This document shows positions 1-64,000 of a stretch of DNA of 64,000 bases, one piece after another. A program made the translations under genes and the position numbers. How positions within the stretch are numbered: position 1 is the stretch's first letter; each line of letters opens with the position of its first letter. The stretch is from NCBI RefSeq assembly GCF_000150275.1, contig NW_002060958.1, positions 1,196,088 through 1,260,087 on the forward strand. The letters run 5' to 3'. The DNA comes from Trichoplax adhaerens (taxonomy: Eukaryota > Animalia > Placozoa). Under the pieces are notes generated by a model, which worked only from the letters and a program-made list of their open reading frames with translations, did not search any database and was not told the origin of the DNA.

Positions 1-3000
1 ACTTACAACGTTTTAAGTTTTGATAAAGGCCAGAGAAACTTTAATTCTTGCAATTTATTGGTATCCAGGCGTCTAGAAATTACACAGCATTAGGACAAAT
101 TTACTTGCTGCATTAATTGCTTTATAAATTCTCCGGTTATTTAGATGAATGATAAATTATTTCAATGGTTGATTTTTAATAGCCAAGCAGCAAGTCAAAA
201 TATCACAACAAATTGATATACGAAAAAATAGATAATATAACTAGCAAATTTATAACATCAATAGGAATGAAAACAAGAAATATTGGTTAATTACAGAGAT
301 TCAAGCTGAGAAGTAATTGAAAATGTTTCGGAGCCAATAGTTTGTAGACCATTCCCTGATAAGATTCTGTCGGATCAATTAAATGATATCTTAAGTTTAG
401 TTGACAATTTTCAATTTTATTTTAAGATGTAAGCGTAAGCTAAAATTTGACCATGATAGTAGGAAATGGTTTAGACTAGTATATTATTAATATTTTTCTG
501 TTTTAGCATTGTGCGGTCATAGAGTTGACAGCTTACATATTTTGCAGTCGATTTGGATATTGTAATGTTTTTAAAAAGTCTTGATTAATTCTTTCATATC
601 GATTTCCTGTCAGATCACTTTTATGATAAATACTAGATTAGCTTGTAGATCGCTGACCTGTATAATAGCTTTGTAATTTAATAAATAATCTAAAGTATAT
701 AATTAAATCCTCCGCTCAAAACAAAAATTCTCACAGTTTAGTTAAAGATTTCAGTTCAGAATAATTGGAACGTTGGATATCATGGAATTTATTGTAAGAT
801 AAATTCCTGAAATATGACCGCATTAATGATGGAAAAGGTAAAATAAAGTTAGCAACTTAGACATACTGAATTGGATATAAAGAAAATGTTAATTTATGGC
901 CAATTATTTAACATCAAAGGCGAACCATTAATAATTTCATTTTACAGGATAGCTGCCATTACTCAATAGCGACTGTTGTAGGAATATACTAGTTCCAATA
1001 TTGTCTGCTGAACTCACAGTGTTTTGGAATCGTAAAATTTAAACTCTGGCATTTCCTTCATTGAATTACTGGAAAAATCTCTGATAAAATCATTATCGTT
1101 AGTCACTTGTAATAGATTTAGAGATATTAATGATAATTTATAAAGAATTATGATCATATCCATTCCATTTGATTGAGTATGAATGTTCATTAATTGCTAA
1201 TATCCACAAAATCCTAATCCAAAGGATAACTTTCTAACATTTTTTACATTATTTGCGGCTTAACTTACAAAATGTTGACTACGATACTTCTATTAACAAA
1301 ATTAAACTGCTTAATTTGACTGATTTGAATGTTCGATAATCCCCTAAACATATTTCGTAAAGATAATCGTTAATCTTACTGAATAGATACAAAAACATTT
1401 AAAGATATGCAATTAAAGACCATGCCTTACAATGCATTTAGTGATGCGCTTAGAGGTAAATTTAGTCCTGGTAGATCTTTTAACGGATTGCCGCTTAATT
1501 TCCTAAGATAAAGAAAGTTTTTACACGATTTTATAAAACCATAAACCAAAAAACAACGTGCATAGCATTTATTGATTGCTAAAAGTAATTTAAATCTTGA
1601 TCCTTATTATTGCTATGATAAGAAAATCCTAGTAGATGATAGCCTACAGAGATTTTAGTGTCGATAAACCGGAAAAGGCAAAAGGCTGAATGACTGAAAT
1701 CTTGTTTGTTATAATTGATCTAGTTCAGTAAAAGAAAAGCTGGAATTAAACAGAATTAGCAGTAATTACCAGTAAATGAAAATGAAATGAAATCGATATG
1801 ACACAGACTAAATAAAAAAAAATAAAAGCTGAAGCATAAAACTGTAAGATCTACAGTAGCGATTACTAATCACAAAGCGTCTAAAATGCTCTAGAAGTAA
1901 GGTATTATGAATAGCATTATAAATAAGCGAAATTATTTAATTTTAGTATTAGCTTGAAACATACAATTCTTCTAGATTCTTTAGACCTTGAAAACTATAG
2001 TTTTCGATTCTTTGGATACGATTCTCATCTAAAGTTCTATAATTTTAATGTGTTGATGTTATGGCTCTACATAGGTAAATTATATTTTAGCACAGGACAC
2101 TAATTTACGTATTGTTACTTCAAACATTATGCTTTAATTTTTGTAAATTCTACCTAAGCATACAATTTGAGAGAATAAGATTGAATGAGATATTTTGTGT
2201 TAAGAATTTTTACTGTAAATATTTACTAGTGGATTACTCGCACATAGTTAGAATAAAATAATGAAACAATTTTGGTCAGCAACTTCTTGGTTATCCTTCA
2301 AGACTCACACTATGTCTAATAAATATCAAATTCAATTAATTTCTCTAGCTACAGTTCCGACTAAATGTAATTTTACAATATACCAAAATATGAATTATTA
2401 AACATTTAAATTATCATTTATATCAACTTGATTTATATTTTCGTGGATTATCAGCTATCTTAATAGCTTGCATTAGCATTTGTCGAATTGTACTGAATTG
2501 CAGGTGTATATTTGTGGTGCAGCCCAAATATAGCTTAGATTATGATCCAAGATGGTACAAGAATAATTAAATTGCACTTTAGAGTGTAAGATTATTTTAA
2601 ATGTCTTTTTGTAGAAGGCATTTACAGTACGTATTGCAGCGATTATATTGAGATATATATATGAGGATGTAAGATTTAAATAGATTTACGCTAAGTATGT
2701 TAGTACTGTAAAATATGCATTGTGACGCTTTAAATAAGCGAGCGAATTATGAATAGATCGCGCGATGGTAAATTTAGATCTTATCTTGCGTCTTTATAGG
2801 TAAGACATGATTGTGTAGCTGAAAAGTATTCCATAACTAATTGTAGATAAATCGTAAATTTTTCTGTAATAATTTAGATTGACAAAATGTTAGATAGTCA
2901 GGTAGTCCTTGGTAGAGGTTAGACGAGCCTAACTTATGTAATAAAGTGAAATTTACAAGAAACTGTAGTTCTTGATTTATTGCTTGGAGATCAGTTTATC

Positions 3001-6000
3001 ACTATATTTTAAAGTCCTCACTTTATAGCAGCATTTATCAGTAATATACATGTATGAATATGCCACTGTAAGTGCGATTTATGATGCTTATTTTTACTCA
3101 GTTTGTAAGGAATTTTTGTAACAAAACATGTAGAAGTTATAGGATAGATTAAATTACGAACAGAGATTTGAGAGAGGTCAAGTTGTAGATGAAAGTTAGA
3201 TTCGATATCCTGTTATCCGTTAGATCCCTGGACACGTTTCGAAAGAAATAGAATCAGCTAAAATAATGCGACATTAATAGGAGAAGCCAATAAAGTAATA
3301 GTAAGCTATTGCTGAATTGTAAATTTCAAATTACAAGGTTTGTAAAGATAACAAGTCTTGTAAAGCGCCTTTGGAAATATTTTCAATCTTGTTTGATTGC
3401 AAATGTCTAGTCAAAATTAGAGAAATTAAAACGCTATATAAAAATGAAATTTTAATAATTATTAGTCGTTGTCTAGAGAGTAATAAGAGCGAAAATTAAT
3501 AAAGTCTAGCTAAACAATTAAACAATCTTGAAAATACAACATATCATATCTAGTAATGAGGATTTTGTAGTAATAGAATTGATGCATGTAGAATCATGCA
3601 TTAGAAACTTCATTAGCGTATACGTACAATTTTGTCAATTTAGTTGTATTGGTAAATGAACCAGATTGAATGCTATTAATGAGATTAACATCTAATTTCC
3701 TTAAAAAAAATAATATTATTAAAAACGTATTCCTATAAGAGATTATAGCAATAGATATATCGAGTTGACACAAGTTAGAGCAGGTAAGATTACAGTAAGT
3801 ACAACAAAGTATATGAAAATATTTAGTGCAGTCTTTGAAGCAGACAATGCTTTTGCTAGAGTTTCATTTTATGAAACTTTATATGATCTACTTTTATTTG
3901 ATGTTCTTGCTGATAGGAGTGCTGAAAATGTAATGGAATATTTTTAAAAATGAGTAAAAACTCAAGTTTGGGGAAAATTAATTGATTAATAGAATTATGG
4001 GTGCATAAGATTGATATAAGCTATGATTTTAAAGCACTGTATAAGAAAAATTCTTACTACAACATCTAAAAAAGGCAAATGCAGATTAATGCTTGATAAG
4101 AAAATTCTTTTATTAGTATCTAAACTATAACTGATGATTTGCTTCATAGCATAAAATACTAAATGACTTATAGTGTAGAAAAAGTGAATAACGATAAGAT
4201 TAAAATAAACTCTGTATTTAAATATCACGTTTAAAGATCTATATCCGTTCGAGAATACTTTAGTATATATTATTAAACTTCAAATACTTTAACTGGTTAT
4301 ATAGCTTACAACTCTGTTAGGAGTTTTAAACCAGTAAACATGCCACTATTGATATTGGAAAGGCGGTTTTGGGTTAAAGTACTAAGAATGAGTGAGAAGG
4401 TTACCAGACTTAGCATAATTCACTTCTTATATCTAAAATCAGTCCTAACAGATTTAAACTATAACATCAGTAACTCATAAATCATAATATTATCTTTAAA
4501 AATATTATAAATTGGTCACGAACAGGCTTCGCAGATTTGCACTATCTTGGAATGAATTTGTTTCAATGGTTTCTATATCATTATAGCTGGCATCTCTGAA
4601 ACAAGTTTCATTTATATTTGAATTCCGCATAAAATAGCGAAAATAAAATAGCTGTAAGGAGTTTGAAACCGACTTAGAATAACAAGCACGAGGAATAACT
4701 TTCAAGAAATTTTCTAATAAGATGTAGGTGCAAGTAATGGACTTATAGACGATATAGCTAACGTGTTCTTTCAATATAGATGAAAATATTAAACATTTTC
4801 TAGTATTTAAAGTAAATAAATCCTATTTCTAAGATTAAGGATTGGAATAGTATAGATGACTTGCAATAATGACTGAATATGTGGGAAAGAAATATTGGAT
4901 AGTTCGGCCGAGACATGCAATGCAATATATTTATATTATATTCGAATGTAGCGCTGTAGACTTACATATTTCGAACAGCACTTAAACAAGATAGCGTTCC
5001 ACTTTGGATGATTTTTATGCTACTACTTCTGAATTCTCTGTAAGAACAGTAAGACAGATCGTGTTTTAAAATTAATTAGGTATCGCAAGAGAAGAAATTT
5101 GTGCTAAATAATATTATCGATGCATATCTATAGTAAGCTTATGTGTTATAGTTTTACTTCCACGACATAAATAAGCGTTTGAATTCAATATTTTAACGAC
5201 ATCTGTTAAGGAATCAATCTCTTACAAATAGTTTAGCTTAGGCATTCCACAAAATGCTCTTTCTTTAATCGTTTGGAGACTATTCATATTTAGGTCCCTG
5301 TAATTTATACATAGAATTAAATATCTTCTCTTTGTAGCAAGATATCCATAGAGATGGATAAAAAGCTTTTAATTTAAATAAAGTGAGAACATTACTATTC
5401 TTTGCTAAAAACGAGATATGATATCGATAATCATTCTATTATAATATTTTTGATCGAATTTCAAAAAATAATAGTCAAAGTCTTAAGTCGATACTTACAT
5501 AAAGGTTACCCTAGCTAAGCATGCCAAGGTCAAGTTGGAGAGCTGAGCTAAGTTGTTGGCGTCTAATGATCTGATATCAGGCAGTATAATGAAATGTGGT
5601 ATAGGCGAATTTTGTAGTCAGTTTGATAATAAAGATACAAAGAATCGGTGTATGGAACTGATATTAGAATGAGAAATAAATCGACAAAGCTTACAGTGAT
5701 GCAAGATTGGGTAATTGACAAAATGTCAACGGCTCTATAAAATTGATTAAGTTCTTGCCTAGGTCTCTGGGTGCATATGATATATATATAAGATGAATTA
5801 TTTTGTGAGATTTATAGAAAGTCAGAGGTAAATTGATAACTAATAAATTTTTTATTTTATCACAAATTAGCTCTTCGGCAAGATACTGCAAAAGCTAAAT
5901 CTATAAATTGCCTCTTCGGAATACGTATTAGAGCACTAAAATCTATTTAATAAACACTCAAGGATACTTATTCCTAATTCTACAGATCTTCAGTATTTTT

Positions 6001-9000
6001 TACACCTTTAACTTCACGTTAACTACTTAACTTGAATTTTACTTAGAACTAATTTTACGATACAAAATGGCGGGTTTGATTGCCTTTTTATAGGAGCTAG
6101 AAGTTATCAATAATATCAGTAGCTCCTGTAAATCAGGTAGTAAATTTATATCCAAATGCTTAATTAATAAGCAGTTTAAGGACAGCTATCCGATGTTTAA
6201 CATAAAACAGTTAGTTTACAATATACTCATTCACAGAATTAATCAAGTCAGAGTACATAATCTACTGTGAAGTAGTTATAAATTATATTATTCCCTCCAG
6301 GACTAAAAGCTTTAGGTTGATTAATCGCATATGATCGATTTATAATTAAAGAAAACACTTTGATATATCTGTTGGATCAAAAAGCAATAGAAAAAAGCAT
6401 TTACTGGCCTTCTTTACTTACAAAAAGGTAATCTTATTGAGGCCAGTAAGATCGCTCTTCCGCAACTTTTCCAATAGATTATCCCTTAAATTTCTAAAGA
6501 ATATAACATATATATATATACATATGTTATATAATGCATAAATATCGCAATTATTTAACTTGTTACAGCCTGATATTATAAGCTAATGTTTGAATCGTAA
6601 AAATGAATGAGGATCAACGCTATAAAAATTAATATTATATCGTATTGATAAATGTTACAATATTTAAAAACTAGCTTATTTAATATCAGAAATACATGGT
6701 AATACTTTATTGGTTGGCTCATAGTTTCATTTAAAATTGGAGTTAAAGCCTCAGTCTGACGCAAGTACTGAATTACTATAGCGAATACTTAGTCATTTTA
6801 GCAACTTTTTTGTTAGTAAATCACCTTGCTTCAAAGCTTACGTGAACTCATTAGCTAGTTCTATTTGATGGACTGTTAATTTTAAATAAAATTTTTAAGT
6901 TTTCGGCTTTTATTCCGTATCGATATTGATATTATTTTACTATATTTATTGAGGACTAAACTAATTTCCCATAGAACTGCCGTAGCTTAACGTTTTGATT
7001 TGTGCCATGCTATGTTTGCTAACATTGTAGACTAAATTGCAATTTGAACGATCAATCTAATGTACTGCATTATCATAGAACAAGTTCAATTTACAAGATT
7101 TTTAGTGATCGAAGCATCTCGTAATAAATGGAACACTAGTAATCCTAGGAAGCAATTTGCATCCAGAAAGTAAAATAAAGCTATTTTGTACTATGAATCA
7201 TAAAATGCGATGGAAAAAATTAAGTAGTAATGGTTAAATTGTGATATAATTGGAATATTAGTATTAAATTGTGTTTCCTTAAGGTCATCAGTAAATAAGT
7301 CTAAAATCTATTGCAATTTTCGGAGCCATTCATAAAATGATAGCAAATATAAGTATATAATTCAAATTGCCCATTGCCCTTTATAAAATTATTATCATTG
7401 TTGAAATAGGTTATACACGTGATTACGACGTAAAATTTTTCCTTGCATAGTAATGGATAAAATTAGTGTATATATGATATCGGCGATAATACGAACAGAA
7501 AGCCTAAGTTTTGAAGATTTCTAAAGGAATTAGGTTGTATAGTCTTGATTCGATTCAATGGGAAACGCCTAAAATAATAAATATTTTGAACTAGCATTAG
7601 TAAGTAGCATGAATACGTAACCTTCTCTAATTCAAATCATGGCATTCTGATTTGCTGATAATTATAACGGTTGATCTAAAGCTTTTCATCCTTACAACGT
7701 CTTTAAGGTAGTTAGGCAGCTAAAAGTATCATTTACGATAGACGTAAAATCGTTTCCTTCTAAATCCCTACGATAAGATTTATTAATTGGATCCAACAAA
7801 ATTTTATTAAGAAACAATATGAAATTAAATTGAATTTTGGCCAGTGAAAGTAGAATTTTCCATACAAGGTTGTTAGAGCTGTCAAATTACATATGGCACT
7901 TTTTTTAATTGCTGCTAACTTATTAAATTTCAATCGCCTGCGTAGAGTAGAATATAACAGAAGCCTTTTACACATCATTGATGACAGTTATGGATATTAA
8001 ACAAGATAATCTTTTGAATGTAGGTTTATGTAATGCAAAATTTAAAAATAATTACAATTTCAGAATGATAAGGCTATAGTTGTAATGATAGGTAAATAAT
8101 TCATTCATTAAATTTTTAAAAGCTGAGATTTCTATGAGCGTTGTAAATTGATGAAAGCTATTTATTTTAATTTTATCATCTAAATGTTATCTTTACATCT
8201 GCATATATTCACAAGAGACTTACAGTGACTTTAATGGTGAATCAGTACCGAAATAATTTTGATTGAAAGTGGTAAGCTGGTTTTGAGATAGGGACCTTAC
8301 ATAGTAAATATTGTTTATGAGTTAAAGTGTAATCATGAAATCAGCAGCAGCAGATTTTATTAAGGATTATCAATATTGTCTATGACTCTTTACGTTGTAG
8401 TTAATATTCATCAAGTAATTTAATTAATTTGCTAGTATTACTTACAATGTAGATAACGAAGACAGATACTGAAATGAATTAGGAGCAATATAATCTATCA
8501 GATTATAAGCCAAATCCCTGCGTAGAACGATTTTATAATCAGTACATAATGCTTCCAGGTTGAATGTGTGATTGTTTTACTTCAATTTTAATTTGGCCAT
8601 ATTTTGGTAAGGGGTAAACTATTTGTAATGCTGTTATATATTACATCTGTACATATTATCGACTGCTCGTATATTTTTACAAAATACAAACATGTTTTGA
8701 AAATGTTACATGAATTTGACACTTATAATTTAGAGTATAGTAAATGCTTAACAGCTACTATACTGACTTATATTTTTACCAGAAATTTTTCATTACTATT
8801 GCAAATATGATAATAATAAAGTTCAGTAAATCTAGATAAAGGTTTGCTATACATAGTTTAAAATGATTTAAATTCTGATAACACTAATTAATTGGGTTCT
8901 AATTTAGAAAAATCTCTTTGTATTGGCATATATACCTGTCACAAACTTATGTTGCGAACTACTACACTAAACTACTAGATTACTTATGACTTGCTCCACT

Positions 9001-9967
9001 AATCTTGGAGATCTACTGTATGGTAGTTCTTTACTACTTTCTGTCACACATGAAGTACGGTGCTTTGCTCCGTAACAATACCACTACATATACTGTATGC
9101 ATATGTCGAAATACGACAATTATAACCAGTTTAGAATAAACTGTACTCTAACACTTATAAGCAATAATTGGAATAGCTATAAATTAGAGAGATCTCTCAT
9201 TGAAATAATTCGAAATAATATTACATAAAACTGTTCAGACTCTAAATGTAGCATTCATTGAGTAATAAATTATCACAGTAAAGTACTTTCAAATCAATGC
9301 TGAAATCTTAACTACTGAATTATATATCGTACGATTACACAAATTATATGCAGGTAGCTATCGTTTATGATCAACTTGAGGACTTACAGATTTTTTAGAT
9401 TTGTTAGACATTCGAATGTATCGTTTTTAATTTCTTTTATTTTGTTTCCGAATAAGACTCTTCAGAAAAATCACTGTTAAATTTCGGCTGTCATTATATA
9501 GCAATTAAGTAATTTAACTATGATCATACTTACAATCTCTGCAATTTGTTTAAGCCACAAAATAAGTCTTTTGAGATTTTTTCAATGCTATTGAAGTCCA
9601 GTTTTCTATAATAAATCGAAAGTTATCTCTAAAATGTTCTTTTACATACTGTGGCTAAAAATCTTTATGAAAATTGCGATCACAATAAATTTCTAACATG
9701 ACTTCAAATTTCGCATAAATTCCAAGCTATTAAATTCAAGCATATTTAAGTGCCTGATAGGTGAAATGAAAAAGTCTATCGCTTCCAAAAGCTAGTTTTA
9801 AGAACGTTTCATAAAAGCTTTACTTTTAATTAAATTACCGTATGATAATTTATGCAATATATGATTATATAGCTACAAGTAAAGGCTTAAATGCAGTAAA
9901 AATGTAATTCTTAATATTAAAACTTAAATTATTTATAAACTCATAAATTTAGATAACCGAACATCAA

Positions 9968-10017
9968 NNNNNNNNNNNNNNNNNNNNNNNNNNNNNNNNN
10001 NNNNNNNNNNNNNNNNN
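9968..10017. other. Assembly gap (50 N)
   Basis: Run of N in the sequence. Confidence 0.99.
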
Positions 10018-10959
10018 CTTATCCAATAATTATACCTTAAGCTCCTATTTTGAGAATTTTCAAACAAATACTTATCTTGCAGTGTAAATTTAGCCTATAG
10101 TATTATTTATATCATTTTGTTGATTAATATCAGATCCTAAATCAAAATGGACAACACTAAACTTACAGGTCATATAGTCGAATCAGCTTGCAGAATGCAT
10201 TAGGTTCGATGGAAGAGATGACATTTCTTGAAAAGTCACTAAATAAGTTGTTTAAAATTAGTTTTCAATGCAAACATATATATTAATATTCTATCCAAAG
10301 CTATCAGTTTTCATTCAGTTTTGCATTCCACAGAAATATACAATATTATGAAATTAAGTACTTTTCTATATGCTCAAAAGCTATAAATGCTTCAAATGGA
10401 TAGAATAGTTTCATTTATCATGAACAAATTTAAAGAAAATTGCATAAACTTACATCTCTCTGACGTTGGGATATAAGCTGAAATTGCTAGCAGCAATAAA
10501 GGTAAGGTCCGACTTGGTAATTGAACTAGAATAATGTATAGGCTAGTTATGGCTTATTTGCCTATTTTAAATCCTGCAATTTGCTCAAGCTATACATTAA
10601 ATATGTTTTTCGAAGCTGAATTCTCCTTATTGATAAAAATGATAAACTATTGAAAATTTTAATACACCTTAATTTCAGAAATGTATTTTAAACTTAATTT
10701 TCAACTTAATAGAACTATATATATATATATGATATATACGGTACTTTATTGACAGCCTGCTATAGTTTGCATCAAACTTTTCAAGAGTATGAATTAATGT
10801 ATTTATGCAATGTTCATTCCACAACAGTAACTACTAATTGCTATGGCTTAGGCAAGTTACTACATAATTACTATAAGAGTACCTGTTACGGTAAAATTGA
10901 ACGTACTAATTAAATATGCGCTTACATAGTTCGCAGATAGGGCGCTGTATTATTTCTGA

Positions 10960-11222
10960 NNNNNNNNNNNNNNNNNNNNNNNNNNNNNNNNNNNNNNNNN
11001 NNNNNNNNNNNNNNNNNNNNNNNNNNNNNNNNNNNNNNNNNNNNNNNNNNNNNNNNNNNNNNNNNNNNNNNNNNNNNNNNNNNNNNNNNNNNNNNNNNNN
11101 NNNNNNNNNNNNNNNNNNNNNNNNNNNNNNNNNNNNNNNNNNNNNNNNNNNNNNNNNNNNNNNNNNNNNNNNNNNNNNNNNNNNNNNNNNNNNNNNNNNN
11201 NNNNNNNNNNNNNNNNNNNNNN
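10960..11222. other. Assembly gap (263 N)
   Basis: Run of N; the X-filled ORFs in the track are artefacts of it. Confidence 0.99.
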
Positions 11223-14200
11223 ACTAGACAATTGAGAACTGCTTTATTCACTATCTGACGGGCTTATATACCCTTCTACAGCAGTTAACATTCACGAGTC
11301 ATCTTATAAAAATACTTAGGTGAGAACATCTACTAACTAATTTTTCACAGTCAGACTACAATATGTCCATTCACAGAATCATTTCAGTGCACATTACAGC
11401 ACAGCATTAAATTTACTGTAACACATTTATTATTAGAGTAATTCCTACTGTAAGTAACTAGTTGTAATATATTATCACTATATTATATTAACCAAATTTA
11501 GATGGCTATTTCTTCACGGTAGTTCGTACCGTGACAAGGTGTAATAGATATTGTGACCTATTAATGCTAAACTTGATAGAAACTATCAATTCGCATGTTA
11601 TAATGTCTTGGATGTGATTGCAAGCTTGATATTTTGATCTGAAATGTTGACGAGAGAGGTTGGAAAAAAAGGCTAACGTCAAAGTACCTGTTTACATGTT
11701 TATTAATGTATTAATGTTATAAAACCCAAATTAAGGCCAGGGATGATATTTTTTATGCGAAGATGATACTCTCTATTATGAGATCTTTTTAGGAAATAAA
11801 GAGACGAATCGCTCTAAAATAGAATTAGAACTTTATGTAAGATTGCTATAGAAGGAAGATTGCCCTACGATTTGTTTCAACTCTATTTTTACAGTACTGG
11901 ATAATGATAAGTACGGTACTATCTAGTGTCACGAAAGTAATCTTCGTGACATATACTTTATTTCTATTTTACGTTCTATACATGTTTATATCTCAGAAAA
12001 TGTTTAATGGTCTCCTTAGTTGTAACTATGGTAGTTAACAGTTGATATCCTTAATTTAGCATCAGATAGACTAAAATAGTAATTGCCAACCAGTAAAACC
12101 AGGTTGTATTTATCACCTCCAAGGTTGTTCAGTTCAAGAACAATTCTAAATTCTTCCATTTCACACGAGTATTACTAATGATGATAAAACTTTCTCAAAT
12201 CTATGATGTAATACTAGTAAATAAATAACCACGCAGCAATAACTTATGTCGAGATACATTTTGCTTTACTAAGGCCAAGGTTATTATACAATTATGTTAT
12301 TTATTTGTAGTATGCATCCCATATTGCCCTGACTGGCAGACTTTTTCATACATATGTACGAAATTTACGATAAGTTTAATAAATAAAAATACGTAATGAT
12401 CTACAAATTAAAGGTTGTTTTAAACAACTTTATCTTTAATTTACCAAATGGATTATTTTGAAAGTGATCTTTATGTTTATCGAAGGATTACTTGATCGGG
12501 ATCAATTGTTTAGTAGATGTCCGTTAAACCGATACTTGGTACTTGATGTTTTTATTATAGCAGTGTTTTTCTTGTTTGGCCCGGTACGATCACGCGATAG
12601 TGAAAATTGATACCCGGTCGATATGAAAAGATAATTTCGATCTCAAAATAAGGAGTTACTTAAGTTCACAAGCAGCAGATCTCGTATAAAATAACAATCT
12701 GATCCAATTAAATTGATTTTGAATAAGTACCGGAACTTTACATTCAGAACCTTGTTTTTTCTGTATTTTCAAGATACTATACTTGCTCTTAATTCACCGC
12801 TAGAAGGTATCATTCAAGGATATTATAGGTAACGTCGAATAACTCAGACAAATAACTGCAACTTTTCTATAATGAAAAGCCTAATCAGCAGATTCGATTA
12901 CGCTCGTCTTTTGCCGTCTGTTTTATTTAGTAGACAAATTCTCATCAAATCATGACCTTTATTAGACTTATTAATAATACAGTAGTTATCTTAATTGAAT
13001 TACTGTTCATCATCAGGAACAGATGGAATAGGCACGTACAAGAATGATTTCTATTGGTCTAGCTAAAGTCTATAGAAAGGCCGAACTCAGCATATGATAT
13101 TACCAAAAAAATTAGCAGATAAACTTAACGGCAATAGTTAGTAAAATGATGGATTAGTGGAACCTTGCCACATCCCTACTAATTAGTGACACGCAATAAG
13201 CATTTAGAAAAACTATAAGGTAAATTGTGTTCTACTGCTTGCTATAGCCTTCTTTCTGTTATCGGTTGGGACCTATTTAAAATTAATTTAATACCTTTAT
13301 GGTACAAATGGAAGTTTACGGCAGTCGTAAAATTACACAACTATAACCTGGCAGGTTTTTTTTTCAACAATTTATATACTTTAGATTCTAAATATTATCA
13401 ATTTCCTATCGCCAGGAGGCTAAAGAACTACTTATTTCTTTTCAAATGGAACTATAGGCCCATAATTACTTGAGGTATGAAGAAATTCTAGTTTATCGTA
13501 GCAAGTATTAAATGAAATTTCCTAGATAACAATATAAAAGCATGTAGTAATCTATTCAAATTTGTATTAAATCAAAAATAAACTTGCGGTAGCTAAATTC
13601 CAAGCTTAGCTATATGGCGATAGCGAGCTACACTTACTATGCAACAAAAGTTATTTTCTAACGGATTATATTTAGTGTATAAACTGTCTACTAATATTAT
13701 TCGAAATTATGGGCCCGAATGATCTAATGTCAGATCTCGAAGAAGGGAAATAAATCAACTGAAATTCTTATTTGATATACTACTTTGTTTCAGCTATCTC
13801 CAATACACCTCAAATCATAGAGCTAATTTATTACCACAGCAAGTCTATATTTAGATCAAGTAAACATTATATTGCCTTTTAAATATTCTCACATCCGGTC
13901 ATCATTACTGATATCGCCAACTGGAAATACTAGATACAAAAAATTTTCATTTATCAATATCTTAAATAGCCATGCGGATTGTATATAATAACATTATTGT
14001 CTTCTTACTGCATTGATTGTAATCTGTTTTATCTTTAAAGTTAGCGTACACTTTTAATTAAAAATAAATCCGAAATATTGCTGAAAAGATGATTTCAAGG
14101 TTAAAACCCCCAAATTTAAACTGCGGTTACTATAAATGAACCAAACAGAGAAAAATTATCCGGTTACTCAGTTTCCGGATAAGATAAGCGCACAATTTTA

Positions 14201-14545
14201 AGAATGATCTTACTTTTACAGTAATTTATGACTAAGAAAATAACGATCTGTTACGGAGCCATGCTCCGAAATATTAATTGCTAAGTTAATTAAAATATCT
14301 CATTTAAATTATTGTTTGCTCCAGTAGCTTATTAGATATTAATGTTTATTTATAAGTACTTATTCAATATTGTTGACATGTCGGAGCTAACACGCTTAGT
14401 CTGTAAACGTTAATTAATAACACCTTAAGTGTAAGATTAATTACTTTGCAGAGCCTTGAGGCTCTAGTTGCTATACTAGGATATGTATACTGTACAGTGT
14501 AAGCCGCTATTTCAAGAATATTCACAAGTGTACCATCGGCGAGAC

Positions 14546-14580
14546 TATATAAAGCGGAGCACTAGCTTAGCTTCTCAGTT
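14546..14580 (+). promoter_or_regulatory. Candidate Pol II core promoter (TATA box + initiator), predicted TSS ~14577
   Basis: TATATAAAG at 14546 and TCAGTT at 14575-14580. The Inr A (14577) is 31 nt downstream of the first T of the TATA box, the canonical spacing. GTAAGT donors follow at 14880 and 15417. Confidence 0.45.
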
Positions 14581-15646
14581 CCAGTTAGTCATTTGCAGGA
14601 TCTTGTGACTATTATTGCTAAGAATATTCTTACGTTTTTCTTTAGTACATTTTACGACTAAGGTTAACGAAAATAAAGTAAAGTATTTAAACCTATTACT
14701 CAATAGTAGTTTTTTGTGTAGCTGAGAGTTAGTTCAACTCCACTACGATAGGTCCCTAAGTTAGTTGGGAACACAAGTACTAGTGAAGATAGTGTTTAAG
14801 ACCCGGTTTCTTGTTACAAAGAAGAAGATTTGTAACACGATCTGATTACCAAACGGAAATTAACGAGACTAAAATAATAGTAAGTTTCAATTTTGGTGAC
14901 GCTTTCTTAGTTTCAATCACAAGCAATGCTGTATAACTGACGCAATTACGAAATCACACAACTTTTCATTAACTTATCATTTCCGTTAGCCCGGATAGTA
15001 GGTTCCAGTTTTATGAATAAGCAGTTTATCTGAATGAAATTAGCATAAAATTCATAGCAGAAAGTTAATTTATTAATGATTGGTAAGAAATTTAACAAAT
15101 TGATTGTCATTAACAGGGCAGACATGCCTTTATAACATTACTGATTTAGACCTATAGATTGAGAAGAAATAATAGTGACAACGGATTCAATCATCAATTC
15201 GGTATTAGAGTATGCAATATAGTGTCTTTGATATCAATTTGTTTCCTATAAAGGATAGTTGCAAATGATATCTCGTATTCTGAAGCCTTTTGTGATATAT
15301 CAAGTCTACTTTTGAAAGAATACAATATTTTTTGTTAAAAATATAATTTCATTGACAGGATGTGCTAATAATTGTATATGCTTCATCAATTTATAGGAAT
15401 CCTTGCAATAAGTAGCGTAAGTTATGTCAGTTAGCTCGCAGTTAGAAAAGTATTGACCTGCTAGCACTACAATTGTTCTATTTATTGATAAATAATAAAT
15501 ATTGAGTGATATTTTATACTCTAGAAATTAATGAAATATGTTTATTGCTTGCTATTAGGTATCGCTGAAAGCTTCCTACAGCGTTAAATGTATCAATTGA
15601 AAGCGACAAAGTAAATCAATCGTCCATTAAATTGCAATATTTATCA

Positions 15647-15654
15647 TGACGTCA
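15647..15654. promoter_or_regulatory. Perfect CRE palindrome TGACGTCA
   Basis: Exact match to the CREB/ATF site, ~1.07 kb downstream of the candidate TSS. A single 8-mer can occur by chance. Confidence 0.25.
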
Positions 15655-18600
15655 ATGAAGCTCTGTGGATAAATTTTTATAAACCTATTTAGATATAGCT
15701 GAGGTTTGCTATTAATCAACCATTGTTAATTGTACCGATTTATTTCAAAGGTATACTATTATAAGCATCGTTGATAGAGGATTAGAGAATTTTTATAATT
15801 ACAAATAATAAAGGAGTCAGAAAAGTATTATGTGTTTGTTCCTTGTATCAAGCAGTCGAATAAAGAGAAGGAAAAAGTCTAAAAATTTAATATTTAAAAC
15901 AAATTATAATCGCAATAGGTACTGTCTAAGAATTAGTCTAATTGATTACAATTATAATACTCTAGTATGTTACGTACGAAGGCCTAGTTATTCACAACCC
16001 TAAATCTCCTAGACTTATTCCATTTTATTCATTTTGTTTACATCAATAAGTATTTATATTTTTCTATCTAATAGTTTAAATCATTAATAAGAGGAATATC
16101 AATTGTAATCGAAATCAATGCCTGTAGTGTACAATAGATGTAATAAGTGCCTTCTATAATGCTAGGTCTTGGATCAACAAAATTTGACGCAGGTTTGATT
16201 TACAACTTAGCTTTAAGATTTAACTATATAGCGGAGTAGAGTTACTTCAAGCATAGCCGTAACACTAGCTAGTGCAACAGTGATTTTTTTGGACAATGTA
16301 GCATATATGTGTAGTGCTTGTTAATTTATATTATTATCTTTCAATTTTTTTGTTCAATAATTCTTAATGGCTAATAATGATCCTGTTATAATGTATTGCA
16401 AGATTATTTCGAAATACATTACATGAAGACTTCTTCTACATTAACAGAAAAAATAAATGAGTCAGGAATGAGATACCTTAATTTCTTACCTTTTGTCCAC
16501 TTGCCAACATTTCAGTAGCCTTCTGAACTTCGCAATTTATGGAAATTAATTAAGATGGATTAATACTTAAATCAAGCAGATATTGTTAATAAATGTTTCA
16601 AATTTGCATAGCGGATGATGAATTACGATATTGTTATCATATATCCGGATCCATTTTAAAAATAATTAGCTAATTTAATGCCTTTAACTTCGCAATGATA
16701 ATAATAAGTTACATTATATGTCCCGGCGATCTAAATCTGTTATTCAATTAGGCTCAGCTGACGCTGCATTTAACCTATAAATTCATTTGATGGTCATTAG
16801 ATCTAATTTTATTTAACAAAACTATCTATACTGAAATTAAATTTATGACCCTATATATGACGATGGTAAACAAAATCTTCAGTTGCATTCTGCCATAGAG
16901 AGTTTAATTATTCATTTATCATATCAGAATAAAGGCTGTGACTTCAATTGAGATAATGTCAACTTCAGTGTATTGAAGATATGTCTAAAAATGAGCTGAA
17001 GGCTAGACGGATATTTAAGCTAGGCTTTACTAACTTAATGGCAATAGCCAAATGAAATATTGACGTTGTAAATATGGAAAATGTATAGTCAATTGCTTTA
17101 TATTATTTTAAAGATAATGCCTATCGATGATGAATGTTTTCGTTAAAGTCAATTGTTGTTAGTTAATTATTGATATAAGAAGACTAAAATTCGATAGTCT
17201 AGTATAAACCTTCTGTGTCTTTTAGTACGTAAATGAGTATAAATGGCTGGTTTCTAACGTCATCGCCGGTATAAAATAGAAAATATGGAGGATAAACACG
17301 CAATAAAATTTATTTTTGACGATTGCATCATTTTAAAGTGGATAATTTCTGATCGTGTTACAAAACAAATTTTCATGCGCAAGTGAATATCAAAACAAGC
17401 TATAAAGCATTTGATAGAAAGCCTTCCTGTTATTGACTGATTAAAGAATAGCTTATCAACTTTTACCACTGATCATTCTGAATATGAATAATGATGTACA
17501 GGAGGCATATCTCGATCGAAAGTACTAGTTTAGCTTATATTGGTCATAAACTTAACTTAAATTGATTTAGGAGTCAGGTAATTACGAATTTGTCAACTCT
17601 TTTACAAATGCAGCTAATAAATTGGGAATAATTTAGGGATCAAATCACAGAATAGTAATGTTTCTTTCGATCAAATCTGCCTTTTCCATAGCATATCAAA
17701 CAGTACCGAGTAGTTTGCTTTAATGTAACCAATTAGTTACACTTATTATGGGCTGCTAGCGTTACATATTATAGTACAAGGCCTAGATCTTTAATTGCTA
17801 TTTTAACTCTACGATTATTGAAAAGGGCAGGGTTCACAATTACTTAAAACATTATTTGCGCGGCCCTATTTTCTATTCTCTAGCCATAACAGTGATGTAG
17901 CAAATGTGATTTATAACTGAGCCTTTTGTATTGAGTAAGTAAACATGATGTTTCCATTTCATTGAACATAATCTTAATCATCGCGTACGGTAGAAAGGTA
18001 TCGTTCAAAAAAATTCATTTCTTTTATTATCGATAAACTGCTATTTTTCACTATCATATAATTAGTTTTGATTTGATCTTGAATGTAGATATTATCGGAA
18101 ATATGAATAGGTAGCCAATTGTTCAGACAAATAATAAAGAAAGTACGGTATCTTCCCACGCGAAGGGTCTGCAAATAGAATTGATGTAATTAAATAAATT
18201 TATTAGCGCTATTTGCTGATGTCTTATTACGGTTAGATATCAAAAAGTAAGCTAAAGTATTGACATGGACGAACTTGATATTTAAAAGCTATAATCAGAT
18301 ACTAAATATTAATGATTGGAACCTGATGAAGACTTAAAGGATTTAGCAGATTAGATTTTGTAAATACTTGGGTAGGCGTTATATCTTATTCTTAAAAGTG
18401 GAAATTATTTTACTTTGGAAAATGCTCAAATTTTTTAAATATGTTACAGTATGAAAATGCGTTAATGACTTAGCCTAATTTGCGCCTAAATGCAGAACAA
18501 AGTTGCAAACAATAAAACACTAACTATAAATAATTTGAAAAAGAACAATAATATCAAATCATAATTTCCTAATGGAAATACTTTCTACATTACCGGTATT

Positions 18601-21600
18601 GAATAACTAATTCGATTTTTAGGAAAATTTATTTAAAGTATTTACTTATTAGCTATTGGCCAAAGGGTAGATAAAATAACTACAGGTGATAATTTCTAAA
18701 TGCGGCTATTAATTTTACTCTTCCATTTATTATTGTAAACCCTTATTACTGCACTCGTCATTAAGATGCAATATATTCTAATGATAGATTATGATACTTA
18801 ATAGCGCTATCGTTACTGTATTGTCTGCTATTGTACAGAAATACTACTTGGCCGCAATAATATACTTTTACAATATAAAGATATGCCTACTAATTATTAT
18901 CTCTTAAGTTGTAATGATTTTGAAAAAATGAAGTTAAAAAATTAAGATTTTGCTTATATTATGTGCTACAACTGTCTGTCACTTTAAAAAAAATCAGAAG
19001 AGCCCTGAAGAAGTGTCTGCTAATTACTCATCTGCTTTGAAAATTAATCAATCAATGTTACGAGGAAATGTTTGTAATTTGTAGAAAACCGCTTATCGTT
19101 AATTGCAGGAATTTCTAAAAAATTAATTTAAAATTCTGTAAGATATTGAACCTGGTTATACGACAATTATCCTGACAAGTAGTGGTAGAAATTATTCTTC
19201 TTACAACATTGTAGATGCCAATCTGTCTATACTGTACATAGTAAAGACATTTAATTTTATTGGATCAAACAAAAAAAGTAATGTCAGGTTGTTCAATAGA
19301 TAAATATAAGCTCCACAATTGTAATCTTTTCCATTCATATGACCACCTTACATTGCTGATAGTTGACACTAAAGCAGAGTCATGTGGAGACTATTTTATT
19401 AGTCTGACCGCGTCACAACCCTCACTTGTGGCAAAGGAAAGTAAAGAACTCTAGTGTAGTTACTTAAAGCCTGGGCTATTTCTCCCAGTACTTTCAGTTT
19501 CTATGAGAGAAGTATTTGAGAACTCGATTTCTCGGCTGATCTCCACAGACAACTGACTAATTATTACACTATTCTTCACGATATGAGTCTTGCCGTTTCT
19601 TGAGCAATTACTAACTTTATTCTACAAACACACGCGCTTAAATAGGTTTCTACAGTGAATTCCAATATTAATGAGTGAGAAATCATACTTTACAAGTTAC
19701 ATTAATTAGTATAATTCCATTACTAAATATACATGTCGATATTCTCAGACTTAGATAACTACAAGCTATCAGATGTTAAGACGCTTAACCTTAGCCCATA
19801 TACAGCTCAATTTTTAGAGATTAACACACCTTACAAACCTACAGTAAATTAACTGCTAACAACTTCTATTTTTATCTCATTTCTACCATCCTATTATCAG
19901 CTACAAGCGCATTAAACATAACACATAACCTTATCTTATCTATTCATAAGCATTCATTAAACAACTGTTACTTAATTAGTAACGGCGCACCATGACCGAC
20001 CGCCATTAATTGTATTAATGGATCAATGAAACAGCCAAATGGATAAAAAGTTGATAACGAATCCCTTTTTTTCGCATATCAGGGAGTTAATATGCTGCAG
20101 TAATATATTATTAAATTTAGATTCATTGCTGTACCTGCAAATATGCTCCTTAAACATATAATTCACGTTATACAGGCAAAAGTTTATACGGCTAGAATAA
20201 ATTGTATTTGAGAATAGGAAAGCCATTGGAAGAGAATATGTTTATTTTGAAAGCATCCAGGTGTTTTTTATTCAAAATCTTCTATTTAGAGAGCAATTAC
20301 GCTTCCTGGAATGCTACCCTATTTTAATTTAACACCCGTATGTTATTAATTCAACGTTCATAGTTTATTTTTACTATATTAGCGGGCTTACTATTTCAAC
20401 TCGTGAAAAAATTAGTTACCCAATAATTAGAAATTAATATTATCAATCAATCTAGTGCAGAGAATTATCACGTTACGTATGACTTTCATTTAAACCATCA
20501 AATGCTAGTTTACTATTTTTTTACCCATATACTATCAATGAAAGTAAATTGAACCACTCAGATTTCTAAACAGTAAGCGTAAAAACCAGTGATAAATAAG
20601 TAACCGGTTTTCAATAAGAACGCTCTTCCTTACCCAGCTTTGAATAGTTGCAATGGAATCTAATCATGAGAATGTTAAATAGAGATTTATTGAGATAGCT
20701 ATATTTTGATGTAAAGACTTTTCCATTCTACAATTCATATATACAACATAGTTCTAATAAAATCATAACGATATATGAATTGCTTTTCATCGTGTAATAT
20801 CCTATAAAATTAGCAATGTAACTTATATTTAGGTAATAAAATGATACAGTTGATAGAGTCCAGAACTAGATTCTAATTACTAGAAAACAAAGCATATTAT
20901 TATTCTTATATGCCGAAAGTATACAGAAATCCCACGCATTTTGCAATAGTGTAAAATAAAAATTTATCCGTAGATATTAAAATAGATTAATTAATTTCAA
21001 CAACTCCGTTAGAAATAGCCTTGCAAACGATTGTAGCACTTAGAATTTAATGCAAACATAATTTAACCGTTACATTTCAATTTTATGCTAGTCATTAACA
21101 TTAAAGCACTAGAGTTTAAAGAATATTCGCTACGGTTTATTACATATGATTGAGGAGAAGGTCATGCTTTCTTTAATAATATATTATATATTATAATTTT
21201 TGCCTATCCAGATAGGTGTAGATAATGATATAATTATAAAATTTGACCGGATACATCGGCCTAAAAGATGTATTGAACGATGTTTAATAAACCGTAATTA
21301 CCATTTAAAGTAATTCTAAATTGTTTAAATGGTATTTTCCGCTTTGACATCGTTCTCTAATTTCAGACATTATATCTAAAATAGCAAAACGCTAGTAATA
21401 GGAATTCATTGTATAGAGAATATTAGTTTATTTCTTATCTCAATAAATGTATTGATTAGAATAATTCTTAATCATCTTTATAATTAGTTTCAATTACATG
21501 CTGTACCATTTTTGACGTCTCAGATAGAGTAGATAAACTGGACTTAGATAAATTATCGTTACTGTTAGCTCTCACGGGACATCATTTAATGACCTTTAGT

Positions 21601-24600
21601 AACTGTGAAAGAATTTGCAAAGATCAGTTTTCGATTTATAACCTTTTGTTTTTATTCAACAATATTACTTTCTGATAGTTTTCTATTCTAAAATTTGGAA
21701 ATTAGACGATGTTATAATGAATGGAGTAAGAAAGAACACTCATAAATGGAATCGGCAGTGAATCTAAATTTAACATACGTCTATCTTGATAGATAGTAAG
21801 CGTGATATAAATTTTCGGATTAAAACACCTAACAGCTAAAGCCTATTATCTCAACATACGAATCTATCTACTGAATATTTCAAGGAGAGACTACTGATTA
21901 TTTATATCTACAAGACAATTTCGCTATCGTTCATTAGAGGTCACTCAATTAAATATTTATATAAAAAATGGTTATAAATGGGCAGCGTGTAGTAATACCG
22001 TACTACAGCTTAAATAAGCAAAACCGGTGAAGAAACTGTAAGGATAAAATTTCCTAACTTACCGAGAGTTAATGGTGGAAACTATATAATATCACTACAT
22101 TTATTAGGTTTAATTTATGATTTTAGGACAATTAATTAATTTATATTGTCACTTTCATAAAATTCTATTATTATTTCTCAATTTAGGATTATTTCTTAAC
22201 CATTTAAATACTGCACTAGATATGATAGATATCTTATTAATTATAATTATCTTGATATTGTTTTCAAGAGATATTACGATAATTTTAATCTCTTTATCGT
22301 ACAGATGCCTCCTCCACATTTCCTAATACATTGTTATCTGTAATTTACAAAATACCAGTAGAATTAATTGAGAATTTGATCATTCTTACTATTTCTAATA
22401 ACCCCGGGATATAAAAAGGCTCTAATATAAATCACTTATATCCAAATCACCATATGAATGTATATTCTATAGATCACAGAGATGACCTCTTTGTTATAGG
22501 TATTCATCTAATTATATTAAGATATTATCCATATAATTGCGTTGAATAGTGATAATAATACTCAAATTTTTTTGTCAGCAGTCTAAATAATTACAAGTGA
22601 AAAAGCAAGATGACTCCGAGTAACACTTAATTTTTCTATTGAAAGTATAAGTTATCGTGATAAAGAATGGATAAAATCTGGAATATAATTAATAAAAGCG
22701 TGTCTGGAAATAACAAAGACGTGCGTTAGTACTGTTTTTACCTACGATTTTATTATTGCAAGCTTTTAATAATTTCATTAGCTATGTATAGATCAATTTC
22801 AGTCACTCAAAAAAATCTGAGTTACTCATAGCTATATAATGTAGAGCTAAATGTGGCAGTTCAGCCAGCGAATTATTGGCATACAACTAGTCAAGATTGT
22901 CTATATTTCGCTAAAACATTAAAGCCACTACCTGCGCTAATACAGATGTCATTTATCGTATTCCCATCGTACTACATCGGCTAATACATTATTAGTATAC
23001 AAGTAGTCAAGATGGTATTTGTATCGATAAGACGTCAAAGTCAGTACCTACATTGGTATAATGTCGTCCATCGTATTTCCCTGGTATTTTAACTATTTGT
23101 GTGCCGCCATAACAAGATATTTGAATATTTTGTCCTTATTGGACCATATCTTAAATTCTGATGATGTATCGCTAAGCAAAACAGTAATGAATACCGGTAA
23201 TGTGAGAAACAGTATTACCTCATAACATTACTACTCATTTTGTTATTTCCTGCAAATTGTGAATTAGGCGGACGTTATTTTAAATTTTAAGTGAACCTTG
23301 ACAGTAACACATTAAATTTTTGATTTTAACTAAGAAAAAATTACACTAATCTTTCAATGCCATTGCTAGTGATTTCTCAATAATTCATACAGTATAAGTG
23401 GCATGCTCAAACAGATCAAGATCATGAGATTTTTATCTTTATTATTACTGAGTTTCTAATTCTCAAATAGACTGATGTTAGCTAGCTGCTATACTTGTAT
23501 ATAATTATACACCACATCATTTACTATGAATTATTCAAGATCAACACCCATGCAGAATATTTGAAATGGCCACGTACAATACTCCGTCATAATAATATAG
23601 GAATAGCTGGAATAGCTAAAATTATTACGAATTGGTACAAAAACTGTAGGCAAACACTTTTTTATTATTTTGATTTTATAGTATAGCATTACACTACTTT
23701 ACGAAGATCAATAGTAATCAACAGCTAGAGCAAGAAATTATTTGGATATACAAGGTATCTGAACGGCATATGCCAAAGACGACAGAGCCAATAGTCAAAT
23801 AACCACCAAATGCAAAGATAAATGATGGCTACGGTTAACTATATCTGCTCATCGGTTTCTATCATCCCTTTTGGACTAATTATGATGTAAATAAAGATAA
23901 AAACTTGAAACATTTAATCTAATGTGATAATATCATATTTTATGTAAATGGGACGCAGACTATATGCAAAATATGTTGATTTCATGATTTTGAAATGTTT
24001 CCAAATGATCTTCCCGTACGTAAAAACAGTTATCATGAAATCAAATTAGAGCGCTCTAATTTCGTCAGTAAAAGAGTGAATAGTTTATGCAAAAAGATAG
24101 ATACTTGATTATAATGCCTCACAATAAATGAAATTGAAATTTTTTATTTTTCTTTAACTAACAATCATGTTTTCTCATCTAATCGACATCTATAAGTTTA
24201 ACGGTTGCCTTCCAGTTCGTCAATTTCTTACAGCTGGCTTTCGTTTAAACTGGCTTGTATCATGTAATTTCCAAACTCTTCGCATAAAAATTTTGTAGCT
24301 GTAGCCATGACAGTTGAAGAATGATTTGCATTATTAAAGTTTTTATTTATCTCAAAGTTGTAGTTTATACGATGTGATGCTGACTACTGTAATGACTTAA
24401 TATACTGTACTTAACGAATTCTTTAATAAATTTGGACGTAATTATCGTAATCACTTGCAAGATTGACAAATTACATGCAGAAGGATAAGAAATGAGATCT
24501 TTCAAATATCAATTTTGAGTATTTGTAATCTCCAGTATTGATCTCAATTTCTTTGAGATAGAGTTATTAGCGCATATAAAATCGATCAAAGATTCAATGC

Positions 24601-27600
24601 TTAATTTCGAAAACCTAGAATTAAAATCTTTAATTTACATCACTTAGTCACTGTGCTGTAGTTATACGTATAAATTACTGTATAAAATGATGCTGAAAAT
24701 GATAGTAATTAGCTATTTTCTTTTATGGAGAAAACATTGAAAAATCAAATGGTTAACTGGTGTAGAAATAAGCCAGTGATGATTTTAAATCAAACTTGTA
24801 TAGCTAGTACGCACATTTATTTGGTAAAATGTCTTTCATTCAAATAGGTGTCGCAAAATATATAATCGACTATTTTAGAATTCTATGTTATTCCATAAAT
24901 AAACTCCAAGCTAATCTTTAATGAAATTAAAGGCAAAGATTGAAACAATTTTGACGCACTTGTACCTCTGTTTCATTCCCATAAAATCTACAATCTTACT
25001 TCTCTAATGATTTCAATCGCATACTTAGCTGTTACGGATGATCCGATATTGATATTTGTTTAATTTTGACAGAACGTATTCGAGGTTAAAAGTAATAGAG
25101 TTAGTTTTATTTGGAAAAAGCATTAAAGTCTCGTCCGTACTAGATACCGTAGCATGAATTCTAGTTACTTCTCTTCATTTTGCACTACCCTCGCAAACAT
25201 TTAGAAACACAAATTTTTATCTGCTATTGATATATTTGAATTTCTTTTTCACTGCAAGATTTTTCTGACAGTCGATCAATATTACTACTATAGGATACTT
25301 TAATTTTATTTAAATTTTAATGGTAATTCTTGATTTGTGTTTACTTAGCTAGGCATTCTACGATGATAATAATAGCACAAGCATTAGTTCAGAATATGCA
25401 GTTTTCGAGCTTGTAAGTTTTTAGATCATGATAAAAAATTGTAATGGTTATTCTAATTTTCATATGATAATCACTAGTAAATTAAGACTAAATCTCTTTT
25501 CGTCTATGATAGGTAACCTTAGACTAATAGGACTATCATTGCCGTATAGCAATTATAATATCTAAACTTATAAATAATAAGCCTATAAAATAGCTAATAA
25601 AATTATCTTTCGATGATACAATCAACGGTAAGCTTTACAAGGTAGTCTGCATACATAAAACGTCGGATTTGTTTAATTAGCACATTTTCGTACGTGATCA
25701 GTTTTGGACATTACGACTTGTATGAAATGATGGCAACAGCTGTGTATAATAATAACATTTACATGGAGAGATTAATGCTGTAGTATGATCAGAAAATGCA
25801 TAGAGATTGCTAACGTTACATAATAATATAAGCTTTTAACGTTGTAGATTTAATTAAAATACATCGAAGAAAAGGTTTGGAGTTTTAGAGAAAATCAAAG
25901 AGAATAAAAAGCTGAAGCATCGCCTACACATTTCTCGTCGCTACCCTAAATCTTTTATCCAAATCAGTCATTGATTTACGACATTTTCCTACAGAAAATG
26001 TCGTATATTCAACTATTGAAGTCAGCTATTTTAAACACATCTTTGTATAGTATCAAGTATTTGGCTACGATAGATGTCCACTCATGCATTTCTTTTTATG
26101 AAATTCAATAATGTTTCTGTTTTAAATGCTACCATTCACGATCAACTAGTTGTTTGATACAACATTGATTGAATGGTAAAGATTATAAATCGAAGCGACA
26201 GTGTTACTATAGATAGATTAAAATCTAGCTTAATTGAAGCTAGATGAGGCATAGATCTGACAGAAAACTTATTGTACTTTGTATTATTATTAAATAACTC
26301 TTATCTAATAATGAGAGTTTTGGGCTATTATTTACCAATCAAGGTAATAAATGAAATTGAATGATCTGTTGTAAGGAAAAATATTCAATTAGAATCGATC
26401 TAATTTTAAAATATAATCAACAATTCTTGATAGCGTTCACTTTGCGACATTTTCAACTTGCTTCGCACTTTAAATTTAAGAATTTTGCTTTCTGTTTATT
26501 TAAAACTTTTTATAAGCTAAAAATTAAAGCTATCATGTGAATCTATAATCTACAAAAGTAACTGTTTCGTATTCTAAGGCATTATCAAGACAAGAATTCC
26601 ATATCATGTAATTTAAGTTGATTAAATGTCTCCGTCGGAGAATTTTCTGTGCGATTTCATTTCCTGCGGAACCTTTTCTTACAAGCTTAGTATATATGTT
26701 ATATACTAGCCGTAAAATGGCTTAATAGAGGAATAAAGAAAAGCATTACTATAAATAAGAAGTTTATATTTTAATTAATACTAATTATATTATTATAAAT
26801 TGGTGGTATAATTTCTATATTACCTTAACCATAGGATTGATTGTTTACTTTGCGTTTATAAACTTTCAGTTTTAGTATTATGCCCTAGTATAAATGTACT
26901 ATCGATCAATCGTTTACTCTACTTAGTGAACCATATTATGCATATTGATCACTATAATAGGAACTAATGCTGCGTAAAGAAATCGGCTTATATCATTTAT
27001 TTTGATATTGCAAGCGAACATAAAATAACGATGTCTTTGGCAAGAAAAATGAATTTCACTTATTTATGCAAGCTTTTTGTTCATAGTTACTAATTTCATA
27101 CGCCAGCATACGTTTGCTCTCGTGATTGAATTTATAAGCATAACATTCTATAGGACATGACTAGTGATTAGCTGACTCATACGCAATTTATTGTAAGTAA
27201 ATAAGCCGGGCCAATAAACTATATTAATAGCATTACCTAAATAATCATCTACAGTACATATCGATAGACTGACATCAAAGAATAAAGTAAAAAATTTTTT
27301 GAATAGCTATTGATTTGGAAATATTATAGTAACGAAAAACAAAGATTGTAATGGTAGCAATAAATTAATCTACAAATGTAGATCACTTTCATATTAGTAA
27401 AAGTAAATACGAATGATACCGATTATGTAAAATTATAGAATCAATAGACCGAGATATATATTGAAAATAAATCATGTCCAAAATGATTTAAGTGTGTAAT
27501 AGAATAGGGATAAAGATAGGAAGTGAATGACATCAATTGTCTGCAGGCTCGTCATGTTGGATTCAAAGCAACGAATAACGTTATCGACATAGTGACTTGA

Positions 27601-30600
27601 CAACTTGACAGTATTTCTAATAAAAAAGAAGATTCGACTTCAAACTTGAGATGATAATAGATTTTATTATTTTCAGCTTGTAGACTGTCGTCTATGAAAA
27701 ATATTAATTTGGTATCAGTATACGTGTGGATATTGTATGGGCCGATTTTTTTGATCTTTCCTTCCTGGCTTCAATTCAATGTTATTTATAGTATAAACGT
27801 TGACATTATAATTCAGGACCGGTAAATAGTTTCAACAATTTCATCGCATATTATGTAATATTATTTCAATTGACGTCTTTGTTAGCGGTGTGTATTGTTC
27901 ATAAAATAAGGGAGAAAATGTATAAATACTCATCATTTTACATCGATTTCAATTTATTTTGGCAATCGGTTCATAGCCAATCCATCCAAATTTAAAATTT
28001 GCTAAGAATTTTTGGGTCAAGAAATATTAAAAGAAAAATTACCTGTAAGTACACTTAAAATGATATTGTATTGTCAAAAAGTCGCATAAAATTTCAAGAC
28101 TGTGATTGAATCCAATCGCTGCTAGCTAAAAACATCAAAATATTACTGCAATGTTACGTATGATATAAAATTGATCGGATTCATCGATAGGATAAGAACT
28201 TTATATTTTATAAATGGTTTAATGATTAAGTCTGAAGCACCTTCACCTCAGAATGCTATTAAAAGGCAAAATTTTGTACTATATCTTACTAGAATTGATA
28301 AAGTAAGCTAATTAGTGGTTCAATATAGGCTAATCATTTTAAATTTTCAGTTTATTAAAATCGTAAGTCATGATAGCTTGCGAATTATGAATAATTAGCA
28401 CCACAGAAAAATTGTTTAACCGAGAAAGCTACATTAAATTTTAATATTATTTGATGCTGATCGCATCAAATTGATAATATTTTCCATCAATATAAACTGC
28501 TTTGCCGCACACTTTCATAAAGTTATGAAGCTTACTGTATTGCAATTGTGCTAAAATAGTCTTATTCGAAGACAAGTATTGCTTTGCTAGTAATAGGGGT
28601 TATGCTATGAATTACTAGATTTGTTAACATGATGTTTAAGCTACCATTGGAGTAATGCTCAAAAAGTGCATATATGAATTAGAAAATTATAATGCTCGAT
28701 AGAAAAACTGTATTATTATTTGTGATTAGCAGAGGTAATATTAAACATCACAGCATCAGTGCAATTTTGAATCTGGCCATCATTATTCCATGAGTTTCTA
28801 CTTTCATTTTGAGGCGAAAATAGTCACAGAAGTGTAGAAGAAAGATAGTCTATAATTTATAATCCAACATGATTCTTACCGGCGTTTAATAACATATTGA
28901 GATACCGGAAGAAACGCCAAATATTGCTAATTAAAATCGATTTTTTAATTTAAACTTATAAAAAAGAAACCGCAATTACAAAATATATAATCTAATCTCA
29001 AACATTTTATCCTACATCTCGTGAATAATATCTATTCAAGTATAAATTAGATAGAGAAGGCTTGAAATATTAATGAACATTCCCAGTATGGATTAGATAA
29101 TAATTGTAACGGATATGTTAATATTTGGCTTTTCTATTTGATATGCCAACAATTGATTCATGATTAGTCCAATGATAATTTCTGTGGCATTCGATAGTAA
29201 ATTATTATGAAATTTTAGTGAAGGGTACGAGGGCGGATAATTATAATGGAATATGAGAAAAATGGTTTTATTTTACAATATAATTGATTAGTGATGCTAA
29301 ATAACAACAGTATATGAAATCAGCCAATGATTAGTGATGATTTATAATTGTATTAGATACAATAGTGTTGCAAATTACTTAACTTCTAATCATGAATAGA
29401 ATTAAATTATGGCTAGATTTTTAATATTGAAATCTGATTATAATTCAGGTTATCTAGTATATTTTCTATAATAAAATATTACTCAATTTTGGACTGTCCA
29501 TTTTTTTCTAGCTACAATCAATTAATTATTGCATCATTTAGGCTTAAAAATTGATTTCTTAAGCAGATTCAGCAGTATTGTTGTTATTTAGAATCTTGTT
29601 ATCAGAATATTCGATATTACTTAGTTTCTAATGAACAGCTTATTCATTTTTACCTATTGAATTAGACGTGACTATAGGCTGATTATTCATTGGCATTTTA
29701 ATGTGCTTAGGGAATTGATATGTCATGCTATTTTTACCAACCTTGAGAACAATAAGTTATTCTACTGTATTCGCCAGCGAATATATGCTGTATTATTAAT
29801 AAGCATTTTAGCTATCACTGTATACTATATAAAGATATATAAGCCGAAGCCATCAGCATCAGTGGGGGGGGGGAATTTGTACACAAGAGAATCTTTTATT
29901 CAAACCTATAAAAAAAATTTATTTTCCTATCATACTTTTACAGAAAAATTCAACTTTAGATGTTAAAAGGAATTTTAGACTTAAATTTAGGTATGGAATT
30001 TCATTTTAATAATTTAAATAATTAGCTACCATATTTTAGCTTAGATCATAAAGTTAGACTTGTAACAGGTTAGTCCAAAATTTCGACTTTCTCTTTTTGA
30101 ATATTATTTTTGCTTACATTAAATATACACTTTTATATAATAGGGAACAAAGTACCCTTTGCTTTGTTTTTCTATTTTCTTCTATATGCCTTGTTTTAAC
30201 AAGCGTGTATTAACGCGCTTAAGATGCAGCTGATTTGTTACTTTATAGAACTCTTTGAAGCAATTATTCCCAGCGTAGTTTAGTATTTTGTTATTTTCGT
30301 GGGCTTATATCACTAGAAATAAGATTACTCACTTTATTTCCTAAATATACAAATTCGTATGAATGTAATTAAAATAGACTTATAGACTGATTAAATCAAG
30401 GAATTGTTATCAGAAATGTAAACATATTCTAGAATTAGCGTTATTTTTCGATCATATTCAAGCCTTCCTATAATATGGAAAGTCAATAAAAATCTATCAA
30501 ATTACTTCCGTTCTTTTTAACGAAGAATAGCAGGTTATGGTTTCCGGCTATTTATCTTCGTTTAGCTTGCCATAATTCACTACAATGAATAGAAGCTTTT

Positions 30601-31564
30601 CATCTAGTGAATTAAAATTAATGCCATTTTCTATTATTATCAATTGAGTATATTAAAAAATATATTACTCATGTTTCATTTGTTGATTTAGTAGTTTGAG
30701 CTATAAATGATGTGAACTTTTTTATCCGGTCAATTAAAATCGATAGCCGTAAAGCTTTAAATTGTTGTGTTAACGCCTTATGAAGAAGTAGAAATATCAA
30801 ATTCTGCACCTATTATAAATTAGGCTACTGTCCATTAAACTTACCAAATATATGCAGATTTTATAATATACCGTCTTTTATTCCTAGTTAGTTGAATACA
30901 TTCAATACGTCTACTAATGGTATTCGCTAATATGTAGTTATTTCCTTCGTCAAATTGATAGACTTGTTGTAAGCGTTTGTCATTATGAATTATTGACATA
31001 GGGATGTGTTATTTTTAGGATTCTTATTGGAAATAGATAATGAAATTTTTTCTTGGCATTCTCTTTAATTTAGTCATCTGCTTTTGTGATCTTATCTATG
31101 CGAATATAACCGTACATAGTTGATAGGGTAATTTTCAAGTATGATTGAAATATGACCAGTATAAATATATTATTGGATGGTGCAGGTGTTTTCACTTTTT
31201 TTTGTATTAAAAAGTTTTCATTTCAATTTTTTAAGATAATCAATTTGTTGTTATTACCAGAATTGAGAGCATTATTAGATCGATTAATAAATATTAAGTC
31301 AATAAAATTACGTTATGGTATGCACTACTAAGTAGATATGATATAATCACTTCATATTTAGATTTACTTTAATAATACTCTCATTTCATTACATTTTATC
31401 GTTTATATCCGGACATATGCTCACGAAATTATATATGAATCTTTGCGTGAATTATAAATACTGAAAGAATTTAATTCTGTAACTAAAATTGTTGATACGG
31501 TGCACTATAAAGTAATTAATTAACATAAATTTGCTATAATTTTGGTACCGAATAGGACAACACG

Positions 31565-34500
31565 ATGAAGTTTATTGCCGTAGCAACTTTATGCCTGATT
31601 ATATTTGCTATTGATATCAGCTCAGCTAAAGCTGTTATTAAGAATTTAAATCGTTTAAAAGCTGGTGATCAAGATATTTACAGTTTTATCAAGCATATGA
31701 TGGAAAAACATCGTGGAATGCAACCCAATATGGCAGAAAATAAGAGATTGACTTCTAACATTGCGGATAGATCACCATCAGAGAAAATACTCAAGCTACG
31801 TCTTGATGATCGGTATCATGAACTACTACGCAGGAAAGAAGATGCATATGACGAACTAGATCGTTATGTTAGTCAATCTATCAGGAATAGTCGTTTTCGG
31901 TCTTTTAAGGGAATTAATTTAGGTAAGTTACTTAAAGTATTTATATTATTGAATAATCGGCTACTATTTTCATGTTATCTAGCTGTAATGATTTCGTCTT
32001 GATAATTTATAAAATTTAAAATATTAATGCCATAGTAGTTATTTAGACTGACCTTTAGCTCACTTTAAGACTTGAAATATTTAATTACATATTTTTCATA
32101 ATGTATGTACTAGACGTACAAAGTTACCGTATAAGACATTAAACTAAAGTAAATCTTTTCTAAAGGAAACATCGATATCACAGACATGCATTTATCCTTT
32201 GGTATTAGTCATTTCTAGAGTTCCAGTCCCATATAACATTTTGTTCTCGATTGTTATTTTCGTCTATGCACCTGCCTTCAGTTTTCTTGTATTATATATA
32301 GTGACATATGCCATATTGGTCGAGGTTAAAATATTAATTCTCAAATTTGTGTACACGCATAAGAATGTCCGCAACATGCAATATGACGTTTTCATTTGCT
32401 TATCATGCCGAATGATAAATCAGCAAGACCAAATATTGGCATTCTGCCATTTAATCAATTAGTCTACTTTATTCTTTCTCTGTTATTATTGTTGCGACGG
32501 CTTTAAATTGTTAAGATTTTAATGACCTTAAATGCCTTATTAATCCAAAAGGATTATTTCTAAATTATGAGCCCTTAAGCCTGATCTAGTAAAATAAATT
32601 TTCGTGTTGGTATACTCTGCTTTTTATTATTTTTATATTACTATACTACAAAGAGATGGCCAATAGTTAATTCTCTTTGCTATTATTGCTTATCAAACTT
32701 AATCTGTAGATTCAATTATTGTTTATGACAATGAGATCAATAGCAAGAATCAATTTAATACTTGTTCATTTTCTAATGGATCTTCAATTGGTTACTCTAC
32801 CAGCTAATTTGAAATTTTATTTTACTACATTAGAAGACATGTTGAAATCAAGAAACGCATTTAATGAATTGACGCCAGAACGAAAGGAACTTGGTAAGGC
32901 TATATTATTGATACATTTTTATGTTAAGGATTAAAATTTAATCATCTACATATAATATAATGGTGAAATGGTCTTTCTCACATTGAGTTTGCAATCAATG
33001 CTAAGTTCATAGAGTAACGCCAAGTATTTAATATTCGAATACAAAATTTGAATAATTAAAATAAATACTGTATTAAATATTTTGTCAAGTTGCTAAATAT
33101 CGTTTTTCATTAAATATTTACTTTGAAGTCCATGCAGTACAATCGATTCAGTAGGAATTTCTGATTTTCGAAAACAACACCATAAACTTTGTTTACTTCA
33201 TTCACATGAAATGTATTATGGGTTGTAACGACTGATACTTATAGTTAGATAGAGCAATACGTTTTGTGATTGCTTAATAATTTTTACTTACTCGCAGTAT
33301 AATAATAGTTTGATATAGCTTTGGTTGCAGCTAATTCACGTGAGAATACATATGCATTTAAGTCTATTTAGTTTAGTGGTAGATTTTGCAATCCAATTTT
33401 GAAATGCTAATGCATTCGCAAATCTGTCATACAAAGTAAGTCAGTGGCGATAATAGTAAAGTGTTTTAAAAATTAATAGTTAAAATTTTAGATTCTTAAT
33501 CACTAGATCAAATCTATCGAAAGGAAGTAACTTTCCCTACTCTTGTTTTGTGGTGTTACAAAGAGATATAGAATAACTATTACTTTATGTGGGCCTAAAT
33601 GTCATCAGAAGAAGGGATAAATGAAAACCTTTTTAATTATTATTGCTAATAAAGCCTGTCTGATAACATATAATCAATTATAATTATATAATATACCGGT
33701 TTCATTGTTAGTTTTAACCTTCAATTTGAATTGGACCATCACTATAAGAATTATTAATGAATGACTGAGTACTTTGCTATTAACAAGTCGATCATTTCCA
33801 TAATCTTGAATTTGTTTTCTTATCCTTTATACTTTATTACACCTAAGATAGAGATGATTTCTACAGTAGTTACAGTAAGACAGTGACAAGTTGCGCCTAT
33901 TTAATATAGGCAGTAATTTCTTTACCTTTTTTTCTTTTTCGTCTATGGTATATAACAACAATTATACTGCTTTGCTAATGAAAATAAGTTACTCAGGATT
34001 AAATAACTGATCAACCTACTAATAATATTGAAATAGTCGAAATACGAGATGATTTCAACTTAAATTTAGCCATAGTATTCCTTGCATTTTTCGATTTAAA
34101 TTTACCATGTTCTGATCGAAGCTATATGAAATTATTCTGCATTTTCTAAAGAGTAGACAAAAGCAGATGTTCTTTACTAAAACATCATTTAGAACATTTA
34201 ATTTCACCATCTTGCATTTGTCCATATGATATACAAAGATACTTACGATGATTCTAATCATCATAGCTAAGAATAGTCGAATTAACGTTATTTTAGTGAC
34301 TATTAAGTATAATTAGGCTAGCATTCCATTGCAATTGAACTATGGTTACTTTAAGTATTTATGTTAGTTATTTGTTGAAATGCAGTTTATAATTTCTGTT
34401 GCTCAATTCGTTGAAAAGATTCCATTATATTATATACGTAATTACTTAATTACGTCGGTGTTAGAGTTAATGAAGTATTTTCTTAATGACCTATTTCAAT

Positions 34501-35264
34501 AAAGAGATCTGATTATGTCAAATAGTTAAATGATAGTGCTCCAATAGTCTAGCTTGGTTTTCACTTAAGCTATTCGTAAAGTATGATTAAACAAAAGGAT
34601 TTAAGAGAAAACTATAATTGTTGAATACAGTACGTATAACTAGTCAAATGAATTGCTTCGCCTTAATTTTTCTAAACTGCATGATAATATACAATCGATG
34701 TTTTTCAAATTTGTATTATTTTACGTAATCTGCTCCTACTATGACGTGATTAAATTTATTCGATTAATGCAATTATGATGTTATCGACTGCATTAGTTAT
34801 TGTTAATGATGAAATTGATGACGATGTTGATTCTGGTTTTGTTTATCGTCATTGATTTAGCTGCCAAACCTCCAAGTCGAGTTGACGAAAAAGGCGACGA
34901 TAGAGACGATAATGAAACCACAAGCGAAAATGATAACTCTAGTCAAGATGATAAAATTCATGGAGAATCCAGTGAAAATGATAAGAATAACGGGGATGAT
35001 AGCAAACAGTCTGATTTGTTAAAGCAGCAAAAACAACAACAACAACAACAACAACAGCAAGACAATGAAGAATATGAAAAGCAAAAGCAAAAGGTTGAGC
35101 AACAGCAAAAATTGCTACAAGAGCAAGAGGAAATGAGAAAACAAAAACAGAAGTTTCTTGAAGAAACTGGCAAGAAAGAAAATGATAAAGATAAGGAACC
35201 AAGTAAAGACAAAAATAAACAAAAAGGTTGTAAACTAGGTACATTTTGGTTCTATTGCATCTAA
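31565..35264 (+). CDS. Secreted prohormone/neuropeptide-precursor-like protein, ~273 aa; exons 31565-31922, 32834-32893, 34861-35264
   Basis: Signal peptide MKFIAVATLCLIIFAIDISSA. Both introns are phase 1 with GT-AG ends (AG|GTAAGT, cattag|; TG|GTAAGG, gatttag|) and keep the frame open (358+60+404=822 nt). Basic clusters KR, RRK, RK and KK; acidic and polyQ spacer; C-terminal Cys-x8-Cys motif. Confidence 0.72.
35031..35060 (+). repeat. (CAA)n microsatellite encoding polyglutamine
   Basis: aaacaacaacaacaacaacaacaacagcaa within exon 3 of the precursor. Confidence 0.9.
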
Positions 35265-37993
35265 TGGACGTCAGCCTAAAAAGCAATCAAACTTAAAATT
35301 GCTTTAGAGAAGATTACAAAACATAAAATATTCCAAAATATTATATAACTTTTACATGGTTGATTTAAAAATATTTATTTCAATATACCGGTAAATAATA
35401 CCTGAATGAATTAAAATTATACTGTAAGAAACATAAAAACTAGTTAGGGAAGGAATATACTGAGGACTATAACATGATTGAGAGATAGATAAGGTTACAT
35501 AGACTCATCCAAGAATTCTTCTACTCCGACATTATCGATCTACGGAGAATATAAAAAAATTGTCTATATCATGCAAAAATTGTCTGCCTGAGCATCTACG
35601 TTGATATAGTATAAATCAGAATGCTATTGATTGTAATGATATCATAAATACAAATATATAACAAATAGAAATATAATCATGTATACGGCATAGAGAAGAA
35701 ATAAATTGCCGAATTATTCTCTGTATCCCTATTAGTGTTGGTTTTTGCGATTTAATCAATAACCAAATCCTAATTATGCATTAAGGTTGTTAACAATCTA
35801 GCTATTATATCATCTATATTAAAGTCTCATCTATATACATGCTGCTTAATTAATTAATCAGTCAAGCAATGTTAATAACTTGCCCTTCACCTGATTATCA
35901 AAATTAATAAAAAGAATAAAAGCTGATATGACATAAAATTTATAATGTTGTTTGTTTATTCTCTTACAAAGGAATCACGATAACTATTATTACAACAGAT
36001 TTATTTTCTGAATTTGCTATTACTCTATAACCCTCTACTCTGGTACTATCATGGTACTGTATGGACTTGACAGAATAACATTTTCCAACAATGCTAACGT
36101 ATGGCTATAATATTTCAGTTAGTATTTCTCATCTTGAATGGGAATAAGACTTTAGTTCGATCTTGATGACTGAATGCTTTCAATTTAATTTAGGTCATAA
36201 GATGAATTTAGCTACATTATTGCGTAGTATTATTAATAAAGTACATCTGTATATTACAGCAAGAGCTACCGTTTCATATCGACTTCGTTTATGACACAAT
36301 TTGGTTCTCCTACTAACTGCAAGTTAGCAAAGACTATTTACCTCCAGTCTCAAGCTATTTTAACTAATTATATCGCTATCTACGATGGATGTGCGGTATA
36401 CTTGTACCAGTATATCAAACTATGTTGCTGTACAGCATAACTGACTATAATAGAATTTAATCTATATTATTAACTTGAGCAGACTGCGTTAACACAAGCT
36501 CTTCTTTGAGATATGCTAATGAGCATTATCGATAACTTTAATCTCGCTTTTGATGAAAATTATATTCGTCTACTAGCTAGAATATTGTATATCAAAGCAG
36601 TTTTAATTCTAATACCTACATAGGGATTACTCTGTATAAAAAATACTTTTGGTTGGGTGTAAGGTATTTTAACTCCATTTTTTTTTTATGAATCAAACGG
36701 TAGACGCAGCCATTAGCAACCAAAATAAATCATGTTAGATGATAATTGCGATTCAAGAGTTCATATCTGACGAGCCCTAATGTAGAGTCTCTTTACTGTC
36801 ATGTTTTCATATTGTAACTTTAAAATTTGGAGCAGGGCTATCATTTGCGATCAGATAACCTAGCATAACTTTGTGAACAGAATTTAGGGTTAAAGAGAAA
36901 TAAAATTTGGATACATTTGTTCATGCTGATTCCTGTTCAATATTGCTGTGATTTATAGAGTACTATGCAACGTTGAAGCTACGAATGTTACAAGTACTAC
37001 GTTGAAATGTTGAAATTAGAAACGTTTGTATATATGGTCGATTAATTTTCCAAACTAGCGTTTTATAGACCTGTTACGGCATTATGTTACCTAAATTAAT
37101 AGAGTTTATAGAAATGTTGATGCTTACAATGTTATAGTAGGTGTACTCGTCGTTATTGGTTTCAATCAGTTGATTTTGTGTGAGAAGAATGAGTGATAAG
37201 TTCACTGAATAAAGAAGATTTGTAGATTAATTAATCATTATAGGACACCTTGCCTACTGATTGTAAGCCATAAGTAGTAAGACTAGATCACTTCCTGTAT
37301 AGAATATAGAATTAAAACTACGTTTTTAAAATGGAGAAGCTGCTTACGCGTATTAAATACTTCAAGGGTTCGTTTCGAAATCGACTTGTATGGGATAAAT
37401 GTCTATAATTTTAATTTAAGCGTTACTAAACGTCTATTAATTGACATTGATTTATCAATTTTATACGTTCGTTCTTGTGAATGACTGTAAGTCTGTGTTA
37501 CTAACAGTTGTTGTAATTCTATGCTGCCACTTCTCAAAAAATCGCTCTGCTTAGGTATTCCGGTTAGTCAGTGCGCTGAAACGATGTGTATTGACGATCC
37601 TTTATTTACAATCAAATACTTTTCTCTGTGGACGAAATCACTTAAACCTACCAACTAGAACTGAAAACAGCCACTTCTACCGAATGTAATAGTAGATACT
37701 GAGCTATAATGGGTATTGTACCCATTAATTAGCATTACCTAGCTGTCTTTAATGAGGGAATAATCCCTAGCTCCTACTATAGCTTATTGAAAGGATTATT
37801 ATATTGCGTTCAATTAGGCCAAAGTAGAAGACAGTTAACTGTCCTTACTTTAAGTTAAATTAGGAAGGCTTTAAGGGTTCAATTAGCAATATAGGAGATG
37901 GTGCGTTATTAAGACAGCCTGATTAGTAATACCTATCCTTAATACAGAATTACAACAAGCGTACAGCAGATCCTTCAGATTTTTACTTGATGT

Positions 37994-38754
37994 TTCAGAT
38001 TATGTGCTGAAACGTCTCAAACGATGGCATTTCCTTGCTAGAACTCCTCTCAAAGTTGCAGTCAATTCTATCCAGATTTTTTGATGCGTGCCTAAAGTCT
38101 GAATAGAATTGTACAAAATTGCAGCCATTTCTATCCAGACTTTTTTGATGCATGCCTAAAGTCTGAATAGAATTGTACAAAACTGCAGCCATTTCTATGC
38201 AGACTTTTTTGATGCGTACCTAAAATCTGAATAGAATTGTACAAAGTTGCAGCTAATTCTATCCAGATTTTTAGATGCATGCCTAAAGTCTGAATAGAAT
38301 TGTACAAAATTGCAGCCATTTCTATCCAGACTTTTTTGATGCACACCTAAAATCTAAATAGAATTGTACAAAGTTGCAGCTAATTCTATCCAGATTTTTA
38401 GATGCATGCCTAAAGTCTGAATAGAATTGTACAAATTGCAGCCATTTCTATCCAGACTTTTTTGATGCATGCCTAAAGTCTGAATAGAATTGTACAAAAT
38501 TGCAGCCATTTCTATCCAGACTTTTTTGATGCACACCTAAAATCTGAATAGAATTGTACAAAATTGCAGCCATTTCTATCCAGACTTTTTTGATGCACAC
38601 CTAAAATCTAAATAGAATTGTACAAAGTTGCAGCTAATTCTATCCAGATTTTTAGATGCATACCTAAAATCTGAATGGCATTAGCTAAAATTTTGTAGAG
38701 GAGTTGTAGTTTGGCAATGCCATCGTTTGAGACATTTCATCACATCATCTTGAA
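37994..38754. mobile_element. Non-autonomous foldback/MITE-like element with long terminal inverted repeats and an internal minisatellite
   Basis: 37994-38050 (ttcagattatgtgctgaaacgtctcaaacgatggcatttccttgctagaactcctct) is the near reverse complement of 38697-38754 (agaggagttgtagtttggcaatgccatcgtttgagacatttcatcacatcatcttgaa). The symmetry continues ~30 bp inward. No transposase ORF. Confidence 0.8.
38051..38680. repeat. 63-64 bp minisatellite, ~10 units, each containing an imperfect palindrome centred on ATGCAT
   Basis: atagaattgtacaa recurs at ~38103, 38167, 38231, 38294, 38358, 38421, 38484, 38548 and 38612. Two unit variants are interspersed. Confidence 0.97.
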
Positions 38755-38971
38755 CCCGGTGGTTCTACTGCGCCTAAATAGCGATGCAGTCAGTCAATCA
38801 AAAGATACTAGAACTATGAGGTCTGCCTATAAAGCATAGACTGCAATGCGCCATTTTGATAGGAGTTTTGAAGGAAACCCTCTGATGAATTCCCGCTGCA
38901 TTAAGCCGTAGAATCCGTGTGGACTGTCCAGTGGCTAGGAAGCGAGGATCAAAGTATAGAGGTACAGACAC

Positions 38972-39092
38972 TGGTCTAGGCAGGGACTACTCAACCAAGA
39001 ATTCTCCTTCAAAGGCGGTAATTAAAACAATTTCCCTTATATCTTTTGAGAGAGAATTCTTAACTGAGTACAGGAGTCCCTGGCCTAGGCCA
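38972..39092. repeat. Imperfect inverted repeat (~45 bp arms) upstream of PPOX
   Basis: tggtctaggcagggactactcaaccaagaattctccttcaaagg pairs with cttttgagagagaattcttaactgagtacaggagtccctggcctaggcca. Confidence 0.75.
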
Positions 39093-39458
39093 TCTTGGAA
39101 TTCTCTTCTACTAACAGACCAAGGTCCAGATCAGACGATGAAGATCTCCAGGTATAGTGTCCAAACTGGACTCCAGAGGAATAGCGTTTAGTACCGTATA
39201 TTGTATGTGACTCAAGATGTCCTACAGTACAGTACTGCAAAACATCAATCGGTAGAATACATACATACGGTAGAGGCAAAACCTCGATGAAATTTGCTCT
39301 CACGTATGCTTGGTAGGCCTTGGGTAAAAGGTAAATCTACGGTTGCCAGGGACTACTAAAGAGAGAAGAGAGCGACTATACTGTAGTCTTGTTGTTGTTG
39401 TTCACTGCCTAAGGTGGTTGGGGATTATCGACAGCGATTGGAGTTCTACTCGTTGATC

Positions 39459-42400
39459 ATGGCAGCCTCCAAATCAGTGGCAATAGTAGGAGGTGGCATT
39501 TCAGGTTTAGCTGCTGCTTTTCGATTAGCAAGACGAACGAGTCCGACTAGTTACAAAGTAACCATTTTTGAGTCGACCGATCGTGCTGGTGGTTGGATCC
39601 AGAGCACGGTAACTGACGAAGGCAACGTATTAGAAGGAGGCCCTCGAAGTGTACGACCAGCTGGATTATCCGGCAGAGCAGCGTTAAATTTGGTAGGTTA
39701 TGATCGCGAACTATGAAGAAACTGACCTTTGCAAACCTTGTACAAATCGATAGTGAGCGAATACTGTACAGGATAGCCAATGACCTCATTAATGACCAAT
39801 ATATTATTTATTTTGAAAGTCCGTAATTGCATTCGGGAATTGTAGTCCTCATCTACTGTCTCATAATCCAATTTTCCCCATTTCCCCAATCAACTTCCCA
39901 ATAGTTTGGATTATAGGCCTTGTTTGGTGTCACGTTCTTCTCTTTGGGGAACATGGGGAAAGTTGATTAGCAGGGGAGACAATTTTTTGTTTAGCAGTCT
40001 CTGCCTCATTGCTGTCATCAATATTGTACCTTTCTTTTATCCCCCAAAATCGAGTTGAGTACGGTAGTATCTGGCAGTACGCCTACAATATTATGAAGTT
40101 ACAGAATAGTCAACTAATCGAGCTGCTGTGGTTACTGTTACTTAGTAGTCTCCGTCTCATTGCTGTCTTCAATATTGTACCTTTCTTTTATCAAAAAATC
40201 GAGTTGACTACAGTGGAACCTGCCAGTATGCCTGCAATATTATGAAGTTACAGAATAGTCAACTGATCGGGCTACTGCTGTACATATCAATCGCAATGAA
40301 ATGTTCATGTTGTTTTACAGATCAATTCTGAAGTAATGTATTCTGTTATATTTCATTCATTACTGCAATGTTACCGCTATTATGCTGTGGCTATTTTGCT
40401 ATGCATTACCACACTAACACGTTATTAAAATCAGGTGTATGAACTTGGCTTGCAAAATTCAATCATTGCAGTGAATTCAAAGCATCAAGCTGTAAGCAAT
40501 CGCTACATTTATGTCTACAACAAATTGCACAAACTTCCATCTGGCTTGATGTCCATGTTGAAGCCAATTTCTCCATTCAGTAAGTCATTAATGTATATGA
40601 TCCTTCGAGATTGGTGGATGCATTACGGGACTAAACCCTCATTGAAAGATTCGGATGAAAGCGTTTATCAATTTTTTCAGCGTCGATTTAGTACAGAGGT
40701 AAAATTTTGGCATGAATTGTAAATGAAAATCTGTATATTGTATACGATGCTAAAAATTAGTCATTCTTTGCTTTACTATGCTACGTACAAATATGCTGCA
40801 AGAGATACATTAGATACTAGTAATTCATGATGATTTAGTAATAACTTATATAAAGTATGACGTTTTCCTAATAGTCTATCATTAGGTCGATTTCATGGGC
40901 GTTCTGGATGATTTTTCTTACTGAATGACTTCGCCAATTATAGTCGTACATCCGTAGTACTGTATTTATCATGCTGTTGATATTCACCTCATATTGCATT
41001 AGTTATGCAACAGTAGTTATATGATAGAATGCACTTAATTCAATCCACATAGTAAGAAAACTGTAGTAAATCTTTAATTAAGTTTAGTAGAACAATTACA
41101 CTTTTAGCGAGTAGATTCAATGATATCTCTCATACCTATGTCAAAATTGTTCTTACAAATTTCGCAGCCAAGTGGAGAACTTCGAACGTACACGTTAATG
41201 ATATTAACCAAATCAATTCAAAGTATACGAATGGTTAATAAACTAGTTATTCAATGTTAAATGTTATTCTTAATACTGTAAATTGGTTACTGATATTACT
41301 GCAACATTGATAAGGTCTCCATGAGAAGAAGTATTTAGCTCTCGTTTGCGATTTCTTTGTTTAAATATAGATGGCAGATTTTTTAGCAGATCCCTTTTGC
41401 AGAGGAACATCGGCAGGCGACGCGCGTAAATTAAGCATGAAAGCATGCTTTCCTCAAGTCGTCAACTACGAAGAGCAGTATGGATCAATTTTAGCCGGAG
41501 CATTACTCGATAAAGCTATTCCAATAAGTGAGGCTGATTGTCCCCTTGTTTATCAAGCGAAGAAAGAACGATGGCGGATGTGGACGCTGCAAAATGGTAT
41601 GGAAACACTGGTTAACGAGTTATTTAAACAATTAACAAAATGTGGAGTTAATATTCAACTGAATACGAAATGCCAGCAAATGTCGTTTTTATCGGATGGT
41701 AAAGTCATGGTAATGGCATTGATATGATATTCGTAATACGTATAGTTTTAAGCAGTATCTGGCATTCGTATGTTTTAAGTATTCTACACGTCTTGACGCG
41801 TAGATTAACTCAAGTGAAGGATTACAGGATTTTGATCACGTTATATGTGCGTTGCCAGCGAAGAATCTTGGTGCAATTCTATCGTCCCAGCATCCGACCC
41901 TTTCTAGTAAACTTTCGAAGATTGAAAGTATAACTGTTGCTGTGGTTAATCTAATTTATGATGAAGCTATTCCAGCTGTAAACGGCTTTGGCCATTTAGT
42001 ACCTTCGATTGAAAGTCCTGGAATATTAGGAATTATTTACGACTCTTGTGGTTTTCCTCAACTGGATTCAAAAACAAAATCTTCGACGCGATTTAGTGTA
42101 AGTTCAATTGTCTTCAAAATAGGATGTGCATTCCGTTATCTGCTTATTGTCCAGAATGCTACGCAATAAATAAATCTAATTATTGTAGTCGATTTTCTCA
42201 GTTCTGTTGTATCGGTTTCTCAATATAGGTGTTGATGGGGGGTGCATGGTTTAGCCAAATCCATAAAGAAAACGCAACAGATGACTATTACATACAAATG
42301 GCAGTGAATGCTGTTCGGAATCAGTTGGGTGTAAAATTAGAGCCATCGACGGTCAAATTATCGATGCAAAGAGATTGCATTCCGCAGTATACAATTGGCC

Positions 42401-42537
42401 ATTTACCTCTTGTTAGGCAGATCTTTGACTATATTGCTATGCATAGCTTGCCAATGTCATTGGTTGGTGCTTCTTATCAAGGTATTGGACTAGCCGATTG
42501 CATACGTAATGCAAATTTAGCTGCTGATAGGATATAG
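39459..42537 (+). CDS. PPOX: Protoporphyrinogen oxidase, 479 aa; exons 39459-39692, 40435-40698, 41371-41709, 41804-42097, 42229-42537
   Basis: FAD-binding VAIVGGGISGLAAA, GGWIQS, EGGPRSVRP, DESVYQFFQRRF, DPFCRG..AGD..LSM..CFP, GFGHLVP, LGIIYDS, VLMGGAWF, CIPQYTIGH, GASYQGIGLADCI. Four phase-0 GT-AG introns give 1440 nt in frame. Confidence 0.96.
39991..40280 (+). repeat. Diverged direct tandem duplication (~150 bp unit, 2 copies) in PPOX intron 1
   Basis: ctcattgctgtc.tcaatattgtacctttcttttatc...aatattatgaagttacagaatagtcaact occurs twice; copies start ~39991 and ~40142. Confidence 0.9.
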
Positions 42538-44022
42538 TAAATAGTTCGTATACTGCAGTTCAATTTTATCAATCTTTCTTAATAATAACATTGCTATGTT
42601 ACTGTATTGATGTTCGACTGAGTAATCTTAATGAATATTTCTATATATTGATAGATAGGCTTTGCAGTGTATTTTAGTATTTTTATAGGATTGTAATAAT
42701 GCTATCTTTTAGATGTTTCTATCCAATAATTTATTGTTCAAACGTTCTATTGGACAGGCAGTCTGATTTATAAAATGAGTGATAAACAATTAAGAGTCGA
42801 TTAGATTGACTGTGCAGGAATTAGCGTAGAACTATTCTGGCAATATTTTTGATGAATACTAGCATTGGAATAAGTGCAGAGTAAGGAACAATGCTTGAGT
42901 GTTAATAACTTACTATACTGTCGTAGTTCAAGATGCAGTGACAACTCATATATAGGCTACGAATGTTGGAAGAATTGGTGATTCAACTTCACTATTGGCT
43001 AACTGAGGAAATCAATTATTAAGAATCATTTTTATTACAGATATAATTACTGACTGAAATGCATATATGTACTGTACTATGCATTACCACCACAGTATCA
43101 TGAAAATGAAAATTTTAATAAAAATTGTAGAAAATGAAGAGTAGGTTGCTTGGTCGCTTCCGCAGCCGAGCTATTGTACTGTACAAATAGACTATAATAA
43201 CGATTAAGCGTGGAATAGGCGTATATAATTGGTGATGTTTTGAATTGTAGATACTGATTCTGAAAATATGGGTTAATTTATTTAAATAGCTGTCACTACG
43301 AATAGCAATGAGTACGGTACGAGATCGCTTACTTATCAATAATCCTAGATACTTTGTTTAGTGAAAAAAAAAAAAAATGGATGATGTAAATGTTTAAATC
43401 ACGATGTATTTACAGGGTTATGCGAAGAATTTCCTGCAGCGTCGTGTCGGTTGAGATATACTGTATTCCGTAACGAAATGAATAAGTGATATCGCTCACA
43501 TAAACCTACAGGACGACTATAAGCACTGACAATCTCCTATCGTCAAGAGGAGCAGTAATACAACACTAGTCTCTCTTCGACATCGCTGAACCCAAACTTT
43601 ATTTAAAAAGTCAGTCAATTTATAAAATCTCCATCAACATCAATTATTATCAGATTATAGATAATATTCTAAAACAGCAGTACGTAGTTATCTATTTTGA
43701 ACATGTTTTTTAAAACGTCGTGGATAAATTAATGAAAATGCATTCCTGGATAAATTATCTAATGGAATGTACAGTATGTTACGACCATAAAAGTTAAAAG
43801 TTATGCCGTAATATCTGGGCTAGAGCCTTGAATTATCTTTTCAAGATGCTATTTACGCGTATGGTTAATGTTGATGAAAATGTAAGATACGACTGATTCA
43901 GTGCTTATTCGCTCGCTGTGAGAAAACGAAATGGAAGTCATCTTCGAAAATTTGTTGCGTTATGAAATCGATCAAATAGTATCATGTCACGGCATACAAG
44001 TAGCTAATCGTAGACAATCTGA

Positions 44023-44530
44023 TTGCCTAATCATGTCATGACAGTTTATTCATTTATTGATTAGAAATATAGAACCAACGTCTTCTATTGCAGTTGTGAC
44101 CATAAAGCAAATCGTGCAGAAAATGATCCCACAATCAGAATCATTTGCTATCACTTACTCTCTGTATACAGTACAGTAGTGTAATTTGTTGCCTAATCAT
44201 GTCATAACAGTTTTTCATTTATTGATTGGAAATATAGAACCAACGTCTTCTATTGCAGTTGTGACCATAAAGCAAATCGTACAGAAACTGATCCCACAGT
44301 CAGAATCATTTGCTTATTTTGCTATCACTTACTCTCAGTATACAGTACAGTAGTGTAATTTGTTGCCTAATCATGTCATAACAGTTTTTCATTTATTGAT
44401 TGGAAATATAGAACCAACGTCTTCTATTGCAGTTGTGACCATAAAGCAAATCGTGCAGAAAATGATCCCACAATCAGAATCATTTGCTATCACTTACTCT
44501 CAGTATACAGTACAGTAGTGTAATTTGTTG
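44023..44530 (+). repeat. Tandem repeat, 3 near-identical copies of ~166-174 bp
   Basis: Units start ttgcctaatcatgtca at 44023, 44189 and 44363. The middle copy carries a short internal insertion. Confidence 0.97.
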
Positions 44531-45322
44531 ACTTGCTAATAAGGTATGGATTAATGAATTAACAAACTTTCTTTCATTAATGAATTAATGATGTCATTCT
44601 TGGTGGAGCAATACGCGTCAAAATAGTTGATCGCTTTAGTCGCCCAGTGATGGAAAATCATTTATTCTTTCTTTTTGCGACTACTCAACTTCTTTTTTGG
44701 TAGTTTTGATCCTAAATACTTTAATTGTACAGTTATTGATAGTGCAATGTCATCCGTTTTCTTCGATATGTTTGCGAATGGTCCAAACTAGAAGAAAAAC
44801 GCTTGGATCCTATCCATATATGCGCGTACATATGGGGGATCACGTCGTCTCTTCCTGCCCAAAACGAGTCCCTTTAATTACGATTGGGCTAGTACCGACA
44901 GATGGACAGGATGGCGGTACCGGTACAGGGCTAAAAATAAGTCAATCTTGATGGAATGTTCTAGAATGCGATGGTAAATGTGATATTGCGCACTCTCAGA
45001 ATACCCTCTCTGACTTATAAGACACAGGACTGAACTGTACTGGTACATAGTCCAGTACAGTTTCTTTATTATGCTTGCATAATACACCATGATGATAGCA
45101 TTGGTACAGTACAGTATACTGTAGTAGTGCAACGGTAGTGGACTAAAAGTGGATCAAGAAAAACTTGAATTCATTAATCCCATAAATAAAGGATATATAC
45201 TGTACAGTGGACACTATACTATGGACTATGGACTACCTAAAAAAAGACCTTTTCCCTATTAGTCCATATGATACGAGGCCATTTTTGACGGTACTTTACC
45301 ATAGTTGCCATTGTGACTTGGA

Positions 45323-45330
45323 TGACGTCA
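45323..45330. promoter_or_regulatory. Perfect CRE (TGACGTCA) in the putative CNC-bZIP promoter, with further GACGTCA/TGACGTG half-sites at ~45647-45673
   Basis: Motif matches within a GC-richer island upstream of a candidate 5' UTR donor (AG|GTAAAG at 45867). Confidence 0.4.
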
Positions 45331-46048
45331 GAATTCAACACGGTTCAATGCATACGTGGAAGTAGTAACCAAGTGACGATGGTACCGGACTACCAGTACA
45401 GTACAATATTTGAGCTACAGTACACAGTACGCACTGAGTGCGTTTGTGCTTGGCTAAGACAGTAGCCAACTGCTCAGAACATATCGATAGCCTATGTATT
45501 TTCACTAGGGATTCCTTTTTCCTTTTACAGTCTATTTTCATCGGCGCTACAGTGCAGCAGCAGAGTCCAAGTTGGTTATTTATTTACGGGACGGTTGAAA
45601 CGAATTTATTTTCACCCCCTTTGCTTGACTGACTTGTTAAAGGTCAGACGTCACATAGCAGACGGTTGACGTGCAGTGCATTGAAAGTTAGTACCGTATT
45701 CGGTACAGTACAGTACGATATAGACTTGTGTATCAGATCATTACGGACCAGTCTGCTTGAGTTGGCCCTCTTGCTTTTTTTTCTTGTCTGTCTTTGCTAC
45801 GGCACTCCTGTTGGCCATTTTCTTCCATAGCTGGTTAAAAGAGAAAATTTATAGTCTAATTAAAAGGTAAAGAACACTAACGATTTTTGTCTTATTCTTA
45901 GATTTTTTCCAATTTGTCTATAGTACTACCTTGTTGATGAGGAAAGACACCTTTTGGGTGATTGATCGTTTCATAGAAAGTAAAGTCAATGAGTGTTTTT
46001 CTCCATTTTCTTGTTTTGACACAGTACAGTGAAAAGTGAGAAAGATAC

Positions 46049-46065
46049 AGAGAGAGAGAGAGAGA
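46049..46065 (+). repeat. (AG)n microsatellite upstream of the CNC start codon
   Basis: agagagagagagagaga. Confidence 0.85.
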
Positions 46066-46203
46066 AAAATCCACTTGAAAGTACTGTTTTGGTGAAGAAA
46101 GTGCTGACAGAAATAATTTCGACTGTTAGTTCAATTCAATATTGATACAACTCCACTTGGCGACAACGCCATTCTTGGATAGAAAGAAATCAAAGGTACA
46201 GTG

Positions 46204-48162
46204 ATGCTTTCAGCAACGGATCTACAACAGTTCATCGTCGGTATTTTAACCGATGTAGCAACGTTATATGTTTGCGCATCAAGACAAGAACTGATGCCAT
46301 ATTTAAAATTGGATGACAATGTCATCCATAAAATGAAATCGCCAATGTGGGATGAAGCTGTAAAAACGATGAGTAAATATCCACAAAGTACTTTACAATT
46401 TCCTTCGGGTTATCATAACAGCTTTTCACATAATATTCACTGGCCAACTCAAGCGGTTGTTGCTTTCTTTGATGTGGTACCCGACGAACAAAATATCAAC
46501 GAGCAGGCTGACAACGGCAACAGCAATGAAATGCCGAATGAACTTGCCAATGATGATGAAATGGATGATATTTTCTCAAATGTTGAGGAAGAAATTACCA
46601 CAGACTACAATACCAACTTGTTAACTCCTGGAGAACTATCATCAGCTGTTCTCTCCATGAAATCCAATACCACGGGTGAATTCGATTGGGATTATTGGCA
46701 TTTTGGTAATGATGACACCCCCAACATGCTGCCATTAAATGGTTGGAAAGGCGATGACAATAAAGGCATTGCATCATTGACTGGCAACGCTGTCAATGGT
46801 CTCAACGATGAAGACTCATTCGCGTTAGCTAATATCGTTGATGATGATGATAATAACAATTTGGGTGTGAGTGAAGATTGGTGGGGGCAATTGCCGACTG
46901 ATTTCGTCGATAGCCCAAGCGAAGGATGTAGTAATGGCTATAGAAGTGACGGCAATAATACCGATCAAAGTATCTCACCATCTGTGATTGCTGCCGACAG
47001 CGACAGCAACAGTCGTAGCGAAGCATGGGATCAAATCAAGAAACATATCAATGATGATGAGGTTCTACTTCACTCTATCAATAGCTTAGCATCTCATCAA
47101 AGTTCGCAGGGATTTCTACCATTTATTCCTCCAAATATAGCAGATATTAGCCCTATTTCTCGTAATGGATTTAGTTGGGATCATTCTGGACAAGATGATG
47201 CATCTGGCTTTAATACAAATCAAAACGATTTATTTCACGAATTAGGATTAGAATTAGATGTTCTTGGTAGTCAAAGCAATAATGAAGCTTCCTTACATCT
47301 TAATAGAGATGGACCGCTCAGTATCTCGACCACGAATGATAATCATTTTCTACATCATGGAATACCCAATAGTTCTTTTAATAATGCCACCGGTAATCCT
47401 TATGGTGAGTTCTTTGATCTAATGGGTTTAGATAATCAATCTCCAACTGGCGAATTAAAAGGCGACTTACCTTTCCAACCAATACAAGCGTCCAGAAATG
47501 GAGTTGCTTCAAATGCTAGCCAACCTCATGTCCCACCTTATAGCAGTAGCTCATCCTCTTCAAGGGATGCAGTATATGCGTTATTTACCGATAGCCGCCC
47601 TTACGAATGTAACCCTCAAACCATGGGTGCAACGATGGACATGGGAACTTTTTTCGGTTATAACAATGATGCTATTCGGCTAGAAAATTCCATGGTTGAT
47701 TCTCATCAGGTTGCCAGTCAAAGTCAGCCTATTGGCGAATGGGCGTCTGCTAATGGGACTGTTGTTTATGGTGAGACGCAAAGCGAATTTGCTGAAATAT
47801 TTGGTGTACCAACCAATAGCATGTTAGTTTTACCAGTACCTGAGCGCGAATTAGTTGACATGCCTGTTAATGAGTTTCTAGCCATGATTGAGCGTTTACC
47901 CAGTGATGTTGCAGCCCTTGCTAGAGATGTTAGGAGACGTGGCAAAAATAAGTTTGCGGCTCGTAACTGTCGAAAAAGAAAGATCGACGACATAGATGGC
48001 TTAAAAGATGAAGTAGACGAATTAGAAGTGCAGAAAGAGAGTCTGCTTGCAGAAGTTAAAAAACTCGAAGAAGAAAGCGAGAAATATCGTAAAAAAAGTG
48101 AAGCCATGTACAAGAAAATCGAAAAATATGTAAAAATGAAGGAAGCTAACAATCGATCTTGA
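46204..48162 (+). CDS. Cap'n'collar (CNC) bZIP transcription factor, Nrf/NFE2L family, single coding exon, ~652 aa
   Basis: CNC domain LPVPERELVDMPVNEF followed by basic region RDVRRRGKNKFAARNCRKRK and a leucine zipper (L..EVDELEVQKESLLAEVKKL). Long acidic N-terminal region. An in-frame TAG at 46180 makes ATG 46204 the likely start unless an upstream coding exon is spliced in. Confidence 0.93.
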   Translation: MLSATDLQQFIVGILTDVATLYVCASRQELMPYLKLDDNVIHKMKSPMWDEAVKTMSKYPQSTLQFPSGYHNSFSHNIHWPTQAVVAFFDVVPDEQNINEQADNGNSNEMPNELANDDEMDDIFSNVEEEITTDYNTNLLTPGELSSAVLSMKSNTTGEFDWDYWHFGNDDTPNMLPLNGWKGDDNKGIASLTGNAVNGLNDEDSFALANIVDDDDNNNLGVSEDWWGQLPTDFVDSPSEGCSNGYRSDGNNTDQSISPSVIAADSDSNSRSEAWDQIKKHINDDEVLLHSINSLASHQSSQGFLPFIPPNIADISPISRNGFSWDHSGQDDASGFNTNQNDLFHELGLELDVLGSQSNNEASLHLNRDGPLSISTTNDNHFLHHGIPNSSFNNATGNPYGEFFDLMGLDNQSPTGELKGDLPFQPIQASRNGVASNASQPHVPPYSSSSSSSRDAVYALFTDSRPYECNPQTMGATMDMGTFFGYNNDAIRLENSMVDSHQVASQSQPIGEWASANGTVVYGETQSEFAEIFGVPTNSMLVLPVPERELVDMPVNEFLAMIERLPSDVAALARDVRRRGKNKFAARNCRKRKIDDIDGLKDEVDELEVQKESLLAEVKKLEEESEKYRKKSEAMYKKIEKYVKMKEANNRS

Positions 48163-51100
48163 ATGAATGTTCCAATGTGATGCCTATCTTAAGTTCCTGT
48201 AGTCTGAAGAACGATTCTTTTTAATTAAAGATCCTATTTGAAAAACATCGTACTAACAGCATGTTGATAGCATGGTAGACAACAATCGTAGTAGCTGTTG
48301 TACCAAATATGATGTTAACCTTTGTGTAAAACACTACGTGGCGACAGTTTGTTAATATTGTATGCAGACGCATTCGTTATGAACTTTTAATTCATAAAAT
48401 ACATTTACATATGTATTTATCAACATTTTATTTTTTTGGTCGCCAATGGCAGTATCAACCCATGTTTGATCATAAAAATTTACTTTGAAGGCCTTATTAT
48501 TGGACTGAAAGATTTTAACTGTTAAGCATGTGTTGAAATCTTCAGCAAGGCATAAGATATCTAGAATAATGATATCTGGTGCTTTGGTTATTATCGTATA
48601 TAGAGTTTATCTGTTTTCCTGGCTCAGACTACAGCATTGGTTCTAAGGCGAACAATCGGCAACTTTTGATTTAATGTACATAACATTTTGTTGCAAATCG
48701 GCTATGCGCTATTACTTCTTGCCGTTTCAACTATAAAATTGACTATACTAGCGTTTACGGTTAGCCGTTGTTACCTATCTTTATATGAAATGGATTGAAG
48801 TTGCTGTCATGAAATAGATATGTGCATCTTTCTAGTATCAATAATTAATAGTAAGATGAAAGTAGACAAGTTATGCGTATACATATTTTGGTATTGCTTC
48901 TGCTGTTACTTGTTATTAGGTCAATAATATTGCTTGTATGAATTTATCTAAGTCTTGCTTTCTAATTATGATTACTTAGCAATGTCATGCCAGCATTATC
49001 AAATTCAGAATATGATAGAATTGTTTCTTTATCGATAATCTATCATGTTAGTTTTTGGTGATATAAATCCAATAGTTTAAGTCTTTATTTGTTATCGATA
49101 CTTAGTATCGCTGATAACTTTAGAACTCTTTGATCGACAATAATAAAATTAGCTGCTTTTAAGCGGTCTTAATGTATTCAGGCATTGACTAATTATTCGG
49201 CTTTGGGAGGCTAGGATATCCTCGATTGATTTTCATTACTGCAAAGAGCATACAAGGGCTAGAGGATTACAGTCTTGTAAATAGGATGCCACAGGAAATT
49301 ACATCACTATGTAGCCATTTTGCAGTTATAGAATTAATTTTGGGAGTTTTAGTTACTGAACCGCTGTTGTAAATTGCTATTCATTCCGTCAAGTTAACTA
49401 TCTTGGGTTAATTTGTTCAACTTTTATCAATTCTGTATGTAACATTTACGTTTTATCGTCAATAACGTACAACTGTTACAGATGCCTAATTTTACTTTAG
49501 CTAAAATTTAAAATACTTTGATAGCAGTTCTATCATACCATTATTAGCTGCATACTTTGCTCAAATAAGGCCGTAAAGAAAACGTAGGTTACTTTTTGGA
49601 TGTACGGCTCTGTATTGATAACAACATCGTTGCAGTTTAAGCAAATATCTTGCACTTGATGCGACAGGATCTATCAGCGATCTCTTGAGAATTTATGGAA
49701 TGAGTTTGCAAGTTAGACGGCAGGGGTAAATCGTCATACAGCGTTAGAGGAAGTACTTAATTATTTTTCATTTAAGAATTGGGTAACGGAATCATTTATT
49801 AACTGCTGAATTATGAATCTTTGAAATTTCGTCTACGCCATGCACTACAGATTCAGTAGTCTATGATATTGGAGCTATAGCGCTTACCGTTTCTGCTTGC
49901 TACCAGCTTTTGCATTATATACAGTACTTTAGTTTCGAAAATGTAACATATACCCTAACCTAAACTCAAATCATGCAATAGATTTTACTGTAGTGCATAA
50001 TCTGGAGCTGAGTAGAGAATAACGAAACATTATTGAATTTACTTGCCATGGCGTGTCTATTAACTCTCGCTAATTGTTATATTCATATAGCATGCAAATA
50101 GGTTATCTACTCTCTATTGCATAAGTTGTTTTGGTCTTAGAAATTTGCAGTTATTAACAAGTCTGTTGCTATCTTTCATCATTATTATTATGCTGTACTT
50201 TTCTCCTATATATATAAACATTTTCAGTAACTGCATTTATAGTATCAGCTTATGTTGCACAATACATATTACCTTGGATCACACACAGTATTGTATTGCA
50301 CGAAATAAATTACCGCAATTAGATCTAGTGACCAGAATAATGATGAAAATCAAAAAATTACTCACTGTCCTTTACGATAGGATCAAATTTTGTCCTCAAA
50401 GTACTGAACGTAATAATATTTATTCGATCAGAAGACCGTATTCATAAATCATACTCATAAACTTACATTATTGCAATTAGCTAACTTTTATTTGACATTT
50501 GGGCGAAGTAATATTTTCGGGACAACTGTCAGCGATGCAGTAATATTGTTTCTAAAGCAATATTTATATGGCTCCATGCCTATCATAACTTTATTTTATA
50601 ACAATAAAATGCAAACAAACATCGTGTTTTTTAAACAAATAAATACCAATGATAGGAGAAAACGGTTTTCTTTCAATTAATTGAAACAAATATTAGTTAA
50701 TTAAAAAATGCGGTAGTAAAATAGTTGCATGATTTAATGGTATGACTAATGACTGGAAACCATTGAGAATAATTTATCCTCTCTAAAATAACCTTAGTAA
50801 GTTTATTGTTATGTATTAGGCTAGCGTCACATTTGTTCTTATTTAAGTCACTTTGTCTGTGTTATGCCTTTTATCAAATTATAGATAATAGGAATAGGAA
50901 CTCTTGACAACTGCAGCATGATACTATAGTGTTGGACTACCTTAATATAAGCATGAAAGAAAAGGTACAACAATTTAATTACCATACTAAACTTTGCAAA
51001 GCAATTTTATTCAAATAAAGTACGTAAGTATCCTTAAATATACAATCACGTAGCTACAGACATTGAGGCGCATGCTAAGGGTAAATGGCTTCATGATATC

Positions 51101-51634
51101 AAATTTGTCGTATAGCAGTAATAGAGGCAACAACTTGTCATTTTTTTTTAGCTCTAATGTACATTTAAGAATGTGAGAGATTTCTACAATCAGATCGGAA
51201 ATTCCTTTTCTTGGAACAACAATCGAATCGCTAGAAGGGCTAGTTTAAATACTACGGCATTCATCACATCTTAATTTGTTTTGTAATTTCGAATCTGAAT
51301 CCATTTTAGTACCGAAGATTGCAAGATTTCTTAACATAGATACAGGTCAGTCCTAGATACAGCTAAGAATAAAATTTGGTTCACTTCCACTGCTCTTCGT
51401 CTATCATGCTGATTATACTGTACACACGCTTTCTAAAATATCTTAACTAGTTGTAAACCATTTCCTGAGTAACCTCCAGCATGACGATACTAATGGCCGT
51501 CTTAGAACTACTGCAGTTTAACTTCCAGCTCACTATGACTATTCTGGACTGTCTACTATCCGCTAAACTAATTGATTGAATTCTCCATGGTGACGGCAGT
51601 TACTATACCAGGTCCAGTATGTCACATCGACTTT

Positions 51635-51780
51635 ACTGTACAGTGTACAGTGTACAGTACAGTACCTCCATAAAAGTGCAAGTACTGTAATGTAAATACT
51701 GTACTGTACACAGTGTACAGTACAGTAGCAGTAGTACAGTACAGTACTGTACAGTGTACACTGTGCACTGTACGTTACTG
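51635..51780. repeat. Low-complexity cluster of TACAG/CTGTA/TGTACA motifs with nested palindromes
   Basis: tactgtacagtgtacagtgtacagtacagtac ... tactgtactgtacacagtgtacagtacagtagcagtagtacagtacagtactgtacagtgtacactgtgcactgtacg. Confidence 0.85.
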
Positions 51781-54700
51781 TGCTTTTATAGCACTGACTG
51801 AACAGTATTTAGTCCAACATTCCCATGCGCTTCTGTAGTGTCGAATCTCATTACTGTAACTGAAGGACTGTAACTGGCGGAAACCGACTTTCCCTGGGTG
51901 TTTTCCTTGTCAAATTGGAAGACATTTGAATGGTTTGGTTTTATTACAGGACATTTTTATTCAGAGAATTGGATAATAGGTAAGAAAAGTTGAAAATGAT
52001 ATAGTAATCTGATCTAGATGAAATTACTCTTATCCTTGTAATAACTGAAATTAGCGTATTTCGTCTGTGAAGTATAAGAGATTCAATTACATTGAACGCG
52101 GCGGCGCCAATAATGTCGTGATATTATTCTTTGAGCATTTCAACTTGGACGCATATTGTCGATGCGTAATATGAGAGTCCGTCGAGAAAAGTTTTCCTGT
52201 AGTACTTTGTGCTAAAGCCAATCTTACGAGCGCTGTTTCTTACTGTTGAATTTCCACTTTTACCAATGCCTTTGAAAATATAGTAGGCTAGATGTGCATT
52301 TAACTGCAACGCTACTGACAATGCCCACCTCTTTGCTCAAGATATCTGTACTGTCATTTGTAATGCGTTTTCCTTTACTAAGCAGTACACTACTCTACTG
52401 TATATCAGTGGGCTTGATGATTCATTTCTGAACTGGCAAGTTATGAAAAAGTCAGTACAATGAATGGACATTTACACTAGGGATGGATATTCGAATTAAC
52501 GATTGGCCTACTCTTTACCTTCAAGCATACACTTTACTGCCGTACTTTGAAAAAGGTGAATTGGCCATTTCAATAGGAAAGAAAGGCATTGCACGTGCGT
52601 AGAATGCATTCCTGCATAATACGTATCCGTATCGCGCGCTCTATCACTGTCAGTACTGAGCAAGCATAACTACTTATAAACATTCACCGACAGTTCAACT
52701 GCAGAACTTGGGTAGAAGGCTCTCTTCAGCTTGAAAAAAACAAGACATCATTTTACTCCCGCACCTTTTTTTCTCTACAGCCATTTTTTTTCTTAGCATC
52801 AGTAATTTGCAACCTCCTTATTCACTCCGACGAGATTTTTAACAATGGAGATACTATGGATCATTCACCTAACTATGCTGTCAAGCATTCCCTACCTAGT
52901 TGACCGTTTCAAAAATTTTCTGTGAAGGATTACGCCAGTTGTGCATCAAGCTACAATTATCAACATACCCCATTTTAATCATCGTATAGTATGCAATTAG
53001 AACATTCAAGGCACTTCTTTCTTAATATATAATCAGCACACACGGTGTCTATAGACTTTTCTCTCTGTGGTAAAAATTGATTACAAATTCGGCAAAAGTT
53101 GTTGGTTGACCTGCTTTGATGATAGTGTGATTCATAACGAGTGAAGCGAATAGTAACCCGAATCACAAAATAGTCGTACTACAATATGCTATTGTGTCAG
53201 ACGGACGGAGTTACGATGGTGACAGGTTGCATCCACCTTTTTATGACGATAAATTGAATTTCTTCCGACACTGGTTCAACCATAGTTGAGATTCGATGCC
53301 AGTTCTTTGCAGTTACAAAGTAAGCAATGGGACTTCTTTGAATAATCCTTGACTGACCTGCATCAGAATCAATCGCCGTATACAGTAGTAGCTTTCGTAG
53401 TTTCCTAAACGATTGTAGGACTTTCCTTGAAAGTACATCTTTTGATGTTTGTCTATTTGGTTATTGTTGGTGTGTGTTGTTATTGTTATTATTTTTCTCC
53501 CACAAGTCCACAACTAACGAACTAGTCCTTTTAGAGTATTTGAAAGTTCATATACAATTTTGGGTCAAGTGGTAATGGCTAGAATGTCGCACATAGGGTC
53601 TATAAATACAGCAGGATTAGTGACTTTAATAGTGGTCTTATTTGTCGTAGCTACAAGGGATCTTTGCTTTTCTGCTTGTTAAAACTAGTCCATTTCAATG
53701 ATCTCGTAAATTCACATCAGATGCTTATTTTGATTACGATTTGGAAAGTGTCAATTCAGAGTTCCTCTGTGTGAAGATAGGGGCCTCACACCTCACTACA
53801 AGAATAATTAATATTTGTTTTGCATGGCTCTGTAGCATATCTGAAAGTAGTTGGGTTATAATTTGAGCATTCCAGTTCATTAATTAATCTGTAGTTTACA
53901 ATACCGACTTCTTAATCGGATTATTACTATTTATTATATTCGTATCTTATTTTGTACGTCGAGTGATATTTGGTTTTTGATGGAAAATTTATAGAATAGA
54001 CCATTAGTATCGATTAAAAACAGCCGACATTTCAACAAATCCGAAATGCTGTATGTTGGATTAAATTGGTTAATCGTTTAATTAGCAAACTCGATACGAG
54101 TATGTTTTCATTACAACCGAAGTTACAGCGATGCTTTTAATACCGATAAAAATAAAGTTACTCGCAAATTTATCAATTGATTCATTTCAGAGATAACTAT
54201 GATATTTCGTAGCCCAACTATGCCAAGTAAAAAGTTTTCATCAATGATTCGCCTTGCTTTGTATGTACAGTTTGAACTCGCGACTTTTATTCTCGATACC
54301 AGTTATACGCTACGCCGATAATAGCTGACTACCTCTGTATCACCCGATACGAAATCGCATTAGCGTAGAAGTTAATTTTTGACAATAATAATAGCTCATT
54401 ACTGCTTTGCCGCACGCTGCAAAATTGTGCTAGATTAGAGCTTAAATTTTATAGAGTTAACACGCTGTACGATATGTAATGCTCGATCTTTTGCTGTCCA
54501 TATTACAGTATTCGCCGTTATCATCAAACCATAACATTTTAATGGGTTATTATTGTAAATTTCTTAATGGAAGGCTTTAAAGATGTAACTATGCCTACTG
54601 CATGATAATTGATAACCCTTGCACGGGTGGCCAAATAACCTAATACATAAAGCACTTCCTTTTCATTCGTGCACAATTTAGCAAGTTTAGCGGTTACACC

Positions 54701-54863
54701 TAAATGCGTTAGATAGTGACGCTACATACAACCGCTTTGTTTGACAAAACTATAATAACTACATCGTTTACAATCAATAGTGCGATCGATACTTAATTGC
54801 TATGCCTGGATATTTTTTTCCGATCTTATAGTGCTAGATTTAAAGAATAACAATTTACAAACA

Positions 54864-56700
54864 ATGGATGAAGGATCTGCGGAATTTGAGGTTGAAGAAA
54901 TTGTCGATGATAAAATTATTAATGGGGTTCAATATTATATGGTGAAATGGCTTGACTATTCAACTACGGAAAATACGTGGGAGCCTGCGGATGGTTTAAG
55001 TAATTGTCAGGAAATTATTAATGAGTACCGGGAACAAAAGTCTCACGTAGAAAAAAAGACCATAAGTGCTAGTAGTCGTCGATCGTCAGGTAGTGTAAAA
55101 GTGAAGACAGTAATTCACTAAGATAATGAAACTAAAATAAATCGATTATGTAATAGCCGCAGTAAAATAGGTATGCAGATTTTTAAGTTACTGCTGTGTG
55201 AGGTTAGCTGTTATAGCTTAATAAATCAACGTCATCTCGGTAACTTAAAACTTATCTGTAATGATAAAGATTAAATTATGTTGATTCTCTTTATGTGGTA
55301 AATAAATTTAATTGACCAGGTTACGCTGACTCAGTAAAAGTGGATTTGTATTGTAAGAGACTAATATGAATACATACTTGTTTTTGTAAGGATCGGATAG
55401 TATAATTACTAGCAAAAGAGCCGCATCAGATAACAACTCTATTTCCAGTAGTAAGAATGTGAAAAGAAAGAAAGTCTCCAGCGATAGTCGATCCTTGAAT
55501 GAAAAGGTAACATTTTAGCTATTTTTAGTTACGTTATTTCATTACCAATTGGCATTACTATTGTACTTTACCTTCTTAAGACAAGTACTTTGGCATCACT
55601 TAGATACTCCCTCGTAACAGTCTTTAACAATGTACTAATGTCAGTCCCTACTATCCATTTTATGCTGATAATTCATCATCTTCTGCTATGAATAAACGGT
55701 ATTTACCACGCGTAATTAGATTCATGACATGTTCATTCTTTGGAGTTATGTCCACGGTTGCATATATACTGTAGACTCTTTCTCCGGCGATGTTCCGCAA
55801 ATTATCTAAATACGCGTATAATGATGCTAGCTGTTATAGCTAATTAAGATTCAATTAGCATATTTGAATTTTGGCGAAGAGTTTGGAGAATTTAACTCTG
55901 TTTTATATTTAATTCCGCAAGTATGCTTGGACTCTATCGTCTTAGTAAATATAGACACCCTGATATATTGCTTTAGGAAATAAATTCACATATAGTTTAT
56001 TATTAAATATTTTAAGTAAATAGCAAATAAGGTATGAATGATGACTGCATGGTTTTGTACCTACGTACGCATAATTAGTTTATATATCAGTCATGCTCTA
56101 TATCCTAACGATCGATTGTAACGTGTATGTATTGTGTTGATAATAATTTGCACCAGATAAAAGCGAACTTGAATAACAATCATAATTCAGAAGACGAAGA
56201 TAAATTATCGGTCGATGATGATGGGGGAAGCACAAGTAATAATACGGATAAATTGCAGGCTCCTCTACTAGATATGCAAGCTGAAAGGAATAGAAATGTT
56301 AAAAGTAAGGCCAAATCCAGCGTTGGTAATCGTAACTTGGTAAAACTTAAGGGTAAAGGAAATGGAAACGAAGCCGATGCTTCAATAACAGCAACAGCGG
56401 AGAAGATTTTAGGAGCAACTAAGTCGAAAGGCAAATTATGGTTTATGGTTAAATGGTAGGTTTAGCATTCCATAATTTTGCGATTTCATTATTATGGATT
56501 TTGCTAAATGATGTATTCGAATTTGTAGGAAGAATAGCAGCAACATCTCTGTTATGCCGTCTGAGAAAATGAACAAGGCTTACCCACAATTGGTTATACA
56601 ATTTTACGAGGCTCGCATAGTTTGGCTACAAAGTTGTGAATCTAACGATTCTGACGATGGCGACATTGGCATGAGTAACCAGAATAAATTTATACCTTGA
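54864..56700 (+). CDS. Heterochromatin protein 1 (HP1/CBX1-3-5 family), paralog A, 270 aa; exons 54864-55089, 55391-55506, 56157-56455, 56529-56700
   Basis: Chromodomain EFEVEEIVD..YYMVKWLDY...ENTWEP..L.NC, basic hinge VKRKK, chromoshadow AEKILGAT...LWFMVKWKNS...NKAYPQLVIQFYEARIVW. GT-AG introns in phases 1, 0, 2; 813 nt in frame. Confidence 0.93.
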
Positions 56701-58952
56701 GGTAAAAAAGTTGACTATCTGCAATTGCTGTTTATCGCCTAGATGACTGATAAAATCAGGCTGATTGCTATTTTCTATTTCTTACTATAGACTATGATCG
56801 TAGCTGACTAATAAGATCAACTATGCAACGGGCTGTTTTGTATCAAATGTTGCTTCTGTAGTTATAATGTTTCGGTCTTACTAGCAACATATATCGGTTG
56901 CATTGGTGACTTAATGCTGGTCAGTATTGTAATTTTCGTATTCTCAATGCTGTACTTAACATAATGTTGACGTTTTTGCTCGTTTCCGAGCATGGTATTG
57001 AGATATTGACACTTATTGATGACTCCGTCAGTATTAGTATTGTATATTAATCATCATTATACTTGGGCTGATACCTTTACACTTTTGTTAATTCGAATAT
57101 GATTTTGAGTTTTTTGATGTGCTCGTACTTGCATATCTTTAATGTTATACTAATGATGGTTACTGTAAATTTTACGAAGTTAACTGTAAGTTCTTGAACT
57201 ACGTTACTTGAATGACTAAACTTTTTTGTCAACAATTTTTACTAATGTTCTAAACAAAAAATTCCGTTCATACTTTATTTAACTAAAATCTAACGTGATA
57301 CGTTTGAAATCCACTCGTGTCCAAACATGTACAGTACATGTAAATATCTAATTTTTTATTTATACTTATTCGAGCAATAAATCGTTGTAGTCAATACATG
57401 ACATTCGTTACCAGCTAATTATAGGTGTCGTAATTGTGGATGTGTGACAATCTTATTGCTAAATATGCATGGGATTACAATGGGGACTTTATACTGTACA
57501 AAACATAGGTGTGGCTACCAGCTAAAGGCTTCATTGGGCACCTATTCTGTCGCTTTTGGTTGGAATACTTAATCAAGTCTGTAGTATCCTATTGTTGATG
57601 AAAAGTTATTATAGATTAAAACGTTACAGTGGTACATGAAAGATATACTTTTGAAATATGTGAGAAAACTAGGTCTGCATGCAGGCGATCGTAGAAAGAT
57701 ACTTGCCTGTAAGGGTAGAATACTATAATTTCGAGATCTACAATATATCGAAGGTATATTTGTATATCAAGCACCTTATTACATAATATCTATGCCACGG
57801 TGGCATAAACCTCTGGGATACTTGTATTTAATAGATCTTACTTACGTACTGTAGGTTTAATGGGATCACTAACTTATCAGTCTTTTTAAGATGAAGTATT
57901 AGTTATTAATTAATTATGTAAGAAAGGCCTAACGATAGTTTCACATATTCATGAGGGAAGAGTTAAGTTGGGTACGATATTATATGGTAAGTAAAAATTT
58001 GAATCGAAGGGTACTTTTAGTTAGCATTATTAAATATATAGAATTTTTAATCGAATTTTAAAATAATAAAGTTAATTTTCGAAAAAGTTAAATCTCTACG
58101 GTAATATAGGTGTTTCCATGATGTTTATTTATGGTGATAGGTTTGCACTATTAGTGTTCGGTTATATACTTCCAATAAATTTTACTTTCATACTGTATCA
58201 TGGATATTCATTAAATGTGGAGTCCTAAAGGCATTTTACAAGTACTGTAATTTGTAAGTTATCTTTCCATTTTATCATTAGCAATACCGTTTATTGTATG
58301 GTGCATTAATAATCAAATATTATCATTAATCAAAGGACGATTTACTGTAGTACCGAGGACAGTAGCGGTAGTAGACTGGAGTTTGGTATTTTTGCTGATA
58401 CAACTAATACTTTGGACGTTCATTAACTTTATAATTCCCTAATATAGTATTGGCGATGTCGTGGGTTTATTATTAATATTCTAATATACGCATTATTTTA
58501 TTCCATTTTGAAAATAATGATCTTTTGCTTAATATGGTATTCTAATATTGAAGTCATCATAAACGACATTGCTAGTAAGAGTTGTATCGTAATTTACGAT
58601 TTTCCAACCAGGGACTTTGCACCTGTACAATATATAAATATGCAGCACTGTATTTTGCATGGAATAACAGATCGAACAGAACTATTTTTGGAGTCTCCGT
58701 TGCTGATTTCTTATGTCTATTTATGTCTGCGTAGGTAGAATGCAAGCCATTGACGCATTGATTAAATCACTATTAAAAAAGTAACTGAAGGTTTAAAGTT
58801 ATGGTAGATTGTAGCTTTGCCCGAAATCTTTTTCGTATTCGAGTATTGCCCTGCGATGCAGATTTTGTAGCCAATTAAATGTGATTGGTAAGGAGAGAAA
58901 ATTAACTATTGGTAACTATTGGTTGTGAGTTGTAATATCCTTGAAGACAATC

Positions 58953-60500
58953 ATGGAAGGCGAGAGTGAAGAAGCTGAATTCGAAGTAGAAAAGATTATG
59001 GATCATCGTGATGTCAATGGTACAATTTTTTATTTGGTGAAATGGTGTGGTTTCCCAAATAGCGATAATACTTGGGAACCTAGGAATGGATTAGTTAATT
59101 GTCAAGAGGCCATTAAAGAGTATCACACCTCACTCAGCCTCGGTAAAAAAAGAAAACGAATGTATAAACACTTGTCTGAAGAAGTCCAAGGTCAGAATTA
59201 TCACCACATCTGGGCAACATACGATTACTAGATCGGAATTATTCGTCATCCTACTTTTATAATGTTTAACGCAAATGAAATATTCGGTCTTTTTTGATAT
59301 TGAAGCACTTTAAAGTGGATTTAAAGAATAAAAATTGAAGGTTATTTTAACGCCACGACATTGAATGTTTTCTTGCTTTTTGCAGGTGATAAAAAATCAA
59401 TGAAGATGGATCTCACTGTTAGTGTTGACGAGAATATACAATCATTAACCTGCATGCAACGTAACCAACAACTCGAACAACAGGTAAAATTATATTTTAT
59501 GCTTGGCATGTTGTTTTAGACTTTCTTTAATCTTGGCTCCACCTAATAATTATAGATACCGTAGTAAGAATTGCCTGAGCCAATATTTGCAATTACCTTG
59601 TGCATTTCCTAATATTTACGACTTAGGATTTTTCCCGAAATTGTTAAGAATGTCTCATTACCATCCACTTGCCATACTGTACGTTCCTGAAATTAAGCTT
59701 TAATTTGCCGATACAGATTTTTTTAGAAGCTGATTGCCGCTAATTCACATTACCAGTTTTTTTAATTTAAATGATTTGGCAAAGACACTTTAACACATTA
59801 AATTAATTTTAAGCTGTATAGGATTGAATATTGCAAAATTTTAAATCTAGCTCTCGTAATATCAAATCTAATACTGACATTATTTTTATTCCGTACTATA
59901 AGTTATTGTAGATCTTACGTTAACTGTATGTTATATTTTTATGACATTCCTCTGCGCTCTACACTGATGTATAGCAGATGCTATGCACAGCCTATACTAC
60001 TACTTTATACGGTGATAAAGTATCCGCATCGTCTTAGATCCCTAGTTTTTCGTTAACACGGCAGTAAATCACTAAAGTATCGAAAAATATTTTCTTCGCT
60101 AATTTTGTTGCAATTTGCAGAACTTTATGCGGATAAAATCCAAGAAGCCTGACAAGAAAGTGCTATTTGATGGCTGCTTACAGCATACAGATGCAGAAGC
60201 AGAAGAAATTGTAGCCGCCAATAACGATACAGGACGAATACGTTTTCTTGTTAAATGGTAAATAACAATAATACAATAGTAGTAGAAAAATCCTGCAATT
60301 GTGTTAATACTGAACAATGACTTAGATCTATATATTTGTTTAATCCATATTCTTTTCCGTTAAATATGGCCGTCATTTGTAGGAAAAACTGCCAGCATAT
60401 CACGATTTTACCTGCCTCAGAAGCAAACAGTAGATTTCCTTGGCTAGTGATTAAGTTTTATGAAGACAGAATCGCCTGGAAAAGTACGAAAAGTTGGTGA
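58953..60500 (+). CDS. Heterochromatin protein 1 (HP1/CBX1-3-5 family), paralog B, 196 aa; exons 58953-59190, 59386-59483, 60121-60257, 60383-60500
   Basis: Chromodomain EFEVEKIMDHR..FYLVKWCGFPNSDNTWEP..L.NC, hinge KKRKR, chromoshadow AEEIVAA...IRFLVKWKNC...EANSRFPWLVIKFYEDRIAW. GT-AG introns in phases 1, 0, 2; 591 nt in frame. Confidence 0.92.
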
Positions 60501-61069
60501 TAGAAAAGTGTTGCTTTAGCTGTAAGAGTCATTTAATTCTATGTGTATACGCAAGCATTGCCTAAGTGTATATTTCAAAATTTCGATTCCGAATAAAACT
60601 ATTGATATAAGAAGTAGATATGCACAATAGTGAGTTATCTCATGCCACAAAAATCGATGATTCGTTAATCATTTTATTTTAAAGTGTCGCAGCATATCGA
60701 GTATTGAATGTTGCACCAAAATGTGCCATGATATTGAATGTGTCACAAATTATTCTCGGCATGTAGGCATCACTGTAGTGGATAGATTTATCACGACTTT
60801 ATGACTGGAGTCCTTTCCTTTGAAAATAAATCAATTTGAGACTATGATGTACATATTACAGCATGCATATCCAATATAAAGTATCAATTTAAAATTTATT
60901 CTATAAATAATGCCACATTAACACATTTAGAAATCTTTATATTGTGTCTTTCATACATTTCAACGTTATGCAACATTGTATAAGGGAGGAACAATCTTAG
61001 TATAATACAAGCATAATGATGACAATGTGAGGATAAAACATTACTGCTATATTTTACGATCAGTCTAAA

Positions 61070-62177
61070 CTAAGAGTCTTCAAAGATGGTATGTTGAGCA
61101 GTCTTCATTTGTCCAGCAGCCTGTTTGCGAAAGCATTAATATGATTGAGACATTAGATGATTAAAAGTATCCTTGGATAATAATTTTTTAGGTAGGGTCA
61201 ATTGACGGGGATTGAGTACTTATTGAGAAAGGTTTTAAAGTACAGTTAACTTGATTATTTATAATATGTATATGAGGATATCGTTTGAGCTATGTTGTGG
61301 ACAATTTATAGATTACTGTCAGTTAAAGTTATCACGAAAAAGCAATTTACTTACATAACCAGGGAATTGGTAGTCTATTCCAAGTTTTTGTAACTTTTTC
61401 CTACGAACATTTTCGGCTTTAATTAACTTATTCACTACTTTGGTGTTCTCTTGATCTGTTTTCGGCTTCATAATTTTGACAGAATGAATGAATTAATAAT
61501 TAATTAATGTCAATGATAGTACGACAAGATTAAAGCCTTAGACAAATAATACAGTAAAAATACTAGTAGTTAGTTATCCATCAAAATCAATAATCACTAT
61601 TTCGTGGTTAACTGATTGAAAAATGTCATTCCTCTGTCTTTAATAAATTTACTTACTGCATTCGCTTGTTTCTTGGCTAACTCTCTCCAGTTAATTTTGC
61701 GAAATTTTCGGTTAGCACCTTTAAAAGTTTCAGGGTGAACCGATTCGCTTTTCATTAATTGACCTATAGATATGATCAATATCGGTTACGTTTATAGGCT
61801 TGATTTAAAAATGCTAACGTAACAGTTAATTTTTTCCCTATAAATTTCATTTACACGAGTAAGAAGTGCTCGCTATTAACTAGTCCTACTTGAAATATAC
61901 AGAATAGCCCTAAGCATGTAGATCATCATTCGTACGCACATTTTAATAATCTGCCACACATCATATAATTATTCATCGTTTCCGCTACAATTGTAGCTAC
62001 ATCTTGATTCGAAAATTCGATAAATGCATAACCACGCGATCGACCGCTTCTTTTACTGCGTGATAGCCTAATTTTATTGATGTCGCCAAACTGTGAAAAG
62101 AATCCTTTCATTTCCTCTTCATAAAATCCATGAGGAATGTGTCCAACGTAGATTACACCAGGTTGTACATTATCTGC
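61070..62177 (-). CDS. NIFK: NIFK/MKI67IP (Nop15) nucleolar RRM protein, 3' part; exons 62177-61940, 61763-61657, 61465-61355, 61120-61070; 5' exon(s) not identified
   Basis: PGVIYVGHIPHGFYEEEMKGFFSQFG..RLSRSKRSGRSRGYAFIEF...VA.IVAETMNNYMMCGRLLKC, VHPETFKG and KKLQKLGIDYQFPGY are NIFK/Nop15 signatures. Splice phases are consistent. Confidence 0.92.
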
Positions 62178-62897
62178 CTATTTTATGAATTGATCACAAA
62201 CATTATGAACCTTTCTAATTCAATACCAAATTCATACCTACGGTTTAACTCTTACGATATCGTGTAATATTTAATAAATGAAATTTTTATATATATAATT
62301 ATGCGTACAAAATATGATATCGGATGTCAATACTGTATAGTATTTCTAGTAGGGTATTGACAGACCGTATAATGATTGTCCGGGGCTTAGTCTTGCGATA
62401 AGTAATGGTATTCTGAGCAACTTTAATACTAATTCAATCAAATGCTTTCATACCATGAATCCTACAGACTCTAACTATATATGTATTGATTAAAATCTCA
62501 TCAGCAGCTGTATGAACTTCGAGTTTACTGTTAGACACTCTCCTCAATGGTAGCTCCTCTTACAGTTCAGTATCATTGACTTTTGATAACTTAGACGTGA
62601 AATCAACTGCATTTCAAGAAAGTAGAAGACTTTGATAGAGGTTCTCCTGAGCTCGGCTATCCAATAAAATTGGCGACATAATAACTACTAAGGATTTTAT
62701 AGAATCCTAGTCAGCTCCTGGCTAGTCAATCTCTTCAATGGTTGGTCTCTTATGGTATGTCCGGTAGCATAGATCAACTGTAATTGTGTCCTACTTATTG
62801 AACTAAAAATGTCATAAGTATCAAGTGTACATGAAGAATTTGAAGACGTTGGTAAAACTCTTTTAAGCTCGACCTGAAGGTAAATGAATCATTTCAC

Positions 62898-63960
62898 GAT
62901 AGATTAAGCATCTTGAATATTACTAACATTCGTTCCGTTCTGTGGTCGTCAAGAACTGCAGTTACTGTGTACGTGCTCTACCAGCGAGCTCCACGGGTCG
63001 CCGTGATGGGCGGTATTCTACATAACCATACAATCAACTCTCACTACTTCTAACTTTTACATGATATCAGGTCATAATCCTGCAAAGTCAGTTAAACTCA
63101 CTCAGGTATATTTCGAGAAAGTAATCGTGCACATTCATAGCGTGATAGATTAAGCATTATGACTATTACCAGTATTAAAATAATTAGTTTAATTAGTTCC
63201 TTCCTTGGTCGTCAAGAGCTGAAGCTGCATGTGCGTTACTAGCGAGCTCCCTAGTAGCCGTGCTAGAATCAACCCTGACTACTTCTAACTTTGATATTAG
63301 GTAGATTAAGAAAGTGATCGTGCTGATGAAGATAGTGATAGATTAAGTAACTTGAATATTACCAACACTACAACAATTAGTTCCTTCCTTGGTCGTCAAG
63401 AACTACAGCTGCATGTGCGTTACTAGCGAGCTCCATAGCGGCCGTGCTGGGTAGTATTCTACATTGCCATAGAGTCAATTGCCACTACTTGAAACTTTTA
63501 CATGATATCAGGTACATTTCAAGAAAGTGATCGTGCTCATTAAGATCAGTATTCTACATTATCATAGCATCAACCCTTGCTACTTGTAATTTTTACATGA
63601 TATCAGGTATATTAATAAGAAAGTGATCGTACTCATTTACATTAGTATTCTGCATTACACTAGAATCAACAACCTTCACTATTTCTAACTTTCACATGAT
63701 ATGAAGTAAATTAAGAAAGTGATCGTGCTGATTAAGATTGTGATAGATTAAGCATCTTGAATATTACCAACATTACAACAATTAGTTTAATTAGTTCCTT
63801 CCTTGATCGTCAACAACTACAGCAGCATGTGCTTTACTAGCGAGCTCCATGGTGGCCGTACTGGGCAGTATTCTACATGACCTTAGAATCAACTGTCATT
63901 ACTTCCAACTTTTACATGATATCAGGTATATTATCAGAAAGTGATGGTGCTCATGAAGAT
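62898..63960 (+). repeat. Complex diverged tandem repeat (~190-250 bp modules with ~95 bp sub-duplications)
   Basis: gatagattaag at ~62899, 63145, 63337 and 63742; ggtcgtcaaga..agcgagctcc four times; ttttacatgatatcaggta and aagaaagtgatcgtgct recur. Confidence 0.92.
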
Positions 63961-64000
63961 TCTTCTGAGCTTAACCTTACTATAACTCAACAATATACTG

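Follow-up and report, generated by a model that had tools for sequence, protein, structure and literature searches.

A transcribed, placozoan-restricted gene of Trichoplax adhaerens ends in an aromatic two-cysteine tail that may be a cyclic signalling peptide

Somatostatin-related peptides, a group that includes urotensin II, URP and the protostome SSRP-like peptides, are defined by a Trp-Lys motif and a disulfide loop (Koch et al. 2022, PMC9048919). The same study reported six residues between the Cys of allatostatin-C and of SSRP-like peptides and a phase-0 intron in the pro-region that is common to all genes of these families examined. Gamma-rhodopsin receptors, including those for somatostatin and allatostatin-C, are reported to be bilaterian-specific (Thiel et al. 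2024, PMC11087051), and the GPCRs of placozoans to be largely products of lineage-specific expansions (Najle et al. 2023, PMC10580291). Placozoans coordinate their behaviour without neurons by means of secreted peptides, and the known set of these is mostly linear, often amidated and multi-copy. Within a 64,000-nucleotide window of Trichoplax adhaerens DNA (contig NW_002060958.1, from a 105.6-Mb assembly that comprises 1414 contigs), an initial annotation had picked out a secreted precursor, now identified as TRIADDRAFT_60614, with the C-terminal 12-mer GCKLGTFWFYCI and had proposed it as a non-bilaterian member or analogue of the somatostatin/urotensin II/allatostatin-C family. The analysis reported here confirmed the sequence observation but not the family assignment.

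TRIADDRAFT_60614 lies in AT-rich eukaryotic DNA (i.e. ~29% G+C around the gene). The coding model joins positions 31565-31922, 32834-32893 and 34861-35264 into 273 codons with no internal stop, and both coding introns are in phase 1 with GT..AG ends. The joined translation is identical to a public record (EDV20922.1 / XP_002116566.1 / UniProt B3S8P7) that is annotated as 'uncharacterized protein TRIADDRAFT_60614' of Trichoplax adhaerens. RNA contigs from four public runs were aligned on positions 31300-35900. Contigs of three runs, each from a different study (i.e. X12, X7 and X5), carried both of the joints, 31922/32834 and 32893/34861, reproducing exactly the spliced gene of 31565-35264 proposed in the initial annotation. 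No joint was present in the contigs of these runs between 34860 and ~35958. Each run provided one joint-free contig from 35102 to past 35860, and for X12 and X7 the interval 34860-35019 was covered in the same record; a coverage gap at 35020-35101 was false, being due to repeat-masking during read placement. A CAA/CAG run at these same positions encodes a poly-Gln stretch in the last exon. Splicing at potential donors at 35227 or 35239, which would have made the tail intronic, was discarded: the contigs run joint-free through both positions, indicating that these donors are unused in the assembled transcripts of the three runs, although rare isoforms could hide. The reading frame of 35226-35264 thus ends with GCKLGTFWFYCI followed by TAA (35262-35264), and TRIADDRAFT_60614 is a real, transcribed gene that is spliced as modelled.

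The ends of the transcript were also examined (Table 1). A GTAAGT donor at 28045 lies directly 3' of a 5' exon that is non-coding, so that the 5' UTR is interrupted by an intron of 3.5 kb (28045-31555). The frame is closed within this exon by a TAA at 28003-28005, and inspection of the exon sequence revealed no ATG, indicating that 31565 is the first AUG and ruling out a longer frame that starts in the 5' exon. A TATAAATA box is present at 27921-27928, near the start of the exon. In one RNA contig the joint is preceded by 119 nt, so that its start would fall inside or just past the TATA box, and the start of the exon is accordingly given as approximate. At the 3' end, AATAAA occurs at 35906-35911 and 35915-35920 and the RNA contigs end just past both.

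Table 1. Features of the TRIADDRAFT_60614 transcript and of its protein product, as positions in the window.
Feature	Positions	Strand	Content and evidence
Non-coding 5' exon	27926..28044 (start approximate)	+	Loose RNA contig ends before 31556 match 28015-28044 exactly
Start-codon exon	31556..31922	+	ATG at 31565; residues 1-119 plus one base; ends in phase 1; RNA joint 31922/32834 in three runs
Signal peptide (predicted)	31565..31633	+	Residues 1-23; predicted cut after Ala-Lys-Ala; judged by eye
Most conserved pro-region island	31808..31867	+	Residues 82-101 around the conserved Arg-Arg-Lys; dN 0.14
60-nt exon	32834..32893	+	Flanked by phase-1 introns; residues 120-139; conserved Arg-Lys site; RNA joints on both sides
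Last exon, coding part	34861..35264	+	Residues 140-273 and stop; sequence and RNA contigs
Gln/Lys/Glu/Asp-rich segment	35001..35192	+	Residues 187-250; one long helix predicted
Lys-x-Lys-x-Lys-x-Lys linker	35205..35225	+	K255-K261, reads K-D-K-N-K-Q-K; adjoins the tail
C-terminal 12-mer GCKLGTFWFYCI and stop	35226..35264	+	Cys263, Cys272 and the only Trp; unchanged in RNA contigs of three runs
3' UTR	35265..35958	+	RNA contigs reach ~58-60 nt beyond 35900

Several differences between the RNA contigs and the reference were observed. At 35166 the reference has an A (Thr242) and the contigs of all three covering runs (X7, X12 and X5) have a G (Ala242); this reflects either strain variation or an error in the reference, and it falls in the pro-region, outside the tail. 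Small indels were found in the 3' UTR (35310-35317 and 35553), where X12 and X5 lack 8 nt and X7 contains single inserted Ts. Run X7 represents a strain that is 95-99% identical to the reference, and its 39 nt of tail are unchanged, an identity that is uninformative at ~1.3% divergence.

The general outline of the protein given in the initial annotation was borne out. A signal peptide was recognised by eye from its basic start, 14-residue hydrophobic core and small residues at -3/-1, and the hydrophobic 9-mers of the 273-aa protein are confined to residues 3-18. The charged, low-complexity middle that had been described consists of residues 24-139, which are basic and helical with a net charge of +6 and contain Lys-Arg, Arg-Arg-Lys and Arg-Lys sites, and residues 140-261, which are rich in Gln/Lys/Asp/Glu with a net charge of -7; five basic clusters occur in this charged, Gln-rich chain. 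Single-sequence AlphaFold2 (two models) gave low confidence everywhere except for a helix at residues 187-250 (pLDDT 86-92 over about 200-240), and the tail was modelled as coil with a pLDDT of <50. No family match was found in Pfam (exons at E up to 1; full protein at E up to 10) and no relative in a PDB sequence search. The mature chain is helical or disordered and is without a recognisable domain, and the protein exhibits the generic properties of a prohormone, i.e. a signal peptide, no transmembrane segment and no globular domain. A disulfide-stapled coiled coil was considered and rejected, as only 7 of 51 residues in the helix are hydrophobic and these exhibit no a/d heptad pattern.

Cysteines are present in the 273-aa protein only at positions 10 (within the signal peptide), 263 and 272, and the single Trp is at 269, so that, as had been noted, no Cys occurs in the mature chain outside the aromatic Cys-x8-Cys tail. 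Under random placement, both Cys would fall in the last 12 residues of the 250-residue mature chain with a post hoc p of 0.002, and the post hoc p for both Cys and the only Trp falling within 12 of 250 residues is about 1e-4. The linker that adjoins the tail contains no Arg and no adjacent basic pair and is not a canonical dibasic site; only the single-Lys sites reported in the initial annotation precede the tail, with candidate cleavage sites after K259 or after K261. Anchoring of the tail by GPI, a transmembrane segment or prenylation was rejected on the grounds that only 7 of its residues are hydrophobic, that Cys is not at -4 and that the protein is luminal.

Relatives of the first coding exon were sought with HMMER among 1.84 billion representative proteins and only two clusters were obtained. 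The first comprises Trichoplax sequences, namely the full T. adhaerens protein and TrispH2_012061 of Trichoplax sp. H2. The latter is a partial model of 139 aa that ends at exon 2 because its contig (NOWV01000359.1; gene at 5001-6326) ends before the last exon, and any proteomic or orthology study relying on the H2 annotation is therefore blind to the C-terminal exon. The second cluster is a distant orthologue (P0002) encoded on genomic Logan contigs L003 and L004 of SRR30664516/7, with 47% identity to TRIADDRAFT_60614 over exon 1. The exon layout of P0002 is the same, with a first coding exon that ends in phase 1, a 60-nt exon (L003:3989-4048) and a last exon that starts at the same point; both contigs stop at most 70 nt into this last exon, before the tail. 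The signal peptide is identical at 17 of 23 residues and the Arg-Arg-Lys and Arg-Lys sites are kept. Synonymous sites are saturated (pS 0.70) and dN is 0.35 overall, falling to 0.17 in the signal peptide and 0.14 in the Arg-Arg-Lys island. Saturation of synonymous sites combined with this dN indicates that the gene is old within placozoans and that purifying selection acts on its N-terminal half on both sides of a deep split among placozoans.

TRIADDRAFT_60614 is restricted to placozoans. No homologues of the last exon were found by word-index searches with 133 aa (E up to 0.01) or with 95 aa (E up to 10), a result that is weakened by the low-complexity sequence and a length filter, and ESM Atlas yielded no usable match for this exon. 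P0002 used as a query found only itself, a scan of JGI metagenomes with the exon-1 alignment detected no relative, and no paralogues of exon 1 or of the last exon were found in the T. adhaerens genome. A back-translated FWFYC pattern matched the genome at eight further places, which lay in stop-filled frames or had no similar context and were attributed to chance. In ESM Atlas, the neighbours of the N-terminal 119 aa were almost all neuropeptide precursors (DH31, UTS2B, PDH, NPY, PBAN, galanin and NPFF), with scores of 0.84-0.90 and few shared features that fall below threshold and serve as leads only. These neighbours are taken as a general resemblance to prohormones and not as kinship.

The reading that we favour, at a probability of roughly 0.4, is that TRIADDRAFT_60614 encodes a placozoan prohormone that has been overlooked and that its tail is set free as a disulfide-closed peptide of 12 or 14 residues. 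Cys263 and Cys272 would close a 10-residue ring in the oxidising secretory pathway and a cut in the Lys-x-Lys linker would free the tail. Cleavage after K261 would generate the 12-mer G262-I273 (computed mass of 1434.65 Da when oxidised), and cleavage after K259 the 14-mer Q260-I273, whose N-terminal Gln could be converted to pyroglutamate (computed mass of 1673.77 Da when oxidised). The cyclic peptide might then signal in a paracrine manner through one of the many receptors that are specific to placozoans. The mode of working would be like that of somatostatin and urotensin II, each precursor yielding a single disulfide-closed peptide from its C-terminus, in a layout that most probably arose independently. 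This interpretation is favoured because the gene model and an intact C-terminus are present in RNA of three studies and agree with the 273-aa record, because a signal peptide is present and the Cys and Trp of the mature chain are confined to the tail, and because the absence of a domain or fold and the low AlphaFold confidence in the pro-region are as expected of a precursor. The neuropeptide-precursor neighbours of the N-terminal 119 aa, as below-threshold leads, and the retention of exon structure, signal peptide and basic sites in the orthologue at a dN of 0.35 against saturated dS point in the same direction. The more specific proposal, in which the tail is a disulfide-cyclised signalling peptide of 12 or 14 residues that acts on a lineage-specific placozoan GPCR and has been missed by every screen so far, is possible but doubtful.

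The lack of a canonical dibasic or Arg site directly before the tail counts against the prohormone reading; a cut after K261 places Lys at P1, P3, P5 and P7 and not at the usual P2, P4 or P6. Unconventional processing is supported by the peptides measured in Trichoplax by mass spectrometry (Najle et al. 2023, PMC10580291), among which, in the listed part of Table S5, single-Lys flanks and an N-terminal pyroglutamate are frequent. Conservation of the whole N-terminal half also counts against the prohormone reading, as it suggests that the pro-region is more than a spacer.

The main rival is that the protein works intact, in a granin-like or matrix-like manner, with the terminal Cys pair acting as a sorting or aggregation loop or forming interchain disulfides, with no free 12-mer and with any active fragments coming from the N-terminal half by cutting at Arg-Arg-Lys and Arg-Lys. 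Disulfide loops serve as granule-sorting signals in chromogranins A and B and in POMC, and TRIADDRAFT_60614 is like the granins in being secreted, charged, Gln/Glu-rich and largely unstructured, with multiple basic sites and a single short loop that is predicted to be disulfide-closed. The strongest purifying selection in the N-terminal half lies around Arg-Arg-Lys, a long helix predicted with confidence directly precedes the tail, the composition is charged and Gln-rich with its basic clusters, and no canonical cleavage site precedes the tail. The granin loop, however, is N-terminal and longer (about 20 residues), granins are strongly acidic whereas the two parts of this chain carry net charges of +6 and -7, and there is no sequence similarity to granins or match to any known family. 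The helix also lacks the heptad pattern of a stapled coiled coil. An intact function is considered a serious possibility, albeit short of an even chance.

A precursor of a defence peptide, with the layout of cathelicidin-type cyclic dodecapeptides or of the frog 'Rana box' peptides and an antimicrobial or anti-predator tail, was also considered. Its architecture of signal, anionic or neutral pro-region and C-terminal peptide with a predicted disulfide loop is shared by TRIADDRAFT_60614, the transcript contigs have a high word depth in the RNA runs (a poor measure of expression), and evolution between strains is fast, with four replacement and three silent differences, as read from the listed differences, between run X7 and the reference in the first coding exon. 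Known disulfide-looped antimicrobial peptides are amphipathic-cationic, whereas the tail has a net charge of only +1, and defence peptides usually form families whereas no paralogue family was detected here, making a defensive role distinctly improbable. A Cys pair of no special role, in a tail that is by chance the hydrophobic end of a secreted orphan protein that evolves fast, would fit with a lineage-restricted gene and with tail conservation known only from near-identical Trichoplax strains. The clustering of both Cys and the only Trp, for all that its p value is post hoc, the abrupt change in composition past the Lys-rich linker and the age and constraint of the gene make such an accident unlikely.

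The view in the initial annotation that this peptide had not been described before held for the literature searched, in which no text contained 'FWFYC' or any identifier of TRIADDRAFT_60614. The gene identifier was likewise absent among the rows listed in the supplementary material of Najle et al. 2023 and in that of a 2024 secretory-cell preprint, and no fragments of the precursor occurred among the rows listed in the tables of Najle et al. 2023. The latter absence is weak evidence against a released peptide because the H2 model of the gene, on which that peptidomics relied, lacks the last exon, because the extraction is described without reduction or alkylation, because the candidate filters of that study (PMC10580291) need a dibasic plus Gly-basic signature that is absent here, and because the comparison covers the listed rows only.

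Membership of the somatostatin/urotensin II/allatostatin-C family was not upheld. Several features do recall these peptides: a two-Cys loop with a predicted disulfide lies at the extreme C-terminus, in a single peptide per signal-peptide precursor; the core is an aromatic Phe-Trp; and the tail starts with 'GCK' as in somatostatin-14 and ends with F-W-x-Y-C-aliphatic as in urotensin II. This likeness is real to the eye and amounts to five or six residues of the 12-mer. A UTS2B precursor cluster was the sixth-ranked ESM Atlas neighbour of exon 1 with a below-threshold score of 0.87. Among the listed entries of Table S3 of Najle et al. 2023, a Trichoplax 7tm_1 GPCR (Tadh_TriadG60377) bears the automatic name somatostatin_receptor_2, a label that is not evidence of orthology. 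Against these stand both of the hallmarks set out by Koch et al. 2022 (PMC9048919). The defining Trp-Lys motif (WK, as in FWKT or FWKY) is absent, the tail reading F-W-F-Y with Phe in place of Lys, and the phase-0 pro-region intron is missing, both introns being in phase 1 by the RNA joints and likewise in P0002. Eight residues separate the Cys of the tail, a spacing that fits none of the 10 in somatostatin-14, four in urotensin II or six in allatostatin-C and SSRP-like peptides. No match to the Pfam somatostatin, urotensin II or UTS2B families was obtained (exons at E up to 1; full protein at E up to 10), the receptor clade for somatostatin and allatostatin-C is reported to be bilaterian-specific (PMC11087051), placozoan GPCRs are reported to be mostly lineage-specific (PMC10580291), and a likeness over 12 residues picked by eye from a whole-genome scan has no statistical weight. 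That TRIADDRAFT_60614 is a true pre-bilaterian homologue of these hormones is hence very improbable, and there is as little reason to believe that the tail is a urotensin II/somatostatin relative that has lost its Lys. Kinship with somatostatin or urotensin II is not supported by anything tested and the origin of the somatostatin system is not pushed back before Bilateria on present evidence. Of the proposal of a 'member or analogue', the analogue stays possible and the member is unlikely.

The tail may constitute a cyclic signalling peptide that is new, a functional claim that would rest on one step, i.e. conservation or detection of the tail. If true, this would be, to our knowledge, the first cyclic regulatory peptide of Placozoa, and a single-copy, non-amidated, disulfide-closed product would widen the placozoan repertoire. 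Motif-based screens and non-reducing peptidomics would then be missing a class of ligand, and the many unassigned placozoan receptors would gain a concrete orphan ligand of predicted mass.

Comparison with the closest known systems places this candidate apart from each of them. Relative to somatostatin-related precursors, the pro-region is much longer (about 240 aa) and contains a Gln/Lys/Glu helix, and the peptide is preceded by neither an Arg nor a dibasic site. Allatostatin-C of protostomes is similar to the predicted product in being a C-terminal disulfide-looped peptide with no requirement for Trp-Lys but always has six residues between its Cys (Koch et al. 2022, PMC9048919), shares the phase-0 intron across its genes and signals through a receptor clade that is reported to be bilaterian-specific. 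Cyclic peptides are already predicted for non-bilaterians and the kind is known: the cyclic FRamides of box jellyfish (e.g. CTGQMCWFRamide; Nielsen et al. 2019, PMC6402141) resemble the TRIADDRAFT_60614 tail in having a putative cystine ring and a Trp-Phe pair and in being predicted from sequence only. Unlike this tail, the cubozoan peptides occur seven times in each precursor, carry a C-terminal amide, follow a classical Lys-Arg site and have a ring with four residues between the Cys at the peptide N-terminus. Known Trichoplax precursors (PWN, SIFGamide, RWamide and others) share with TRIADDRAFT_60614 a signal peptide, restriction to placozoans and unconventional or single-Lys flanks, with pyroglutamate in many of the products listed, but are mostly multi-copy and often amidated, with no Cys loop among the rows listed. 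TRIADDRAFT_60614 would, in contrast, give a single, non-amidated, cyclic product and, if confirmed, a new placozoan cyclic peptide with an unusual layout.

Follow-up and report, generated by a model that had tools for sequence, protein, structure and literature searches.

A CNC-bZIP gene of the placozoan Trichoplax adhaerens is followed, on the same strand and across a 6.7-kb spacer, by a tandem pair of HP1 genes (HP1-A and HP1-B; all three on the + strand), and the scaffold carrying them holds an excess of gene families that flank the vertebrate HOX clusters (HOX-flank families). Quite probably, this CNC-HP1 locus represents a relic of the ancestral gene order and not a functional system. According to this interpretation, a single pro-orthologue of NFE2/NFE2L1-3 would lie directly upstream of a pro-orthologue of HP1 (CBX1/3/5) on the same strand, and the HP1 gene would later have been duplicated in tandem. 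The CNC-to-HP1 adjacency would date back to the ancestor that placozoans share with bilaterians and would have been kept mainly through slow rearrangement at the locus in placozoans and vertebrates, not through a mutual need of the genes. The window, by which we mean the whole stretch of 64,000 nucleotides analysed (T. adhaerens scaffold_16:1196088-1260087), would then lie inside the placozoan counterpart of the bilaterian Hox-bearing neighbourhood, here without Hox genes ('ghost Hox locus'). The observations consist of gene identities, copy numbers, order, strands and distances, together with the excess of HOX-flank families on scaffold_16. The features are as follows, with H2 denoting Trichoplax sp. 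H2.

39414..42537, + strand: upstream neighbour, protoporphyrinogen-oxidase-like flavin amine oxidase gene (PPOX; Pfam Amino_oxidase, NAD_binding_8)
46204..48162, + strand: CNC-bZIP (Nrf/cap'n'collar) gene, single exon, 652 aa (Pfam, PDB, H2 match)
47824..48120, + strand: CNC homology region and basic leucine zipper, residues about 542-640 (NRF2 alignment 542-622; bZIP_Maf 548-636)
48163..54863, no strand: spacer without recognisable gene, 6.7 kb (ORF, tRNA and Rfam screens; H2 annotation)
54864..56700, + strand: HP1-A, 270 aa, four exons (Pfam Chromo and Chromo_shadow, splice sites, H2 model)
54864-55089, + strand: HP1-A exon 1, chromodomain (Pfam Chromo 2.3e-16)
55391-55506, + strand: HP1-A exon 2, hinge (splice sites and phases read from the sequence)
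56157-56455, + strand: HP1-A exon 3, hinge and chromoshadow start (Pfam Chromo_shadow, splice sites)
56529-56700, + strand: HP1-A exon 4, remaining chromoshadow (Pfam Chromo_shadow, splice sites)
58953..60500, + strand: HP1-B, 180 aa or 196 aa, four exons (Pfam, PDB, intron phases)
58953-59142, 59386-59483, 60121-60257 and 60383-60500, + strand: HP1-B exons (intron positions and phases as in HP1-A)
61319..64000, - strand: downstream neighbour, RRM gene, continuing past the window end (Pfam RRM_1 8.5e-17)

The open reading frame at 46201-48162 (+ strand) matched Pfam bZIP_Maf (1e-16, residues 548-636) as well as bZIP_1 and bZIP_2. Because residues 2-653 of this frame align, with 99% identity, with the 652-aa H2 protein annotated as 'Segmentation protein cap'n'collar', the true start of the CNC gene is the ATG at 46204. 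In comparison with PDB, the best match was NRF2 (1.3e-14, over the CNC region and basic zipper), followed by NF-E2 p45, BACH1 and SKN-1, whereas MafB, at 7e-5, was far below NRF2 at 1e-14. The NRF2 chain 7x5e_B aligned with residues 542-622, including a stretch upstream of the basic region, and a CNC homology region, by which the CNC-bZIP family is recognised, precedes the basic leucine zipper. A full HMMER search against 1.84 billion representatives gave as named top matches NFE2L1/2/3, NF-E2 p45-like or cap'n'collar proteins without exception, and these came from a cnidarian, sponges, echinoderms, molluscs, arthropods and fishes; a word-index protein search with the CNC domain returned the H2 counterpart alone. 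The predicted protein appears to be closest to CNC proteins and not to Maf or other bZIP proteins. Five matches were obtained in a genome-wide bZIP_Maf scan, that of the CNC gene being the only one in a long open frame (659 aa), and two stronger matches on C1414 are taken by us to be Maf genes. As judged with one of the five matches examined, the gene at 46204..48162 appears to be the only CNC-type gene of the genome.

Domain and structure searches for the HP1 genes were run exon by exon. Both HP1-A and HP1-B were found to encode a chromodomain at the N terminus and a chromoshadow domain at the C terminus, the combination that characterises the HP1 family, and the Chromo_shadow domain is split by an intron in both. 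The exons of HP1-A total 813 nt, corresponding to 270 aa, the same length as the Chromo and Chromo_shadow gene annotated in H2 (270 aa), and HP1-A exons matched those of H2 at 90% and 100%. HP1-B gave Pfam matches to Chromo (6.4e-19, exon 1) and Chromo_shadow (1e-9), and an alternative donor of exon 1, ending it at 59190, lengthens the product from 180 aa to 196 aa. In PDB, HP1-B matched HP1, CBX5, CBX1 and CBX3 at 1e-14 to 1e-13, with CBX7/2/8/4 at about 1e-5, and HP1-A matched Clr4 first and then HP1; a word-index protein search gave a single fragment for the chromodomain exon of HP1-A. The aromatic cage, as read from the translations, is F/W/Y in HP1-A and F/W/F in HP1-B, and the two chromodomains, with the cage kept, are HP1-type rather than Polycomb-type. 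Chromoshadow matches in the whole genome (105.6 Mb) were two, namely, HP1-A and HP1-B, both in the window.

The preliminary description of this DNA had the CNC gene followed by HP1 genes with no recognisable gene in between, and this was confirmed by the Pfam and PDB identities, by the empty spacer and by H2. Within 48163-54863, protein-like ORFs were absent apart from an 87-aa ORF without match, tRNA and Rfam families were not found, and a short GTACA-type repeat was located at 51697-51755. It is hardly credible that the CNC and HP1 genes were joined by misassembly or that a gene between them was overlooked. The 2008 assembly of T. adhaerens is indeed scaffold-level with gaps, including an N run at about 10950-11230 of the window, but there were no N runs within 44000-64000, RNA genes were not found in the spacer, and no gene is annotated in the equivalent spacer of H2. 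Furthermore, H2, with its independent assembly and annotation, has the same CNC/HP1 arrangement and is collinear with T. adhaerens in a single 19.8-kb block with 98.8% identity, which spans PPOX, the CNC gene, the spacer and HP1-A; the CNC-spacer-HP1-A layout is, therefore, not an assembly artefact. As for the immediate neighbours, the PPOX-like gene, of which the H2 counterpart is an annotated Amino_oxidase gene of 479 aa, is outside the HOX-flank set, and the RRM gene downstream of HP1-B is the only RRM match on scaffold_16. The latter is tentatively regarded as NIFK-like on our own reading of its sequence, with a weak lead to hNIFK_binding clusters.

The preliminary description further proposed that the window may lie in the Hox-neighbour linkage group, and this was borne out at the level of the scaffold. 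The list of HOX-flank families combined genes named in that description with families chosen by their human map positions, and one vertebrate block (nfe2l3-cbx3-PX) was checked directly. Five of the 15 informative families (COPZ, lunapark, Mnx, CDK5RAP3 and AGPS) are on scaffold_16, that is, on 1.55% of the genome, resulting in a P of 2.3e-6. The enrichment was retained without Mnx and COPZ (3/13, P = 9e-4) and with single-locus families only (2/4, P = 1.4e-3). COPZ follows the CNC gene at a distance of 30 kb, five genes away, and matches solely coatomer zeta-1 in PDB (5e-13); between HP1 and COPZ, there are three unrelated genes, which are the NIFK-like gene, an MDH1B-like gene and CLASP, the identity of the last as a scaffold_16 neighbour having been checked. 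Mnx follows the CNC gene at 51-60 kb. AGPS (PDB matches solely to AGPS, 1.9e-18), lunapark (the only match in the genome) and CDK5RAP3 (with a single locus genome-wide) are no more than 350 kb from the CNC gene, and so are one JAZF1-like gene and GAD/CSAD-like genes in three copies, both of these families having been found later, outside the pre-set list. Inspection of the flanks for the genes suggested beforehand was successful in part, with COPZ and Mnx being on scaffold_16 but hnRNP A, SNX10/11, MTX2, Evx, Dlx and Sp not being there. Altogether, 10 of the 15 families are absent from scaffold_16, including hnRNP A, the published partner of CBX3 (PMC3514665), and this was counted against the relic reading. 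CALCOCO, secernin (Peptidase_C69) and integrin-alpha were undetected genome-wide in the six-frame search and were counted as uninformative. The first 0.55 Mb of C1410 was considered as a second fragment of the neighbourhood (ATP-synt_C, UDG and Tom37) and was dropped, the ATP-synt_C pair being likelier to represent a two-repeat V-ATPase proteolipid.

No homeobox had been visible in the window to the preliminary description, and the whole-genome homeodomain scan agreed with it, the nearest one, Mnx, being located 44 kb beyond the window end on a scaffold without a Hox-class gene. The Mnx homeodomain is at C1399:1304435-1304605, C1399 being scaffold_16, and it agrees in coordinates and sequence with the published Mnx of T. 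adhaerens scaffold 16. The scan placed just Mnx and NK-related2 on this scaffold, and no Hox, Evx, Gbx, En or Dlx gene was found there; T. adhaerens Dlx is on scaffold 33, Not on scaffold 24 and Gsx on scaffold 38. NK-related2 is a derived ANTP-class gene 15 kb past Mnx, with PDB matches to a mix of engrailed, DUX4, BarH-like, Hex, even-skipped, Tlx, Dlx and Gbx, by which no class is assignable. Mnx, an extended-Hox gene, followed by NK-related2 resembles the extended Hox ('SuperHox') neighbourhood of cnidarians and bilaterians (PMC2515636, PMC10719294), although Hox, Evx, Gbx, En and Dlx are missing from scaffold_16.

A Trichoplax 'ghost Hox locus' was reported by Mendivil Ramos, Barker and Ferrier in 2012, as described in PMC3694477 and PMC6486804, and the main message of this analysis is, therefore, not new. 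In PMC6486804, following that work, such a locus is defined as one without Hox genes that has a significant number of non-Hox genes with bilaterian orthologues near Hox clusters, and scaffold_16 presents both features, being Hox-less with the excess of HOX-flank families given above. The fit to the ghost locus that was anticipated for a placozoan held, in view of the organism being a placozoan, the excess and the lack of Hox genes, and it agrees with PMC3694477. Scaffold_16 and its HOX-flank genes are expected to be part of the locus published in 2012. It is a speculative suggestion, which we regard as improbable, that CNC-HP1(-COPZ)-Mnx goes beyond a passive relic and represents an ancestral block of placozoans and bilaterians that narrows the ghost locus to ~60 kb (COPZ to NK-related2), with NK-related2 as a degenerate survivor of the Hox/Evx type, so that the locus would not be quite empty.

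With respect to vertebrates, the human arrangement is NFE2L1 by CBX1 (near HOXB), NFE2L3 by HNRNPA2B1 and CBX3 (near HOXA) and NFE2 by HNRNPA1 and CBX5 (near HOXC), with COPZ adjoining NFE2/NFE2L1 on the NFE2 side, whereas Trichoplax COPZ is on the HP1 side, a difference that counts against the relic reading. The likeness of the Trichoplax locus to the vertebrate block, represented as NFE2/NFE2L-(HNRNPA)-CBX1/3/5-SNX10/11 with COPZ1/2 beside NFE2/NFE2L1, lies in the CNC gene being followed by HP1 on the same strand with COPZ close. It differs in that scaffold_16 is without a Hox cluster, hnRNP A or an SNX10/11-type PX gene, and in that HP1 is tandemly duplicated and separated from COPZ by the three unrelated genes. 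The teleost Synchiropus splendidus has a Chromo and Chromo_shadow gene 2.7 kb downstream of nfe2l3, on the strand of nfe2l3, and a PX-only gene after it. Cbx, Hnrnpa and Nfe2 also serve as Hox-syntenic genes in vertebrates (PMC10927551).

In other animals, the adjacency was found in part of those inspected, being present in two Trichoplax species and one teleost but not in sponges, a hydrozoan or a mite. The informative non-placozoan invertebrates were three sponges, the hydrozoan and the mite, and neither annotation nor tblastn revealed an HP1 gene in the 10 kb inspected around the CNC gene of Oscarella, Corticium, Sycon, Hydractinia and Oppia; Anneissia, Babylonia and one further animal, in which the CNC gene had no neighbour within 10 kb, were left out of the count. 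Because of these five loci, tight adjacency is shown only for placozoans and vertebrates, and it could have arisen after the linkage or by a chance encounter within the linkage group. The preliminary description was prepared to abandon the ancient conserved linkage if the adjacency was absent in other invertebrate lineages and the scaffold was, in addition, not enriched for HOX-linked genes; both were required, and the refutation fails because scaffold_16 is enriched. 

We consider it unlikely that the two genes became neighbours in Trichoplax independently of vertebrates, through local shuffling inside a conserved linkage group. In line with such shuffling are the five invertebrate loci, the position of COPZ with respect to CNC and HP1, which is unlike that in human, and the loss of most microsynteny in cnidarians that have kept macrosynteny (PMC10719294). 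As a rough estimate, ~10 adjacent pairs common with human would be expected by chance genome-wide, given strong macrosynteny. However, the chance that a named gene is next downstream on the same strand is about 4e-5 with about 11,500 genes, and it is 0.025-0.1% within a linkage group of 500-2000 genes, while order and strand at the Trichoplax locus equal those of teleost nfe2l3-cbx3. Moreover, COPZ, a neighbour of NFE2/NFE2L1 in human, is five genes away, and there are five further HOX-flank genes within 350 kb, which argues for a retained local block and not for a random order.

It is still less probable that the CNC and HP1 genes, perhaps with COPZ, form a block maintained by selection through common cis-regulatory elements or a chromatin domain. 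The survival of the pair in placozoans and in as many as four vertebrate paralogons, one of them checked in a teleost, is compatible with such a block, as is the HNRNPA2B1-CBX3 pair, which is conserved and strongly co-expressed (Irimia et al. 2012, PMC3514665) and involves the same HP1 family in the same vertebrate region; the CNC-HP1 pair is unmentioned in the main text of that paper. On the other hand, the genes have a tandem and not a head-to-head arrangement, with 6.7 kb between them, and the pair is missing at every informative invertebrate locus examined. The HNRNPA2B1-CBX3 pair itself is missing in Trichoplax, where the hnRNP A partner is off scaffold_16 and the sole RRM gene of the scaffold is the NIFK-like one past HP1-B. 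The interpretation of the locus as a relic of ancestral gene order is the one that we retain.

Conserved neighbourhoods of Hox loci are the main evidence in the debate over an origin of Hox genes before placozoans and sponges, with subsequent loss. This analysis provides a fine-scale view of such a neighbourhood in Trichoplax, in which the apparently sole CNC gene is beside the whole HP1 family, and COPZ and Mnx are no more than 60 kb away. In order and strand, the locus agrees with a vertebrate HOXA-side block, and no further invertebrate phylum among those inspected shows the tight CNC-HP1 adjacency. The locus supports the published ghost-locus view without changing it and offers a sharply bounded interval for new chromosome-scale placozoan genomes.

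The CNC-bZIP gene of the window and the two HP1 genes downstream of it, HP1-A and HP1-B, were modelled as follows, the HP1 splice sites being read from the sequence.

46204-48162, + strand: CNC-bZIP gene, a single open frame of 652 codons
54864-55089, 55391-55506, 56157-56455 and 56529-56700, + strand: exons of HP1-A, 270 aa
58953-59142, 59386-59483, 60121-60257 and 60383-60500, + strand: exons of HP1-B, 180 aa (196 aa with an alternative donor of exon 1, ending at 59190 in the same phase)

The last 100 residues of the CNC protein matched Pfam bZIP_Maf (1e-16), bZIP_1 and bZIP_2. Its best solved-structure match was NRF2 (1.3e-14), which took in both the CNC region and basic zipper; NF-E2 p45, BACH1 and SKN-1 were also among the best matches, and MafB reached only 7e-5. 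In a search of 1.84 billion representatives, its best relatives, where named, all bore CNC names: NFE2L2-like in Hydractinia and Sycon, NFE2L1-like in Anneissia, Acanthaster, Haliotis and Babylonia, NF-E2 p45-like in Oscarella and Corticium, cap'n'collar in insects and a mite, and NFE2L3 in fishes. Six-frame scanning of the complete genome indicated bZIP_Maf at five places, that of the CNC gene being the only one in a long open frame (659 aa); two stronger matches, side by side on another piece of the genome (C1414), were tentatively read as Maf genes and the remaining, weak pair as other bZIP genes. The chromoshadow domain had only two matches in the same kind of scan, both inside the window. 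We take the genome's sole CNC gene to neighbour its entire HP1 family, and the putative pro-orthology of these genes rests on best-hit patterns and single-copy status.

Searches with the spliced HP1 models took each exon separately, never a joined protein, and Pfam Chromo matched the chromodomain exons at 2e-16 (HP1-A) and 6e-19 (HP1-B). The chromoshadow domain is interrupted by an intron in both genes. Because their intron places and phases (1, 0, 2) are identical and their chromodomains are about 58% identical, HP1-A and HP1-B are old tandem duplicates. Compared with Trichoplax sp. H2 (H2), a second placozoan assembly with its own annotation, T. adhaerens differs at 7 of 67 residues in the HP1-A chromodomain exon (54864-55089 vs L003:18645-18845; L-numbers denote fetched stretches), whereas the CNC protein is 99%, the HP1-A chromoshadow exon 100% and the overall DNA 98.8% identical; one of the duplicated HP1 chromodomains may be evolving fast.

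The CNC gene is separated from HP1-A by a 6.7-kb spacer (48163-54863), and all three genes lie on the same strand. A frame screen of the spacer gave no protein-like ORF save one unmatched frame of 87 aa, tRNA and Rfam searches of it were both empty, and a short GTACA-type repeat was its sole feature in the repeat and RNA searches. The H2 annotation gives, in order, a 479-aa amine-oxidase gene, a 652-aa 'Segmentation protein cap'n'collar' and a 270-aa Chromo+Chromo_shadow gene, and calls nothing between the latter two. Over this stretch the two genomes align as a single block of 19.8 kb with 98.8% identity. The succession of CNC and HP1 genes with no recognisable gene in between, as first read from the sequence, was thus confirmed, and it is not an assembly artefact.

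The repeat belongs to a simple satellite of the GTACA/GTACAGTAC type (window 51622-51838) that is found repeatedly between genes along the scaffold (L005:6400-7700, L023:5250-6580, L024:5250-6660 and L026:2450-3080) and gives rise to long frames that are spurious and abound in T, V, L, Y and C. Elsewhere in the window, positions 1-38000 have 26-31% G+C and almost no long frames, the gene-rich part from 38 kb has 32-40% G+C, and around 10950-11230 there is a run of N.

In other animals, 10 kb either side of CNC genes was inspected. The locus of the teleost Synchiropus splendidus has a 165-aa Chromo+Chromo_shadow gene 2.7 kb downstream of nfe2l3 and on its strand, with a 208-aa PX-only gene next in line. 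This annotated locus bears out the vertebrate arrangement given in the preliminary description, and its nfe2l3-HP1 order and strand are identical to those in Trichoplax. The flanks at five other invertebrate loci were as follows.

Oscarella lobularis: kinase-CARD gene upstream, Pyridoxal_deC gene downstream
Corticium candelabrum: CARD gene and SMARCC-like gene
Sycon ciliatum: Branch glycosyltransferase and Med1
Hydractinia: Fic gene and two unnamed genes, downstream 10 kb empty
Oppia nitens (oribatid mite): second CNC gene, CSE1L, NPRL2 and RAD23

In Anneissia, Babylonia and one further animal, the CNC gene had no neighbour inside 10 kb. When the Trichoplax chromo and chromoshadow exons were searched by tblastn against all inspected loci, only the H2 and teleost loci matched. 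The adjacency, which had been put forward as an ancient linkage, therefore held in placozoans and vertebrates and was absent within 10 kb in the three sponges, Hydractinia and Oppia; among the loci inspected, tight adjacency is limited to the former two groups. The two CNC-type genes of Oppia stand in tandem (L033:2154-4134 and 10001-13687). The Oscarella decarboxylase (L030:11819-14021) lies 0.3 kb downstream of CNC, with ABI, tetraspanin and NEMP genes after it, and is 58-69% identical to the GAD/CSAD-like genes on the Trichoplax scaffold, so that a linkage of CNC to this family is common to a sponge and a placozoan.

The genome comprises 105.6 Mb in 1414 pieces, and the window occupies C1399 (scaffold_16):1196088-1260087. 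We fetched 230 kb around it and read long frames for neighbouring genes; these and the further genes located on the scaffold are as follows.

C1399:898.8 kb: lunapark, the genome's only such gene
C1399 about 1085-1087 kb: AGPS, upstream of CNC; PDB matches AGPS only (1.9e-18)
C1399:1090078-1090950 (L024:4078-4950), - strand: JAZF1-like zinc-finger gene, single exon, upstream of CNC and adjoining AGPS
C1399 about 1142-1160 kb (L017:6738-7082, L018:4341-4616, L019:3596-3895): three tandem GAD/CSAD/GADL1-type decarboxylases, 83-100 kb upstream of CNC
Window 61319-64000 and L004:24-326, - strand: NIFK-like RRM gene, first downstream of HP1-B (tentative name, weak tool support)
After the NIFK-like gene: MDH1B-like dehydrogenase (Ldh_1_N and Ldh_1_C)
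L004:3959 to L005:3942, - strand: CLASP, after the MDH1B-like gene; PDB matches CLIP-associating proteins 1 and 2
C1399:1278.6-1279.6 kb: COPZ, after CLASP; PDB matches coatomer zeta-1 only (5e-13)
C1399:1295.6-1304.7 kb: Mnx, after COPZ; homeodomain 1304435-1304605; parts at L001:4114-4683 (C1399:1304114-1304683) and L007:5629-6117, with a likely first exon about 8 kb upstream
L002:4815-5066 (C1399:1319815-1320066): NK-related2, at 1319836, a derived homeobox of the ANTP class that lies 15 kb beyond Mnx
C1399:1470.7-1473.9 kb: CDK5RAP3, the genome's only such gene

Mnx lies 44 kb past the window's end, and its homeodomain is identical in sequence to the published T. adhaerens Mnx and agrees with it in coordinates ('#16 - 1304432-1304611'; PMC2515636 Table S1), where 'NK-related2' is given at '#16 - 1319833-1320012'. 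These agreements identify C1399 as scaffold_16 of T. adhaerens Grell-BS-1999. In NK-related2 the WFQNR motif has Y where W is usual, the PDB matches are a mixture of extended-Hox and NK-like types, and the end may be formed by an intron or by a helix 3 that is cut short. The JAZF1-like gene carries Pfam zf-C2H2_aberr and had as its best Atlas cluster 'juxtaposed with another zinc finger protein 1', with a very high score. Human JAZF1 lies near HOXA and human AGPS near HOXD. The NIFK-like gene and CLASP are two genes apart, human NIFK and CLASP1 are close neighbours on 2q14, and these may form a second small conserved pair. Two near-identical ankyrin-repeat exon sets (L009:850-4446 and L010:6373-9824; C1399 about 1325.8-1344.8 kb), with a channel-like exon in L011, suggest either a recent tandem duplication of a TRPA-like gene or a stretch duplicated in the assembly.

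Enrichment of scaffold_16 (1.55% of the genome) was assessed for gene families whose human members lie near HOX clusters. The list joined the families of the preliminary description to others of human 2q31, 7p15, 12q13 and 17q21, and was set before most searches, Mnx and COPZ being already known by then; the human positions were taken as background, not computed, which is the weak point of the test. As a result, 5 of 15 informative families (COPZ, lunapark, Mnx, CDK5RAP3 and AGPS) were on the scaffold (P = 2.3e-6 for at least 5), all five genes at most 350 kb from the CNC gene, and the proposed placement of the window in the Hox-neighbour linkage group was thus supported. Without Mnx and COPZ the count was 3/13 (P = 9e-4), and with single-locus families only it was 2/4 (P = 1.4e-3). 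The JAZF1-like and GAD/CSAD-like genes were found later and stand outside the test.

Among the genes that the preliminary description had named for the flanking scaffold, COPZ and Mnx were present, and hnRNP A, SNX10/11, MTX2, Sp, Dlx and Evx were not. Six-frame family scans of scaffold_16 gave no SNX10/11-type PX, metaxin or hnRNP A, its sole RRM being the NIFK-like gene; these absences are tentative, as such scans can miss short exons, and family matches lay on other scaffolds. Dlx was on scaffold 33 in a genome homeodomain scan, and Sp is on scaffolds 15 and 3 (PMC3087555). ATP synthase subunit c, PNPO, SNF8, SMUG1/UDG and PDK were likewise elsewhere in the genome in family scans, off-scaffold matches being counted at the level of the family; CALCOCO, secernin, integrin alpha and Evx were undetected genome-wide in such scans and left out of the count. 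ATP-synt_C, UDG and Tom37 matches occur at C1410:81902-83327, 360364-360690 and 549216-549320, all in the first 0.55 Mb of that piece, and the ATP-synt_C pair may be V-ATPase proteolipid, not mitochondrial subunit c. The 2012 analysis of the ghost locus reportedly used neighbours exactly of the kind found on scaffold_16.

CNC and HP1 could be adjacent by a chance meeting, in line with the absence of the pair at the five other invertebrate loci and with a rough estimate that, where macrosynteny is strong, about 10 adjacent pairs should be shared by chance across the genome. However, order and strand are as in a vertebrate, the chance probability is 0.025-0.1% even within one linkage group, and COPZ is only five genes away; we therefore lean towards an adjacency that was itself inherited. 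We saw no evidence for functional coupling of the CNC and HP1 genes. They stand in tandem with 6.7 kb between them, and scaffold_16 appears to lack hnRNP A, whose co-expression with CBX3 has been published (PMC3514665).

Studies of vertebrates use Cbx, Hnrnpa and Nfe2 as standard 'Hox syntenic genes' (PMC10927551). Since the ghost-locus idea is published (PMC6486804, PMC4539518) and our literature search found no paper mentioning a CNC-HP1 pair outside vertebrates, we see the pair as a small addition to a main message that is known. Taken together, the stretch is likely what remains of an ancestral neighbourhood, the one in which bilaterians have their Hox cluster; in Trichoplax it holds no Hox gene.
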